Shown here in pieces: positions 1 through 64,000 of a DNA stretch of 64,000 bases. The first letter of the stretch is position 1. The number at the start of each line of letters is the position of its first letter. The stretch is taken from the NCBI GenBank assembly GCA_022566895.1, contig JADFIA010000009.1:3925-67924 (forward strand). The letters are read 5' to 3'. Both the position numbers and the translations under genes were made by a program. Below the pieces are notes generated by a model. It did not search any database. It worked only from the letters and a program-made list of their open reading frames with translations, and was not told the DNA's origin. The stretch comes from Pseudomonadota bacterium. GTDB lineage: Bacteria > Pseudomonadota > Alphaproteobacteria > Sphingomonadales > SMXR01.

Positions 1-405
1 GTCGAAGCGGCTGAATTGCCGCCCGCCGAACAGCCGATCGAGGAGCCGGTGATCGAAAAGGAAAGCCTGCCGCCGGGCCGCACCAAGTCCCCTCAGCCTC
101 CGGTGACCGGGAGCCGTGAGGAAGCGCCGGTGGAAATCGAACAGGATCCTGGCGAAACGCCGCCGCTGACCCCGAGCCGTAACCAGGGCGGCGAGGAGCC
201 GGCCGAAAATCCGCCGGCAGTGGTTGACGAGGGACAGGGGGGTGCCGTGGCGCCGGGCGGGCCGCCGGGGGCCGAAATCGAAACTCCGCCGTCCGCGAGC
301 GTGGAGGTCCCCGAGGGGGTCGGCGAGAAAAAGAAAGATGAAAAAGAAAAGGACGAAGCAGAAGAAGAGGAAGAGAAAAAAGAACCGCCACCGTTGCGAA
401 ATTGA
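1..405 (+). CDS. 3' end of an upstream gene: Pro/Glu-rich low-complexity C-terminal tail (partial)
   Basis: Frame 1 is open from base 1 to TGA at 403-405. It is acidic and Pro-rich with coding-like codons, and lies just upstream of the kinase gene on the same strand. Confidence 0.7.
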   Translation, partial: VEAAELPPAEQPIEEPVIEKESLPPGRTKSPQPPVTGSREEAPVEIEQDPGETPPLTPSRNQGGEEPAENPPAVVDEGQGGAVAPGGPPGAEIETPPSASVEVPEGVGEKKKDEKEKDEAEEEEEKKEPPPLRN

Positions 406-454
406 TTGCGGCCGGCATTGAGGCCGGCCGGATGCCGATTGAATGGAGAAAGTC

Positions 455-3373
455 ATGGCCCAGACCCATAGAGCCGCCTTGCCGGAAGGTACGCGCGTAG
501 AGGAGTTCGAGTTCCACCGGATTCTCGGGCACGGCGGCTTCGGGATCACCTATCTGGGCTGGGACCTGCATTTGGACATGGCGGTCGCGATTAAGGAATT
601 TCTGCCCACAGATCTGGTGATCCGGGAAGGCGGAATATCGGTGCTGCCCAGGACCGAAAGCGACCGCGAGGATTACGAGTGGGGCCTCGACAGGTTCCTT
701 GACGAAGCGCGCATCCTGGCTCGCTTCAAGCATCATAATATCATTCAGGTGCATCGCTTTTTCCGGGCCCATGGCACGGCCTATATCGTCATGGAGTACG
801 CCGAGGGCGAAACCCTTAGTGACCACCTGGATAGCCAGGGACCGCTTTCGCAAAGCGATATCGAGGGCATTATCTTCCCGTTGCTTGAAGGGCTGGGGAT
901 GGTGCACGGCGCCTCGTTCCTGCACCGCGACATCAAACCCGGAAATATTATCATTCGCGATGACGGTTCGCCGGTGCTCATAGATTTCGGGGCGGCCCGT
1001 CAGGCCATCGGCGTCAAATCACGCTCGGTGACCTCGATTGTTACGCCGGGATATGCGCCGATCGAGCAGTATTCGACCAAGGGCAATCAGGGTCCGTGGA
1101 CGGATATCTATGCCCTTGGAGGGGTGGCCTACAAGTGCCTCACCGGTCACGCCCCGGTCGATGCCGCCGAGCGGGTTCAGGACGACCCATTGATTGGCTG
1201 GACCAACGAGATCAGGAATGTCGAGCCGCAGTTCCTGCAGGCCATTGACTGGGCCTTGGCCTTCAAGCAGTCCGAGCGGCCGCAGTCGATTATGGAATGG
1301 CGGGCGGCACTCGAGGGGCGAACCGTGCCGGCCGGCCAGCGGACTGCCCGTGAAGATGCGGGCCGCACAGATTACGAGCCGGCCGAGCCCAAACCGCGGC
1401 GGCCAAAGAAATCCGGCGGATCAGCCACCAAGTGGATCATAAGCGGCCTGGTCGGCACCTTCGCGGCAATCCTGGTCGGTCTCTATTTGTGGATTCAGCC
1501 CGGCTCGAGAGACCTGTTGAATGAGGCCAATTTTTACCTAGAGGCCATGGGATACAATCCGGGCGCCGAGACCGAGCGCCTGACGCTACAGCTCGAAAGA
1601 GCGGTCAAGGAGTTCGAGCGCGACAATGGCCTGTTCGAAAGCGGCGATGTAGACCGGCCGCTGATTGCCCGCCTAAGGGCCAAATTCGCCGAGCTCGACA
1701 ACCAGGCCTGGAGGGCCGCGGTGGCGACCGGGACCGGGCCGGCCTATGAACAGTACAGAAGCGATTTTCCGAACGGCGCCCACGTCGGCGATGTCGAGGC
1801 GGCAATTGACGACGCCGCCTGGCGGGCCGCCCTGGCGGCCGGATCGGCGCATGAAATAGAGCATTACCAGCGCGAATTTCCCAACGGCCGGCACATCGCG
1901 GAAGCCAAGGGCGCCCTCGACGATGCGGCTTGGGCCGAAGCTGTGGCGGCGGGTAGCGAAGCGGCGCTCGAGGCGTATGCGCGTCGCTTCCCGAACGGCA
2001 GGAATATCTCGAAGGTGGCTGCGGCCAAGGACCAGATGGCCTGGCGGCGGGCCGACAGCAGCGGCACCCGGCAGGCCTATGAGGGCTACAAGGCCGCCTT
2101 TCCGAACGGCCGCTTCGTGGCCCAGGCCGATCGCCGGATCTCGGATATGGCCCAGGCAGCTCTGATCCGTTCGATTCAGACCGAGTTGCGCCGGGTCGGC
2201 CATCTGCGGTCAATTGCGGATGGGGTTTTGGGCCCCACCACGGTGGCCGCGATCAAGTCTTTCCAGGGCGAGCAAGGACTGGTTGCCGACGGCCGGGTCA
2301 CCCAGAGGCTTCTTGAACGTCTGCGCAACACGACGGTCAAGAATGTGTGGATCGTGGCCAAGGATGGTAGCGGTGACGTGAGGACCATCGGCGAGGCCCT
2401 GCGGGTCATTCCCGATGGCGGCCGCATTCGCATCAAGGCCGGGGTTTATCAGGAATCCCTGCGGCTTAACCGCACGGTCCACCTCGAGGGGATCGGTGAC
2501 CGCAACAATGTGATCGTCGAATCGAGCGGCGAGGATACCGTAGTCATCACCGGCGGTGCGGGCAGCATCACCAACATGACGCTGCGCTACGTTGGCAGCG
2601 CCAGCGGCCGTAACGTCCTCGAGATCACCGGCGGCAACTGGCTGTTGGAAGGCAACGATCTCAGAAACACCATCTCGACGGTGATTTTCATCAAAGGGGG
2701 TTCGCCGCGTTTCCGCCGCAACCGGATCCACGATTCGCCGTGGAACGGCTTTAATATCAAGAGTTCAGGTTCGATTGTCATCGAGAGCAACGAGATTTTC
2801 GCGCTCGACAATCCGGCCATCTGGATTGGCGGCTCGTCGCGTGTGACGGTGCGCAACAATACGATCTATGCCATTCCCGCGAACGGGATTTTCGTCGGCG
2901 ACGAGGCCACCGCGACGATTACCAATAACGACATAACAGGGACCGAAAAACCGGCCATCTGGGTCGGCGGAACCTCGTTCTCGACGGTCACCGGCAACCG
3001 CATCCATCATCTGCCGAGCAACGGCATATACATCGGTGAATCGGCCAGGGGAACCTTCGAAAATAACGATGTCTACTTTACCGAAAAGCCGGGAATCTGG
3101 GTTGGCGGCGACGCCGAGCCGAGGGTCATAGGCAACCGGATCCATGATGTTGAAGGCAACGGGATCAATATCCAGGGCAACGCACGCGGCGAATTCAGAA
3201 ACAACGATATCTGGAACACCGGCAACAAGGCCAAAAACTACCCGGCCGTATTTATCGGCAAGGATGCCAACGTGGTCTTTTCCGGCAACAAGATCCACGG
3301 CAACGGCAACAACCAGATCTACATGGAAGAGGGCGGCCGCAGCCTGTTGCAAAACAACGATGTCAGATCCTAG
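455..3373 (+). CDS. Membrane Ser/Thr (Hanks-type) kinase: kinase-TM-PG-binding-4x37-aa helical repeats-PG-binding-parallel beta-helix
   Basis: Kinase motifs LGHGGFGITY, VAIKE, HRDIKPGN, DFG, GYAPIEQ, DIYALG. TM WIISGLVGTFAAILVGLYLWI follows a basic patch. PG-binding-like IQTELRRVG..DGVLGPTTVAAIKSFQ..GLVADG. Pectinesterase-like cap VAKDGSGDVRTIGEAL precedes N-x-I repeats. GGAG before ATG 455; alternative start 443. Confidence 0.9.
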   Translation: MAQTHRAALPEGTRVEEFEFHRILGHGGFGITYLGWDLHLDMAVAIKEFLPTDLVIREGGISVLPRTESDREDYEWGLDRFLDEARILARFKHHNIIQVHRFFRAHGTAYIVMEYAEGETLSDHLDSQGPLSQSDIEGIIFPLLEGLGMVHGASFLHRDIKPGNIIIRDDGSPVLIDFGAARQAIGVKSRSVTSIVTPGYAPIEQYSTKGNQGPWTDIYALGGVAYKCLTGHAPVDAAERVQDDPLIGWTNEIRNVEPQFLQAIDWALAFKQSERPQSIMEWRAALEGRTVPAGQRTAREDAGRTDYEPAEPKPRRPKKSGGSATKWIISGLVGTFAAILVGLYLWIQPGSRDLLNEANFYLEAMGYNPGAETERLTLQLERAVKEFERDNGLFESGDVDRPLIARLRAKFAELDNQAWRAAVATGTGPAYEQYRSDFPNGAHVGDVEAAIDDAAWRAALAAGSAHEIEHYQREFPNGRHIAEAKGALDDAAWAEAVAAGSEAALEAYARRFPNGRNISKVAAAKDQMAWRRADSSGTRQAYEGYKAAFPNGRFVAQADRRISDMAQAALIRSIQTELRRVGHLRSIADGVLGPTTVAAIKSFQGEQGLVADGRVTQRLLERLRNTTVKNVWIVAKDGSGDVRTIGEALRVIPDGGRIRIKAGVYQESLRLNRTVHLEGIGDRNNVIVESSGEDTVVITGGAGSITNMTLRYVGSASGRNVLEITGGNWLLEGNDLRNTISTVIFIKGGSPRFRRNRIHDSPWNGFNIKSSGSIVIESNEIFALDNPAIWIGGSSRVTVRNNTIYAIPANGIFVGDEATATITNNDITGTEKPAIWVGGTSFSTVTGNRIHHLPSNGIYIGESARGTFENNDVYFTEKPGIWVGGDAEPRVIGNRIHDVEGNGINIQGNARGEFRNNDIWNTGNKAKNYPAVFIGKDANVVFSGNKIHGNGNNQIYMEEGGRSLLQNNDVRS
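1697..2140 (+). repeat. Four tandem 111-bp (37-aa) intragenic repeats, consensus DxxAWxxA....AYExY...FPNG
   Basis: Units begin DNQAW, DDAAW, DDAAW and DQMAW; each is 37 aa and contains FPNG. Confidence 0.9.
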
Positions 3374-3416
3374 GAGAATGGCGGAGTGAGCCTAAGCAAG
3401 ACGGAAACATCGGGCC

Positions 3417-5948
3417 ATGGCTGAGCATGTCCACGCGCTTCCGAGAGGCTACCGCTTCGAGGAGTACGAGGTCGTAAGAGTTCTTGGCTCGGGCGGTTTC
3501 GGCATCACCTATCTTGCCTTTGACGACAATTTGGATAAGGCGGTGGCGATCAAGGAATATCTGCCCAGCGACCTGGCGATCCGCCACGCCAGCACGGTCA
3601 TACCGCGATCTTCTTCGGACGAGAATGACTTTCAATGGGGTCTCGAGCGCTTTCTGGACGAGGCCAAGACGCTGGCCCGCTTCAAGCACGACAATATCAT
3701 TCAGGTTCACCGGTTCTTCCGGGCCCATGGCACCGCCTATATCGTCATGGAATACGCCGAAGGGGCGACCCTGAGCAAGAAGTTGGTGACCCATGGGCCG
3801 TACGGGGAATCCGAGCTCAAGGACATGCTGTTGCCAATTATCGACGGTCTGAAAAAGGTGCATGCGGCCGAGTATCTGCACCGCGACATCAAGCCGGGCA
3901 ACATTATAATTCGCGTTGACGGGACACCGGTGCTGATCGATTTTGGTGCGGCCCGCCAAGCCATCGGCGCCAGGTCGCGCTCGGTCACCTCGATCATCTC
4001 GCCCGGCTATGCGCCGATCGAACAATATGCGTCCAAGGGCAATCAGGGGGCCTGGACGGATATCTATGCGCTTGGCGCCGTGGCCTACAAATGTATCACC
4101 GGCAATACGCCGATAGATGCCGCCGAGCGGGTCCTCGAAGACGACCTGAAACCGCTGGCCGAAACAATGCCGCCGGGATATTCGGACGAATTTCTCAGGG
4201 CGATTGATGCGGCGCTCCAGGTTAATGTGAAGGACCGCCCCAAAACCTTGCGCGCGTGGAAAGCCATGTTGCTCGGACACTCCGATCTGCTGAGCTTGAC
4301 GCGCAGCCACCGGGGCCGACGGCGCAAATCCAAACCCGATCCCAGAAAAGGCGCCGGCGGCGGCATCAATTACGGGCTCATCGCGGCGGTCACCGGAGTG
4401 CTCATCGTCGGCACCGCAGGCTTCGTATACTGGCAAAAAAGCAAGATCGACAGCCCAAGGACGCCGACCGCCACAGTATCGAGCGGGACGGAAAAACCGC
4501 CCGTTATAGCCGAGACGCCGGCCCCCGAGCCGATCAACAACCTGATCAGGCCGGTTCAGGTGGCGCTGAACAAGCTCGGATATCAGGTTGCGGAATCGGG
4601 CGTTATCGACACCCGGACACAGGCGGCTATTCGCGAGTTCGAACGTCAAAACGGTCTGGTTCTGACCGGCGCCGCGGATCAGGTTCTGCTCGACGCCCTC
4701 AGCCGAGCGGTTTTGGAGCGCGATCAGGATGAAGCCGACTGGCGGCGCGCCAAGGTCAGCGATACCATTGCGGCTTATGAAAATTACAAGCGCCTTCGAT
4801 CACGAGGCGCCCACGTTGCGGACGCCGACACGCGCATCGCCGCCTTGCAGCGGGTGCGACTGATACGGGATATCCAAACCGAACTGGTGCGTCTCGGCTG
4901 GTTGCGGGGCGGTATCGACGGTGCCATGGGGCCGGCTACCGTTTCAGCCATCCAAAACTTCCAGCGCGCCGACCTTCTGACCGTCGATGGCCGGCCAAGC
5001 CAGAATCTATTGCAACGGCTTAAGGGGGCTTTGCTGCGGGCCTATGTAGTGGCCAAAGACGGCACCGGCGATTTCTCGACGATCGCCGCGGCCATCAAGG
5101 CTGCAGCGGCCGGATCCCGCATTGAAATTCACCCTGGAACCTATAGTGAATCGCTGAAAATCAGCAAGACGGTGCACTTGATAGGGGTTGGCAGCCGCAG
5201 CCAGATTATTCTTGAGACAACGGGAAGCCGGGCGATCACGATCAATAACGGTTCGGGCAGCGTAAAGAACCTGACAATCCGCTACGTCGGCACGGGCAAG
5301 AACTACTTTACAGTTCATATTGACGGCGGCACCTGGCTGATCGAAAACAACGACCTGACAAATAATAGCGAGGTTGCGGTGATTGCAGTGGCCAGTGGAA
5401 ATCCGACCGTGACCCGCAACGTCATCCACGATTTCGCCTCAGAGGGGATTTGGATACAAGCGACCTCGACCGGTAGCTATACGAACAATTCGATATACGG
5501 AGGTGGCGGCACCTTGGTGCTGGTCGAAGGGACTTCGGATCCCTTCTTTTCGGGCAACCGGTTGCATTCGGCAATAACCGCGATCGAAGTGCGGGACGAC
5601 GCTCAGGGACGATTTGAAAACAACGACATAAAGGCTCGGGTCAAGGTCCGCGATCAGGCCAAGCCAACATTCCGCAATAATGACATTCACGACGTGGAAG
5701 GCAACGCGATCAATATCAAAGGCATTGGCGGCGGCCTTTTCGAGACCAACAATGTTTACGATTCGGGCATCAAAGAGGATAAAAACTTCCCGTCCATCTG
5801 GGTGAGCAAGGAATCGACCGCCCGGTTCATCCGCAATCGGGTGTACGGCACCGGTTGGCCCGACATTTATTTGGAATGCGAAACCGTTTCCAACGAATGT
5901 CAAGTCGCAAACAAGAGTGTCTTGAGCGGCAATGATATAAGATCGTGA
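3417..5948 (+). CDS. Paralogous membrane Ser/Thr kinase: kinase-TM-PG-binding-single helical repeat-PG-binding-beta-helix
   Basis: Kinase motifs LGSGGFGITY, VAIKE, HRDIKPGN, DFG, GYAPIEQ. TM YGLIAAVTGVLIVGTAGFVYW. PG-binding-like segments VQVALNKLGY..TQAAIREFE and IQTELVRLG..TVSAIQNFQ. VAKDGTGDFSTIAAAI cap followed by beta-helix repeats. Confidence 0.9.
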   Translation: MAEHVHALPRGYRFEEYEVVRVLGSGGFGITYLAFDDNLDKAVAIKEYLPSDLAIRHASTVIPRSSSDENDFQWGLERFLDEAKTLARFKHDNIIQVHRFFRAHGTAYIVMEYAEGATLSKKLVTHGPYGESELKDMLLPIIDGLKKVHAAEYLHRDIKPGNIIIRVDGTPVLIDFGAARQAIGARSRSVTSIISPGYAPIEQYASKGNQGAWTDIYALGAVAYKCITGNTPIDAAERVLEDDLKPLAETMPPGYSDEFLRAIDAALQVNVKDRPKTLRAWKAMLLGHSDLLSLTRSHRGRRRKSKPDPRKGAGGGINYGLIAAVTGVLIVGTAGFVYWQKSKIDSPRTPTATVSSGTEKPPVIAETPAPEPINNLIRPVQVALNKLGYQVAESGVIDTRTQAAIREFERQNGLVLTGAADQVLLDALSRAVLERDQDEADWRRAKVSDTIAAYENYKRLRSRGAHVADADTRIAALQRVRLIRDIQTELVRLGWLRGGIDGAMGPATVSAIQNFQRADLLTVDGRPSQNLLQRLKGALLRAYVVAKDGTGDFSTIAAAIKAAAAGSRIEIHPGTYSESLKISKTVHLIGVGSRSQIILETTGSRAITINNGSGSVKNLTIRYVGTGKNYFTVHIDGGTWLIENNDLTNNSEVAVIAVASGNPTVTRNVIHDFASEGIWIQATSTGSYTNNSIYGGGGTLVLVEGTSDPFFSGNRLHSAITAIEVRDDAQGRFENNDIKARVKVRDQAKPTFRNNDIHDVEGNAINIKGIGGGLFETNNVYDSGIKEDKNFPSIWVSKESTARFIRNRVYGTGWPDIYLECETVSNECQVANKSVLSGNDIRS

Positions 5949-5988
5949 TGCCGGGCCGGCGAGGTGGGAATTTGGAGCAGGGACGATA

Positions 5989-7536
5989 ATGATGCACAAT
6001 TTATTCAGGGCTATTCTGGTAGCGCTTCTTTTCGCTTCAACCGGCGCTGTCGCGCATACATTTGATCCCGTCAAAGCGGCCCAAAGTATCGTCAAGGTCG
6101 TGACCTATCGGGGCGAAAATGTGTTGCGCGAGGGCACCGGTGTGGTGGTTGATGTTGGAGGTGTCGTCCTCACCAACTGGCATCTGACCGATCGCGGCGA
6201 CCGGGTGAGCGTGATCAGCCTGGTAACCGGCGCCGAATTGGCGGCCGAGATCACGGTCGAGGACGAGGATTTGGATATTGCCATCCTCAAGGTCGCCGGC
6301 TTCGGAGCGCCGCCCCTGTTTTTTAGTGCCAGACCGGCTGCCGAGGCCGACATAGTTTGGTCCTTCGGCAGCTGGGAGGGCCAAGGCCCCAGCGCTGGTG
6401 CGCTGCCCATCGATACAGCGACCGGGGCGGTCGGAACTTTGACCGAGCTGGAGATCGACCGGGATCGGACGACAAACTTCCTGATCCACAATGCGCTGAT
6501 CCTCCGTCAGGGGTACGGCGGACCCTTGGTGAATGCGTGCGGTGAAATCGTCGGCCTCAATCGGCCCGATCCGGCGCTGAGTAACCGCCGGGTCCGGCAG
6601 GGTGTCGATCCCGATCAGGCGGTCTACGCACTCACCGCGGCGACCCTGCGGGAGTTTCTGCTGGCCCACGATGTGCAACCGAATTTGGCCACCAACAACT
6701 GCCTGACCGAAAATGAAAGGGCCACCCTGAGCAAGGAACAGGCCGAGGCCGAGAAAGCCGAAGCCGAACGCTCTGCAGCGACCGCCCAAGTGGCGGCCGA
6801 AGCGGCTGAGAAGCGGGCTCAGCAGCTTGAGCGCAAGGCCCTCGAAGCCCAACTACAGGCTGAAACGTCGTCCGAAGACAAGCGGCGGGCGCAGGAAGCA
6901 GCGCGCCGGGCCCGGGCCGAGGCCCAAAGAAAGGCCATAGAGGCCAACCAGCTGCAGTCCCGGGCCGAGCAACTTGAAAGGCGAATCGGGGAGGCCGAGC
7001 AAGCCGCCAAGGTGGCCTTGGATGCCGAAGCCAAATCCCGCCGGCGCCTTTATATCGGGCTCGGCGTGGCGGCGGCGGTCATTCTTTTGCTCGGGCTGAT
7101 CAGCATGATCGTGATCAGGCGGCGTTCGCGGGCCATATCCGAGGTTGAGAGCGAAGTTGAAGCTGTCAAGGTCGAGGCCGCCATGGCCCGCGCCGAGGCC
7201 GCCGCCGCCGTGCCCTCGGTGTGGAACGATTGCCTTCTCGAAGGGGCGCCGGTCAGCCTGAAGCTTCCCGGTACCGCCATGCCGGCCGAGGTTGGCGGAG
7301 TCGTGGTCGGCCGCCATCCAAGCAGCTCAACCGTGGTGTTTGACGAGGCCTCGATTTCGCGTTCGCACGTCCGTTTCTATGCCAGCGGCGACGAAGTTTT
7401 CGTCGAGGATCTCGATTCAACGAATGGCACCATGGTCGAGGGCGAAAAGCTGGAGCCCAATACGCCGCGCAAGATTGCCGACGGCCAGACGGTTACGCTT
7501 GGCCGACACGAGTTTATTTTCAGGATTTTGAGTTAA
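5989..7536 (+). CDS. Signal peptide-trypsin-like domain (catalytic Ser absent)-long coiled coil-TM-FHA protein
   Basis: Signal peptide ending AVA. TNWH and LDIAIL are present, but RQGYGGPL replaces GNSGGPL. Ala/Glu/Arg-rich helix; TM LYIGLGVAAAVILLLGLISMIVI followed by RRRSR. FHA motifs GR..ISRSH..DLDSTNGT. Confidence 0.85.
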   Translation: MMHNLFRAILVALLFASTGAVAHTFDPVKAAQSIVKVVTYRGENVLREGTGVVVDVGGVVLTNWHLTDRGDRVSVISLVTGAELAAEITVEDEDLDIAILKVAGFGAPPLFFSARPAAEADIVWSFGSWEGQGPSAGALPIDTATGAVGTLTELEIDRDRTTNFLIHNALILRQGYGGPLVNACGEIVGLNRPDPALSNRRVRQGVDPDQAVYALTAATLREFLLAHDVQPNLATNNCLTENERATLSKEQAEAEKAEAERSAATAQVAAEAAEKRAQQLERKALEAQLQAETSSEDKRRAQEAARRARAEAQRKAIEANQLQSRAEQLERRIGEAEQAAKVALDAEAKSRRRLYIGLGVAAAVILLLGLISMIVIRRRSRAISEVESEVEAVKVEAAMARAEAAAAVPSVWNDCLLEGAPVSLKLPGTAMPAEVGGVVVGRHPSSSTVVFDEASISRSHVRFYASGDEVFVEDLDSTNGTMVEGEKLEPNTPRKIADGQTVTLGRHEFIFRILS

Positions 7537-7546
7537 GGGGACGTTC

Positions 7547-8938
7547 ATGCGCGAAACGATTGGTCGGTTCTTGATCGGTGGCGTTGCTCTTGTTGGTGCA
7601 GCGTTGCTGGTGGATGCCGGACCGGCGTCCGCCCAGGCGATCGACATAGAAAAGGTCGAGCAGGGCGTGGTGCGTGTGCGGGCGGATTTCAGCCAGGGCT
7701 ACAGCATGGGCACCGGCTTTGTTATTAATGCTCAAGGTTACATCGCCACCAATTGGCACGTCATAAGTATTGACGGCAATTTCTCCGATCGTATCTCGAT
7801 CTATCCCAGCAATTCGGCCGAGCAAATTCCGGTGCAGCGGATTTGGGCCTCGAGCGCGCTTGATCTGGCGATTCTTCGGGTTGGCAGCAATTTCGGCCGG
7901 CCCGCGGTTCCACTGGCCACGGTGCTGCCAGACAAGGGACAGGAAGTCTTTGCGCTCGGATTTCCCGGCGTCGCGGCAAATTGGGGAAGTCCACATGTGG
8001 CGACGGTGACTCGAGGAGTTTTAAGCCGGGCTATTATCGGCAGCTGGGGCCGGGGGGGTCGGTTTAGGCTGGTCCAGCATTCGGCGCAAATCAACAAGGG
8101 CAACTCTGGCGGCCCGTTGTTCGACCAATGCGGGCGGGTGATCGGGGTCAATACTCAGGGGCCGTTCATAACCGTCATCAGAAACGGCCAGCCGGTAACG
8201 ATTCCAACCGGCACCGGCGTTTTCGTGGCCTCACAAATTACCGCCTTGATCGGCGAGCTGAGGTCGCAGAATATCCCGTTTATTGAAGTGAGCAGCAGTT
8301 GTGAAGGGGCTGGCGGCCTGGGTCCGGCGGCGCTAGAGCAACTTGAAGAGACCAGGCGCAAGCTCAGTAGTACCCAGGCGGAAATTGAGCGTACCCGCCT
8401 CGAGGCCTTGCAAGCCGATGAGCGATTGGATGCCCTTATTCGCCAACTTTTCATCTGGGGGCCGATTCTCGGACTGCTTATTATCGCCGCGATCGTGCTG
8501 GCGCTGCGCAAACCCAGAGAGCGGGTCGTGCAGGTGGTCAGGGGGTACAGCGAACAGATATCGCGCCGCCTTAGCAAACCGGCCGAGAGACCCTCGCGCA
8601 GCGGCGGCCCACCGCGCTCGGGGCTTTGTTTTGCCGGCTTTGACACCAACGGTTCGCCGGTTCGCCTGACCGTGGAAGGTGGCCGGCTGGCCACCAATGC
8701 CGGGATCGTGGTCGGCCGGCATCCCGACCTGACGGATATCGTGGTTGGCGACGGCGGCGTCTCGCGCCGTCATATACGCCTACGCCGCCATGACCACCGA
8801 ATGTGGCTTGAGGATCTGAATACAACCAACGGCACGAAGCTTAACCGGCGGCCTTTGGCTCCTTTCAAGCCGGTCGAGATTCGCGCTGGTGACCAAATTG
8901 GTCTGGGCAGGATGGAGCTTTCGGTATCGCGTCTTTGA
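7547..8938 (+). CDS. Signal peptide-trypsin-like serine protease-coiled coil-TM-FHA protein
   Basis: Catalytic triad motifs TNWHV, LDLAIL, GNSGGPL. TM FIWGPILGLLIIAAIVLAL followed by RKPR. FHA motifs GR..VSRRH..DLNTTNGT. Confidence 0.9.
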   Translation: MRETIGRFLIGGVALVGAALLVDAGPASAQAIDIEKVEQGVVRVRADFSQGYSMGTGFVINAQGYIATNWHVISIDGNFSDRISIYPSNSAEQIPVQRIWASSALDLAILRVGSNFGRPAVPLATVLPDKGQEVFALGFPGVAANWGSPHVATVTRGVLSRAIIGSWGRGGRFRLVQHSAQINKGNSGGPLFDQCGRVIGVNTQGPFITVIRNGQPVTIPTGTGVFVASQITALIGELRSQNIPFIEVSSSCEGAGGLGPAALEQLEETRRKLSSTQAEIERTRLEALQADERLDALIRQLFIWGPILGLLIIAAIVLALRKPRERVVQVVRGYSEQISRRLSKPAERPSRSGGPPRSGLCFAGFDTNGSPVRLTVEGGRLATNAGIVVGRHPDLTDIVVGDGGVSRRHIRLRRHDHRMWLEDLNTTNGTKLNRRPLAPFKPVEIRAGDQIGLGRMELSVSRL

Positions 8939-8982
8939 TCCCGATCTCGGAGTGAGCTGGACGGTCGGCAAGGGGGAAAGCG

Positions 8983-10407
8983 ATGGGTTCACGATTTAAA
9001 AATCGATGGCTGGTGATGGCCGCCGGTCTGGCAGCGGCCGCCATCGGCCTCGGTCCGCGCTTGGCGCTGGCCGATGTGTTTGACGGCGAGAAAGCCGGAC
9101 AGGGCGTCGTCCGCGTGATCTCGGGCGGCAGCTGGGGCACCGGCTTTATCATCAATGATCAGGGTTATGTGATCACCAACTGGCATGTGGTTTACGATCG
9201 CAGAAACGACAGGTATGTCACGAACCTTACGGTGATCCTGAACAATACTTCGCAAGCCATATCCGTAGAGCGGATCATGGCTTCTTCCGAAATGGATTTC
9301 GCCATCCTCAGGGCCGCCGGGAGCCTTGGACCACCGCCGGTTCCGCTGGCCACGCTGACCCCGAAGCCCGGCGGCGGAGTCTATCTGGTCGGTTATCCGG
9401 CTGTCGCCAAGGCCGCCGTGGGCAGCCCGAACGTGGCTAGCACTTCAAACGGCGTTTTGAGCCGTGTCATTCCCGGAAACTGGGGCCGAGGCGGCAACTT
9501 CCCGCTGATCCAGCATACTTCGGAGGCCAACCCCGGCAACAGCGGCGGTCCGCTGTTTGATGCCTGTGGCCGGGTTATCGGAATCCACACAGCGTCGCCT
9601 AAGGTGGGGGTGGTGGAGGGAAACAGGATTATTCCGGTGCCCAGAGGCGCCGGCATATTCTTTGCTTCCCAAATCACCAACGTCGTATCCGAACTTAAAA
9701 GCCGCGGCATTCCCTTCGACGAACGCAGCGATGTCTGCGCCCCGGCGCTCGGCGGCCAAGTCAAGGATCTTGAAGCCCGGGAAAAAGCTGAGCAGGCCAG
9801 GCTCGAGGCGGCCGAGGCAAAAGCCGAAGCCGCCAGAAGCCGCATCGAGACTGCAGCCGCAAAAGCGGCGGCCAGGCAAGCCGAGGAACAGGTTCGTTCG
9901 ATGGCCAACCAGCTGCTTATCTGGGCGCCGATTTTTGCCCTATTCATGGGCCTGACTTTTCTTCTGGCGCTGCGGAAGCCGCGCCAGGTAGTGATCCGGG
10001 CCGGCCGGGAATACAGCCAGCGTATCTCGCAACGGATTCATCGATCAACCCGGCGCAGTCGAGAGCGCACCAGAATAGCGATCGACCGGGGGCTGGTCAT
10101 GTCCGGGGTCGATCCCGAGGGTCACCCGGTACGGCTGGAGATCGGGGCCCACGAGCTGCGAACGCCGGGCGGATTGGTTATTGGTCGCAGCGCCGGGCTG
10201 GTGCAATGCGTCATCGATCGCCGCACCGTCTCGGGCGCCCACGCCAGGCTCAAGGTCGACGGCGGGCGAATCCTGATTGAAGATTTGAACTCCACCAATG
10301 GCACCTGGATCAACGGCCGCCCGCTGTCACCGCGCCATCCGTCCGAGATTCGACTGGGCGATCAGATTGCCTTCGGAAAGCTGAAGCTCAATGTCTCGCA
10401 GCTATAG
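8983..10407 (+). CDS. Signal peptide-trypsin-like serine protease-coiled coil-TM-FHA protein (paralog)
   Basis: Motifs TNWHV, MDFAIL, GNSGGPL. TM LIWAPIFALFMGLTFLLAL followed by RKPR. FHA motifs GR..VSGAH..DLNSTNGT. Confidence 0.9.
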   Translation: MGSRFKNRWLVMAAGLAAAAIGLGPRLALADVFDGEKAGQGVVRVISGGSWGTGFIINDQGYVITNWHVVYDRRNDRYVTNLTVILNNTSQAISVERIMASSEMDFAILRAAGSLGPPPVPLATLTPKPGGGVYLVGYPAVAKAAVGSPNVASTSNGVLSRVIPGNWGRGGNFPLIQHTSEANPGNSGGPLFDACGRVIGIHTASPKVGVVEGNRIIPVPRGAGIFFASQITNVVSELKSRGIPFDERSDVCAPALGGQVKDLEAREKAEQARLEAAEAKAEAARSRIETAAAKAAARQAEEQVRSMANQLLIWAPIFALFMGLTFLLALRKPRQVVIRAGREYSQRISQRIHRSTRRSRERTRIAIDRGLVMSGVDPEGHPVRLEIGAHELRTPGGLVIGRSAGLVQCVIDRRTVSGAHARLKVDGGRILIEDLNSTNGTWINGRPLSPRHPSEIRLGDQIAFGKLKLNVSQL

Positions 10408-10438
10408 ACTCTGACTGAAAACCGAGAGGGGAACGGTC

Positions 10439-11917
10439 TTGGAAAAATCAATCGACAAGAAAATCATCGAAAAAATTGCCGCAATGGGCCTTCTGGCGGC
10501 GCTCATGGTCATTGTTTGGGCTTGGCCTGCGCTCGCCCAGTCCTTCGACGCCGAGACCGCGGAAAATGGCATTGTGCGGATTGTGGTCTACGATGACCCG
10601 CAAAAGTGCTGCGCCATCGGCAGCGGTTTTGTGCTCAACGATCAGGGCTTTGTGGGCACCAACTGGCACGTTGTGGCCAGCCCCGACAGTGGCGGACCCT
10701 ATGCCAATGGCTTCGTTCTGGCCAGCGGCAGCACGCAGCAGTACCCATTCTCGGTGCTGTGGATGGACGCCGAACTGGATCTGGCGATCATTCGGGTCGG
10801 CTCGGGCTTCAACCGGCCGCAACTGCCGCTGACCGACCAGTTGCCCAAAAAGGGCGGCGATGTTTTCGCCCTCGGCTTCCCCGGTGGCGCCGACCCGCGG
10901 CTTGGCGGCCCGGCGGTCGATGCCACGGTCACGGCCGGGGTGCTCGGTCGCATCTACGAGGGCACGTGGAAGGGCACCGCCGCGTTTACGGTTTTGCAGC
11001 ACAGCGCTCATACCAATCCGGGCAACTCGGGCGGCCCGCTGTTTGACGCCTGCGGACGCGTAATCGGCGTCAATACCCAGGCGGCATTGATTCGGGTGGT
11101 GAAGGCGGACGGGAGTCTGGCCCGGGTGCCGCGGGCCACCGGAATCTTCTGGTCGTCGCAAATTACCGTCCTGATGCAGAAGATGCGGGAAAACAACGTC
11201 GCCTTCCAGCCGATCACCGCGGCTTGCCAGGTCGAAACGCTGGGCAAGGACGTCGAAGCGCGCCGGCAGGCCCAAGCAGCCCAACGGCGCTTGGTTGAGC
11301 AGCAACAGGCGATCGAGCGCACCGAAGGGGTGATCCGGCAAGTCAGGGAGCAGATCGAAGAGGTCGAAATTCGGGCCGGCAAGGCCGAAGCGCGGGCCGG
11401 TGAGGCCGAAGAGAAGGTACGCTCGATCACCACCCAGCTGATCATCTGGGGACCAATTTTTGCCATCCTGCTGATCGTCACTTTCGTCCTGGCGCTCAGG
11501 AAGCCGCGTCAGCAGGCCATCCGGGTGTACAAGGAATACAGCCAGCGCGTTTCGCGGCGCGTCAACCGCCCGACCGGCGACCAGGCGGCAGCGGATAGCG
11601 GCCTCAGCCTGGCCGGCTTTGACGCCTCCGGCGACCCGGTGCGCGTCTCGATCCTGGCGGCCGACATGAGTTCCGGTGACGGCGTGATCATCGGCCGCAG
11701 TTCCGAGCTGAGCCACATCGTGATCAGCGGCCAGGGGGTCTCCAGACGCCAGGCCCGCATCAGCATCGCCCGCGGCCGGATCCTGGTCGAGGATCTCAAT
11801 TCCACCAACGGCACGTTCCTCAACGGGCGCCGGTTGTCACCCTACAAGCCGGCGGAGATACGGCCCGGCGACCAGCTCGCCTTCGGCAAAACCGAGCTGT
11901 CGGTTAACAAGCTCTAG
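10439..11917 (+). CDS. Signal peptide-trypsin-like serine protease-coiled coil-TM-FHA protein (paralog)
   Basis: Motifs TNWHV, LDLAII, GNSGGPL. TM IIWGPIFAILLIVTFVLAL followed by RKPR. FHA motifs GR..VSRRQ..DLNSTNGT. TTG start after GAGGGG; exact start uncertain. Confidence 0.9.
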   Translation: MEKSIDKKIIEKIAAMGLLAALMVIVWAWPALAQSFDAETAENGIVRIVVYDDPQKCCAIGSGFVLNDQGFVGTNWHVVASPDSGGPYANGFVLASGSTQQYPFSVLWMDAELDLAIIRVGSGFNRPQLPLTDQLPKKGGDVFALGFPGGADPRLGGPAVDATVTAGVLGRIYEGTWKGTAAFTVLQHSAHTNPGNSGGPLFDACGRVIGVNTQAALIRVVKADGSLARVPRATGIFWSSQITVLMQKMRENNVAFQPITAACQVETLGKDVEARRQAQAAQRRLVEQQQAIERTEGVIRQVREQIEEVEIRAGKAEARAGEAEEKVRSITTQLIIWGPIFAILLIVTFVLALRKPRQQAIRVYKEYSQRVSRRVNRPTGDQAAADSGLSLAGFDASGDPVRVSILAADMSSGDGVIIGRSSELSHIVISGQGVSRRQARISIARGRILVEDLNSTNGTFLNGRRLSPYKPAEIRPGDQLAFGKTELSVNKL

Positions 11918-11973
11918 GCCGGCCGCCCAGCGACGGCCCTGGAGCGCCCAGAACAAGGTATCGGGAGCTGCGG

Positions 11974-12858
11974 ATGAAAAAGAGAAACCGCGAGATAAAT
12001 GTCTTTTCGATCTCGGCCCTCGATTTGTTCGCCTCGGCCCTCGGCGCCTTCATTTTGATCATGGTCGTCCTGATGCCCTATTTCCCGAACACCGGGGATT
12101 CGGCCGAGCGGGTGGCCGAGGTCGAGGCCGAACTGGAGAAATTGAAAGCCCAGGAAGCCCAAGCCAAGAAGATCACCGAAGCCCTGAAGGGGCGACTTGA
12201 GAATCTCGAAAAGGAGAAAAACGCGCTCAAAGGCCAGGTGGAAAAGGAAGGTCAGACCCTCCGCCAGATTCGCTTACCTCATATCGATCTGGTGGTGGCC
12301 CTCGATACGACCGGCAGCATGCGCGACGAGATCGAGGGCCTCAAGGCCGAGCTGGCGAGTCTGGCCCAGATCATGACGGCGCTGACGCCATCCTTCGGCA
12401 TGGGTGTGATCGGCTTTAAGGATCGCACCGATCGGCCGGTCATATCGTCGGTGCCTTTGCGCGAGATTCGCCGCAATTCGCCGGCCTTGCACAGCCTTCA
12501 GGCCTTTGTCAACACCCTCTCGGCCGGCAGCAATCCAGTCACGAACCTGGACAACCAGGAGGCCATCGGCACCGCCCTGCGCGAAGCCATTGCCATGAAC
12601 TGGCGGCCGCGCGCGAAGCTGCGGGTGATCGTTATTCTTTCTGACCACGCGGCCTATCCGGAAGAGATTGAGATGACCCTTCAAATGGCCCGCCGGTTCA
12701 GCGCCACCGAGGGTCAGAAAATCTCCGCCGTGATGATCCGCTCGGCCGCCGATGCGGTCCAATACATGCCGCGGCTGGCCAAGGCCGGAAAGGGCACCGT
12801 TGTTCTTGGCGGCGGTTCGATCACCGCAGCCATCCTGGAGGCGCTGTTAAAAAGCTGA
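11974..12858 (+). CDS. Membrane-anchored vWA-domain protein (N-terminal TM, coiled coil, vWA)
   Basis: Basic N-terminus, then SALDLFASALGAFILIMVVL. Coiled coil. MIDAS-like DLVVALDTTGSM; further vWA-like segments WRPRAKLRVIVILSD and LAKAGKG. Confidence 0.85.
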   Translation: MKKRNREINVFSISALDLFASALGAFILIMVVLMPYFPNTGDSAERVAEVEAELEKLKAQEAQAKKITEALKGRLENLEKEKNALKGQVEKEGQTLRQIRLPHIDLVVALDTTGSMRDEIEGLKAELASLAQIMTALTPSFGMGVIGFKDRTDRPVISSVPLREIRRNSPALHSLQAFVNTLSAGSNPVTNLDNQEAIGTALREAIAMNWRPRAKLRVIVILSDHAAYPEEIEMTLQMARRFSATEGQKISAVMIRSAADAVQYMPRLAKAGKGTVVLGGGSITAAILEALLKS

Positions 12859-12879
12859 GGAAGGAGGAGCAGTACCCAA

Positions 12880-13761
12880 ATGAAACGACGCAGCCGCGAA
12901 ATCAATATTTTCTCGATCTCGGCCCTCGATATATTCGCCTCGGCCTTGGGCGCCTTTATCCTGATCTCGGTTGTGCTTTTGCCCTATTTCCCCAACACCG
13001 GCGATTCCCCCATCCGCATCAGCGCCCTGTTGCCGAAGCTCAATGAAGCGCGGGCCGAGACCGAAAAACAAAAAACCGAACAGGAATCGCTGCGCGGCGG
13101 CATCAAGGTCAAGGAAGAGGAGATCGGCAAGCTCAAAGGCCAGCTCGAAGAGCTCAAAAAGGAAGCCAAGAAGATCAAATTCCCGCACATCGATCTGGTG
13201 GTGGCCGTGGATACGACCGGCAGCATGCGCCAGGAAATCGAGGGTCTGAAGGGCGAGCTCTCGCAGCTGGCCGAGATCCTGACCGCCCTGGCGCCGTCCT
13301 TCGCCATGAGCGTCATCGGCTTTAAGGACCGCAACGATACACCGGTCATCCGCTCGGTGCCCCTGCGCCTGATCGAGAAGGGCTCGCCGGCTTCGAGGCA
13401 GCTCCAGGCCTTCGTCGACAGCCTCACGGCCGGCGGTTCGCTCAAAAACAACGATCTTCCCGAGGCCGTTCTAAGTGCCCTGCAGGCCGCGGTGAACATG
13501 TCCTGGCGCCCGAATTCTGAGTTGCGTGTTATTGTCGTGATGACCGATCATGCGGCCTATCCGGAGGAGGTTGAGATGACCCTCCGGTTGGCCCGCCGGT
13601 TTGCCTCGCGTCCGGGTCAAAGGGTCTCGGCCGTAATGATCGGTGGGGCGCCCGACGCGGCCCAATATATGCCGCGGCTGGCCAAAGCCGGAAACGGCAA
13701 GCTGGTGCGCAGCGGCGGCTCGATCACCGCCACGATTATTGAGGCCTTGCTAAAGAGTTAA
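12880..13761 (+). CDS. Membrane-anchored vWA-domain protein (paralog)
   Basis: Anchor SALDIFASALGAFILISVVL; vWA motifs DLVVAVDTTGSM, DLPEA, WRPNSELRVIVVMTD. Confidence 0.85.
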   Translation: MKRRSREINIFSISALDIFASALGAFILISVVLLPYFPNTGDSPIRISALLPKLNEARAETEKQKTEQESLRGGIKVKEEEIGKLKGQLEELKKEAKKIKFPHIDLVVAVDTTGSMRQEIEGLKGELSQLAEILTALAPSFAMSVIGFKDRNDTPVIRSVPLRLIEKGSPASRQLQAFVDSLTAGGSLKNNDLPEAVLSALQAAVNMSWRPNSELRVIVVMTDHAAYPEEVEMTLRLARRFASRPGQRVSAVMIGGAPDAAQYMPRLAKAGNGKLVRSGGSITATIIEALLKS

Positions 13762-13826
13762 TCGACGGTAACGTCGCTGAATAACTACAGGCACCGGTGC
13801 TGTAGATTCTTTCTTTGGAGCGATTT

Positions 13827-14549
13827 ATGACTTTATTTGCGAAGGATGGCCTGCCAAGCGGGGCAAGTGAGCCAGAGGCATTGGACAAACTGAACGCCAT
13901 TTTCGAAGAGATACAAGGGCGCCAATTGGACCGAATTGAAATACACGATTCGCACAAGAGTGGACGCGTATCAAAGATGACGCTTTCGCTTTCTCAAGGC
14001 TATATCAGACGATGTGTTGAATTGGCAGAAGGTTCAGCGATTCTGTGTCAACAAAGTCACTGGTTGTCCGCAATTACCGTTGCCCGTTCCCTCCTCGAAA
14101 CTATAGCGGCATACAACGAAGTCGTTCGAAAGCTACGAAATCTTATTAGGGGTGGCGATATTGATGACATCTTTGAATTCATTTCGGCCGCTGGATTCGC
14201 GACGCGGTTACCGCACTTGATTGATGTTACTGGGGAACCTGCGGTTAAAGCCCCAAACGTATTATCTCAGATTGATAATCTCAATAAGACTGATGGAAAT
14301 TCTGCCCGTAACGACTACGATTATATTTGTGAATTCACCCACCCGAATAGCTTAGGAACACTCCTGTTTTTTGGTCGTTTCGACAAGAAAAGCGGAACGA
14401 TGCATTTTTGCAGTCAGGGCTGGGATCCTGAATCAGTTGGGATTTGGGTCGCCTGGGTGTGCTCCATGCTCTTGGTAACATTGGAAAACGACAAGACGAT
14501 AGAAAAGCTTGCTCAGCAAATATCGGATATGAATGGTCGGGGGAGCTAG
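13827..14549 (+). CDS. Hypothetical helical protein, possibly DUF5677/HEPN-like; AT-richer than its flanks
   Basis: ORF of about 240 aa with GGAG before ATG 13827. Motifs ARSLLE and YDYICEFTHPN resemble RxxxE and YxxxxxxxHP patterns. Family call is tentative. Confidence 0.6.
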   Translation: MTLFAKDGLPSGASEPEALDKLNAIFEEIQGRQLDRIEIHDSHKSGRVSKMTLSLSQGYIRRCVELAEGSAILCQQSHWLSAITVARSLLETIAAYNEVVRKLRNLIRGGDIDDIFEFISAAGFATRLPHLIDVTGEPAVKAPNVLSQIDNLNKTDGNSARNDYDYICEFTHPNSLGTLLFFGRFDKKSGTMHFCSQGWDPESVGIWVAWVCSMLLVTLENDKTIEKLAQQISDMNGRGS

Positions 14550-14553
14550 TGGA

Positions 14554-15090
14554 ATGGAACTGAGTACACTTATAATCGCCATCCTATCGATCGTCATTGC
14601 TTCGATTACTGCCGGCTGGACAATATATAGGGATGCCATCCGCAAACCAAAATTCAGAGTCTCCATATCAAAAAAAATAATCCAACAGGTGGGACTGGAT
14701 CCCATCGGGCCCGACATCTACTTAGAAGCACTAAATTTGGGCCCACTCCCAAATCGATTAGGCTGCACATTCTGCAGGGTTGGATGGTGGAGACGGCGCT
14801 TCTATCGGAAAGAAAATAGCGCGTTCCTGTATTCAGACCATGCTCATCCTGCGGCAACGGCTAGCGGGAAAAGAATCGACGTAGGTGATACCGGAATGAT
14901 TGTTTTCCCCTATAATCAAGACAGTTTCATAAAGGATCCACGTTGGAAACAAATTGGCATAACGGACGGCTATGGACGCCTTCACTGGGCGCCGCGAAGG
15001 CAACTAGGAGAGCTCCGCAAAAATTATTTGAAAGATTTTGGCGACCTAATGGGAGAGAACGATGACCGATCAACAAAAATCGAGACGTGA
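14554..15090 (+). CDS. Hypothetical protein with N-terminal membrane anchor; AT-richer than its flanks
   Basis: Hydrophobic N-terminus LIIAILSIVIASITAGW followed by a basic stretch. GGGAG RBS. Overlaps the start of the next gene. Confidence 0.65.
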   Translation: MELSTLIIAILSIVIASITAGWTIYRDAIRKPKFRVSISKKIIQQVGLDPIGPDIYLEALNLGPLPNRLGCTFCRVGWWRRRFYRKENSAFLYSDHAHPAATASGKRIDVGDTGMIVFPYNQDSFIKDPRWKQIGITDGYGRLHWAPRRQLGELRKNYLKDFGDLMGENDDRSTKIET

Positions 15091-15730
15091 ATTTCTCGGC
15101 TATGGTCTCGGCGCCGTGGCGGCCGGCGGCCTGATCGCCGGCGGTGCCCGGGCGGCAACCCACGAGGTGACCGCGCCGGTCGGCGAGGGCCCCTTCTACC
15201 CGATCCACAAACAGCAGGACCGGGATGCCGATCTGACCCGGTTCGACGGCCGCAAAGAGCGGGCGGCGGGCCAGTTGACCGTGGTCGAGGGCGTGGTAAT
15301 GGACGGCGACGGCAAGCCGCTCGCCGATGCGCTGGTGGATATTTGGCAAGCCAACGCGGCCGGACGCTATCACCACGAGCGGGATCCCAATCCGACGCCC
15401 CGCGACGTGAATTTTCAGGGCTGGGCGCAGGTGTTGACCGACCAGGACGGCAAATACAGCTTTTTGACAGTCAAGCCGGGTGCCTATCCGGCCGCTGCCA
15501 ACTGGACCCGGCCGCCGCATATCCATTTCAAGGTGGCCAAGCGCGGCTTCCACGAGCTGACAACCCAAATGTTCTTTGACGGCGAGCCGCTGAACGATAC
15601 CGATCAGCTGTTTCTGGCGCTGTCGGAGGACCAACGCAAAAGCGTCGTTGCCGTTTTGGGCAAGGAGATTACCAAGGACGGCGAGGAGGCGCTCCACTGT
15701 GGCTTCGATATCGTCCTAAAGCCGGCGTGA
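15062..15730 (+). CDS. Tat-exported intradiol ring-cleavage dioxygenase-like protein (protocatechuate 3,4-dioxygenase family)
   Basis: SRREFL Tat motif. EGPFYP, VDIWQANAAGRY, PGAYP and RPPHIHF carry the Tyr/Tyr/His/His iron ligands. Confidence 0.85.
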   Translation: MTDQQKSRREFLGYGLGAVAAGGLIAGGARAATHEVTAPVGEGPFYPIHKQQDRDADLTRFDGRKERAAGQLTVVEGVVMDGDGKPLADALVDIWQANAAGRYHHERDPNPTPRDVNFQGWAQVLTDQDGKYSFLTVKPGAYPAAANWTRPPHIHFKVAKRGFHELTTQMFFDGEPLNDTDQLFLALSEDQRKSVVAVLGKEITKDGEEALHCGFDIVLKPA

Positions 15731-16066
15731 GACACTAGGATCGTCGATCGAGCCCCTGCTCACCGCCCTGGTCCGAACGGCCTCATTATAATGCGGCCTA
15801 GCCGCAAGATGGCCCGGGGGGGTCGGTCTTCCTGGCCCTCCTGTTCAGCCTTGCCGGGGCCTATATTCCTCTCGGCGCGCCGTGGTTTCCTTGGCCCAAC
15901 GAGCGGGCGGAATAGGGCGGCGCCGGGTGAAGCGACCGGTCGAGCCGAAAAAGTCGCCAAAAATTGAATGGCCAAGCGGTGCCCTATCATTCACAGTCTG
16001 TTCAGCTTTGATGTGCAAAACTCCAGGGCGTAATCGCAAAAGCGGTTGCGGAAGCGGGGATTCGTG

Positions 16067-18451
16067 ATGGGAAAGGGACCGTTCGGCCAGGGTCTGGCAG
16101 TTAGTCTGTTGAGCCTGATGATCGCCGCCTGCGGCGGCGTCCCGAGCAGTAGCATTGGCGTCCCGGCACCGACTGTCCAGCCGCCCCCTGCACCGCCGCC
16201 GGCTCCACCGCCGCCGGACCCGCAGCCGGTGCCCGGCGCTGACGCCTTCCGGACGGCCGAATATGACCTCATGGGAGCGCTCGACGCGATTGGCGCCGCC
16301 GACGCCTATGCCCTGGGTTATACCGGCCAGGACGTGCTCATCGGCTTTGTCGATTTTAACTTTGTCTTCAATTCCAACGAGGTCGACTATCATCCCTCAA
16401 GCGTTGGCCTCGACCCGAATTTTCTGGCCATCTACGAAGCCCAGATCGGCGGCACGTCCTCCACGGACCAGCACGGCCACGCGGTGGCCGCGATCGCGGC
16501 CGGGATCAAGAACGATTTCGAAATCCATGGCGTTGCCTTTGATGCCACGGTGCTGGCGGTCGATTTCTTCTCCGGCGTCAACGTCACCCAAATCCAGGAG
16601 GGCAGCATCCTTTTTCACGTCTCGAACCCCTGGACCTATCTGATGGACAGGGGCGTGCGGGTGGTCTCGAAGTCGTTCGGATTTGACGAGGGCGACGTCA
16701 TCAGCGACCCACCGGCGGTCAGCGAGCGATACGTCATCGCGACCGAGGCCCATGTGGTAGACAGGGGCGGATTGCTGGTCATTTCGGCCGGCAACAACGC
16801 CGACCCCGATCCTTCGCTCTCGAACCTCAATCTGATCGACATCTTGCGCGACAATAATCTCCTCGACGGCGTTCCCGGCGCCTTCATCCTGGCTGGGGCG
16901 GTGGATCAGAACAATGTCATCGCGAGTTTTTCCGACCGCGCCGGGGTGGCCCGCGATTATTATATGGTGGCTCCGGGGGTCGACCTCGTATTCCCCTGGA
17001 ACGGCCAACTCGCAATTGGTTCGGGCACCTCGCTTTCAGCGCCGATCATCGCCGGTGCGGCGGCGATTATTTTCGAACTCTGGCCGACCCTGACGGCGCG
17101 CGAAGTGCGCGAGATTCTGTTTATGTCGGCGACCGACCTCGGGGCGATCGGGGTCGATGACGTGTACGGCCACGGACTGTTGAATTTATCGGCCGCCCTG
17201 CAGCCGCTTGGCCAGACGACGATCGCGGTCCAGAGCAGCGGTCTGGCGCCGGCTGTGCAAATGTCCGGCATGATACTCGGCGGGGCCTTCGGCGATGCGG
17301 CGGGGGTTACGGCCGGCCTTGAGAGCATCATGATGCTCGATGGCTTTCGGCGCGATTTTGCGGTCGATCTCTCGGGACTGGTGGCCAGCGGCCGCACCCG
17401 GGCCCGACTGGCCGACATCTTCGAGGGGCGCCGCGATTGGCGCTCGTCGTCGCTGACCCTCGGCGGTGGCGGGGCGCTTTATTTTGCCCTCGGCGAGGAT
17501 TTAAGGCGCACCCGAAGCCTTGCGTTTCTCGGCCAGGCAGCCAGGGATATGGGGCCGCGACGCGATCTGTTGGTCGAGTTCTCCGGCCGTCTCGGGGCGC
17601 TCGATCTGACGGCGGGCAGTGGCGGGCGGCTTGCCGAGGCCATGGCCGATCGGCCTGTGGCGCCATACGCAAAGCCGCTTTTATCCTTGAGCCAGGCCTT
17701 TTCCCGCGGTCTGGAGAGGGCCACAGGCAGCTATGCAAGCGCCGGTCTGTGGCTCGATCAGCGGACGCGGCTGCGCTTCGGCGCGGCGATCGCCGAGGCG
17801 GCCGGCGCCCGCTTGCATCCGCTTGAAGACTTACGCCGCAGCACCTCGGTTCAGGTGGCCGCGGTACGGCTCGATCGCTACCGGGGCCGGGGGCGCTTTG
17901 GGGCCGAGGTCGGCGCCATGACCGAACAGGGCGCCATTCTCGGCAGCCGCGGCACCGGCGGCCTGGCCTTGACCGACCGGGCCCGCACCACCTGGCTCAA
18001 GCTCGGCGCGGATCAAATGATCGGCCGGGATTTGAGCCTGGCCTTTACCGTTACCGGGGCGCTGACCGAGCCGGGTTCGGCCGCCGGAAGTCTTTTCGGA
18101 TCGATCGGCACGATCGCCAGCTCGAGCTTCGCGCTGCGCCTGGCCGGGCAGGGGATGATCAAGCGCGGCGATGCCTTCTCGCTGACCCTGCACCAGCCCT
18201 TGCGGGTCGAACGGGCGCCGGTGACATTGGTCTCCGGGATCGGCCGCGATTTTGAGACCGGCCAGGTGATCTTCGGGGCTCGCCGCCTGTCGCTCACCCC
18301 GTCGGGCCGCGAGATTGGGCTCGAGGCGGCCTACAGGCTCGGCCTCGGCCCCTGGACCGCCGAAGCCAACCTGGCTTACCGGATCGACGCCGATCATGTG
18401 GCCGGCCGGCGTGATCTGGCGGTGCTTTTGAGCTTCAACCGCCTGTTTTAG
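16067..18451 (+). CDS. Subtilisin-like S8 peptidase lipoprotein with C-terminal beta-barrel-like region
   Basis: Lipobox-like MIAAC and Pro-rich linker. HGHAVA, SAGN and GTSLSAP motifs; DLGAIGVDDVYGHGLLN. Amphipathic beta strands ending in Phe. Confidence 0.85.
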   Translation: MGKGPFGQGLAVSLLSLMIAACGGVPSSSIGVPAPTVQPPPAPPPAPPPPDPQPVPGADAFRTAEYDLMGALDAIGAADAYALGYTGQDVLIGFVDFNFVFNSNEVDYHPSSVGLDPNFLAIYEAQIGGTSSTDQHGHAVAAIAAGIKNDFEIHGVAFDATVLAVDFFSGVNVTQIQEGSILFHVSNPWTYLMDRGVRVVSKSFGFDEGDVISDPPAVSERYVIATEAHVVDRGGLLVISAGNNADPDPSLSNLNLIDILRDNNLLDGVPGAFILAGAVDQNNVIASFSDRAGVARDYYMVAPGVDLVFPWNGQLAIGSGTSLSAPIIAGAAAIIFELWPTLTAREVREILFMSATDLGAIGVDDVYGHGLLNLSAALQPLGQTTIAVQSSGLAPAVQMSGMILGGAFGDAAGVTAGLESIMMLDGFRRDFAVDLSGLVASGRTRARLADIFEGRRDWRSSSLTLGGGGALYFALGEDLRRTRSLAFLGQAARDMGPRRDLLVEFSGRLGALDLTAGSGGRLAEAMADRPVAPYAKPLLSLSQAFSRGLERATGSYASAGLWLDQRTRLRFGAAIAEAAGARLHPLEDLRRSTSVQVAAVRLDRYRGRGRFGAEVGAMTEQGAILGSRGTGGLALTDRARTTWLKLGADQMIGRDLSLAFTVTGALTEPGSAAGSLFGSIGTIASSSFALRLAGQGMIKRGDAFSLTLHQPLRVERAPVTLVSGIGRDFETGQVIFGARRLSLTPSGREIGLEAAYRLGLGPWTAEANLAYRIDADHVAGRRDLAVLLSFNRLF

Positions 18452-18533
18452 CCCGTATTTGCCGCTCGAACCTGTGACTTGCCTCAGGGATAGCCGAACC
18501 GCTAGGCTGGAGCCCCGGTCAGGAGTATGGCTT

Positions 18534-19979
18534 ATGATCCGCTGCCTTGCGCTTTGTTTGGTCTTGCTGCTCACGCCTCTTGAGGCGGCCGCCGCCGAAC
18601 TGCAAAAGGATGTGCGGGTGCGCACGGCGTTGCGGGTGCTCGACGCCTGGCTGGCCAGCCAGCAGGAATACCGCGGCATCCCGAGCCTGTCGGTGGGCGT
18701 GGTCCACGATCAGGATCTGATCTGGGCCAAATCCTACGGCCTGGTGGATCCGCAGGGCGGCCCGAAGGCGAGCCCGGAGACGGTCTACCGCATCGCCTCC
18801 AACTCCAAGCTGTTTACGGCCATCGGCCTCATGCAGCTGCAGGAGCGGGGCGTCCTGTCCCTGGATGACGAGGTAACGCGCTGGGTGCCGGAACTCTCCA
18901 AGATCGGGGGCGGGCTGTTCCATGGCCGGGCGATTACCATCGCCAGCCTTCTGAGTCACACCTCGGGCCTGCCGCGCGAGGGCAACAGCCCGGCCTGGGC
19001 CGAGGCCGATTTTCCGGAGATCGCCGAGGTGCTGGCCGGCCTCGAGGCGCAGCGGGCGATTTATGGGCCGCAGACGCGGCTAAAGTATTCGAACCTGGCC
19101 TTCACCCTGGCCGGCCTGATCATCGAGCGGGCCTCGGGCCTGTCTTATGAGAAATTCATCGATGATCTGATCCTCGAACCCTTGGCCATGACCCATTCCG
19201 GTGTCGATCTGCCCGGCCCCGCAGCCACCCGGCTTCTGGCGGTCGGCTATGCCCGGCGTATGCCCGACGGCTCGCGGCAACGGCTCGAATATACCCCGAC
19301 CAGGGCCATGGCGCCGGCCACCGGCCTTTATTCCACGGTGATCGATTTTGCCAGGTTCCAGGCCTGGCAATTCCGCCTGCTCGAAGCCGATGGGCACGAA
19401 ATCCTCTCAAGCGATGGCCTGCGCGACATGCAGCGCATGCACTGGATGCTGCCCGGGGGCGGCCGCGGCTGGGGTCTCGGTTTCCGGGTGACGCAGACGG
19501 CGTTCGGTCCTGTGGTCGGGCACGGCGGGCTGATCCACGGCTTTCGCACGGCCACCGGGATCCTGCCGGCCGACCGCATCGGTCTGATCGTCTTCGCCTC
19601 CAGCGACGACGGCGACGCGCAGAATTTCCTCGATAGAGCGGCCAGCCTGTTGGTGCCGCCGCTGCGCCAAGCGGCGATAAAGATCAAGCCGCCGCCGCAA
19701 ATACCGGCCCACTGGAACCGCCTCGTCGGGCTCTACCGGGCGCGGCTCGGGGATTTGCGGATCATTATCGGCGACGGCCAGCTGATCGGCGTCAATACCA
19801 CCAGTTCCGACCCGCGGAGCGGCCTGATGCGGCTGACGCCCCTGGCAGAATACGAGTTCAGGATCGACACCTCCTACGCCGGCCAATCGGGCGAGATCGC
19901 CCGCTTTGCGCTCGACGCCGAGGGCCGGGTCGAACGGCTATACCTGGGGGCGCATTATCTGGACCGCATCGGCGATTAG
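18534..19979 (+). CDS. Secreted serine hydrolase, beta-lactamase/AmpC-like (peptidase S12) family
   Basis: AGGAG before ATG 18534; signal peptide. SNSK (SxxK), LLSHTSG, YSN and HGG motifs. Confidence 0.88.
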   Translation: MIRCLALCLVLLLTPLEAAAAELQKDVRVRTALRVLDAWLASQQEYRGIPSLSVGVVHDQDLIWAKSYGLVDPQGGPKASPETVYRIASNSKLFTAIGLMQLQERGVLSLDDEVTRWVPELSKIGGGLFHGRAITIASLLSHTSGLPREGNSPAWAEADFPEIAEVLAGLEAQRAIYGPQTRLKYSNLAFTLAGLIIERASGLSYEKFIDDLILEPLAMTHSGVDLPGPAATRLLAVGYARRMPDGSRQRLEYTPTRAMAPATGLYSTVIDFARFQAWQFRLLEADGHEILSSDGLRDMQRMHWMLPGGGRGWGLGFRVTQTAFGPVVGHGGLIHGFRTATGILPADRIGLIVFASSDDGDAQNFLDRAASLLVPPLRQAAIKIKPPPQIPAHWNRLVGLYRARLGDLRIIIGDGQLIGVNTTSSDPRSGLMRLTPLAEYEFRIDTSYAGQSGEIARFALDAEGRVERLYLGAHYLDRIGD

Positions 19980-20698
19980 GCCAGGGCGGCGCGGCCGATG
20001 CCGAAGACCTCGTCGAGGGTTTGATCATCCAGCCCCAAGGGCATCGTCAGGTCCTTATAAAGGCCGCCGCGGTCGATGACCACGATGCGGTCGGCGTATT
20101 TCTCGGCCATCAGAAGATCGTGCATTACCAGGACCACGCAGGTGCCGGCTTTGGCTTGGCGGCGGAAGCATTCGAGGATGGCGATCTGGTGCCGGGGATC
20201 GAGCGACAGGGTCGGCTCATCGGCCAGAATAACCGGCGCCTCGGTGGCCAGCACCCGGGCCAGCAGCACCAGGGCCCGTTCGCCGCCCGAGAGTTCGAGC
20301 ACCGGACGGTGGCGAAATTCGGCGATCTCGGTGCGCTCCAGAGCCGCTTCCAGGGCCCCGGCCCGGGCCGCCGCCGCAGCCGGCAAACCGAGTGTGACCA
20401 GTGCTTCGACGCTCAATGGCCAGTAAATATTAGGCGCTTGCTCCAGGTAACCGATGCGGCCGGCCAGTTGGTGGGCTTGGCGGGCGCTAATGTCCTGGCC
20501 GGCCAGATGAACCTGTCCCGATGCCAGCGGCAAGAGCCGCAGGAGGGCTTTCAGGAGCGTCGTCTTGCCGGCCCCGTTCGGTCCGACGATGGCCGTGACT
20601 TGAGCCGCCCTGAAGCCGACAGATAGCTCTTTGAGCACGGGTTTGCCACCCACTTCGACGTTAAGCGCCCGGGCTTCGATGGCAAAGCTGCCGCTCAT
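19976..20698 (-). CDS. Cobalamin/iron-chelate ABC transporter ATP-binding subunit (BtuD-like)
   Basis: GPNGAGKT, LSGGE, ADEPT and H-loop; last gene of the riboswitch-led operon. Confidence 0.9.
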   Translation of the reverse strand: MSGSFAIEARALNVEVGGKPVLKELSVGFRAAQVTAIVGPNGAGKTTLLKALLRLLPLASGQVHLAGQDISARQAHQLAGRIGYLEQAPNIYWPLSVEALVTLGLPAAAAARAGALEAALERTEIAEFRHRPVLELSGGERALVLLARVLATEAPVILADEPTLSLDPRHQIAILECFRRQAKAGTCVVLVMHDLLMAEKYADRIVVIDRGGLYKDLTMPLGLDDQTLDEVFGIGRAALA

Positions 20699-21690
20699 CG
20701 CATGACCCTCCGGGTGTGCACCACCAGATACAAAAAGAAGGGCGCGCCGACCAGGCCGGTCAGCACGCCTAGCTTCAGCTCCTGGGTTGCCGGGATGGTC
20801 CGCACGCAGATATCGGCCAGCAGCACCAGGGCGGCGCCGGCGATCGCCGAAGGAACCAGAATGCGCCCCGGATCGTGGCCGACGAAGGGCCGCACCATAT
20901 GGGGCACGATCAGTCCGACAAAGCCCACCGCGCCGACCGTGGCCACACTGGCCCCAACCGCCAGGGCGGCGCCGAGGACCACGAAGAGGCGCAAGCGGAC
21001 CAGATCAAGGCCCATGGTCTGGGCGGTTTCCTCGCCGAAGGTCAAAAGCCGCAGGCCCGGACCGCCGGCCAGCATCAAGCCGCAGCCCAAGAGAATAAAC
21101 GGCCCGGCCAGCCACAAATCGGTGAAGCTGCGGTTCTGCAAGGAGCCCAAAAGCCACATCACGATATCGCTGACCGCAAAAGGATCGGGCGAAATGTTGA
21201 TGACCAGCGAGGTCAGGGCCACGGCCAGCGTGCTGATGCCAATGCCGGCAAGAATGATCGTCAGGACGCTCGCTTGGCGGGCCGAGAGCGCCAATAGCAC
21301 GGCGGTGGCCAGCAGCGCCCCGGTCATGGCAAAGAGCGGGATGGCCAGAGCGAAACCGCTGGCAAAGCCGCCGTAGATGGCGATCACGGCACCGAGGCCG
21401 GCGCTCGAGGAGACGCCGATGACGCCGGGATCGGCCAGCGGATTGCGCAAAAACCCCTGCAATGCGGCGCCGGCCAGGCCCAGGGTCGCACCGACCGCGA
21501 TGCCGACCAGCGCCCGGGGCAGACGAATTTCGCGCACGATCATGGTAAAGGGATCGTCGTCGGCGCCGGCGACCAGGGCGACCATCGCCTCGAGGGGCGA
21601 CAGGTTGGCCGGGCCCACCGCCAGCTCGACCATCAGGGCCAGCCCCAGCACGAAAAGGAGAATACCGGAAAAGCCGAGATCACGGGTCAT
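20695..21690 (-). CDS. FecCD/BtuC-family ABC permease
   Basis: IRLPR, LQGFLRNPLADP, GFVGLIVPH, GAPFF. True start is ATG 21690, overlapping the upstream stop (ATGA). Confidence 0.9.
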   Translation of the reverse strand: MTRDLGFSGILLFVLGLALMVELAVGPANLSPLEAMVALVAGADDDPFTMIVREIRLPRALVGIAVGATLGLAGAALQGFLRNPLADPGVIGVSSSAGLGAVIAIYGGFASGFALAIPLFAMTGALLATAVLLALSARQASVLTIILAGIGISTLAVALTSLVINISPDPFAVSDIVMWLLGSLQNRSFTDLWLAGPFILLGCGLMLAGGPGLRLLTFGEETAQTMGLDLVRLRLFVVLGAALAVGASVATVGAVGFVGLIVPHMVRPFVGHDPGRILVPSAIAGAALVLLADICVRTIPATQELKLGVLTGLVGAPFFLYLVVHTRRVMR

Positions 21691-22544
21691 GGTGTCCCTC
21701 CTGCCGTGGTCACCTCCAGATAGAGCCGGTGGATCCGTTCGACCGCCTCGACCGCGGTCCAGGCGGTGCAGTCCAAAAGCCGGCCGGGCACCAGCAGGCT
21801 CGGCTTTTCTTTGAGCAGCCGCCGGATCAGATGATGGCGGGCCAGGTTCCAGTGGTTGGTGGCGCTCGATTTGAGATCGAAAAAGCCGCCGACCATGACA
21901 TCGGGCGGCGCGATCAGCAATTGCTCGAGATCGAGCATGAACCAACCCTGCTTGCCGGCCTCGGCGTAAAGGTTGCGGAAGCCGGCCGCGGTGATCACTT
22001 CGTCGACCAGGGTGCCGCCGCCCGTGGTCGCCCCGGAGGGGGTCAGATAAATGGCACTTGGCCGGTCCTCCAGCGGCCGGTCCGCCCAACCGGCTCGGAC
22101 CCGGGCCAGCCGCGCGTCCATATCGGCGATCAAGGCTTCGGCCTTGGCCGCCTGGTCGAGCACCCGCCCGGCCCGGCGCAGGTTGCGGCGGGCCACCTCG
22201 AAATTATCGCCATAAGCCAGGTTGACCACCTCGATGCCGTAGGGCGCCAGCACGCTTTCAAGGTCCGGGCCGCCGCCAAAGGCGCGCATGACCACCCGGG
22301 CCCGCAAGGCCAATGCCTCCTCGGCTGTGCCCCGGACCTGCGGCAAAGGCGGCCGGGGGCTGGGAAAGTAAGAAAAATCGCTGCCCTGATATTTCGATAG
22401 GGCCAGGATTTGGCTGGGCTCGGCCAGGGCCAGAAGATGCTGATCGGCGCAATAATCGAACGAGACCACCCCCGACGGCGCCGCATGGACATGCGATCCC
22501 AGAACAAAGGTCAGGACCAGGCCGAGAGGGATGGTTGTTCTCAT
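21687..22544 (-). CDS. Periplasmic cobalamin-binding protein (BtuF-like)
   Basis: Signal peptide; VSFDYCADQHLLALA; AAGFRN; position in the operon. Confidence 0.85.
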   Translation of the reverse strand: MRTTIPLGLVLTFVLGSHVHAAPSGVVSFDYCADQHLLALAEPSQILALSKYQGSDFSYFPSPRPPLPQVRGTAEEALALRARVVMRAFGGGPDLESVLAPYGIEVVNLAYGDNFEVARRNLRRAGRVLDQAAKAEALIADMDARLARVRAGWADRPLEDRPSAIYLTPSGATTGGGTLVDEVITAAGFRNLYAEAGKQGWFMLDLEQLLIAPPDVMVGGFFDLKSSATNHWNLARHHLIRRLLKEKPSLLVPGRLLDCTAWTAVEAVERIHRLYLEVTTAGGTP

Positions 22545-22553
22545 AAACGCCCC

Positions 22554-24413
22554 TTAATACAGCACTCTGAGGCCGCCGAAGGCCGAAATGCCGGGTGTGC
22601 CGAAGCCGAAAACATCCTGATAATTTTCATCCAGAAGGTTGTCGATGCGGCCAAACAGCTCGACCTGCCCGGACAGTCTGTAGCTGGCCTTCAGGTCGAG
22701 CCGCACCCACTCGCCAATCGTTCCGAAAGCGTCGCTCTCCTGGCCATTGTAGGTCAAGGACAGACTGGTGTTCAGTTTTCGGCTGGCCCGCCAGTCGAGC
22801 CGCGCGAAAGCCGATGGTTTGGGTATCCGAGCCCGCTGGTCGCCGGTATCCCGGTCGCGGGCGGTCAGATAGGTGTAATTGGCAGAGAGTTGAAAGGAGC
22901 GGCTGAACGCGGCAACAAACCCCAGCTCGAGGCCCTTGGTCCGGCTGCGGGCGATATTCTCGTAAATCCCCGAGGCGAAGGAGAAATCAATCAGATTGCG
23001 GGTGGTGCGCCGAAAAAAGGTCGCCGTAAAGCGGAAATTTTCATGGCCCAAAGCCTTTTCGATGCCGACCTCCCAAGCCTTTGACGATTCGGGCTGCAAA
23101 TCCGGATTGGGCGCCGTGGCGCCGCAGCAGGCGAAGGTCAGCTGGAACGGGGAAGGGGCCTTGAAGCCCTCGCCATAATTGCCACGCAGCCGCCAGCCGC
23201 GGTCTTCGTCGTAATAATTGGCCGTCACCCGGAAGGTGGTGGCGTTGCCGAAGCGCTCGTGATCGTCGAGCCGCAGGCCGGCCGAGAAAGACAGGTTGCT
23301 CGCCGGTTTGACGAACCAGTTGGCGTAAAGACTGTTGATGGTGAGTTGCGCCGGGGCATCGAAGCTGGTCTCGAAACGGGTTTCCTCGGTCTTGACGCCG
23401 AAGGCGATGCTGCCCAGTTTACGGGCGTTCAAGAGCCCCCGGTAGGCAAAGCCGCGACGCTCGCCTTGGGCCGCAAAAGTACTGGTGCCGGCCGCGAAAT
23501 TCTCTCGTTCGATGCGCGAAAAGAGGAACGAAAAGCGGTTCTGAAGGCGCCCGCCGAGCAGCGTCAGATCGGCGCTGGCATTGAGATTAAACTCATCCGA
23601 ATCGGCCTCCTCGTCGGCGTCCACGACACCGGTGGGAAAACCGAAGCCGTCGAACTCGGCCCGGCTGGCCACATAGCGGGCGCTGACCAGAAATGACACT
23701 ATAGGGGTTAGCGAATATTGCCCGCGGGCCGACAGGGTCAGGGCCTCGTAGCCATCCTTTTCGGTATTGCCGTCGCGCTGGTCAGCCTTGGAGATGCCGT
23801 CCGAGGTGATGGCCGAGGCCGACAGCCGCAAACTCCCCTTGGGCCGGCCGATGGCCAGCCCGCCACTGCTCGAGAAGGTGGCGAAGGATCCGGCCTCGAA
23901 GCGACCGCTCAACGCGGTGCCGCTTTCCGGGGTCCTGGTGATGATATTGATCACCCCGCCGATGGCGTCGCTGCCGTAGAGCGTCGACTGCGGCCCTTTT
24001 AAAACCTCGATACGTTCGATATCGAACGGCGACAAGGTGGCAAAGTTAAAGCCGCCGCCGGGGGCGCTGGGGTCGTTGACGATCACGCCGTCGATCAGCA
24101 CCAGCGTCTGTTCGCTCAGGGCGCCGCGGATGCGGACGGCGGCAAAACCGCCGAAGGCGCCGTTCTGGCTGATCGAGACGCCGGGCAAGGTCTCAAGGGC
24201 ATCGAGCACGAACAGGTACTGGCCCTTGGCCAGGTCCTGGGCGTCCAGTATCTCGATGCTGCTGCCGATTTCGTTGAGGGGGACGGCCTGGCGTTCGGCG
24301 GTCACGGTGACCGTCTCTATGTCATCTATTGGCAACGGCAATTGATCGCCCTGGGCCCAGCTCAGGCCGGGCCAAAGGCATAATAGACTTGTCAGGATAA
24401 TTGGATTGCGCAT
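22554..24413 (-). CDS. btuB: TonB-dependent vitamin B12 receptor
   Basis: TonB box ETVTVTA. Plug motif IERIEVLKGPQSTLYGSDAIGGVINIIT; C-terminal DNLLDENY. Directly downstream of a cobalamin riboswitch. Confidence 0.88.
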   Translation of the reverse strand: MRNPIILTSLLCLWPGLSWAQGDQLPLPIDDIETVTVTAERQAVPLNEIGSSIEILDAQDLAKGQYLFVLDALETLPGVSISQNGAFGGFAAVRIRGALSEQTLVLIDGVIVNDPSAPGGGFNFATLSPFDIERIEVLKGPQSTLYGSDAIGGVINIITRTPESGTALSGRFEAGSFATFSSSGGLAIGRPKGSLRLSASAITSDGISKADQRDGNTEKDGYEALTLSARGQYSLTPIVSFLVSARYVASRAEFDGFGFPTGVVDADEEADSDEFNLNASADLTLLGGRLQNRFSFLFSRIERENFAAGTSTFAAQGERRGFAYRGLLNARKLGSIAFGVKTEETRFETSFDAPAQLTINSLYANWFVKPASNLSFSAGLRLDDHERFGNATTFRVTANYYDEDRGWRLRGNYGEGFKAPSPFQLTFACCGATAPNPDLQPESSKAWEVGIEKALGHENFRFTATFFRRTTRNLIDFSFASGIYENIARSRTKGLELGFVAAFSRSFQLSANYTYLTARDRDTGDQRARIPKPSAFARLDWRASRKLNTSLSLTYNGQESDAFGTIGEWVRLDLKASYRLSGQVELFGRIDNLLDENYQDVFGFGTPGISAFGGLRVLY

Positions 24414-24499
24414 TGGCGACTCCTTCGGTTCGGGTTTCCGAAATGTCGCCGCTGCGAGAGCCGCTCCCGATGGCTAGCCCGGCCACGGGAAGGACGACG

Positions 24500-24675
24500 C
24501 GACGGCAGGTTTCCTGGCTTCCGGATCATTGCCTTCCGCACCGCCTTCCCGGACCCTAAGGTCCAGTGGCGTGAGGGTGCGGAGCTTCCCGGCTACAGTT
24601 GCGGGTACAGCCACGGATTTGGAGCGCCCTCCGTACCGTGTTCCCTCTTAGCCCCGAGATCGGGGCACCATCTGG
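24500..24675 (-). promoter_or_regulatory. Cobalamin (B12) riboswitch
   Basis: Minus strand reads GGTGC..AAGAGGGAA..CGGT..AAATCCG..CCCGCAACTGTA..GCCACTG..GGGAAGG..AGCCAGGAAACCTGCC, the conserved B12-element blocks. Confidence 0.93.
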
Positions 24676-24739
24676 TCGGGAGTGTAGTCAAGCTGGGGTC
24701 GGACGGCAAGGCCGAACCGAGCGGCACGCGGGGGCTTGC

Positions 24740-24889
24740 CTAGGCGCTATCGACCTTGGCGCCGGCTTGTTGTCTGGCCAGTTCCTTCAGGGAATCGAGC
24801 AGCACCTTTTCGGCCAGTTCGGCGTCCTCCTTGGACAGCTTTTGGGGATCGACGGCGCCCATGATCACCAGCTTGAGGGCGGTGGGCGC
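24740..24889 (-). pseudogene. Probable 3' remnant of a lost gene, or a 40-aa small ORF from ATG 24862
   Basis: Minus frame reads APTALKLVIMGAVDPQKLSKEDAELAEKVLLDSLKELARQQAGAKVDSA* with strongly GC3-biased codons. No clear RBS. Confidence 0.45.
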
Positions 24890-24901
24890 TAGGACAAGGA
24901 G

Positions 24902-25230
24902 ATGGGCATGAGCGAAGAGGTCATTGTCGGCGTCATTCTGGCCGGCGGCCAGGGCCGGCGCATGGGTGGCCGGGAGAAATTCGCCCTCACCCTGGCCGGT
25001 GAACGACTGGTGGACATTGCGGCGCGGCGCCTCGAACCGCAGGTGGCGGCGATCGTGGTTGCCTCAAACCGCGAGGTCGGCGGGGGTCTGGCCTGGTGCG
25101 CCGATATCTTCGCCGGTTCGATGGGCCCGCTGGCCGGTCTTCAGGCTGGCTGCGTCTGGGCCACACAGAATCTGCCCGAGGCCCGGCCGACCTCGACGAG
25201 GCCGAGCGAATGGTCGGCCTGAGCGGCTGA
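24902..25230 (+). pseudogene. mobA: Molybdenum cofactor guanylyltransferase, internally deleted and frameshifted
   Basis: N-terminal GVILAGGQGRRMGGREK..GPLAGLQAG. Near 25183 it jumps to a MobA-like C-terminal tail PADLDEAERMVGLSG* in another frame. The central part is missing. Confidence 0.8.
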
Positions 25231-25437
25231 GAGAAGTCCGTTTTTTGCCATAAGCGGAGGTTCGGAGTCGCTGCGGCGGCACGGCACCAAGACGTGGCCC
25301 GGATAAAATGATATTATTCACCAAACCCAAGCTGGCTCTCGACCAGTCGTTTTCTGATGATCTGTTCGCCCGCCCGGGGGCAGAGGATCCAGCTGGGTGG
25401 GAAATAGCGAAGTGCCAGATGAAAGAGGAGGCAAGCC

Positions 25438-25647
25438 ATGACCAATCATGTCTACAAGAACGTCGAACTCGTCGGCTCGTCGGCGACCAGCATCGAGGAC
25501 GCCATCGAGAACGCCATCGGCACGGCAGCGAAGACGCTCAAGCACCTCGAATGGTTCGAGGTATTGGAAACCCGCGGCCACATCGTCGATGGAAAGGTTG
25601 GCCATTATCAGCTGGTGCTGAAGGTTGGCTTCCGCATCGAGGCCTAG
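25438..25647 (+). CDS. Dodecin (flavin-binding protein)
   Basis: HVYKNVELVGSS..AIENAI..WFEVLETRGHIVDGKVGHYQLVLKVGF; GAGGAGG RBS. Confidence 0.95.
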   Translation: MTNHVYKNVELVGSSATSIEDAIENAIGTAAKTLKHLEWFEVLETRGHIVDGKVGHYQLVLKVGFRIEA

Positions 25648-25752
25648 GCGCACTCAGCCGACGGCCAGGGGCAGGTGAGACGAATGTCTGGCCGTCATTC
25701 GTCTCAACTTCCGCGGTGGCTCAAATGCGGACTCTTTTTTGAGGCCTCGACC

Positions 25753-25812
25753 CCAGATCCGCAATCAGAGGGCCAGATCCGCAAGCAGCGGGCCAGATCC
25801 GCAATCAGCGGG
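25753..25812. repeat. Three tandem 20-bp repeats CCAGATCCGCAA(T/G)CAG(A/C)GGG
   Basis: Read directly in the intergenic region. Confidence 0.9.
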
Positions 25813-25912
25813 ATTGTGATGGGCTGTCGCTTGCCATAGGCGGTCTCAGGCTGCATCATCCGGCAGGCAGCCGCGCTCGGCGGTTGTTTTACTTTTTTGG
25901 GGGAGAGTTCGA

Positions 25913-27358
25913 ATGGTTCGCAAGTTTCGCCTTTTCGCCGGCTGGGTTTTGGCCCTTGGCGTCATTTTGGGATCGCCGATCGAGGCGGCGCCGGAAGGCT
26001 GCCCACAGGGTTCGTGTCGCAATGTCTGGCTCGATTTCAGCGCTTCCGAAAAGCGGCGGGTCTTGCAGTTTGCTGACGAATATAAAACGTTTCTCAGCGC
26101 CGCTCGAAGCGAATTGACGACCGTCGAGGAGGCCATAAAGCTGGCTCGGGCAAAGGGCTTTCGAGCCCTGCCGTCCGGCCACGCGCTGGCGGCCGGCGAC
26201 CGCTTTTACGACGTTAATCGGGATCGGGCGATGGTTCTGATCTTGGCCGGGCGCCGGCCGATCGCCCAAGGCGTGCGCATCATGGCCGCCCATATCGATT
26301 CTCCGCACCTCGAACTCAAGGCCCGCCCGGTCTATGAGCAGGAAACTTTCGCCCAGTTGCAAACCCGCTATCACGGAGGCATCAAGACCTATCAGTGGAC
26401 CAACATTCCGTTGGCCATGATCGGCCGGGTTGACCGCAAGGACGGCCGGACGTTGCGCATCTCGGTCGGCCTCGAAGCGGGTGAGCCGGTCCTGGTCATC
26501 CCCGACCTGTCGCCGCATGTCGATTTCGACTTGAGGGAGCGCAAGGCTCGGGAGGTGTTAATGCACGAGGAGCTCGATCCCATAGCCGGACTTTGGCCCA
26601 AGAACGCGCGCGAAAATACGGCCGCCGCGGTGATCGAGATTCTCGACCGGCAATACGGCATCAAGCCGCAGGATCTGGTCTCGGCCGAACTTGATCTGGT
26701 ACCCGCCATGGCGCCCCGGGATGCCGGTCTGGATGGCTCGATGGTGGCCGGCTACGGCCAGGACGACCGCTTGAGTGTCTTTGCGGCGCTGCGCGGAATC
26801 CTCGATTCCGACGTCCCGGAATTCACCACCCTTGTCTTTCTGGCGGATAACGAGGAATCGGGTAACAACAACAACACCGGCGCCGGCTCGACCTACCTGG
26901 TGGACCTGATCGAAAGCCTGCTTTACGGCCAGACCGGCGCCGAGTATCGATCGCCGATGTTGAAGGCGGCGCTGCGTAAAAGTCGTGCCATCTCGATGGA
27001 CGTCAGCCCGGGCGTCAACCCGATCTGGCCAAACGCTTGGGAACTCGGCAATGCGGCGCGGCTTGGTTTCGGCATTGAAATCAAGCTTTACGGCCGTGGG
27101 TTTGACGCCAATTCCGAATATATCGCCTGGACCCGGTCCTATCTCGACAAGGCGGAGATTGCCTGGCAAACCGTGACCTACAAGGTTGGGCGGGCGGCTG
27201 GCGGCACGCTCGGCAAGGAGCTGTCGCGTCACAATATCGACGTCATCGATATCGGGGTGCCGGTGCTGTCGATCCATACGCCCTTTGCGTTGAGCGCCAA
27301 GAGCGACATTTATCTGCTCTATCGCACGGTCGGCGCCTTTATCTCCGCGGGCTCCTAA
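25913..27358 (+). CDS. M18-family aminopeptidase with apparent signal peptide
   Basis: Metal-ligand motifs AHIDSP, GQDDR, DNEESG, MDV, SIHTP. Hydrophobic N-terminus. Confidence 0.88.
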   Translation: MVRKFRLFAGWVLALGVILGSPIEAAPEGCPQGSCRNVWLDFSASEKRRVLQFADEYKTFLSAARSELTTVEEAIKLARAKGFRALPSGHALAAGDRFYDVNRDRAMVLILAGRRPIAQGVRIMAAHIDSPHLELKARPVYEQETFAQLQTRYHGGIKTYQWTNIPLAMIGRVDRKDGRTLRISVGLEAGEPVLVIPDLSPHVDFDLRERKAREVLMHEELDPIAGLWPKNARENTAAAVIEILDRQYGIKPQDLVSAELDLVPAMAPRDAGLDGSMVAGYGQDDRLSVFAALRGILDSDVPEFTTLVFLADNEESGNNNNTGAGSTYLVDLIESLLYGQTGAEYRSPMLKAALRKSRAISMDVSPGVNPIWPNAWELGNAARLGFGIEIKLYGRGFDANSEYIAWTRSYLDKAEIAWQTVTYKVGRAAGGTLGKELSRHNIDVIDIGVPVLSIHTPFALSAKSDIYLLYRTVGAFISAGS

Positions 27359-27387
27359 TTCCTTGGTCCTGACGGGGGAGTAAGTTG

Positions 27388-27825
27388 ATGACGATGCGGC
27401 CCTTTCATCTGGCCTTTCAGGTCACCTCGCTAGAGGCGGCAGAGGACTTTTATGCCGGGACGCTGGGCTGTCCGAAAGGGCGCCGCAGCAGCCGCTGGAT
27501 CGATTTCGATTTTTTTGGTCACCAAATTACGGCCCATTTGGTAGCCGCCCTTGAACCGCCGGCGAGCAACGAGGTCGATGGCGACAAGGTGCCGAGCCGT
27601 CATTTCGGGGTTATCCTGCCTTGGCAGGAATGGCAGGGCCTGGCCGAGCGGCTGGAGGGCGCCAGCCTGGATTTCACCCTCGGGCCGAAGGTGCGATTTG
27701 AAGGCCAGCCGGGCCAGCAGGGCACATTTTTTATTAGCGATCCCTCGGGCAATCAGCTTGAGTTCAAGAGCTTTAAGGATCCGGCAATGATCTTCGCTTC
27801 GGGAACCGATCATGATTTCACTTGA
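27388..27825 (+). CDS. VOC/glyoxalase family protein
   Basis: [38 protein letters not shown]. Confidence 0.9.
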
Positions 27826-28570
27826 AGGGCAAAACATCCTTGTCACCGGCGCTTCGCGTGGCATCGGCGCGGCGATTGCCGGGCACATCCTGGAAGCGGG
27901 GGGCTCGGTGGCAGGGCATTATAACTCGGCCTTGGGCTGCCTCAGCGAGCTAATCGACCAGTACGGGGCCGATCGTTGCCGGGCCTTGCCGGCGGACTTC
28001 AGGGAGCCGGGCGCCATCGATGCCTGTTTTGCCGCCGCCGCCGAGTGGTCCGGCGGTCTGGACGGGCTGGTGAACAACGCCGCGATTATCGATACCGTGA
28101 GCATCGACGACCCGATCGAGGACTGGCGCCGGGCCTGGGCCCGGACCATGGCCGTCAATTCGCAGGCCGTAGCCGACCTGTGTCGCCACGCGCTGCTTCA
28201 TTTCCGGCCCCGCGACGGCGGCATGATCGTCAATATCTCAAGCCGCGCCGCCTTTCGCGGCGATGCGCCGGATTCGATGCATTACGCGGCCTCGAAGGCG
28301 GCCGTGGTGGCGCTGACCCGCTCGATCGCCAAGGGGTACGCCAAGGACGGGATCTGTGCCTATGTGATCGCGCCGGGCTGGATCGAGACGGCGCGCGTCA
28401 TGCCGAAGCTGGAAGCGCCGGGAAACGAGGCCATGATCGGTGAAATTCCGATGGGCGCCCCGGCGCCGCCCGGTGAAGTCGCCAACCTGGTGGTTTTTTT
28501 GCTGAGTGGAGCGGCTAAACACGCCACCGGAGCCACTTTCGACATAAACGGGGCCTCCTATTTCCACTAG
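27812..28570 (+). CDS. Short-chain dehydrogenase/reductase
   Basis: [19 protein letters not shown]. Confidence 0.92.
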
Positions 28571-28724
28571 CGCCGGGGACCAGCCAGCCGGCCGCGCCGC
28601 CGCCATCGATCTGCGTTCATGTCCGGTTAAGCATGAATTTCATAGACTTGTTGCACAAATTGCCGCAACGACCGCAGTTGTATGGGGTAAGGTTTTGTCG
28701 GTAATTGGACGAGAGGACACGACG

Positions 28725-29378
28725 ATGAAGGCCAAATTTCTGCCAGTTTTAGGGATCGCTCTGGCCGGCTTCCTGTTCTCGGCTGCCGGGTCTGCCGAGG
28801 CGGTTGAGGTGGATATCAGGTTCAGCAAATATCTGACCAAAGTCATGCCCAGGATCAATGTGGTCGAGCGCCAGCGCGAAGAATATTTCCGGCGCTACCG
28901 GCTGACCCGCCGACACACCCGGGGACTTTCATTCGCCCGCTGGCCGGCCGTGCAATGGGCCAACGAGGTGCTGATCCCCGATCTCAACGACTTTTCGGTG
29001 GAAGCCCTAACCCGCGGCTTCGTCACAGCCAGTCTGGAGCGGGCTGGTGTGGACGGCGTCGAGAGGATCGCCATCGTGTTGGATCTCCTGCGCGTGGAGG
29101 ACCACCCAGTGGCCATAATTTCCGGGCGCAATTCGGTGGCGACCGGCACCATCACAGCGTATGACGCGGCTGGCAAAGTAATCGGGACGGCCGATGTCAC
29201 CGCCAGCCTGATTACCAATTTCATAGCCGCGCCAAGATATAACGGAACCGATTTCGCATTTCCGGATACCTCCAGGCGGCTGCGGGTCGGTCCAACACTT
29301 GCCAATTTCGTGTACAAGGGCTTGGGAAAGATCTTCCCGGGCCGGGAATTTGCCAGAACCGTATTGATTACCTATTAG
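28725..29378 (+). CDS. Hypothetical secreted protein
   Basis: GAGG RBS; signal peptide ending AEA; followed by a terminator. Confidence 0.7.
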   Translation: MKAKFLPVLGIALAGFLFSAAGSAEAVEVDIRFSKYLTKVMPRINVVERQREEYFRRYRLTRRHTRGLSFARWPAVQWANEVLIPDLNDFSVEALTRGFVTASLERAGVDGVERIAIVLDLLRVEDHPVAIISGRNSVATGTITAYDAAGKVIGTADVTASLITNFIAAPRYNGTDFAFPDTSRRLRVGPTLANFVYKGLGKIFPGREFARTVLITY

Positions 29379-29422
29379 CTGGGTTGCGTATTCGAGCGTA
29401 ATGGGAGCTCATATCTGGCAAT

Positions 29423-29449
29423 AAAGGGGGCGTCGGGGCGCCCCCTTTT
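29423..29449. terminator. Bidirectional intrinsic terminator
   Basis: AAAGGGGGCG...CGCCCCCTTTT hairpin between convergent genes. Confidence 0.8.
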
Positions 29450-29475
29450 CCTTTGCGGCAATAAATCCCGCCCTG

Positions 29476-29841
29476 TTAATGACTTTCGGGGAAGCCCGAA
29501 ATGCGGGCGCTGAACTGGCGCTTGAATTCCTTGCAGCCGCTGTCGGGCTCGATGGCGCTGGCGTGATTTTTCTCATTTGAAAAGGTGATCTTGGCGACCA
29601 CGAGGTCAACGTCATCGTAGGCCGACAGGGCGATCTCGGCCTGCACCCGGTCGACATAAATCTCCTGCTTGTCTTCGTCGATTAGGCAAAAGATCGCCGC
29701 CCCGGCAACCGCCCCGGCTTGGCGGGCTAAGGCAGTCGCTGGACTTGGCGTGGCGGACGCCTGGGCGGCAGCCATGGCGGCCACAAAAAGGCCCGCCAGA
29801 CCCACAAAAACAATGCCGGGGAACAATCGATCAAACTTCAT
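29476..29841 (-). CDS. Small hypothetical secreted protein with a Cys pair
   Basis: MKFDRLFPG plus a hydrophobic signal; motifs AGAAIFC and GCKEF. Confidence 0.65.
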   Translation of the reverse strand: MKFDRLFPGIVFVGLAGLFVAAMAAAQASATPSPATALARQAGAVAGAAIFCLIDEDKQEIYVDRVQAEIALSAYDDVDLVVAKITFSNEKNHASAIEPDSGCKEFKRQFSARISGFPESH

Positions 29842-30021
29842 TTCGCCTACTTTGCGGTCTTGATTCAGCCCTGCGAAGCTTAGCTCCCCATCAGTCTTGG
29901 GGCAAGTCACAAGGCGGCCGGATGGTTGTGTAATGCGGCTCTGGTGTCGAGCCATGGATTAGCTTTCACTTGAAAAGTCCCTATCGACACGGTCCAATAC
30001 CGCGCAGCAAGTGGATGCGTG

Positions 30022-32259
30022 ATGGTCAAGATTACCCGACGCGGATTTCTGATTTCCGGGGCGCTGGTGGGCGGCGGCCTGTTTCTCGGCATCTCCCACT
30101 ACACCAACCGCAAGCCGGTGCTAAGACCCGGGCCCGGCGAATCGGTTTTGAATGCCTGGCTCAAAATCACCGAAGACAACCGGGTGATAGCCGTGGTGCC
30201 GCAGGCGGAGATGGGGCAGGGGGTGTTTACCAGCCTGCCGATGCTGGTGGCCGAAGAGCTGGGCGCCGACTGGAGCCAGATCGAGGTGGAGGCCGCGCCG
30301 GTGGATCCCTTATACGCCAACCGGACGCTGATTACCGCCTCGATCGAGGAAAACGAGGCGCTGCCCGGGGCCCTGCGCGAGATCGGGCTGTGGGCGGCCA
30401 AAGGATTGGCCACCGTGCTCGGCATTCAGGCCACCGTCAGCAGCACCAGCATCCGCAATTTTTGGATCCCCCTGCGTCAGGTCTCGGCGGCGGCCCGCGA
30501 GATGCTGATCGCGGCGGCGGCGGAGCGCTGGTCCGTTCGACCCGGGGAATGCCACGTGGAGGCCGGATTTGTGGTCTTGAGCAGCGGCGCCGAAAAACTC
30601 AGTTTTGGTCAGCTCGCCCGCCTCGCGGCCACCCTCTCTCCGCCGTCCGATCCGCCCTTGAAGGCAGCCAAAGACCATATAATCATCGGCCGGCCGATCA
30701 GGCGGCTCGATACGCCGCACAAGGTCATGGGCCGGACCACATTCGGCATTGACGTGCGATTGCCTAATCTCGCCTTTGCCGCGATCAAGGCGTCGCCGGC
30801 CTTTGGCGGAAGGCTCGGTGGTTTCGACCCGAGCGTGGCCCTGGGCAGCCCGGGGGTGATCGATGTAGTGGCGCTCGACGATGCGCTGGCCGTGGTGGCC
30901 GAACATTACTGGCAGGCCAAAACGGCCCTCGACGCCATCCCTGTGCAATATTTGGCGCCCGAAGCGGCGGTCTCGAGCGCCCAGCTTTTTGCCGATTACC
31001 GAGCCGCCCTCGAGGATCCGGATCCTTACGAATACGAAAAAAGGGGCCAGCCGAAAAAACTGTTCGCGGCACCGCCGGCCGGCAGCCGCCAGATCGAGGC
31101 GCTCTATGAAGTGCCCTACCTGGCCCACACTTGTATGGAGCCGATGAACTGCACGGCCGATGTGCGGCAGGGTTCTTGCGAGATCTGGGCGCCGACCCAG
31201 TCGGCGACCCTGGCCCGCGATGCGGCGGCCGATCTGTTGGATTTGGACGACGATCGAATCGAGGTTCATACGACCTATTTGGGCGGCGGCTTCGGGCGCC
31301 GGGTCGAGACCGATACGGTGCGCCAGGCGGTGCAAATCTCGCAAGCGGTTGGCCGGCCGGTACAAGTGATCTGGGGCCGCGAGGAGGACGTCCAGCACGA
31401 TTTCTATCGGCCGATGGCGGTCGGCCGGCTGAGAGGCCTGATCAGCCGCGACGGCCAGGTGCTCGGCCTCGCCTCGCATACCGCCAGCCAGTCGGTGATC
31501 GGAAATTTCGTTGGCCGGATTGCGCCCTTTGCGGCGCGCTCGGAGCCCGACCCCTCGTCGGTCGATGGGCTGGCCTTTTCGCCCTATGCTTTCCCGGATT
31601 ATCTGGTCGAACACAGCCTCATGGAAACCCCGGTTCCGGTCGGCTTCTGGCGCTCGGTCGGCCATAGTTTCAATGCTTTTTTTATGGAAAGCTTTGTCGA
31701 TCAGCTGGCCGTCGAGGCGGGCCGCGATCCGTTCGATCTGCGCTACGAATTGCTGGCCAGGCGGCCGCGTTTCCTGGCGGTTCTGGACCAGCTGCGCCAA
31801 GCCAGCCATTTCGGCCACTGGAGCGGCGACGGGCGCGGCCAGGGTCTGGCCATCCACCGCTCGTTCGGCACCATCGTCGGCCAAGTGGCCGATGTGACGG
31901 TGACCGGCGACGGGGTTAGGGTCGAGCGGGTCACCTGCGTGGTGGACTGCGGCCAGGTGGTCAATCCCTCGATCCTCGAAGCGCAGATGGAAAGCGGCAT
32001 CATCTTTGGCCTGACGGCGACCTTTTTCGGCCGCATCACGCTTGAAGAGGGGGCCGTTGTCGAGAGCAATTTTCATGATTATGAAATGCTTAGGCTTGGC
32101 AACACGCCCCTGATCGTGACCCATATCATGACCTCGAGCGCGCCGCCGGGCGGGGCTGGCGAACCCTCGACGCCGCCGGCCGCCCCGGCGCTTACCAATG
32201 CCATCTTCGCCGCCTCCGGCCGCCGTATCACCCGCCTGCCCCTGGCCCGTTATTTTTGA
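30022..32259 (+). CDS. Tat-exported xanthine dehydrogenase-family molybdopterin-binding subunit (IorB-like)
   Basis: TRRGFL Tat motif; AEMGQG, MEPMNC, LGGGFGRR, FWRSVG, VDCG, GAGEP. Confidence 0.92.
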   Translation: MVKITRRGFLISGALVGGGLFLGISHYTNRKPVLRPGPGESVLNAWLKITEDNRVIAVVPQAEMGQGVFTSLPMLVAEELGADWSQIEVEAAPVDPLYANRTLITASIEENEALPGALREIGLWAAKGLATVLGIQATVSSTSIRNFWIPLRQVSAAAREMLIAAAAERWSVRPGECHVEAGFVVLSSGAEKLSFGQLARLAATLSPPSDPPLKAAKDHIIIGRPIRRLDTPHKVMGRTTFGIDVRLPNLAFAAIKASPAFGGRLGGFDPSVALGSPGVIDVVALDDALAVVAEHYWQAKTALDAIPVQYLAPEAAVSSAQLFADYRAALEDPDPYEYEKRGQPKKLFAAPPAGSRQIEALYEVPYLAHTCMEPMNCTADVRQGSCEIWAPTQSATLARDAAADLLDLDDDRIEVHTTYLGGGFGRRVETDTVRQAVQISQAVGRPVQVIWGREEDVQHDFYRPMAVGRLRGLISRDGQVLGLASHTASQSVIGNFVGRIAPFAARSEPDPSSVDGLAFSPYAFPDYLVEHSLMETPVPVGFWRSVGHSFNAFFMESFVDQLAVEAGRDPFDLRYELLARRPRFLAVLDQLRQASHFGHWSGDGRGQGLAIHRSFGTIVGQVADVTVTGDGVRVERVTCVVDCGQVVNPSILEAQMESGIIFGLTATFFGRITLEEGAVVESNFHDYEMLRLGNTPLIVTHIMTSSAPPGGAGEPSTPPAAPALTNAIFAASGRRITRLPLARYF

Positions 32260-32470
32260 TCTTATCCAGGCCACCGCATTACATGAAGATGCACAGGGCG
32301 GCCGGGGGATCTACCGGCCGCATATATCTGCCGGCGGTTTAGCACGGCGGAAAATTAGGGATGAAATGAGGATTGACCCGAAGGGTCTTTGGCCGCCGGC
32401 GCGTAACATTTGCACGAGGGGCCAACGAAACGTTGACGACAAACCATAGGATCCTAGAGGAGGAACCCCA

Positions 32471-33394
32471 ATGAAGTTATCTGCAACAGCCCTCGGGCTA
32501 TTTATGAGCTTTTCCCTGACCACCGCCGGCATGGCGGCCGAGGCCGGGGAAAAAGAAGTGAGCACCGTAAAGGAAGTCAGCGCCGTAAAACGCGTGATCC
32601 GCATCCATTCCGACCATGATTTTCTCGAGGCCTTCGATGCCGATGGCGACGGCAAGATCTCCAAGCAAGAATTCGAAGCCGAATGGGACAGCGGCATGGA
32701 CGCTGATTTCGAGGACTTCGATACCGATAAAGACGGTTTCATCAGCGAAGACGAGTTCGAGGACGAGATCGAAGCGCGGGTTGAAAAGATTCTCAAAAGC
32801 GTCTCGGTCAGGGTCGGCCGGGTCCTTGGGCGGCTCGAGGACAGCTTCGATTTCGATTTCGATTTTGATTTCGATGGCACCGAGTTCGAAGCCGAGATCG
32901 AGGAATCCATCGAGCGGGCCATGCGCCACGCCGGACGGGGTCTGCACCGCGCCGAGCGTGGCCTGAGAGTCAGGCCTTTTAACGAAGGGGCGATGCTCGA
33001 AAAGTTTGACGAGAATGAAAATGGCGAGTTGGACCCGGAAGAGCTCGAAAAAATCCGTCAGGCCCACAAGGAGGCGGTGGAGCGCCATAAGGCGAGGATG
33101 GAAAAGCGACAGGCCAAGATGGAAAAACACCGGGCCGAGATGACAGAGCGCCATAAAGAGTTTGCCCAAAAAATGCAGGAACGCCGCGCCGAGGCCCTGG
33201 CCGAGCTCGATGCGGACGGCAACGGCAAGATCAGCCGCGAAGAGTTCAACAAGCGCTTCGACAAAAGCTTTGAAAGGCTCGACAAAGATGGCGACGGAGA
33301 GTTAAGCGAGGACGAATTGGAAGCGGCACACTGGGCCTTCGACCGCGGCCGGCACCCGCACATCTTTATCAAGACCAAAGAAAAGGGGAGTTAA
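32471..33394 (+). CDS. Secreted EF-hand calcium-binding protein
   Basis: Signal peptide; five EF-hand loops (DADGDGKISKQE, DTDKDGFISEDE, DENENGELDPEE, DADGNGKISREE, DKDGDGELSEDE); GAGGAGG RBS. Confidence 0.88.
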   Translation: MKLSATALGLFMSFSLTTAGMAAEAGEKEVSTVKEVSAVKRVIRIHSDHDFLEAFDADGDGKISKQEFEAEWDSGMDADFEDFDTDKDGFISEDEFEDEIEARVEKILKSVSVRVGRVLGRLEDSFDFDFDFDFDGTEFEAEIEESIERAMRHAGRGLHRAERGLRVRPFNEGAMLEKFDENENGELDPEELEKIRQAHKEAVERHKARMEKRQAKMEKHRAEMTERHKEFAQKMQERRAEALAELDADGNGKISREEFNKRFDKSFERLDKDGDGELSEDELEAAHWAFDRGRHPHIFIKTKEKGS

Positions 33395-33441
33395 TAACCC
33401 TCGATGAACGGGTTTCGGCGGCGGCCGGAATCGAACCCTTG

Positions 33442-33470
33442 CCGGCGGCTTTTGCCGCCGGTTTCTTTTT
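33442..33470 (+). terminator. Intrinsic terminator
   Basis: CCGGCGGC-TTTT-GCCGCCGG followed by TTTCTTTTT. Confidence 0.8.
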
Positions 33471-33551
33471 GTCCGGCCCGGCCGGGCGCCGCTTGAGATG
33501 CCGGCGCAGGAAGGCTATTCTGCCCCACCTCTGTAGGATAAGGAGTGCGCG

Positions 33552-34448
33552 ATGTTTCGCGGATCGTTCACGGCGCTGATCACGCCGTTTAAAGACGGCG
33601 CGCTCGACCGGGCGGCCTTCGAGGCTCTGGTCGCAGGGCAGATCGGTGCCGGCAGCGATGGTCTGGCCCCTTGTGGCACCACCGGCGAGGCGCCGACCCT
33701 GGATTTCGATGAGCACAGCTGGCTGGTCGAGACCACGGTCAGGCTGTGCGCCGGCAAAATACCGGTGCTCGCCGGTTGCGGCTCCAACGCGACCGCCAAA
33801 GCCGTCAGGCTTGCCCAGCACGCGGCCAAGGCGGGTGCCGACGGCGTGCTGGTAGTCACGCCCTATTACAATAAACCGACCCCCGAGGGACTCTATCGCC
33901 ATTTCAAGGCCGTGCACGACGCTGCCGGCCTGCCGCTGGTGGCCTACAATATTCCCGGCCGTTCGGCGGTCGATATGGACCTCGAGACGATGGTCCGCCT
34001 GCGCCAGGATTGCAAAAACTTCGTCGGCCTGAAGGACGCCACCGGCGATCTCAAGCGGGTCGAGGCCCAAGGCCAGGCCTTGGGCGCCGATTTCTGCCTG
34101 CTCTCGGGCGAGGATGCGACGGCGGTCGCCTTTAACGCCCTGGGCGGTCAGGGTTGTATTTCAGTGACTGCCAATGTCGCCCCCGGTCTGGTGGCCGAGA
34201 TGCAGGCCGCCTCATTGCGTGGAGACGAGAAAGCGGCGCTGGAGCTCCAGGATCGGCTGATGCCGCTTCATGAGGCGCTGTTCGTCGAGACCAGCCCCGG
34301 CCCGGTCAAATACGCGGCCAGCCTTTTGGGTCTGGCCGAGAATGAATTGCGGCTGCCACTGGTGCCGGTCGGTCGGGCCACCGAGAGGCTGGTCAAGGCC
34401 GCTCTCGAGGCAAGCGGGATCACCGCTGGCCAGGCGGCGGCGTCTTGA
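33552..34448 (+). CDS. dapA: 4-hydroxy-tetrahydrodipicolinate synthase
   Basis: TALITPF, CGTTGE, PYYNKP, YNIPGRS, GLKDA, SGED; adjacent to smpB. Confidence 0.95.
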
Positions 34449-34930
34449 GCCGCCGCGGCAAAAAATCGCCGGGCCGCAAGGCCGTGCGCCTGGCCGAGAA
34501 TCGTCAGGCCCGTTTCCAATACCAACTGCTCGAAAAGTTCGAGGCCGGGATCCAGCTGCTGGGCACCGAGGTCAAGTCCCTGCGCGAGGGCGGGGCCAAT
34601 ATCGCCGAGGCCTACGCCGAGGTGCGCAACGGCGAGATGTGGTTGGTCAACGCCCATATCGCCGAGTTCAGCCACGGCAACCGGGCCAATCACCAGCCGC
34701 GCCGGCCCCGAAAGCTGCTCATGCAGCGCCGTCAGATCGACCGGCTCGGCTCGGCGGTGCGGCTTAAAGGCCTGACCATCGTGCCCCTGGCGCTTTATTT
34801 TGATCCCCGGGGCCGGGCCAAGCTCGAGATCGCCCTGGGGCGCGGCAAAAAGCTCCACGACAAAAGGGCGACCGAAAAGGCCCGCGACTGGCTGCGCCAG
34901 AAGGCCCGCCTGCTGCGTGACAGGGGCTGA
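34445..34930 (+). CDS. smpB: SsrA-binding protein
   Basis: [37 protein letters not shown]. Confidence 0.97.
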
Positions 34931-34934
34931 GGCA

Positions 34935-35601
34935 TCAACCAAGCCTGAAGAGTTTCAGGGATATTGATAAAAGCTTCGAGCGGAACTTCAGAACGTTGGG
35001 ATGGTCCTTCTCCCAGTGGCCCAAGGTGGTGATGAAGCGGCAGATCTGCTGGCGGACCTGGTGGCGCTCGGCCAGGGTCCCCGAGAGCTCGCCGTCGATC
35101 GCGAGCTCGGTGGCGAAACGGCCGTCGCCCGTCACCCAGTCGGTCTTGCGCTTCAGGCAAATATTAAAGTTGGGACCGAGGGAGCGGTAGCCCCGGGCGA
35201 GAGCATTGCGCTCCTTGGCCGGGAAGGGGGCCTTGACCTTGGTCTCGTCGGCCAGGCGATACGACTCGCGGCCCGGGTTCGAAGGCCCCTTCACGGCGGC
35301 GCTGGTGCCCTGGACGCTGGCTGCGGTGCGCAGCTCCCGCGGGCGCCACCTTGGTCAGGGCGTTCAGGGTCTGGATCGTCGGTTCCAATTTGCCGGTGGG
35401 TTTTTGGCCCATATGCTCCTGCAGGCAGATGATGGCCGGCTCCATCTCCCGGGTGTAGCGGCCGTCGGGTTTTTTGCTCCAGATGGGCTTGAGGCCAAAC
35501 CTGGTTCTGACCTTTATGGCCCCCATGAGCCTTTGCACCAGGGCCACATCGTGTTTCTTGTTGGGGCCCATCTTGCCTACCGAGCCCGTTAGTTTCACCA
35601 T
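34935..35601 (-). pseudogene. Peptidoglycan-binding-domain protein with a probable single-base frameshift near 35340
   Basis: GGAGG RBS before ATG 35601. PG-binding-like SVGKMGPNKKHDVALVQRLM..AIICLQ. After KVAP the coding-like frame continues as RELRTAASVQGTSAAVKGPS into ORF 34935..35294. Confidence 0.6.
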
Positions 35602-35917
35602 CTTCGTCCCCTCCCAACCTTTTATCGAAAACACCAGGTAGGTACAAACGATAATCAAAAGGGTGTATTGGGTCAAGTGGAAAGCACCAGAACGGGAATA
35701 TAAAAAGCCGTAGCGTACCCGATCGGTGTTTTTCGGGCGGGCAAAGAACGGCAGCGGTCGGCGCGCCGGAGGGGGTTGGCGGGCCCCATCGAAAGAGCGT
35801 TACAAGGGTTGGTCAAAGGCAGGCGAGAGGCGCTTATCAATCCCGGCGGGGCGCCGGACAAGCGGCCGGGCCGGGCAACACTCCAAGCCGGAAAGGCGAC
35901 CAAATTATGCCGCTTGT

Positions 35918-35997
35918 TGAAAATGAGAATGAATTGCAAATAAGCCTTGCAAGTGGAAAGACTCGGTCCTAGAAAGTGCAATTAAGAATGAGTTGCA
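35918..35997. promoter_or_regulatory. Two Fur-like 21-bp boxes TG(A/C)AA-N11-TTGCA
   Basis: TGAAAATGAGAATGAATTGCA (35918-35938) and TGCAATTAAGAATGAGTTGCA (35977-35997), upstream of an iron-receptor-like gene. Confidence 0.65.
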
Positions 35998-36032
35998 AAA
36001 AGGACGGATACCGAGCGGTGTCCGTCTTTTGA

Positions 36033-38339
36033 GTGGGACCGGGGCCAGTGCTTGAAAAATTTCCGTCTGGAATTGGTCGCAAAAGTCGCCTCGGGCCGGG
36101 GTTCGACTGCCCGAAAGCGGTGCTTTTGGCCGCCTTGGCCCTGGTTGCGGCGCCCCAGGCGGTGGCCGAGGAGGACAACGGATTTTTCCTGGTAGCCGAC
36201 AACAGCATTCCGTTCGAACGGATCAGCGTTATCGGTAGCCGCCAGCGCCAGTATGAAATTCCCGGCGCCGCGACCTTTATCGGCGCCGACCAGCTCGAGG
36301 CTCACCATTACGACGATATTCACCGCATCCTGCGCATGGTCCCCGGGGTCAATATCCAGGAGGAGGACGGCTTCGGCCTGCGGCCCAATATCGGCCTCAG
36401 GGGCAGCGGCGTCGACCGCTCGTCCAAGATCACCCTGATGGAGGACGGCGTGCTGATCGCCCCGGCGCCCTACGCCGCCCCGGCGGCTTATTATTTCCCC
36501 ACCGCCGGCCGCCTCGAGGCGGTCGAGGTGCGCAAGGGCTCGAGCGCCATCAAGTTTGGTCCGCGCACCATCGGCGGGGCGATCAATCTGGTCTCCAGCC
36601 AGATCCCCGAGGAACCAATGGCCCGCCTGCGCCTGCGCCGCGGTCAGCATGGCCTGATCGAAGCCCATGGGCTGATCGGCGGCGAGAGCGGCGGCTTCGG
36701 GGCGCTCCTGGAGACCTTCCAGGCCTCCAGCGACGGTTTCAAGGAGCTCCCGGCGGGCGGTAAGACCGGTTTTAGGATCGAAGATTACCTGGCCAAGTTC
36801 AGCTTTTCGAACGACCCGGCGGCAGATCTTTATCAGACCTTCGAGATAAAGCTCGGGCTGACCGATCAACGCTCACGCGAGACCTATCTGGGGCTCACGG
36901 AGGCCGATTTTGCGGTCAATCCGTTCCAGCGTTACGCGGCCTCGGCCAACGATGTCTTCAACTCGCGCCATTACCAGATCCAGGCCAGCCACTATATCGA
37001 GTTGTCGCCGCGGCTCGACCTGACAACCACGATTTACTGGAACCGGTTCGAGCGCGACTGGTTCAAGCTCGACGATCTCGACCTGGGCGACGGCCGCGGC
37101 CGCATCCGCCCGAGTGTCATTTTCGACGACCCGTCGGATCCTTTGAACCAGGCCGCGCTGGCCATCCTCAAGGGACAGGCGGACAGCATCGACGACGCCC
37201 TGCAATTGCGCCACAACAACCGCGAATATTACAGTTGGGGGGTCCAGACCCTGCTCAACGCCAGCCTCAAGACCGGGGCCCTGGACCACGAATTGCAGAT
37301 CGGCCTGCGCTACCACGAGGACGCCGAGGACCGGCTCGAGCACCGCGAAAACTTTCGCATGGAGAACGGGCGGTTGGTCCTGACCTCTGTCGAGGCGCCC
37401 GGCAGCCTGTCGAACAGAGTCGCCCGGGCCCGCGCCTTTGCCGCTTTTGTGCAGGACGAGATCGTTTGGGGCCGTTGGCGCCTGGTGCCGGGGGTGCGGC
37501 TTGAGAAAATCCGGCTTGAGCGGCGCGATTTTTCACCGAGCGACCCGGACCGGCTTTTGGGCCCGAGCGCCGTGCGGCGCAATCATCTGACCGTGGTCAT
37601 CCCCGGGTTCGGCGTGGGTTATCAGGCCCGGCCCGGCCTGACCTTCCTGGCCGGCCTGCACAAGGGCTTTTCACCGCCCAGTCCCAGCGAGGCCGAGGCG
37701 CGCCAGGAAAAAAGCGTCAACCTGGAGGCCGGCCTCAGGTATATCGAGAATGGTCTGAGGTTCGAGGCCATCGGTTTTTATACGCGCTATTCGAATCTCG
37801 TGGGCATCTGCTCGAACGCGGTCGGCTGCGCGGCCGGCGAGATCGGCGACCAGTTCAACGGCGGCCGGGCCGGGGTCAAGGGTCTCGAGCTGTCGGCCAG
37901 CTATCTGATCGGTCTCAAGCCGGGACTGTCGATGCCGATAAGCTTCAATTACACCTATACCCAAGCCAAATTCGGCTCCAGTTTTTCGGACGGTTTCTGG
38001 GGCGACGTGATCGAGGGCGACCGCTTGCCCTACATCTCGCCGCACCAAGCGCACGGCGCCCTCGGCCTCGAAGGGATAAACTGGGACATGAATGTGAACT
38101 TTAGTTACACCTCGGCGACCCGCAGCCAAGCCGGGCAGGGGCCGATCCCGGATCTTGAGAAGATCGGCGCCCGGGTCATCTTCGATCTCGGTGGTGGGTA
38201 TGATTTTGGCCAATATTTCCGCCTGTTCTTGACCGTCGACAATCTCTTTAACCAGGTTTACGTGGCGGCCCGCCGTCCCTACGGCGCCAGACCCGGCAAA
38301 CCGCGCACGCTTACCGGCGGCCTCGAAATCACCTTTTAG
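36033..38339 (+). CDS. TonB-dependent receptor, FecA-like iron receptor family
   Basis: EEDGFGLRPNIGLRG, EDGVLIAPAPYAAPAAYYFP, VEVRKG; ends in Phe. Real start is probably further downstream. Confidence 0.9.
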   Translation: MGPGPVLEKFPSGIGRKSRLGPGFDCPKAVLLAALALVAAPQAVAEEDNGFFLVADNSIPFERISVIGSRQRQYEIPGAATFIGADQLEAHHYDDIHRILRMVPGVNIQEEDGFGLRPNIGLRGSGVDRSSKITLMEDGVLIAPAPYAAPAAYYFPTAGRLEAVEVRKGSSAIKFGPRTIGGAINLVSSQIPEEPMARLRLRRGQHGLIEAHGLIGGESGGFGALLETFQASSDGFKELPAGGKTGFRIEDYLAKFSFSNDPAADLYQTFEIKLGLTDQRSRETYLGLTEADFAVNPFQRYAASANDVFNSRHYQIQASHYIELSPRLDLTTTIYWNRFERDWFKLDDLDLGDGRGRIRPSVIFDDPSDPLNQAALAILKGQADSIDDALQLRHNNREYYSWGVQTLLNASLKTGALDHELQIGLRYHEDAEDRLEHRENFRMENGRLVLTSVEAPGSLSNRVARARAFAAFVQDEIVWGRWRLVPGVRLEKIRLERRDFSPSDPDRLLGPSAVRRNHLTVVIPGFGVGYQARPGLTFLAGLHKGFSPPSPSEAEARQEKSVNLEAGLRYIENGLRFEAIGFYTRYSNLVGICSNAVGCAAGEIGDQFNGGRAGVKGLELSASYLIGLKPGLSMPISFNYTYTQAKFGSSFSDGFWGDVIEGDRLPYISPHQAHGALGLEGINWDMNVNFSYTSATRSQAGQGPIPDLEKIGARVIFDLGGGYDFGQYFRLFLTVDNLFNQVYVAARRPYGARPGKPRTLTGGLEITF

Positions 38340-38436
38340 GAGCCACCTCGACCGGGCGCCGAGGGCGGCCCGGCTTTGCAAATGGGCCGGCCGGCGGTAT
38401 CTTTCCCTGGAAGTGCAGTTTCGAGGCGTTATTGTG

Positions 38437-40482
38437 ATGCGCAAACGCGATCTGATCGTCCTTGGTCTGGCCGCCCTTTCGGTGGCCTGCGAGGGTTTCA
38501 GCGGGGGTGGACCGACGATGATCGTCGAGCCGCCGCGGCTCGAACTTGCCGGCTTCGACCCTCAGACACGGCCGCAGGACGATTTTTACCGCTGGGTCAA
38601 CGGCGCCTGGTTGCGCGGCGTCTTGCTGCCGACGGAGCTCGGCGGCTACAGCGCCTTTGTCCAGGCAGCGGAAACGGTCGAAGTGCGGACTTTCGATATC
38701 ATTCTTGAAATCGCCCAAGGGGAGGGGCATGCGGCCGGCAGCGACCAAGAAAAGATCCAGGCCCTGTATCGACTTTATATGGACCGCGTGCTGATACAGC
38801 TCAGGGGCGCCAAATTCCTCACCGACTATGCGGATCTATGGTTGATCGAGGACACAAGTTATCTCGAGGTGATGATCGCCCGGCGTCGTGCATACGGCCT
38901 TTCGGCGCCGCTCGAGTTTCGCGTATTGCCGGACGCCGGGGGCTCGGGCAGAAATGTCCTCCATCTGTTGCAATCCGGGCTCGGATTGCCGGACCGGGAT
39001 TACTATCTGGCCGCGGCGCCGGGCGCGCCGCCGGGCGGCATTCTGGAAGCCTACGAGAAATACGTCGCCGACGTCTTTGATCTTCTGGAACTCGAAGCGG
39101 CCGCCAAGAGGGCGCGGGGCGTGATTGAGATCGAGCGGGCTCTGGCCGCCGCCCAATGGCCGGGCGTTGAAAGCCGGGATTGGGCCAAGACCTTCAATCC
39201 CTTTGACCTCGAGGGCCTCGAAAAACTGGCTCCGTCCTTTGAGTGGGCATGGTTATTCAAGCGCTTGGGGGTGCCGGAAATCGGCCGGGTGATCGTGCAA
39301 CAGCCCTCGTTCGTGGCCCAACTGGCCGGTCTGAAACAGGCTTTCACGGCCCGGCAATGGAGCGACTATTTCCTGTTTCATCTGGCCAACGACCTCCACG
39401 ATCTCCTGCCCGATGCGGTCTCCGCCGCCCGCTTCGCGGTTTTTGGCCGGCAACTTCGTGGTCAGAAAATGCGGCAGCGGTCCGAAGATCGCGTGGTCGC
39501 CTTTCTGAACCGGGTCATGGGCCCGGCCCTCGGACGGCTCTATCTCGAAAAACATTTCAGCGAGGCACAGAGAAGGGCAGTCGAGGATATCGCGCTCCAC
39601 ATCCGGGCCGGCTTTCGCAAGCGCCTTGAGGCCAATCGCTGGATGAGCGACGAGACGCGAAAGGCGGCACTCGGCAAACTTGACCGCATGAGTTTCCGCA
39701 TCGGCTCGGCGGCCCATCCGGTGGCGGACAAGGGCTTCGATATCGTTCCCTCATCGATCGTCGATACGGTCCTGGGCGCCGGACGGGCGCGGACGATCCG
39801 TGAGCTTGGGCGCCTCGGCCGATCGTCCCGTGGGGCCCAGGAGGCCCTGCTGCCGCAGACTGTAGGGGCCTACTATCAGGCCTCGCTCAATGTGGTGAAC
39901 ATCCCGGCCGGTATTCTGCAGGCACCCTTTTTCGAGGCCGGGCGCGAGGTCGATCTGAACTACGGAGCGATCGGCGGCATCATTGGCCACGAGATCATCC
40001 ACGGCTTCGATGATCAAGGCCGCAAGCTGGACCAGGACGGCCGCTTGCGGGACTGGTGGAACACCAACGATGCAGCCGAGTTTACCCGCTTTTCGGAGCG
40101 GCTGGTGGCGCAATATTCGGGCCTCGAGCCGCAGCCCGGCCTCAAGGTCGACGGCCGCCGGACCTTATCGGAAAACATCGGCGATCTCGGGGGCCTGATC
40201 GCGGCGCTGGAGGGCTTGCGCCTGTACCGGGCCGAAAATGGGCTCTCGGAGATCCAGGTTCGCCAGGCCGAGCGACGCTTCTTTATCGGCTGGGGACAAA
40301 CCTGGAGACGTATTTATACCGATGCGGAATTGCGCCGCCGGCTCCTCTCGGACCCTCATGCGCTGGCCGAATACAGGGTCAATTTGGTGCTGCAAAACCT
40401 CGGCGCCTTCCATCGGGCGTTTGACGTCAGGCCCGGCGATCTCATGTGGCGGCCGCCTGAAGAGCGCCTGACCATCTGGTAG
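38437..40482 (+). CDS. M13 (neprilysin/endothelin-converting enzyme-like) metallopeptidase lipoprotein
   Basis: Lipobox-like LSVAC; PQDDFYRWVNG, NYGAIGGIIGHEIIHGFDDQG, ENIGD; C-terminal IW. Confidence 0.92.
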   Translation: MRKRDLIVLGLAALSVACEGFSGGGPTMIVEPPRLELAGFDPQTRPQDDFYRWVNGAWLRGVLLPTELGGYSAFVQAAETVEVRTFDIILEIAQGEGHAAGSDQEKIQALYRLYMDRVLIQLRGAKFLTDYADLWLIEDTSYLEVMIARRRAYGLSAPLEFRVLPDAGGSGRNVLHLLQSGLGLPDRDYYLAAAPGAPPGGILEAYEKYVADVFDLLELEAAAKRARGVIEIERALAAAQWPGVESRDWAKTFNPFDLEGLEKLAPSFEWAWLFKRLGVPEIGRVIVQQPSFVAQLAGLKQAFTARQWSDYFLFHLANDLHDLLPDAVSAARFAVFGRQLRGQKMRQRSEDRVVAFLNRVMGPALGRLYLEKHFSEAQRRAVEDIALHIRAGFRKRLEANRWMSDETRKAALGKLDRMSFRIGSAAHPVADKGFDIVPSSIVDTVLGAGRARTIRELGRLGRSSRGAQEALLPQTVGAYYQASLNVVNIPAGILQAPFFEAGREVDLNYGAIGGIIGHEIIHGFDDQGRKLDQDGRLRDWWNTNDAAEFTRFSERLVAQYSGLEPQPGLKVDGRRTLSENIGDLGGLIAALEGLRLYRAENGLSEIQVRQAERRFFIGWGQTWRRIYTDAELRRRLLSDPHALAEYRVNLVLQNLGAFHRAFDVRPGDLMWRPPEERLTIW

Positions 40483-40483
40483 G

Positions 40484-40609
40484 GGTCATCCTTGATCAAT
40501 GCCAGGGTCGTCATTGATATGCCGGGGTCGTCATTGATCAATGCCAAGGTCGTCCTTGATCAATGCCAAGGTCGTCCTTGATCAATGCCAGGGTCATCCT
40601 TGATCAATG
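40484..40609. repeat. About six tandem 22-bp units GGTC(A/G)TC(C/A)TTGATCAATGCC(A/G)(A/G) with a palindromic TTGATCAA core
   Basis: Units start at 40484, 40506 (20 bp, lacks CA), 40526, 40548, 40570 and 40592 (partial). The array fills the gap between convergent stop codons. Confidence 0.92.
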
Positions 40610-41500
40610 AATGTGATCGTCGGCACAGGCGCCGCCTTCGATCTGCACGGTCGAATGCGAAATCCCGAAATTCTCATGCAACTCGCTCTTGATCCGCAAC
40701 AGGACCGGGCCGGGATCGGCGCCTTCGGCGATTGTCGCGTGCATGGTCATCAGCGGCCGCTCGGTGGTCAGCAGCCAGACGTGGATGTGATGAATGTCGG
40801 TAAGTTCGGGCACCCGGGCGATCAGACTGGATTTTAGCGCCTCGAGATCGAGCGACTCGGGCGTGCCTTCGAGCAGGATATGGGCCGCCCGGCGGACCAG
40901 CCTCCAACCGACCCGCAGGATCAGCAAACCGACCCCGATCGACAAAATGGGGTCGATCAGGGTCCAGCCGCTAAAATAAATCACCAGTCCGGCCATGATC
41001 GTCGCTACCGAGCCCAAAAGGTCGCTCATCACATGAAGAAAGGCCCCCTCGACGTTCATATCGTGCTTGTGGTCTTTATGCAGTACCGCGGCGATGACCA
41101 GATTCACAATCAGGCCAAGGCTGGCGATCAGCAGCATCGGCACGGCCAGGATCTCGGACGGTTCGGTGATCCGGTGAAAGGCTTCGATGAAAATCCAAAC
41201 CACCAGCACCAACAAGGCCAGACCGTTGGTGAAGGCCGCCAAGACCTGAAAGCGTTCGTAACCGTAGGAGCGTTTGGCGTCGGCTGGCCGCTTGGCCACC
41301 CGGGTCGCCCCCCAGGCCAGGCCAAGGGCGGCGGCGTCGGTCAGCATATGTGTGGCGTCGGCCAACAGGGCCAGAGAGCCCGAGATCAGCCCGCCGATCA
41401 CTTCGACGACCATGAAGGTCGCGGTCATGATCATGGCGATGAACAAAAGCCGGCTTTTGTCCCGGGAAGGATGTTTTGCGCCGTGCGTGTGGCCGGCCAT
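40604..41500 (-). CDS. Cation diffusion facilitator (CzcD/ZitB-like Zn/Co/Cd exporter)
   Basis: SLALLADATHMLTD, SYGYERFQVLAAF, HVMSDLLGS, HHIHVW, HSTVQIE. Confidence 0.93.
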   Translation of the reverse strand: MAGHTHGAKHPSRDKSRLLFIAMIMTATFMVVEVIGGLISGSLALLADATHMLTDAAALGLAWGATRVAKRPADAKRSYGYERFQVLAAFTNGLALLVLVVWIFIEAFHRITEPSEILAVPMLLIASLGLIVNLVIAAVLHKDHKHDMNVEGAFLHVMSDLLGSVATIMAGLVIYFSGWTLIDPILSIGVGLLILRVGWRLVRRAAHILLEGTPESLDLEALKSSLIARVPELTDIHHIHVWLLTTERPLMTMHATIAEGADPGPVLLRIKSELHENFGISHSTVQIEGGACADDHIH

Positions 41501-41503
41501 GAG

Positions 41504-42169
41504 CTATGACTCCAAAAGCCCGCGGATATTCTCGAAAACCTGTTCGAACATATCGACCGTCAGGCGCCGCGTATTGGTGTTGTAGCGCGAGCAGTGATAG
41601 CTGTCGACCAGCATCAGCCCGCCTTCGAGCCGATGAGTGGCATTGTGCCCGAAGGCGTGGGCGGAGCGTTTTTCCGCCAGCGCCGAAAGCGTGCTGTCGT
41701 GGGCAATCCGGCCCAGCGCCAGCAGCAACCGAAGCTTCGCCATCGAGCGGATCTGGGCTGCGAGAAACGGCCGGCAGTTGGTGATCTCGGCCCCGACCGG
41801 CTTGTTTTGGGGCGGCACGCAGCGCACAGCATTGGTGATAAAGACGTCATTGAGCCTCAGCCCGTCGTCCGGGCGGGCCTGATAGGCGCCGTCGGCAAAG
41901 CCGAACTTTGCCAGCGTGGCAAAAAGCAGATCACCCGCCCAATCGCCGGTAAAGGGCCTGCCGGTCCGGTTGGCGCCCTTGAGGCCCGGCGCCAGGCCGA
42001 TGATCAAAAGCCGCGCATTAGCATCGCCGAAGCCTGGAACCGGGCGGTTAAACCAGTCCGGATTAGCCGCCCGGTTGGTGGCCCGAAAAGCTTCAAGGCG
42101 GCTGCAGCGGCCGCAATCCGGGCTGGGTTCCGGGTCAAACCGTTCGGTCGTCCGATCTTTCAACTGCAC
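41504..42169 (-). CDS. Uracil-DNA glycosylase (family 5, UdgB-like)
   Basis: CGRC, GLAPGLKGANRTGRPFTGD, NAVRCVPPQNKP, YHCSRYNTNT. Confidence 0.92.
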   Translation of the reverse strand: MQLKDRTTERFDPEPSPDCGRCSRLEAFRATNRAANPDWFNRPVPGFGDANARLLIIGLAPGLKGANRTGRPFTGDWAGDLLFATLAKFGFADGAYQARPDDGLRLNDVFITNAVRCVPPQNKPVGAEITNCRPFLAAQIRSMAKLRLLLALGRIAHDSTLSALAEKRSAHAFGHNATHRLEGGLMLVDSYHCSRYNTNTRRLTVDMFEQVFENIRGLLES

Positions 42170-42324
42170 CTAGATGCTCCCGCTCTGGCCACCCCCGAAA
42201 CGGCGGCTTTGATCGACAATTCCAGCCATCTGCCCTATCACAGGACGCGGAGTTGAAACTGACGGCGGGGCCAGCCTAAGCCAAGTGAAATCCGCTGACA
42301 ACAGCCGCCCGCGGAGCGCCGACG

Positions 42325-42867
42325 ATGATTATTTTGGGGCTTGGAGCCAATCTCGAAAGCGACCAGGGCACCAGCCCCGCCGCCAGCCTCGAATTGGCTT
42401 GCCGGCGCTTCGCGGCGATCGGTATCGAAGTGCAGAGACGCTCGCCGTGGTTCGAAAGTGCGCCGGTGCCGATCAGCGACCAGCCCTGGTTCGTCAACGG
42501 TGTGGTGGGCGTTTCCAGCCAATTGAGTGCCCGGGAGATGCTGGCCGCGATCAAGCAGCTTGAAGCCTGGTTCGGACGCCGGGATGAGAGCCGCTGGGCA
42601 GCCCGGCCGATGGACATCGATATCCTCGATTACCGGGGTCAGGTCAGGCCCGATGTGGCGACTTGGCACCAAGGCTCGGAGGCCGACCGCTCGGCCCTCG
42701 TCCTGCCGCACCCGCGCCTTCATCAGCGGCGATTCGTGCTGGCGCCGCTCGAAGAAATGGCAGCCGACTGGCGGCACCCGGTGTTTCACAAGACGGCGGC
42801 CCAATTGCTGGCCGCCCTTGACGACGATCCGGCTGCGGTCCGGGCCCTGCGATCCGGGCCGTCGTGA
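42325..42867 (+). CDS. folK: 2-amino-4-hydroxy-6-hydroxymethyldihydropteridine diphosphokinase
   Basis: LGLGANL, DQPWFVNGV, RWAARPMDIDIL, LPHPRLHQRRFVLAPL. Confidence 0.95.
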   Translation: MIILGLGANLESDQGTSPAASLELACRRFAAIGIEVQRRSPWFESAPVPISDQPWFVNGVVGVSSQLSAREMLAAIKQLEAWFGRRDESRWAARPMDIDILDYRGQVRPDVATWHQGSEADRSALVLPHPRLHQRRFVLAPLEEMAADWRHPVFHKTAAQLLAALDDDPAAVRALRSGPS

Positions 42868-42880
42868 GTGCGGTTCCGGC

Positions 42881-42909
42881 TTTACACAGCCCCAAAGCCC
42901 ATGTATAAG
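42881..42909 (+). promoter_or_regulatory. Putative sigma70 promoter of rpoZ
   Basis: TTTACA-N17-TATAAG. Confidence 0.55.
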
Positions 42910-42941
42910 CCTGCGGTCCAGGCGAATATTGGAGTTGGCAA

Positions 42942-43358
42942 ATGGCCCGCGTAACCGTTGAAGATTGCATAACCAGAGTTCGCAACCGGTTCGATCTGGT
43001 TCTTTTTTCCTCCCAGAGAGCCCGGCAAATCGCGGGTGGAGACGAGCTGGAGGTTGAGCGGGACAACGACAAGAATCCGGTTGTGGCCCTGCGCGAGATC
43101 GCTGAAGACAAAATCAAGCCCAAAGATCTTAAGGAAGCCATTATTCAGAGCATGCAGCGCCACGTCGATGTGGACGAGCCGGAAGAAGACGATCTGAGCC
43201 TTCTTTTGGCCGGCCGGCGGGCCAGCGAGACGACTGACGTGCTGACGCCGGAGGCGCTTGAAAAGGCCGCAGCAGAGCTGCTTGCGGAACCGGCCAGTGA
43301 GCCGGTGGCCAAGAACGACGATGAACCCAAAGCCGAGGAAAAGCCAAGCAAAGAGTAG
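42942..43358 (+). CDS. rpoZ: RNA polymerase omega subunit
   Basis: [29 protein letters not shown]. Confidence 0.97.
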
Positions 43359-43398
43359 TCAAACGGGACCGTGGGGCTCCGTGGCAAGAAAAATTAAT

Positions 43399-43426
43399 CC
43401 CGGCTGGGGCACCTGCCGGGTTTTTT
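43399..43426 (+). terminator. Putative intrinsic terminator between rpoZ and spoT
   Basis: CCCGGC...GCCGGG followed by TTTTTT. Confidence 0.55.
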
Positions 43427-43484
43427 ATTGGCCAAACCCTATGTAAGATCGCAAGGTCGGAAATTTGAAAAGGGCGAGAGCGAA

Positions 43485-45629
43485 GTGATCAGACAATTTG
43501 AACTGGTCGAAAAGGTGCGCAGCTACGATCCGCTGGCGGACGAGCAACTCTTGAACCGCGCCTACGTCTTCTCGATGAAGGCGCACGGCGCCCAGACTCG
43601 GGCTTCCGGCGACCCCTATTTCTCTCATCCTCTCGAAGTGGCGGGGATTCTGACCGATATGAAGCTCGATGGCGACACCATCGTCACGGCGCTGTTGCAC
43701 GATACGGTCGAGGACACCTTTGCGACCATCGACGAGATCGAGGAATTGTTCGGGGAAAGCATCGCCAAGCTGGTCGACGGGGTGACCAAACTGTCGCGGC
43801 TCGAGATCCAGACCGAGAGCGAACGCCAAGCCGAAAACTTTCGCAAGTTCCTCCTCGCCCTGTCCAACGATATCCGGGTGCTGCTGGTGAAGCTGGCCGA
43901 CCGGCTGCACAATATGCGGACCCTGTATCACATCGAAGATCCCAAAAAGCGGCGCCGCATCGCGCTTGAGACGATGGAAATCTATGCCCAGCTGGCGGAG
44001 CGCATCGGCATGCGCAAGATGAAGGCTGAGCTCGAGGATCTGGCCTTTCATGAACTCAATCCCGAGGCCTACGAGTCGGTTGACCAGCGGCTGAAATATT
44101 TGCGCAAGCGCGGCGGACGGGCGATAAAGGCGATCGCCCGTCAGATCCGGCAAGCGCTGTCCAAAGAAGGCATCGAGGTCGAGGTCGAGGGGCGCGAAAA
44201 GACTCCCTATTCGATCTGGCTAAAGATGGAGCGCAACAATATCACCTTCGAGGATCTGGCGGATGTGGTGGCCTTTCGGGTGATTGTCGAGGACGAGGAG
44301 GCCTGTTACCGGGCCTTGGGCGTGATTCACCGCAACTGGGCCATGGTTCCCGGCCGTTTCAAGGATTATGTCTCGACCCCGAAACGCAACGGCTACGAAT
44401 CGATCCACACGACCGTAATCGGGCCGCGGCAGTTCCGCATCGAAATTCAGATCCGCACCCGGGCGATGAACGCGGTGGCCTCGCGCGGCGTCGCTGCTCA
44501 CTGGCAGTACAAGCAGGGCAAGGAACCGGTCGAGGGCTCTCAATACCGCTGGATTCAGGAGCTATTGGAGATTCTTGACCAGGCCTCGACACCGGAGGAG
44601 TTTCTCGAGCACACCAAGCTTGAGATGTTCCAGGACCAGGTTTTTTGCTTTACACCCAAGGGTGAGCTGATCTCCTTGCCGCGCGGTTCGACGCCGGTCG
44701 ATTTCGCCTATGCGGTCCACACGGCGATCGGCGATACCTGCGTCGGCGCCAAGGTCAACAGCCGCCATGTGCCCTTGCGCCACCAACTGGACAACGGGGA
44801 CCAGGTCGAAATCTTGCGCTCCAAGGCGCAGCGGCCGTCGCCCCGCTGGGAAAGTTTTGTCGTTACCGGTAAGGCCCGCTCGGCGATTCGCCGCTTTGTG
44901 CGCGGCCAAAAACGGGCCGAGTACCGGACCCTTGGTAAAGATATTCTCAGCCATGCGTTCGAGCAGCAGGGCCTCGAATTTTCGGAAAAGGCGCTCAAGG
45001 AAGCGCCGGGCAAGCTCAAACTCCAGGACATCAACAATCTTTACGAACAGGTAGGGGTCGGCCACCTGACGGCCCGGCAACTGCTGCGTACGCTTTACCC
45101 GCGTAAGGAATTGAAACCGATATACCGTCCGGCCGCCATGCCGGTTCGGGACTGGGACCCGGAAGGATCGAGCCAGCATGCGGTGCCCATCCTCGGCCTG
45201 ACGCCCGGGGTTGCGGTTCATCTGGCCAGCTGCTGCCATCCACTGCCGGGCGACCGGATTGTCGGTATTGTCGATCCGGGCGAGGGCGTGACGATCCATA
45301 CTTCGGACTGCGAGGAGCTACAGGAAAAGGCCGATACGGCCGACGACTGGCTCGACGTGTCGTGGCAAAGCCACGGCGAAAAGCCGGCCTTCTATACCGG
45401 CCGGGTCAAGTTGATCGTTATCAACGAGGCTGGGGCGCTGGCCAAGATCGCCCAGTCGGTGGCCAAGCAGGGCGGCAATATTTCAAACCTGAAGATCACC
45501 GAACGTGACTCGGAATTTTATACCATGCTGATCGATATCGAGGTGCGGAACCTAAAACATCTGACCGATACTTCAACGGCGCTGCGCGGCATCGATGTGG
45601 TCAGCTCGGCCGACCGGGTGCGCGGCTAA
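43485..45629 (+). CDS. spoT: Bifunctional (p)ppGpp synthetase/hydrolase (RelA/SpoT homolog)
   Basis: HD motif ALLHDTVED; VKLADRLHNMRT; synthetase region; TGS (DFAYAVHT) and ACT domains. Likely GTG start at 43485. Confidence 0.96.
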   Translation: MIRQFELVEKVRSYDPLADEQLLNRAYVFSMKAHGAQTRASGDPYFSHPLEVAGILTDMKLDGDTIVTALLHDTVEDTFATIDEIEELFGESIAKLVDGVTKLSRLEIQTESERQAENFRKFLLALSNDIRVLLVKLADRLHNMRTLYHIEDPKKRRRIALETMEIYAQLAERIGMRKMKAELEDLAFHELNPEAYESVDQRLKYLRKRGGRAIKAIARQIRQALSKEGIEVEVEGREKTPYSIWLKMERNNITFEDLADVVAFRVIVEDEEACYRALGVIHRNWAMVPGRFKDYVSTPKRNGYESIHTTVIGPRQFRIEIQIRTRAMNAVASRGVAAHWQYKQGKEPVEGSQYRWIQELLEILDQASTPEEFLEHTKLEMFQDQVFCFTPKGELISLPRGSTPVDFAYAVHTAIGDTCVGAKVNSRHVPLRHQLDNGDQVEILRSKAQRPSPRWESFVVTGKARSAIRRFVRGQKRAEYRTLGKDILSHAFEQQGLEFSEKALKEAPGKLKLQDINNLYEQVGVGHLTARQLLRTLYPRKELKPIYRPAAMPVRDWDPEGSSQHAVPILGLTPGVAVHLASCCHPLPGDRIVGIVDPGEGVTIHTSDCEELQEKADTADDWLDVSWQSHGEKPAFYTGRVKLIVINEAGALAKIAQSVAKQGGNISNLKITERDSEFYTMLIDIEVRNLKHLTDTSTALRGIDVVSSADRVRG

Positions 45630-46255
45630 TGCTTGAGAGCCAGACGGAGAACGGGCCTATGGGACGCCAAGAAGTTTTGACCCATTTCCGTCAAGCGGGG
45701 GCTCTTCTAGAGGGGCATTTCATACTGTCGTCGGGCCTTCACAGCCCGGTTTATCTCCAGTGCGCGCGGGTTCTCATGGACCCCCGGAGGGCTGCGGAGC
45801 TGTGCCGGGCGCTGGCTTTAAAGGTGACAGCCGAATTTCGCGGCGCTATCGATCTTGTGATTTCGCCGGCCATGGGCGGTGTTGTGGTGGGTTATGAGAT
45901 GGCCCGGCAGCTGGGCACCGAAAGCATCTTCGCGGAGCGGCTCGACGGCCAATTCGCTTTGCGCCGCGGTTTCGAGATTTCCCCTGAGGCCCGGGTCCTG
46001 ATGGTCGAGGATGTGGTCACAACCGGCTTGTCGTCCCGCGAATGTATCGCCTGCATCCGCGACTGCGGGGGCCTGGTGGTGGGCGCCGCGTCGCTGGTAG
46101 ATCGTTCGGGCGGCAAGGCGAACCTCGGGGTGCGGCTGGTTTCTTTGCTGACCATCGAGGCGCCGACTTACCCGGCCGATGATCTGCCGGCGGAACTGGC
46201 GGCCATCCCGGCGGTCAAGCCGGGCAGCCGGTATTTGGGTCAGGACAAGGGATAG
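45629..46255 (+). CDS. pyrE: Orotate phosphoribosyltransferase
   Basis: GHFILSSGLHSPVYLQCA; PRPP motif VEDVVTTGLS. Confidence 0.95.
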   Translation: MLESQTENGPMGRQEVLTHFRQAGALLEGHFILSSGLHSPVYLQCARVLMDPRRAAELCRALALKVTAEFRGAIDLVISPAMGGVVVGYEMARQLGTESIFAERLDGQFALRRGFEISPEARVLMVEDVVTTGLSSRECIACIRDCGGLVVGAASLVDRSGGKANLGVRLVSLLTIEAPTYPADDLPAELAAIPAVKPGSRYLGQDKG

Positions 46256-46277
46256 GCGGCAGGCAAAGGGAAGGGCG

Positions 46278-46856
46278 ATGTTCAAACGGCGGCACCAACT
46301 GGTCTGGTACCAAAAGCTGCGCGAGTGGGTATGGCCGCGGGCCGGCTGGCAACGCATGGGCCGCTATATCGCTCACCGGCTGCAACGCATGTCCGATTCG
46401 CCCCACCGGATCGCGGCCGGCCTGGCCTGCGGCACGGCGATTTCCTTTACCCCCTTTATCGGTTTTCATCTGCTGCTGGCCTTGGCCATGGCCTTTGTCC
46501 TAAGGGCCAATGTTCTGGCTTCTGCGATCGGCACGCTGGTCGGCAATCCGTGGACCTTTCCGTTCATCTGGGTGTTGATTTACCGCCTGGGCATGGCCCT
46601 TCTGGGGGCCGAATCGGAGCTGCCCCTGAGCCAGCAAATCGACACCGGCCGCCTGCTCACCGAGCCCTGGGAGGCCATCGGGCCGGTGCTCGGTGCAATG
46701 ATCGTCGGCGGTTTGCCGATTGCTTTTTCGGTCTGGTTTCTTACATATTGGCCGGCCCATAGTCTGATTAGCCGTTATCAGGCCCGGCGGGCCCGCAAGC
46801 TAGCCAGGTCCGATCGCCGAAAATCCGGCCGCGGGCGACGGGCAGGAGACAAGTAA
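46278..46856 (+). CDS. DUF2062-family membrane protein
   Basis: SPHRIAAGLACG..FTPFIGFH..GNPWTFP; typical position near spoT. Confidence 0.85.
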   Translation: MFKRRHQLVWYQKLREWVWPRAGWQRMGRYIAHRLQRMSDSPHRIAAGLACGTAISFTPFIGFHLLLALAMAFVLRANVLASAIGTLVGNPWTFPFIWVLIYRLGMALLGAESELPLSQQIDTGRLLTEPWEAIGPVLGAMIVGGLPIAFSVWFLTYWPAHSLISRYQARRARKLARSDRRKSGRGRRAGDK

Positions 46857-46859
46857 GCC

Positions 46860-47612
46860 ATGGACACACTTCGGCTGGGCGTCAATATCGACCACGTTGC
46901 CACGATCCGCAATGCCCGCGGGGGTGATCACCCGGACCCGGTAAGGGCGGCCCGGCTGGCGGCCGGCGCCGGAGCCGACGGCATTACGGCCCATTTGCGT
47001 GAGGACCGGCGCCATATCTCGGATCACGACATCAACCGGCTGACCAGCGAAATCTCCATACCGCTTAATCTCGAGATGGCGGCGACCGAGGAAATGCTCG
47101 AGATTGCCTTGCGCCACAAGCCTAACGCGGCCTGTATCGTGCCGGAAAAGCGCCAAGAAGTGACCACCGAAGGCGGCCTCGATGCGATCGGCGGCTTTGA
47201 TCATCTTCAGACATACGTCTCCAGACTCAGGGAGCGCCGCATACGGGTCAGCCTGTTCCTCGATCCCGAGTCCGGGCAGCTCGAGGCGGCGGCCAAGCTG
47301 GGCGCTGACATCGTCGAAATGCACACCGGCGCCTATGTCGAAGCGGTGGGCGAAAAGCGCGCCGCCGAGTTACAAAAGCTTCGCCAGTGTGCGGCCTACG
47401 GCGCCGAATTGGGGCTCGAGATGCACGCCGGGCATGGCCTGACCTTCGAGACCGTCGGCGAGGTGGCGGCTATCCCCCAGGTGGTCGAGTTGAACATCGG
47501 CCACTTTCTGGTCGGCGAGGCGATTTTTTCGGGCCTCGATTCATCAATCCGCCGCATGCGCGCGCTGATGGATGAGGCCCGGGCCCGCGCCGCCGGTATC
47601 AAGAGCGCCTGA
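46860..47612 (+). CDS. pdxJ: Pyridoxine 5'-phosphate synthase
   Basis: LGVNIDHVATIRNAR, HLREDRRHI, TTEGGLD, HAGHGL, ELNIGH. Confidence 0.97.
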   Translation: MDTLRLGVNIDHVATIRNARGGDHPDPVRAARLAAGAGADGITAHLREDRRHISDHDINRLTSEISIPLNLEMAATEEMLEIALRHKPNAACIVPEKRQEVTTEGGLDAIGGFDHLQTYVSRLRERRIRVSLFLDPESGQLEAAAKLGADIVEMHTGAYVEAVGEKRAAELQKLRQCAAYGAELGLEMHAGHGLTFETVGEVAAIPQVVELNIGHFLVGEAIFSGLDSSIRRMRALMDEARARAAGIKSA

Positions 47613-47630
47613 GTGGCCCGGGGGTCTCCT

Positions 47631-48041
47631 ATGCAAATCCTCGGCCTGGGCAACGACATGATCAATATTTCGCGGATCGAAGGCATGCTCGATCGCTGGG
47701 GCGAGCGCTTCATCCACCGTATCTTTACCGAGATCGAGATCGCCAAATCCGAGGCCCGGGCCGCGCCGGCGGCGAGCTATGCCAAACGGTTCGCGGCCAA
47801 AGAGGCCTGCGCCAAGGCCCTGGGTACCGGCTTCCGGCGCGGCGTCTTCTGGCGCGATCTGGGGGTGGTCAATCTGCCCGGCGGCAAGCCGACGATGGTG
47901 CTCACCGGCGGCGCCCTCGAGCGGCTCGAGGAGTTGACGCCCCAAGGCATGCGGGCTCAGGTCGATTTGACGATCAGCGACGACTATCCCTGGGCCCAGG
48001 CGATTGTCATCATAACCAGCCAACCGGCCAGCGAGACTTAA
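47631..48041 (+). CDS. acpS: Holo-ACP synthase
   Basis: [31 protein letters not shown]. Confidence 0.95.
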
Positions 48042-48122
48042 GCGCCCAATCCTGTTGACAAGCCGGGGAGGCAAAGGCTTATTGGGGCCTCGCGACGGCA
48101 GAGGCGCCAGGAAAAACAAGAT

Positions 48123-49001
48123 TTGGTGAAGAAATTGGCAAGCGAGATTACCAAAGACGACAAGGCGGAAGCCGAAGATGCGGCCGAAGAACCGGTCGAG
48201 GAGCTGAGCACCTTCGGCGAGGTCATACGGACCGTCTTCTGGGCCATTGTCATCGCCCTCGGCGTCCGCACGGTGGCCTACGAACCCTTTAACATCCCCT
48301 CGGAATCGATGCTGCCAACGCTACTGGTGGGCGACTATCTGTTCGTCTCCAAATATCCTTACGGTTATAGCAAACACGCCTTGCCTTTCAGCCTCGACCT
48401 GTTCTCGGGGCGAATCCTCGAGGGGCCGGTGAAGCGTGGCGATATCGCCGTGTTCAAACGGCCCCTGGATAACCAGACCGACTATATCAAGCGCATCGTC
48501 GGGCTGCCCGGCGACCGCATGCAGGTGCTGAACGGCCAGCTCCATATCAACGGTGAGCCGGTCAAACGCCAGTGGGTGGCAGATTACGAGTTCGAGGAAA
48601 CGCCGAATGAGAGTTGCCTCGATCGCCCGGAATACCGCTTCCGGGGTGCCGACGGCGCGGTTTTCTGCCGCTATCCGATGTACCGGGAGACGCTTCCCAA
48701 TGGGGTGAGCTATCTGACCCTAGATCTCGATCCCGACTGGCCGTGGGACAATACCCGGGTCTATGTGGTGCCCCAAGGGCATTATTTCGCGATGGGGGAC
48801 AATCGCGACAATTCGAGCGACAGCCGCAAGCCGCCAACCACAGGCGTCGGCTTTGTGCCGGCCGAGAACCTGGTCGGGCGGGCCGAGATCATCTTCTTTT
48901 CGACCGACGGTAGCGCCGCCTGGTGGCAGCCCTGGTACTGGTTCCAGGCCATGCGCTTTGGTCGCTTTTTCGATTCTCTAAGAGGCTCACCCGAGGACTA
49001 A
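48123..49001 (+). CDS. lepB: Signal peptidase I
   Basis: IPSESMLPTL, YIKRIVGLPGD, MGDNRDNSSDSR. Confidence 0.96.
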   Translation: MVKKLASEITKDDKAEAEDAAEEPVEELSTFGEVIRTVFWAIVIALGVRTVAYEPFNIPSESMLPTLLVGDYLFVSKYPYGYSKHALPFSLDLFSGRILEGPVKRGDIAVFKRPLDNQTDYIKRIVGLPGDRMQVLNGQLHINGEPVKRQWVADYEFEETPNESCLDRPEYRFRGADGAVFCRYPMYRETLPNGVSYLTLDLDPDWPWDNTRVYVVPQGHYFAMGDNRDNSSDSRKPPTTGVGFVPAENLVGRAEIIFFSTDGSAAWWQPWYWFQAMRFGRFFDSLRGSPED

Positions 49002-49008
49002 GTAGGTC

Positions 49009-49701
49009 ATGGCAAGCGATCAGGAAAACGCCGACGCGGAGGCCATTGAAGCCCTGCTCGGCCATTCCTTTCAAGACCGCAATCTCCTGATTGCAGCGTT
49101 GACCCACCCCAGCCTCGAGGACGAGGCCAACTACCAGCGCCTTGAGTTCTTGGGTGACCGGGTCTTGGGACTGGTGAACGCCGAGGCAGTCTTTCGTGCT
49201 TTCGGCGACGCCGATGAAGGTCTTCTGACACTCTGCTTCCACCGAATGGTGAGCAATGCGGCGCTTGCCGAGGTCGCGAATGAACTGAAACTTGGAAGGT
49301 TCATTCGAATGGCGGCAGAAGCCGAAAAAAACGGTGGAAGAAAGAACGCTTCAATTCTGGCTGACGTCATGGAGGCGATAATTGGCGCTATTTATCTCGA
49401 CGGAGGGCTTGACGCTGTACGTGTCACCATTCGGGCCTTTTGGGCTGAGCGTCTAAGCAGGGCTCCGGACAGAGATGCCAAAACATTTCTCCAGGAATGG
49501 CTTCAGAGCCGCGGCGGGCAAGAACCCATATATTCAATCGCCAAGCGCGAAGGACCGGATCATGCACCGACATTTACCGTTCGTGTCGAGGCCGGAGATC
49601 TAGGTAGCGCCGAAGCCAAAGGGAGCAGCCGCAAGGCGGCCGAGTTCGCGGCCGCGGCAGCGCTTTTGGATAAGCTTCAAGACCAGGCGGACAAAAGTTG
49701 A
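49009..49701 (+). CDS. rnc: Ribonuclease III
   Basis: ALTHPS, RLEFLGDRVLG, ADVMEAIIGAIYLD; dsRBD KTFLQEW..GPDH. Confidence 0.95.
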   Translation: MASDQENADAEAIEALLGHSFQDRNLLIAALTHPSLEDEANYQRLEFLGDRVLGLVNAEAVFRAFGDADEGLLTLCFHRMVSNAALAEVANELKLGRFIRMAAEAEKNGGRKNASILADVMEAIIGAIYLDGGLDAVRVTIRAFWAERLSRAPDRDAKTFLQEWLQSRGGQEPIYSIAKREGPDHAPTFTVRVEAGDLGSAEAKGSSRKAAEFAAAAALLDKLQDQADKS

Positions 49702-50600
49702 GCGCCGGGCCCACCCGCTGCGGCTTCGTCGCCCTGATCGGCGCCCCCAACGCCGGTAAGTCGACCCTTTTAAACGCTCTGGTGGGGGCCAAGGTGGCGA
49801 TTGTCACGCACAAGGTTCAGACCACCCGCAGCCGCATTATCGGCATCGTCATCGAGCAGGCATCGCAGCTTGTCTTTGTCGATACGCCGGGCATTTTCGA
49901 GCCGCGCCGGCGCCTCGACCGGGCGATGGTCTCGGCTGCCTGGAAGGGCGCCCGGGACGCCGACCTGACGGCGCTTCTGATCGATGTCCGCAAGGGGTTT
50001 AACGACGATGTGGAACGCATACTGGCCGGGCTTGAGGCGGCTGGCGGCCAGACCATCCTGCTGCTCAATAAGATCGACAGGGTCAAAAAGCCGACGCTCC
50101 TGGAACTTGCGGCGTCGTTCGACCGGCGTGGTCTTTTTTCCAGGACTTTCATGATCTCGGCCTTGAACGGCGACGGAGTGACGGATCTCAAGGCCTATTT
50201 CGCGACAGCGGTTCCCGAGGGCCCGTGGCTGTATCCGGAGGACCAGTTGAGCGATATCACCGAACGGCTGCTGGCCTCCGAAATGACCCGCGAGCAGATT
50301 TATCTGCGTCTGCATCAGGAATTGCCCTATGCGACCACCGTCGAGACCGAAAGCTGGCAGGAACAGGAGGACGGCAGCCTGCGGATCGAACAATTGATTT
50401 TTGTCCAGCGCGACAGCCAGAAGGGCATTGTCATCGGCAAGGGCGGCCAGGCCCTGAAGGCCATCGGCGTAGCGGCGCGCCAGGAAATGGAGCGTCATTT
50501 CGAGCGCCGGGTCCACCTGTCTCTTTATGTCAAGGTCAGCGAGAAATGGGCCGAGCGGCCGGATCATTACTCGAAAATTGGCCTCGATTTTGTAAAATAG
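49698..50600 (+). CDS. era: GTPase Era
   Basis: GAPNAGKS, DTPG, NKID; KH domain VIGKGG. Confidence 0.97.
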   Translation: MSAGPTRCGFVALIGAPNAGKSTLLNALVGAKVAIVTHKVQTTRSRIIGIVIEQASQLVFVDTPGIFEPRRRLDRAMVSAAWKGARDADLTALLIDVRKGFNDDVERILAGLEAAGGQTILLLNKIDRVKKPTLLELAASFDRRGLFSRTFMISALNGDGVTDLKAYFATAVPEGPWLYPEDQLSDITERLLASEMTREQIYLRLHQELPYATTVETESWQEQEDGSLRIEQLIFVQRDSQKGIVIGKGGQALKAIGVAARQEMERHFERRVHLSLYVKVSEKWAERPDHYSKIGLDFVK

Positions 50601-50604
50601 CGCC

Positions 50605-51336
50605 ATGGATTGGTCAGACGACGCAATTATTCTCGGCACCCGCAAATACGGCGAGGCCGACGCTCTGGTGGATGTTCTGGCGCACCGGGAGGGGCGCTAT
50701 TGCGGCTTCGTTCGCGGCGGCATGGGGCGCCGCCAGCGGGGCATTCTGCAGGTCGGAAACGGTGTGCAGGCGAGCTGGCGGGCCCGGGTGGAAGCCAATC
50801 TGGGCTCGATGACCCTGGAACTGAAAGTGGCCAGAGCGGCCCAGCTGTTCGCTCGTCCGGCCCGCCTAGCGGCCTTATCGAGCACCGCCGCGCTGTTACT
50901 CGCCGCTTTGCCCGAGCGCCAACCGCAGGCCAAGGTCTACGAAGCGTTCGTCGAACTTCTCCATATGTTGACCGACGATCAAATCGACGACCAGGAATGG
51001 GCCATAGCGCTGGTCCGCTTCGAGGCCGGACTGCTGGCCGAACTGGGCTTCGGTCTCGATCTCAGTGCCTGCGCGGCGACCGGGGAGGTGGCCAACCTGA
51101 TCTATGTCTCGCCGCGCAGCGGCCGCGCGGTCGGCGCCGAGGCAGGACGGCCTTACAAGGAAAAGCTGCTGTCTCTGCCTGCCTTTATGATCGGCCCGGC
51201 GGCGGCCGACCGCGAAGATATACGCGCCGGCTTTGCCATCACCGGCTATTTTCTTGAGCGTCATCTGCTGGGGCCTCTGGGCCGGCCGTTGCCCGATGCG
51301 CGGGCCCGCATGCTCGGCTATCTGGCCGACCACTGA
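50605..51336 (+). CDS. recO: DNA repair protein RecO
   Basis: MDWSDDAIIL..YGE; ELGFGLDLSACA..YVSPRSGRAV; follows era. Confidence 0.95.
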   Translation: MDWSDDAIILGTRKYGEADALVDVLAHREGRYCGFVRGGMGRRQRGILQVGNGVQASWRARVEANLGSMTLELKVARAAQLFARPARLAALSSTAALLLAALPERQPQAKVYEAFVELLHMLTDDQIDDQEWAIALVRFEAGLLAELGFGLDLSACAATGEVANLIYVSPRSGRAVGAEAGRPYKEKLLSLPAFMIGPAAADREDIRAGFAITGYFLERHLLGPLGRPLPDARARMLGYLADH

Positions 51337-51396
51337 GGCCAAAAATACGGCCTGCGGGGCATGGTCTTTCCGGCCGGAAATGATATATTCGCCGGC

Positions 51397-53652
51397 ATGA
51401 GCAAGCAACTTGCAACCAAGGAGCACATCCTTGACGAACCGCTCGCCGAGGCCCTCAGCGAGCGCTATCTGTCCTACGCCTTGTCGACTATCACGTCGCG
51501 CTCCCTGCCCGACGTGCGCGACGGTTTAAAACCGGTTCACCGGCGGCTTCTTTATGCGATGAGGCTCTTAAAACTCAAGCCTGACACGGGTTTCAAGAAA
51601 TGCGCCCGGGTGGTCGGCGACGTCATCGGCAAATACCATCCGCACGGCGACCAGGCGGTCTACGATGCCCTGGTGCGCCTGGCCCAGGACTTTTCGGTGC
51701 GCTATCCGCTGATCGACGGCCAGGGCAATTTCGGTAACATCGACGGCGATAACGCGGCGGCCATGCGCTATACCGAGGCGCGGATCACCAAGGTCGCCGA
51801 AGTGCTGATGGAGGGCCTGGACGAGGACGCGGTCGATTTTCGCACGACCTACGACGGTGAGGAGGAAGAGCCGGTCGTCTTTCCGGCCAGTTTCCCGAAC
51901 CTTTTGGCCAACGGCGCCACCGGAATCGCGGTCGGCATGGCCACCAGCATCCCGCCCCATAACGCCGGCGAGTTGATCGACGGCTTGCTCTTGATCATCG
52001 ATCTGCGGGTCGGGCGGCGCCAGAGCCTGACCACCATTCAGCTCGTCAACCGCATCCCCGGACCCGATTTCCCGACCGGCGGCCTGATCGTTGAACCGCG
52101 CGAAAATATCGTTCAAGCCTACGCCACCGGGCGCGGCAGCTTCCGCCTGCGGGCCCGCTGGGAGAAGGAGGATCTGAGCCGTGGGGCCTATCAGATCGTG
52201 ATCACCGAGATTCCCTATATGGTCCAGAAATCGAGGCTGATCGAAAAGATCGCCGATCTGATCTCGGACAAGAAACTGCCCATCCTGACCAATGTATCGG
52301 ACGAATCGGACACCAGCCTACGCATCGTATTGGAGCCCAAATCGCGCTCGGTAGAGCCGCGCATACTGATGGAAAGCTTGTTCAAGCTGACCGACCTGGA
52401 GACGCGGGTGCAGTTGAATCTCAATGTTCTGGACGCCGAGAAATCGCCGCGGGTGATGAGTTTGAGGGAAGCTCTCGATGCCTTCCTCGATCATCGCCGG
52501 GAGGTGCTTTTGCGGCGCTCGAAGCACCGCTTGGAAAAGATCAAGCATCGCCTGGAGGTGCTGGCCGGTTATCTGGTCGCCTATCTCAACCTCGACGAGG
52601 TGATCCGCATCATCCGCCAGGAGGACGATCCCAAGGCCGAGCTGATGGCCGTCTTCGAGCTCTCCGAAGTGCAGGTCGAGGCGGTCCTCAACATGCGGCT
52701 CAGGTCATTGCGCAAGCTCGAGGAAATTGAGCTCAAGAAAGAGCACAAGGCCCTGGGTGAGGAGAAATCCGGGATCAAGGCGCTGGTCGAAAGCGAGACC
52801 AGCCAATGGGAGGTGATCGCGGCCGATCTGGCCGAGCTCAAGGTCATGTTCGGTCCCAAGACCGATCTCGGCAAACGCCGCAGCGATTTTTCCGAGGCGC
52901 CGCAGGCCGAAGCGGTGCCCCTGGAGGCGATGATCGAAAAGGAACCGATTACCGTCATCTGCTCGCAGATGGGCTGGGTGCGGGCGATCAAGGGCCATCT
53001 GCCGGCCGAGGACGAGGTCAAATACAAGGAAGGCGACCAGCCGCGCTGGCGCTTTCACGCCCAGACCACCGACAAACTCCTGTTATTTGCCTCGAACGGC
53101 CGGGTTTACACGATCGGCGCCGACAAACTGCCGGGCGGTCGGGGGCACGGCGAACCGTTGCGCCTGATGGTCGAATTGGACGACCAGGAGGATATCGTCG
53201 CCCTGCTGCGCTTCAAGCCGGAAAGCCGGGTGCTGGTGGCTTCGAGCGCCGGCAAGGGATTCCTGGCCCAAGCCGACCGGCTGCTGGCCTCGACCCGCCA
53301 GGGTAAACAGCTGATGAATCTTCCCGCCGGTACGGTGACCAGGGTCTGCCTGGCCGCCGAAGGGGATCACGTGGCGGTGCTCGGTACCAACCGCAAGCTC
53401 TTGATTTACCCGCTCGACCAGCTGCCGACCCGCGGCCGCGGCCAGGGGGTCAGCCTGCAACGCTACCCGAAAGGCGAGCTGGCCGATATCAAGACCTTTA
53501 ATCTGGTCGACGGTCTGAGCTGGCGCAGCGGCGGCGCCTCGGGCCGTCTGCGAACCGAATACGACCTCGAGCGCTGGATCGGCCGGCGCGGCAACGTCGG
53601 CCGTCTGGTGCCCAAAGGCTTTCCGTCGCGCAAGTCCTTCGGCGAGGTGTGA
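51397..53652 (+). CDS. parC: DNA topoisomerase IV subunit A
   Basis: [32 protein letters not shown]; about 750 aa with no GyrA-box. Confidence 0.93.
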
Positions 53653-53662
53653 CCACAGTGGT

Positions 53663-55231
53663 CTAGTGCGGGAAGATCTTGCCGGGCAGCCAGGTCGCAA
53701 TCTCCGGCCAGATCGAGAGCACCACCAGGGCCGCAAGCTGGATCGCCACGAAGGGCGCCACGCCCTTGTAGAGATCGCGCGTCTCCAATTCCTTCGGGGC
53801 CACGCCGCGCAGATAGAAAAGCGCAAAACCGAAGGGCGGCGTCAGAAAGCTGGTCTGCAGGTTGATCGCCATCATCACACCGAGCCAGATCGGGTTGATG
53901 CCCATGGCCAGAAGCACCGGGGCGACGATCGGCACGACCACAAAGGTGATCTCGATAAAATCGAGAAAGAAACCCAGTATGAACATCACCAGCATCACCA
54001 CGATCATCGTGCCGGCGGTGCCGCCCGGCAGATCGGTCAGCAGGGCGCTGACGTAGCCGTCGCCGCCGAAGCCCCGGAAGACCAGGGCGAAAAGCCCGGC
54101 CCCGATGAGGATGGAAAAGACCATGACGTTGATGCGCAGCGTGCCGTCGAGGACTCTTCTGAGTACACCCGCGCGCTCGGTGATCATCAGGGCCTGCGAA
54201 AGTCCGATCAGCACCAACAGGGTCAACAGCCCGGTGATCACCAGATAGACGGTGCTGTCGGTGGCCTCGGCGCTTTGGGAATAGGCGGCCAGCCCCAACA
54301 GCGCCACTAGCCCCAGGCTCGGCCACAGATAGGCCTCGGGCCGCAGGCGGATGGCGCCCAGATAGACCGCCCCGACAGCGCCCACGGCGGCGGCTTCGGT
54401 CGGCGGCGCAAAGCCGGTGAGGATCGAGCCGAGGACGGCAACGATCAAAACGATCGGCGCCACCAGGGCCCGCAGCAGCCGGCCGAGGCCGACCGGCCGG
54501 CGATCTTCGGCCGCCTCGACCGGGCTCATCTGCGGGCGAAAGAAAGCGACCCCGGCCTGGTAGAGAATATAAAGCAGCACCAGCCCCAGACCCGGCAGCA
54601 GGGCGCCGGCGAACAATTCACCAATGCTTAACGGCTGTGGCGAGAAGATCTGCTGGACCCGCTGCGCTTCCTGATAGGCTGACGAGAGCACGTCGCCCAG
54701 GAGCACCAGGACGATCGAGGGTGGGATGATTTGCCCGAGCGTGCCGGCGGCGGCGATCGAGCCGGCGGCAAAGCCGGGATCATATCCGCGCCTGAGCATG
54801 GTCGGTAGGCTTAAAAGCCCCAGGGTCACCACTGTGGCCCCCACGATGCCGGTCGAGGCGGCGAGTAAGGCGCCCACCAGAGTGACTGAAATGCCGAGGC
54901 CGCCGGGCCAGCGGGCGCAAACATCACCCAGGGCCTCGATCAGGTCTTCGGCCACCCTCGAGCGCTCCAACATGACGCCCATGGCCACGAACAGGGGCAC
55001 CGCCAGCAGCACTTCGTTGGTCATATTGCCCAGCATGCGCTCGGGCAACAGCCCGATATAGCCGACATCGAGGGGCCCCATATCGAGCCCGAACAGGCCC
55101 TTGAGCGCCAGCCCTAGGCCGGCGAAAATGAGGGCCACGCCGGCCAGCGTAAAGGCCACCGGATAGCCGGCCAGAAGTGCCGCACCGAGGCTAACAATCA
55201 TCAACAGCGTCAGGATCGCGGCTGGTTCCAT
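53663..55231 (-). CDS. TRAP transporter large permease (DctM-like)
   Basis: GYPVAFTL, AASTGIVGA, GTLGQIIPPS, SFLTPPFG. Confidence 0.93.
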   Translation of the reverse strand: MEPAAILTLLMIVSLGAALLAGYPVAFTLAGVALIFAGLGLALKGLFGLDMGPLDVGYIGLLPERMLGNMTNEVLLAVPLFVAMGVMLERSRVAEDLIEALGDVCARWPGGLGISVTLVGALLAASTGIVGATVVTLGLLSLPTMLRRGYDPGFAAGSIAAAGTLGQIIPPSIVLVLLGDVLSSAYQEAQRVQQIFSPQPLSIGELFAGALLPGLGLVLLYILYQAGVAFFRPQMSPVEAAEDRRPVGLGRLLRALVAPIVLIVAVLGSILTGFAPPTEAAAVGAVGAVYLGAIRLRPEAYLWPSLGLVALLGLAAYSQSAEATDSTVYLVITGLLTLLVLIGLSQALMITERAGVLRRVLDGTLRINVMVFSILIGAGLFALVFRGFGGDGYVSALLTDLPGGTAGTMIVVMLVMFILGFFLDFIEITFVVVPIVAPVLLAMGINPIWLGVMMAINLQTSFLTPPFGFALFYLRGVAPKELETRDLYKGVAPFVAIQLAALVVLSIWPEIATWLPGKIFPH

Positions 55232-55235
55232 CGGC

Positions 55236-55766
55236 TCAGCTCTCAGCCGTCCGGTCCGGCTCGGGCACCAACACGTCGAGCGACGCGTTGACCAGCGAGA
55301 TGCCTTGCGCCGCCAAGGTCAGGGCGAACAGCGGAATGAAGGACTTCATGAGGAAAAAGATCGGCAGGCCCGAGATTTCCTGCGAGGTCTCGAGGGTGGC
55401 CCAGGAAGCGATCGCCAAGGGCAGACCGTACCACAGGATCAGCCCGCACACCGGCCACAACAGCAACAGCGTGCCCCAGAGGTTGACCCTGGCCTGGAAG
55501 CGCCTGGAGGCGGCGCGGTATTTCAGATCGACCCGCACGTGCCCATCGACCAGCAGCACGTAGCCGGCGCCGCCCAGAAACATCAGGGCGTTGAGATAAA
55601 GCAGCGATTCCTGAAATTTGATCGAACCGATGTGAAAAACCGAAGAGGCCAACACCAGCGTGAACTGAATGAGCACCAGAAGAATCACCGTCCAGCCCAA
55701 CAGGCGGCCGAAGGCCCGGTTGGCCCGATCGACGAATTTGGCAGCGGCTCTGAGGCGGGTCCGCAC
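55236..55766 (-). CDS. TRAP transporter small permease (DctQ-like)
   Basis: Four TM segments; DGHVRVDL; lies between the DctP- and DctM-like genes. Confidence 0.9.
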   Translation of the reverse strand: MRTRLRAAAKFVDRANRAFGRLLGWTVILLVLIQFTLVLASSVFHIGSIKFQESLLYLNALMFLGGAGYVLLVDGHVRVDLKYRAASRRFQARVNLWGTLLLLWPVCGLILWYGLPLAIASWATLETSQEISGLPIFFLMKSFIPLFALTLAAQGISLVNASLDVLVPEPDRTAES

Positions 55767-55768
55767 GG

Positions 55769-56905
55769 CTACCTCTTCAATTTGTCGCGGGCCGCGGTAA
55801 AGGCGCGCTCGGAGATCTCGCCCCAGCGGGAGGTGCGTGCCATCGAGGCCATGTAGCTTTCGTAAATCTGCCCGGTCGTCGGGTCGGCCGCCGCCACGTC
55901 GGCTAGCACCTCGATCGAGATGCGGCCCATTTCGGCCAGGATTTCATCCGAAAAGCGGCGCAGCTTGACCCCATGATCCTCAATCAGCGTGACCAGGGCG
56001 CGGCCGTTCTGGGCCTCATATTCGGAGCGCATGACGATCGTCTCGGCGGCGGCCGCGTTCTCGATGGCGCTACGCTGGCTGGGTGAAAGTTCCTCCCATA
56101 AATCCTTGTTGATACCGAGCCCCAAGGCGGTGCCCGGCTCGTGGATGCCCGGATAGTAGTAATAATCGACAATCGTGTGGAAGCCGAAAGCCATATCGTT
56201 CCACGGGCCGATCCATTCGGTGGCGTCGATATTGCCCTGCGACAGGGCCAGGAAAATCTCGCCGCCGGCCTTGGTCACCGGGGTGGCGCCGAGCCTTTCC
56301 ATGACCTCGCCGCCGAGGCCGGGCATGCGGATGCGCAGGCCCTCGAAATCTTTGACCGAGTTGATCTCGTTGCGGTACCAGCCGCCCATTTGCGGACCGG
56401 TGCTGCCGGCCATAAACGGCTTGATATTGAAAGGAGCCGAAAGCGCGTCCCAAAGCTCCTGGCCGCCGTCGCTGTAAATCCAGGCGGCAAACTCGGTCGC
56501 GGTCATGCCGAAGGGCACAGCGGCGAAAAAATTGAAGGCCTTCGAGCGGCCCTGCCAATAATATTCGGCGCCGTGATAGAAATCCACCTTACCCGAGGCC
56601 ACGGCGTCGAAGCCGCCAAACGCCGGCACCAGTTCGCCGGCTCCGAAGACCCTTATATCGAGGCTGCCTTCGGTCAGCTCGAAGATGCGCTTGGCCAGGC
56701 GTTCGGCCCCGGTGCCGGCTCCGGGGAAATGCTTGGGCCAGCTGGTGACCATTTTGAGTGATCGTTTTTTATTGAGGATGGCCGGTCCACCGGCCTCCTT
56801 ATCGCCGCCCGCCTGATCGCCGCAGGCCGCCAAAAGCGCCGCGGCGCCGGTGGCGCCCGCCAATTTGAGGAATTTTCGCCGCTCTTGATTGTCACTATCG
56901 GACAA
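55769..56905 (-). CDS. TRAP substrate-binding protein (DctP/TakP-like) with Tat/lipoprotein signal
   Basis: ERRKFLK and LLAAC; MVTSWPK, AGELVP, QMGGW, RMPGLGG. Likely TTG start at 56905 after AAGGGGGA; the longer ORF call overlaps the next gene. Confidence 0.9.
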   Translation of the reverse strand: MSDSDNQERRKFLKLAGATGAAALLAACGDQAGGDKEAGGPAILNKKRSLKMVTSWPKHFPGAGTGAERLAKRIFELTEGSLDIRVFGAGELVPAFGGFDAVASGKVDFYHGAEYYWQGRSKAFNFFAAVPFGMTATEFAAWIYSDGGQELWDALSAPFNIKPFMAGSTGPQMGGWYRNEINSVKDFEGLRIRMPGLGGEVMERLGATPVTKAGGEIFLALSQGNIDATEWIGPWNDMAFGFHTIVDYYYYPGIHEPGTALGLGINKDLWEELSPSQRSAIENAAAAETIVMRSEYEAQNGRALVTLIEDHGVKLRRFSDEILAEMGRISIEVLADVAAADPTTGQIYESYMASMARTSRWGEISERAFTAARDKLKR

Positions 56906-56996
56906 AACCGTTTCCCCCTTCCGTCGCCGGTAGCTGCCGGAGTATAGAAAGCCCACGCTCAACGGCAAGACCGATCGAGTCGGCAAGCCCTGGGTC

Positions 56997-57767
56997 TCAA
57001 GCGGCCCCGGTATTGTCGTTCGCCAGCGGCTCCAGCGGCGCCCAGCCTTTGGCGCCCAGTGCTTCAAGCGGCTGAAAGCGCCGCTTGTAGTCCATCTTGG
57101 GGCTGCCGGCGACCCAGTAGCCCAAATAGACGTAGGGCAGGCCGGCCTTCTGGGCCCTGATGATATGATCGAGAATGATAAAGGTGCCGAGGCTGCGGCG
57201 CCGCTCGGCCGGGTCAAAAAAACTGTAAACCATCGACAAGCCGTCGGACATGGCATCGGTAATCGCCACCCCCAGAAGCCGGCCCAGTGCACGGGTGCCA
57301 GCCGCTTCCTGTTTCAGCCGATATTCGACCAGTGAAGTCGAAACCGGGCTGCTTTCGACCATTTCGGAGTATTCAAAGGCACCCATCTTGGCCATGCCGC
57401 CGTCGGCGTGGCGGGTCTTTAGATACTCTTGCAGCACCTCGTATTGCTCGTCGGTGGCAATCGCATCCGTGGCCGAGGTCTCCAGATCGGTGTTCGCCTT
57501 CATGATCCGTTTCATATTGCGGCTGGGGCGGAAGGCTACGGTGGCCACCCTGACTGAAATACAGGCCTTGCACCCCTCGCAGGCCGGCCGGTAGGCCACC
57601 GACTGCGAGCGCCTGAAGCCGACTTTTGCCAAGGCCTCGTTCAAAACCGCGGCGTCGCGGCCGCTGAGTTCGGTAAAGATCTTCCGTTCCTGGCGGTTTT
57701 CGAGATAGGGACAGGGCGACGGCGCGGTAATAAAAAAGCGCGGAAATTGAAACGATTGGTCGCTCAC
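56997..57767 (-). CDS. Arginyl-tRNA-protein transferase-like (Ate/Bpt Asp/Glu leucyltransferase)
   Basis: PCPYL..ERKIFT, GFRRSQ..YRPACEGCKAC, SMVYSFFDP, YVYLGYWV..KMDYK. Confidence 0.93.
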   Translation of the reverse strand: MSDQSFQFPRFFITAPSPCPYLENRQERKIFTELSGRDAAVLNEALAKVGFRRSQSVAYRPACEGCKACISVRVATVAFRPSRNMKRIMKANTDLETSATDAIATDEQYEVLQEYLKTRHADGGMAKMGAFEYSEMVESSPVSTSLVEYRLKQEAAGTRALGRLLGVAITDAMSDGLSMVYSFFDPAERRRSLGTFIILDHIIRAQKAGLPYVYLGYWVAGSPKMDYKRRFQPLEALGAKGWAPLEPLANDNTGAA

Positions 57768-57780
57768 CAGCTTCTTGCTC

Positions 57781-59637
57781 CTATAGCAGGCCGTAATACC
57801 AGGGCGCGAACAGCGAAAACACGATCCACATAATAAGCGTCAACGGTACACCGACAATCAAAAAATCCCTAAATCGATAATGGCCGGGTCCCATGACCAG
57901 AAGGTTTGTCTGGTAGCCCATCGGCGTGGCGAACGAGGCATTGGCGGCAAAAATGACCGCCACCACGAAGGCCAGAGTGGCTTGGGGATCGAGCGACAGG
58001 CCTTCGGCCACCGAGACCGCGATCGGCGTGAACAGCACAGCTGTGGCATTATTCGAGAGAATATTAGTCAGGGCCGCGATCAACAGGAAGAATGCCGACA
58101 ATATGATCGCCGGCGAGGCGCCCTCCAGGACGTACAAAAGCCGCTCGGCCAGGAAATGGGCGCCACCGGTGGCGCTCAAGGCGGTGCCCATGGCCAGGGC
58201 GGCGCCAATCAAGAGAAAAATACGCCGATCGACGGCCCGCGCCGCCTGCCGGGTATTGAGGCACCCGCCGATGACCATCAGGGCGGTCCCGGACAGGGCG
58301 GCTACCGGGATCGGGATCAGGCCGGTCGAGGCGCTGGCGACCACCGCCGTAAAGATGCTCAGCGCCAGGACAGCGTTTCGCCGCGACGGAAAATCGACCG
58401 CCGACCATTCGAGCAACAAGACATCGCGGTTCGAGCGCAGGGCCAGGATGTCCTCGCGCGGCCCGGCCACCAGGAGCACATCGCCGGCCTCGAGCCGGAT
58501 CGAATCGATGGCCGCGCGGATCATCCGCGAGCGCCGCTCGACCCCGAGCACGATACAGTTGGTCTCGTAAGAGAAATTGACCTGCAACAGGGTTCGCCCG
58601 TCGATCCGTGAAGCCGGGGCGACAACCACCTCGGCCAACATCTGCTGGTCTTGCAGGGATCCGCTTTGACCGCCGACCAGGCCCAATCCGGACTGCCGCT
58701 CGAACAGCTCCGGCGAGCGTTTGAGCAACTGCGTAAGAGCGACACGGGTGGCCGCCACGACCACGATATCTCCCGGTTCGAGCTCCACATCCTCGAACGG
58801 CGGCAGCAGGCTCTCATGGCCGCGTTCGATCATGCGCACCGTAAGATCCTTGAGCGCCGGGAACATGCCGGCCTTGGAGCGCAGACCTTCGAGCCGGCTG
58901 CCGGATTTAACCTCGATCTGAAAAATGAACTGGGTGCCGGCCGGCTGGTCGGCCGCCGGCCCGCCGGGGTCCAAAAATCGCTTCATAAGCGGCGGTGCGA
59001 TCAAAATCAGGTAGAGAAAGCCGGCCGTAGCCAAGACCGCGCCGGGCACCGTAATCGCATAAAAACCAAGTCCGCTGCCGGTGATCGACTCCAAAGTCCC
59101 GGAAACCAGAAGATTGGTGCTCGAGCCGATGATCGTCAGGTTGCCGCCGAGGATGGCGGCAAAGCTCAAAGGGATAAGAATCAGGCTGGCCGGGCGGCCG
59201 ATCTTCTGGGACAGGGCCGACAGGATCGGAATGAAAATCACCACCACCGGGGTATTGTTCAAGATGGCGCTGATCAGCAGCACGAACAGCAGGGTGCCCA
59301 AGGTGACAAGCCGCGGCCGCCGGCCGCCATACTTAAGCAGCAGATTGGCAATTTCATCGAGCGCCCCGGTCTGCACCAGTCCCTGCCCGATGACCAGAAG
59401 CGCCAGCACGGTAATCAGCGCCGGGTCGGCAAAACCGGCCAGAAGGTCCCGGGTCGACAGCGGCTGACCGGTAAACAGATGCTCGATCGGCAGAAAATGG
59501 AACAGCAGAAGAAGCGCCGCCACGACGCCGAGCGAGGTGATCTCAAGGGCCAGTTTATCGCTGGCATAGAGCACGATCGCCGCCAGGATGATCCCGAAGG
59601 TTGCCCACATCTGAAGCGATGGGTCTATGGCGTCCAT
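57781..59637 (-). CDS. SLC13/DASS-like permease with TrkA-C domains
   Basis: SAILNNTPVV, GSSTNLLV, two soluble TrkA-C-like regions, ATPMGYQTN. Confidence 0.92.
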   Translation of the reverse strand: MDAIDPSLQMWATFGIILAAIVLYASDKLALEITSLGVVAALLLLFHFLPIEHLFTGQPLSTRDLLAGFADPALITVLALLVIGQGLVQTGALDEIANLLLKYGGRRPRLVTLGTLLFVLLISAILNNTPVVVIFIPILSALSQKIGRPASLILIPLSFAAILGGNLTIIGSSTNLLVSGTLESITGSGLGFYAITVPGAVLATAGFLYLILIAPPLMKRFLDPGGPAADQPAGTQFIFQIEVKSGSRLEGLRSKAGMFPALKDLTVRMIERGHESLLPPFEDVELEPGDIVVVAATRVALTQLLKRSPELFERQSGLGLVGGQSGSLQDQQMLAEVVVAPASRIDGRTLLQVNFSYETNCIVLGVERRSRMIRAAIDSIRLEAGDVLLVAGPREDILALRSNRDVLLLEWSAVDFPSRRNAVLALSIFTAVVASASTGLIPIPVAALSGTALMVIGGCLNTRQAARAVDRRIFLLIGAALAMGTALSATGGAHFLAERLLYVLEGASPAIILSAFFLLIAALTNILSNNATAVLFTPIAVSVAEGLSLDPQATLAFVVAVIFAANASFATPMGYQTNLLVMGPGHYRFRDFLIVGVPLTLIMWIVFSLFAPWYYGLL

Positions 59638-59730
59638 CGGTGTCCGATCTCCCGATCCCTGGTTTCCACGGTTTCCGTGGCTTCAGAAAAGCGTACGTGA
59701 TAGCGCCTGTAAAGGCAATTTGGCGGTTAT

Positions 59731-60120
59731 CTAGCGGCCGGCGGCGGGTTTGAGCACCAGCCGTGCTTGCGTATTGGCGCGCACCTCGTCGATTTTCGTC
59801 GCCATGCGGATGTATCGTCCGGCGGCCCACAGATCGGTCAACTGGTCGTAATAGGGCGACAGCGGATTCCCCGATTGACCGGTCGGGATCACGAAACGGG
59901 AATTGTCGAGATCGGAGAGGTCGTAGATGGCCCGGAAGCTGGGGCCGTTTCGGGTCTCGAAGGGTTGCGGCTGGTTTGTGCGGACGTTTGAGACATTGAT
60001 CGTGTAGGGGCCGCCGTCGACCATCGGTAAGGCGCTCTGAAGATAGAAATAGCCGCCCCCCAGAAGCGCCAAAAAAAGCGGCGACAACAGGCTGCCGAGG
60101 CGTATCAGTATTTTGCGCAC
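59731..60120 (-). pseudogene. Penicillin acylase (S45) family gene reduced by a large in-frame internal deletion
   Basis: N-terminal anchor ..GGGYFYLQSALPMVDG is joined directly to C-terminal motifs GPSFRAIYDLSD..PTGQSGNPLSPYYD..LW. Only 129 aa. GGAGGAG RBS before GTG 60120. Confidence 0.8.
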
Positions 60121-60236
60121 CGCCACTCCTCCGCACCTGCCGCCGATCAAAAAAGCCGATGGACTTTGCTCGCTCAAGCCGTCAATCATGACGCTTTCTG
60201 GTCAGAATAATGATTTTGCGGGAAAGGGAAAGAGAC

Positions 60237-61121
60237 ATGGCGAGGGTCTCCTTTATTGGACTTGGCGTAATGGGTTATCCGATGGCCGGCCATCTGGCGG
60301 CGGCCGGACACCGGCTCACGGTCTATAACCGGACGGCCGGGAAAGCGGCGCGCTGGCTCGAGGAATACGGCGCCGCCGGGCCCGGCGGCCACGCTCGGGC
60401 AGACACCCCGGCCAAGGCTGCCGAGGCGGCGGATATGGTCTTTGCCTGCGTCGGTAACGATCAGGACCTCGAAGCCATTACTCTGGGTCCGCAAGGGGCC
60501 TTTGCCGGCCTGGGGCAAGGGACGGTGTTCATCGACAATACCACCGTCTCGGCCGAGGTGACCCGCCGTCTGGCCGCCACAGCGGCCGAGAGGGGCATCG
60601 GTTATCTCGATGCCCCGGTCTCGGGCGGCCAGGCGGGAGCCCACAGCGGCCAGCTGACCGTGATGGTCGGCGGCGCGCCCGACGATTTTGCCAGGGCCGA
60701 GCCGCTGATCGGGGCTTACGCCAAGAAAGTCGCCCTGATGGGTCCGGTGGGGGCCGGCCAGACGACCAAGATGGTCAACCAGATCTGCATCGCCGGGGTG
60801 GTCCAGGGTCTGGCCGAGGCCATCCATTTCGCGCTCGAAGCCGGGCTCGATGCGGACCAGGTCGTGGAAGTGCTGGCCAAGGGCGCCGCCCAGTCCTGGC
60901 AGATGGAAAATCGTTGGCAGACCATGGCCCGCGGCGAATTCGATTTCGGTTTTGCGGTCGACTGGATGCGCAAGGATCTCGACATCGTCGAGGCCGAGGC
61001 GCAGGGGCTGGGGCTGGAATTGCCGCTGACCAAGCTGGTCAACGGCTTTTATCAGGAATTGCAGGACCTCGGGGCCGGGCGCCAGGACACTTCGAGCCTG
61101 ATCCGACGCTTCCGGGGCTAA
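60237..61121 (+). CDS. 3-hydroxyisobutyrate dehydrogenase-family NAD(P)-dependent oxidoreductase
   Basis: FIGLGVMGYPMAGHL, DAPVSGG, KMVNQI, WMRKDL. Confidence 0.93.
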   Translation: MARVSFIGLGVMGYPMAGHLAAAGHRLTVYNRTAGKAARWLEEYGAAGPGGHARADTPAKAAEAADMVFACVGNDQDLEAITLGPQGAFAGLGQGTVFIDNTTVSAEVTRRLAATAAERGIGYLDAPVSGGQAGAHSGQLTVMVGGAPDDFARAEPLIGAYAKKVALMGPVGAGQTTKMVNQICIAGVVQGLAEAIHFALEAGLDADQVVEVLAKGAAQSWQMENRWQTMARGEFDFGFAVDWMRKDLDIVEAEAQGLGLELPLTKLVNGFYQELQDLGAGRQDTSSLIRRFRG

Positions 61122-61127
61122 TAACAT

Positions 61128-61155
61128 TTGACAAACCGGGCGCGATCCCTATATT
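61128..61155 (+). promoter_or_regulatory. Putative sigma70 promoter of rpsD
   Basis: TTGACA-N16-TATATT. Confidence 0.6.
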
Positions 61156-61282
61156 TCGCGCCACATATTGGCTTTAAGCCAAGCATAGCAATCGAATGGC
61201 CGGCGGCGAGTACGCGTCGGCCGCGCCGGAAAAGGGGTCTGTCAGCCCCGGGCCGGTGGCGCTTGAAAGGGAGCGATTCAAA

Positions 61283-61894
61283 ATGACAAAACGCATTTCA
61301 TCCAAGCACAAGATCGATCGCCGCATGGGCGAGAACATCTGGGGCCGTCCCAAGAGCCCGGTCAACCGGCGCGATTACGGCCCCGGCGAGCACGGTCAGC
61401 GCCGCCGCTCGAAGGTTTCGGACTTCGGCCTGCAATTGAAGGCCAAACAGAAACTTAAGGGCTATTACGGCAATATCCTCGAGAAGCAGTTCCGCAATCT
61501 TTACAAGGAAGCGGTGCGGCGCAAGGGCGATACCGGTGAAAACCTGATCGGCCTGCTCGAATCCCGCCTCGACGCGGTGGTCTATCGGGCCAAGTTCGTG
61601 CCCACCGTTTTCGCCGCCCGCCAGCTGGTGAACCACGGCCACGTCATGCTCAACGGCCGGCGCTGCAACATTCCTTCGGCCCGCCTGAAGGCCGGCGATG
61701 TGCTGGAATTGCGCGACAAAGCGCTTGGCATCCCGATGGTCATCGAAGCGATCGGCAGCCCGGAGCGGGATGTGCCGGAATATATTCACCGCGACGGCGC
61801 CAAGGCGACCTACGTGCGGGTACCACGCCTCGACGAAGTCCCCTATCCGGTGCGCATGGAACCGAATATGGTGGTCGAGTTTTATTCGCGCTAA
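61283..61894 (+). CDS. rpsD: 30S ribosomal protein S4
   Basis: [49 protein letters not shown]. Confidence 0.98.
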
Positions 61895-61916
61895 GGGCTC
61901 GAAACCCGAACCCATG

Positions 61917-61944
61917 GAGCCGCGGGTGGCCTCGCGGCTCTTTT
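61917..61944 (+). terminator. Intrinsic terminator after rpsD
   Basis: GAGCCGCG-loop-CGCGGCTC-TTTT. Confidence 0.8.
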
Positions 61945-62031
61945 GATTCTGCAGGTTCCCTTTTGGGCCCGGCTGGGCTATCTCAAAACCCTGTGCCGCC
62001 AACAATATATGGACCGGACGGATGGGTAGCC

Positions 62032-62532
62032 ATGGCCATGGATGACGCGCCGCCAGAAATCTCTATCCGCGACGGCAGGGATGCCGACTCGCCGGGACTG
62101 ATCGCGCTGGTCGGCGCCTGTTTCGAGGAATACCAGGGCTGCGTGTTGGATCTCGACGGCATCGACGCCGATCTGATCGATCCGGCCACCACCTTCGCGG
62201 GGCAGGGCGGCCGCTTGTGGGTGGCCGAGGCGGGCGGCCACATCGTCGGCTCGATCGGCTATGCGCTTAAAGACCAGGGGGCGACCGTGGAGCTTAAGAA
62301 ACTCTACGTGAACCGCGCCTTCCGGCGCCGCGGCCTGGCCAGCCGGCTGTATGAGCTGGTGCACGCCGCCGCCGTGGAGCACCAGGCGGCAACGATCGAT
62401 CTGTGGAGCGATACGCGCTTTCTCGAGGCCCACGCCTTTTATCTCTCGAAAGGCTTCAAGCAGCTGGCCGAGAGCCGTTTTTTGAACGATCCCTCGAAGA
62501 CCACCGAATATCACTTCGCGCGGCGCCTGTGA
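62032..62532 (+). CDS. GNAT-family N-acetyltransferase
   Basis: ELKKLYVNRAFRRRGLA, LWSDTRF..AHAFY..GF. Confidence 0.9.
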   Translation: MAMDDAPPEISIRDGRDADSPGLIALVGACFEEYQGCVLDLDGIDADLIDPATTFAGQGGRLWVAEAGGHIVGSIGYALKDQGATVELKKLYVNRAFRRRGLASRLYELVHAAAVEHQAATIDLWSDTRFLEAHAFYLSKGFKQLAESRFLNDPSKTTEYHFARRL

Positions 62533-62569
62533 TGGTCCGGCAAGAGCCTTCGAGGGACAGGAGGGCAGA

Positions 62570-63220
62570 GTGGAAAGCTGGCTCGCGGTCGTCTTAAAGG
62601 GCATCGGTCTGGGGCTCGCGGTCGCCGCGCCGATCGGCCCGATCAACGTGTTGTGCATCCAGCGAACGCTGACCATCGGCTTCGCGGCCGGTCTGGCGAC
62701 GGCGCTCGGCGCCGCGGCGGCAGATGCCAGCTACGCCGCCGTGGCCGCCTTCGGGCTGAGCGCGGTCTCGGGACTTTTGTTGGACAATCAAGATCTCTTA
62801 AGATTGGCCGGGGGTCTGATGCTTTTATGGCTCGGCGCCAGGGCGTTCCTCAAAGGCCCGGCCGCGGCGGCGGCCAATCCGTCAGGGGGCGGGGCGCGGC
62901 TGGCCGAGGTTGTCTCGAGCTATGGCCTGACCATCGCCAATCCGCTGACCATACTTACATTCGTTGCTATCTTGGGCGGCGTCGGGCTCCAAAATCTCGC
63001 CGAAAGCGCCCTGTCGGCCGCCCTGGCGCTGGTTCTCGGGGTCTTTCTCGGGACCATGATGTGGATGATTTTTATCGCCACGCTGGCGAACCTGGCCCGC
63101 CGCCGGGCCGGCGTTCGCTTTTTATTATGGGCCAACCGCCTGGGCGGCACCGTCATCCTCGGCTTCGCCGCCTGGCGGTCATCGTCGTTGGCACGTATTT
63201 CGGAGTGTGCCTGGTCGTAG
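62570..63220 (+). CDS. LysE-family translocator; C-terminal residues probably replaced at a deletion junction
   Basis: GLAVAAPIGPINVLCIQRTL, GAAAADA, LTIANPLTI. The last ~15 codons overlap the remnant N-terminus of the next gene. Confidence 0.85.
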   Translation: MESWLAVVLKGIGLGLAVAAPIGPINVLCIQRTLTIGFAAGLATALGAAAADASYAAVAAFGLSAVSGLLLDNQDLLRLAGGLMLLWLGARAFLKGPAAAAANPSGGGARLAEVVSSYGLTIANPLTILTFVAILGGVGLQNLAESALSAALALVLGVFLGTMMWMIFIATLANLARRRAGVRFLLWANRLGGTVILGFAAWRSSSLARISECAWS

Positions 63221-63774
63221 GGCTGCTGCAGTCGAGGCTGATCTAATTTCCGATGCAAGGCTACAGCGCGACGCCCGCGGACCTCGGCCTTACGTTTGAC
63301 GATCTTTCGCTCGAAACGACGGATGGGCTTTCCATCGCCGCTTGGTACGTGCCCAACACAAAACCGCAAGGGAACGTGTTTTTTTGCCACAGCAACGCGG
63401 GAAACATCGCCGACCGCCTCGTTACGATCAAAGCGCTACACCTTCGAGGGCACCACGTGCTGATCTTTGACTATCGCGGCTACGGCCGTAGCGAAGGCAA
63501 ACCCGATGAAGCGGGCAACTATGAGGACGCCGAAACCGCCTGGCGGTATCTGGTTGAGACGCGCGGTGAGCGGCCGGACCGCATCGTGCTTATCGGGCGA
63601 TCGCTCGGCGGCGCAGTGGCGATCGAGCTGGCCACACGACACGCCCCGACACCGTCCTACATCCTTTTCTTACACGCTCTTGGAGGTGAAACGCGGTATC
63701 AGGCTTTCTTCTTGCCGACGAAGATCTTGTTGACGATCTTCCACTCGCCGCCGATCTTGAAGAGCGAAAGATAG
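63169..63774 (+). pseudogene. Alpha/beta hydrolase remnant with in-frame stop and truncated C-terminus
   Basis: RLAVIVVGTYFGVCLVVGLLQSRLI*FP (TAA at 63244, where QxRLIYFP is expected), then HSNAGN, FDYRGYGRSEG and GRSLGGAVA. Similarity is lost after about ATRHAP. Confidence 0.75.
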
Positions 63775-63995
63775 TCGATGTATTCCATGTCGCGGTAGAA
63801 GAACTCGTATTTCACGACGGCCATCTTGCCGTCGACGATGTCCAGCGACAGCACTTTGCTCGACGAGTTCGTCTCCGGCTTGCGGGTCCAGCGGTCAAAC
63901 GCCTGGGCGATCAGCACGACGCGCACCGACTCCTTCCCGCCGTCTTCGATGGTGACTCCCTGCCCCTCGACCTCGGCCGCACCCGACGACTGTTC
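63699..63995 (-). pseudogene. C-terminal part of an NTF2-like/lumazine-binding-type protein
   Basis: AVVKYE..YIDYLSLFKIGGEWKIVNKIF. An in-frame TGA at 63996-63998 upstream leaves no room for the usual N-terminal half. Confidence 0.6.
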
Positions 63996-64000
63996 TCACT

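Follow-up and report, generated by a model that had tools for sequence, protein, structure and literature searches.

A predicted TolQ-like motor encoded with receptor Ser/Thr kinases, FHA proteins and trypsin-FHA arms in a single operon of a Sphingomonadales genome

Gene content of the operon

The window analyzed here is a stretch of 64,000 nucleotides from an alphaproteobacterial genome of the order Sphingomonadales (G000; contig JADFIA010000009.1, referred to as C60, positions 3925-67924). Its first part carries eight intact plus-strand genes that follow a partial gene, with intergenic gaps, counted from the partial gene on, of 37, 43, 40, 10, 44, 31, 56 and 21 bp; ORF calls and Pfam agree on this point with the original prediction of eight co-directional genes spaced by 10-56 bp, which had been made from the window's sequence alone. 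Pfam assigned kinase, PG_binding_1 and beta-helix domains to two of the products, trypsin and FHA domains to four, and vWA domains to the remaining two. The earlier count of 2:4:2 paralogs is correct for this locus but reflects a local expansion rather than a general feature, the most similar arrangement elsewhere (locus L051) having two kinases, two trypsin arms and two axle subunits. Sequence identity is 48% between K1 and K2, 42-44% among T2, T3 and T4, 25-29% between T1 and the other arms, and 61% between B1 and B2; because the paralogs are only 25-61% identical, duplication during assembly is ruled out.

These genes make up the rear portion of a conserved operon of 12 genes, whose start lies 3 kb before the window. 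The partial gene, which the original prediction had left at the edge of its locus, is the tail of a PP2C gene, and three further operon genes (FHA1, the MotA/TolQ/ExbB-like A and FHA2) precede it on the same strand. The features are as follows, with contig coordinates for the first four and window coordinates for the others.

C60:955-1401, plus strand: FHA1, putative adaptor, upstream of the window
C60:1405-2190, plus strand: A, MotA/TolQ/ExbB-like subunit, 262 aa, upstream of the window
C60:about 2204-2878, plus strand: FHA2, Thr-rich putative scaffold, upstream of the window
C60:2875-4329, plus strand: membrane PP2C Ser/Thr phosphatase, its 3' end at window 1..405
443..3373, plus strand: K1, receptor Ser/Thr kinase, 976 aa (Pfam, motifs, hydropathy)
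3417..5948, plus strand: K2, receptor Ser/Thr kinase, 843 aa (Pfam, motifs, hydropathy)
5989..7536, plus strand: T1 arm, dead trypsin and FHA, 515 aa (Pfam, catalytic residues)
7547..8938, plus strand: T2 arm, intact trypsin and FHA, 463 aa (Pfam, catalytic residues)
8983..10407, plus strand: T3 arm, intact triad and FHA, 474 aa (Pfam, catalytic residues)
10439..11917, plus strand: T4 arm, intact triad and FHA, 492 aa (Pfam, catalytic residues)
11974..12858, plus strand: B1, putative axle subunit with vWA head, 294 aa (Pfam, conserved Asp17)
12880..13761, plus strand: B2, putative axle subunit with vWA head, 293 aa (Pfam, Asp17, predicted structure)

A divergent phosphatase-like ORF and a tRNA-Lys gene form the upstream border. 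Beyond 13761 the GC content falls to 0.47, and the genes from 13815 on were not conserved neighbors among the related loci inspected. Contigs from three other studies, with marine and marine-sediment runs, covered all 30 bins with a few differences per kb; in the longer pieces from these outside studies, the sole change was an in-frame insertion within the operon. One outside run joins the MotA-like gene to PP2C, and PP2C to K2; no single piece covers the full operon. Promoter and terminator scans of the locus performed no better than shuffles, and one presumed RNA run yielded short, scattered pieces over the locus that have no bearing on expression. None of the operon proteins could be given a whole-protein name from NCBIfam at the models' cut-offs.

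K1 comprises an intact RD kinase, a transmembrane (TM) helix at 331-349, two PG_binding_1 domains, repeats and a beta-helix. K2 shares this layout (48% identity over 483 columns), and the Gly loop, VAIK Lys, HRD and DFG motifs are kept in both; two more kinase paralogs of this genome lie outside the operon. Among related loci, a TM helix was found in 36 of 41 kinases, the misses being mostly truncated, and the ectodomains vary freely: PG-binding and beta-helix domains here, and FGE-like, Sel1, PEGA, ankyrin, WD40 or PDZ/PAN domains elsewhere. PP2C is predicted to consist of a cytoplasmic catalytic domain with its metal motifs kept, a TM helix at 309-327 and a Pro/Glu-rich periplasmic tail.

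The T1 arm has a signal peptide, a trypsin domain, a long coiled stalk, a TM helix at 358-376 and a cytoplasmic FHA domain. Because Tyr replaces the catalytic Ser, T1 is a pseudoprotease; the four trypsin domains of the original prediction are all present, but the one encoded at 5989 is catalytically dead. T2 carries an HtrA-like trypsin with an intact triad (His71-Asp106-Ser187) and no PDZ domain, followed by a TM helix at 301-319 and FHA, and intact His-Asp-Ser triads likewise precede the TM helices and FHA domains of T3 (311-329) and T4 (334-352). In each window arm, an N-terminal hydrophobic stretch and a single TM helix followed by four K/R residues were observed, the stretch of T3 falling under the hydropathy threshold used, yet reading as a signal peptide. 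All 33 trypsin-arm proteins contain a Cys pair, a likely disulfide. Together, these features fit a topology with trypsin outside and FHA inside. The prediction that kinase and FHA domains share the cytoplasmic side is accordingly upheld by hydropathy, flanking K/R counts and the Cys pair, although as a prediction still. A search of the arm TM helices for an SHLS/His motif of the TolA/TonB type found none.

Across the 33 trypsin arms of the window and related loci, 13 were live, 19 dead and one truncated, and a dead arm was often the sole arm seen at its locus. M4 peptidase arms take the place of trypsin in some loci, where they lie beside PP2C fusions: a PP2C gene with a thermolysin propeptide motif adjoins an M4 protease-FHA gene in at least five of them. 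A vWA domain, judged by eye, replaces trypsin in L107, L108 and L110, and trypsin is missing from a whole sub-lineage (L061, L063, L064, L067, L069, L070, L084 and L111) that keeps kinase, FHA and motor. Proteolysis is not universal to the system.

Channel, axle and phospho-wiring

Subunit A matched PF01618 above the cut-off (E 4.7e-10). With its predicted structure (pLDDT 87.6), all 26 Foldseek matches listed were TolQ, ExbB, PomA, MotA or ZorA, at a best E of just 4.7e-3. VIA structure comparison gave Z scores between 12.0 and 9.4, led by ExbB (12.0, rmsd 4.0, 210 aligned), ZorA (11.2) and TolQ (11.1), values that are modest for a helical protein and with which a designed helical bundle ties (Z 11.0). 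Residues P171, G174, G177, T178, T218 and T219 were invariant in 29 of 29 aligned relatives, taken from 120 matches listed of a full A family of 2875; T178, T218 and T219 are lumen threonines on the last two TM helices. On visual inspection, the TolQ/ExbB-like protein of this genome, encoded, like a MotA-like protein, by a separate gene, has the channel motifs as well. When the PDB was searched by sequence with a profile of A, no motor subunit came up.

The N-termini of B1 and B2 consist of basic residues and then a helix carrying Asp17, which was present in 38 of 38 aligned axles (36 from 120 matches listed and the two window proteins). Given this basic N-terminus and the invariant Asp17, B1 and B2 most likely form the axle of a 5:2 motor, their N-terminal helix most likely being an ExbD/MotB-like trans-pore helix. 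The original prediction of membrane vWA proteins was right in placing the vWA domain outside but not in treating the helix as a plain anchor. In B1, a trans-pore helix with Asp17, a coiled stalk and a periplasmic vWA head are predicted; the B2 model (pLDDT 83.8) has a helix at 14-36, a 55-residue stalk (helix 44-98) and a vWA head. Stalks of 50-120 residues were found among the axles, and PADLOC gave a weak ZorB N-terminal match for an axle protein.

The best PDB matches of the B2 head, both by profile and by fold, were integrin beta I domains (top Foldseek E 1.9e-9). Aligned to integrin beta-8, the head residues are D111-x-T-x-S115, D150, N190-x-D-x-P-E195, W209-R210 and D223; D111, S115, D150, E195 and D223 are invariant in 38 of 38 axles and N190 is found in 37 of 38. 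These conserved residues correspond in the alignment to the metal sites of integrins, MIDAS/SyMBS (D-x-S/T-x-S, Y/F-x-D, N-x-D-x-P-E, T/S-D). A different, weakly DUF2135-like head was assigned to 13 of 84 axles by regex sorting, which left 32 of the 84 unclassified. A GTDB-wide scan with B1 alone, too strict a query, returned two unrelated vWA matches and nothing else.

All five FHA matches of this genome fall in the operon. FHA1 ends C-terminally in an invariant, hairpin-like R-x(3)-T-G motif, and a similar motif opens FHA2 in 21 of 36 cases. The disordered N-terminal linker of FHA2 contains two conserved threonines (32/34 and 31/34); candidate phospho-sites are Thr62 and Thr94, in the numbering of a 236-aa reading. 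The pattern [DE]-x-x-T-x-hydrophobic, picked after viewing the same FHA2 sequences, occurs 59 times in the linkers compared with 12.7 +/- 3.4 times in shuffled sequences (maximum 26 in 1000 shuffles) and is present in 31 of 36 linkers, whereas its Ser control is unenriched (14 vs 12.9). A D-x-P-P-T-x-R-hydrophobic form was seen by eye in the kinase juxtamembrane linkers of a lineage without FHA2. The original proposal of phosphothreonine-FHA logic thereby gains candidate docking motifs at the sequence level.

In addition, a predicted complex of three A copies with FHA1 scored an ipSAE of 0.33, against 0.10 for the best control, with at least 52% contact agreement and a partner pLDDT of at least 65; passes at such scores are more often wrong than right unless the contact is likely beforehand, and this job is unlike those of the calibration. 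There, 116 of 157 solved pairs attained the mark, as did 2 of 215 mismatched ones; of these, just 18 solved pairs and both mismatches scored 0.60 or below. The model lends weak support to a predicted contact between A and FHA1.

Conservation and relation to known systems

We pooled 95 A loci, comprising 80 from metagenomes (of 530 candidates), 13 genome regions, one Rhizobium plasmid and the upstream piece of this operon, which formed 52 clusters at 85% identity, 44 of them close (more than 45% identical to A) and seven distant (30-38%). Among the 16 non-redundant close clusters with at least 5 kb on each side, an axle gene was found in 16, FHA in 15, kinase in 13, trypsin in 11 and PP2C in 10, as counted with HMMs trained on the same loci and with kin among the loci that are not independent. 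FHA1 was present in 39 of 44 close clusters and immediately upstream of A in most close loci. The constant core consists of kinase, FHA1, A and B. Gene order is shuffled among related loci, and no conserved outer-membrane partner was found in those inspected. The distant sister clade has axle pairs but none of the four signaling types (0/7), and is located behind a PEGA-FGE gene and two unknown genes. In the A tree, the PEGA-FGE group is set apart on a long branch (89/93) and the kinase group forms one side of a branch weakly (54/69), with outgroups that are long and unstable.

The held-out set comprised all 19 other A matches from an even sample of 400 class genomes. Its nine close loci, several on short contigs, contained FHA in eight, kinase in five, PP2C in five, trypsin in two and an axle gene within the stretch in four; axle genes were present somewhere in the genome in five of five held-out genomes checked. 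All ten distant held-out loci had the PEGA-FGE block and none had signaling genes. An even sample of 400 phylum genomes yielded ten A matches, all distant, indicating that the kinase-linked form is patchy. Among the names of close relatives are Sphingomonadales and Gammaproteobacteria MAGs, SAR86, Pseudomonas sp. and Rhizobium, a Rhizobium leguminosarum plasmid providing a cultured carrier. One exception within the close clade, G568 (L114), has A and B with no kinase or FHA within 10 kb on each side, and in L108 the axle gene lies outside the locus, elsewhere in the genome. The co-occurrence of the gene types in other genomes, as originally expected, is borne out by both neighborhood counts and the held-out class sample. 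A kinase-protease-vWA triad with protease activation as its output is not: the most constant partners are the MotA/TolQ-like channel and the axle, and most arms with a known catalytic state are dead (19/33 overall).

In the T6SS PpkA-PppA-Fha pathway, a membrane Hanks kinase, a PP2C and an FHA scaffold activate a trans-envelope machine in response to an envelope cue. The operon resembles it in its kinase/PP2C/FHA wiring, unlike in its machine, here a predicted ion motor. It is not part of a T6SS, in agreement with the original prediction: VipB/TssC was found neither in this genome (86% complete) nor in five other carriers (81-96% complete), and no T6SS core gene was seen in the loci inspected. 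By analogy, the system would work like a 5:2 motor and be wired like the T6SS phosphorylation switch. Zorya is a stand-alone 5:2 motor of patchy distribution, in which ZorA has a long cytoplasmic tail and ZorB a peptidoglycan-binding domain, with ZorC/D/E as effectors; membership was rejected on an A of 262 aa, a vWA head on B, weak partial ZorA/ZorB matches and no ZorC/D/E among the 12 proteins. In the TerY-P triad, a TerY-type vWA in the cytoplasm is accompanied by a kinase and a PP2C, close to ter genes; membership was rejected on a vWA that here follows an N-in TM helix and on TerD, which was not found in the 86% complete genome. The arms share the His-Asp-Ser trypsin of HtrA/DegP in three of four cases in the window, with HtrA-type matches below the cut-off, and unlike HtrA/DegP they lack a C-terminal PDZ and have stalk, TM and FHA instead. 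Aravind-type ternary conflict systems were also set aside, the available parts of PMC7159879 and PMC8195603 making no mention of MotA/ExbB/TolQ.

The closest match is the predicted TolQ-like pentamer with TPH-vWA partners (Mol Biol Evol 2025, PMC12204202, section 8, Fig. 4c-d), whose trans-pore helices are predicted to insert in the pentamer; in the portion of that paper available, neither a function nor a kinase link is reported. Shared features, to the extent that this portion gives them, are a tolQ-like gene without tolR/exbD, a heterologous TM-vWA pair with a conserved Asp, lumen threonines and no SHLS motif. In contrast, the motor here is embedded in a kinase/PP2C/FHA/protease operon; kinases and FHA are absent from the main text of PMC12204202 as available, and FHA or serine protease was not found in the accessible text of its supplement. 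The operon's A clade also stands apart from the PEGA-FGE-linked form (about 30-38% identity). By these sequence features, as set out in the available text, the operon is a member of the TPH-vWA motors.

Like the ExbBD-TonB, TolQR-TolA and MotAB 5:2 motors (PMC9389320, in part), the operon combines the A family and fold with a single-helix B carrying Asp. Unlike them, its B head is vWA or DUF2135-like and not ExbD/TolR/OmpA, no TonB/TolA arm is present, and phospho-signaling is attached; vWA axles go unmentioned in the available parts of PMC12505986 and PMC9389320. With Agl-Glt of Myxococcus (PMC11761067, as far as available), it shares a TolQR-like motor, two different B subunits, an FHA-next-to-TM arm and vWA, and the docking of GltG on the AglR ring predicted there is the nearest parallel to FHA-TM arms sitting on a ring of TolQ type. 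The differences are proteases on the FHA arms, vWA fused to the axle, a dedicated kinase and phosphatase, and a Glt outer-membrane platform that was not seen. In Agl-Glt, the GltG and GltJ arms carry a TonB-C domain in the periplasm. Membership was rejected, only the FHA part matching GltG and no TonB-C or Glt platform occurring among conserved neighbors.

A description of the whole system was not found in the open-access literature, subscription journals lying mostly outside this scope, and the literature searched held no 5:2 ion motor under Ser/Thr phosphorylation control. The original statement that no characterized system of this architecture was known needs dividing: the motor core had already been predicted (PMC12204202, in the part available), and the kinase-coupled form was not found in the literature searched.

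Proposed mechanism and alternative readings

Our preferred reading, to which we assign a probability of about 50%, is that the operon builds a proton-driven 5:2 motor that is assembled and switched by Thr phosphorylation and acts on envelope proteins via its protease arms. That the operon encodes a motor is very probable, and physical control of the motor by the kinase/FHA module is likely; signal-triggered removal or remodeling of envelope proteins as the output is an even call. The step held with least confidence is the biological role. Several observations count against the reading: PP2C and trypsin are lacking in roughly a third of the well-covered loci, G568 has no signaling genes nearby, the axle gene of L108 lies outside its locus, many arms are dead, some axles have the DUF2135-like head, the arm TM helices show no SHLS/His motif, and no outer-membrane partner is conserved. 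For A, the PDB sequence search without a motor match and the Z score of the designed bundle weigh in the same direction.

In the proposed mechanism, a TolQ/ExbB-like ring would rotate about an axle of B1 and B2 that ends in an integrin-like head able to bind metal. K1 and K2, probably with the two orphan paralogs, would bind a cell-wall or polymer cue outside, autophosphorylate, and phosphorylate the [DE]-x-x-T-x-hydrophobic sites in the FHA2 linker (Thr62, Thr94) or, where FHA2 is missing, the kinase's own linker. The FHA domains of FHA1 and T1-T4 would then bind these phospho-sites and bring the arms together at the ring's cytoplasmic face, in the way predicted for GltG on AglR. Ion flow past Asp17 would move the axle, and the vWA heads could take hold of a periplasmic or outer-membrane protein at an acidic residue, pulling or presenting that protein. 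Live arms would cut the gripped protein, dead arms would just bind it, and PP2C would reset the system.

The best-surviving alternative, which we consider unlikely, is a Zorya-like sensor. Its vWA heads would fix the axle in the envelope, the channel would open upon damage or in the presence of an invader, and the turning ring would pass a signal inward to kinase and FHA, triggering a response of defence or stress type. For A, ZorA ranks high among the matching folds, PADLOC gave weak ZorA/ZorB matches, the spread is patchy (9 of 400 class genomes), kinase ectodomains are highly variable and a tRNA-Lys adjoins the locus. Against this, A has no long tail, B no OmpA-type domain, and the operon no nuclease or other effector among its 12 proteins, and the kinases have sensor domains of their own on the outside. 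Nor was a defence-island setting evident, PADLOC at 1e-10 matching 10 of 125 neighbor ORFs in 22 loci, in a scan without a control set; these were mostly generic domains, and defence-like genes occurred in two loci. For the operon proteins themselves, the PADLOC kinase and protease matches reflect generic domains.

Somewhat less probable is a contact or adhesion machine in which the kinase-controlled motor would shift or pull back adhesins on the surface, or would be used against attached cells. In Agl-Glt, too, a TolQR-like motor is combined with a vWA adhesin and an FHA-TM arm, GltG (PMC11761067, PMC12204202, both in part), and the axle head here is integrin-like. A conserved TonB-C, TPR or outer-membrane barrel partner is absent from the loci, and the stalk lengths would hold the heads within the periplasm.

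Of nearly the same low standing is the output originally envisaged: by clustering the FHA tails, the receptor kinases would activate the periplasmic proteases, and the motor would be incidental in this case. Triads are intact in three window arms, the predicted topology fits, and the PP2C-propeptide fusions beside M4 protease-FHA genes tie phosphatase to protease. Motor genes are nonetheless more constant than proteases (16 vs 11 of 16), most arms are dead, and trypsin is missing from the sub-lineage named above, which keeps kinase, FHA and motor, and is replaced by vWA in three loci. Least probable, and hardly to be expected, are two separate modules that share an operon with no physical tie, a reading that draws on the kinase-free sister clade, the local absence of kinases in G568, shuffled gene order and axle genes placed elsewhere, and against which stand the position of FHA1 directly upstream of A, signaling genes interleaved with two motor genes, and the weak predicted FHA1-A contact.

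Returning to the motor switched by Thr phosphorylation, a further and tentative proposal is that a receptor-kinase-gated rotary motor, with an integrin-beta-like, force-bearing head on its axle and swappable sensors, heads and protease arms, constitutes a new machine class. Such a class would represent a phosphothreonine-switched, proton-powered grip-pull-and-cut system in the ATP-free periplasm, and a bacterial case of a motor-driven integrin-type domain. With this operon, the TPH-vWA motors gain a putative switch along with candidates for phospho-sites and outputs, which makes their function directly testable by point mutants (Asp17, Thr62/Thr94, catalytic Ser, MIDAS Asp). If the preferred reading is true, an energy-requiring proteolytic or pulling step could run in the periplasm, and integrin-beta-type domains under mechanical load would have a bacterial context.

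Propeptide-bearing phosphatases

In six related loci, a PP2C phosphatase gene with a thermolysin propeptide (FTP) motif is adjoined by a gene encoding a PepSY/M4 peptidase-FHA protein; the FTP match was obtained in five of the six. In L012, an FHA-FHA-ABC transporter also adjoins the PP2C gene. This arrangement is a fusion of the phosphatase to a propeptide separated from its protease.

PP2C with FTP motif plus PepSY/M4 peptidase-FHA gene
L012:5320-9222
L018:3216-7107
L022:15303-19395
L031:1668-5847
L040:1005-4806
L042:15522-19602

Axle variants and the kinase-free operon

The sister motor operon of L094-L103 and L115-L124 lacks kinases and comprises two conserved unknown genes (products of ~420 and ~490 aa, without a Pfam match), a gene for a PEGA-FGE protein, the MotA/TolQ/ExbB-like gene A and two TPH-vWA genes. 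In a single lineage (L018-L020), an alpha-2-macroglobulin gene lies directly 3' of an axle with a DUF2135/YfaP-like head (L018:11591-18246), a pair that we take to resemble the yfa operon. The axle-vWA protein P0109 (393 aa) continues into an FHA1-like domain, which may reflect a fusion or a read-through artefact. Several axle genes lie on different contigs from A in some carriers (G476, G627, G582, G740), and the vWA profile fails to match the heads of some of these off-contig axles.

Operon flanks and orphan receptor kinases

The following features flank the operon:
L001:269-342 (-), tRNA-Lys(CTT), upstream of the window
L001:363-890 (-), small HAD/NIF-like phosphatase ORF, upstream of the window, divergent from the operon
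Window 13815-14549 (+), 244-aa ORF with a weak DUF5677 match, immediately after the operon
Window 16046-18451 (+), lipoprotein-like S8 subtilase, 2.3 kb downstream

The 244-aa ORF, with a GC content of only 0.47, was probably acquired separately from the operon. By eye, the subtilase has a long β-rich C-terminal region; no conserved neighbor status was seen for it among related loci.

Two orphan receptor kinases similar to K1/K2, the operon's receptor Ser/Thr kinases, are encoded elsewhere in the same genome (G000):
C30:1-3347 (-)
C39:80514-83930 (-)

They share 43-51% identity with K1/K2 across the first 470-590 residues, and by eye both have long helical repeats and a C-terminus that looks propeller-like. 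These kinases are likely additional inputs into the operon's FHA module.
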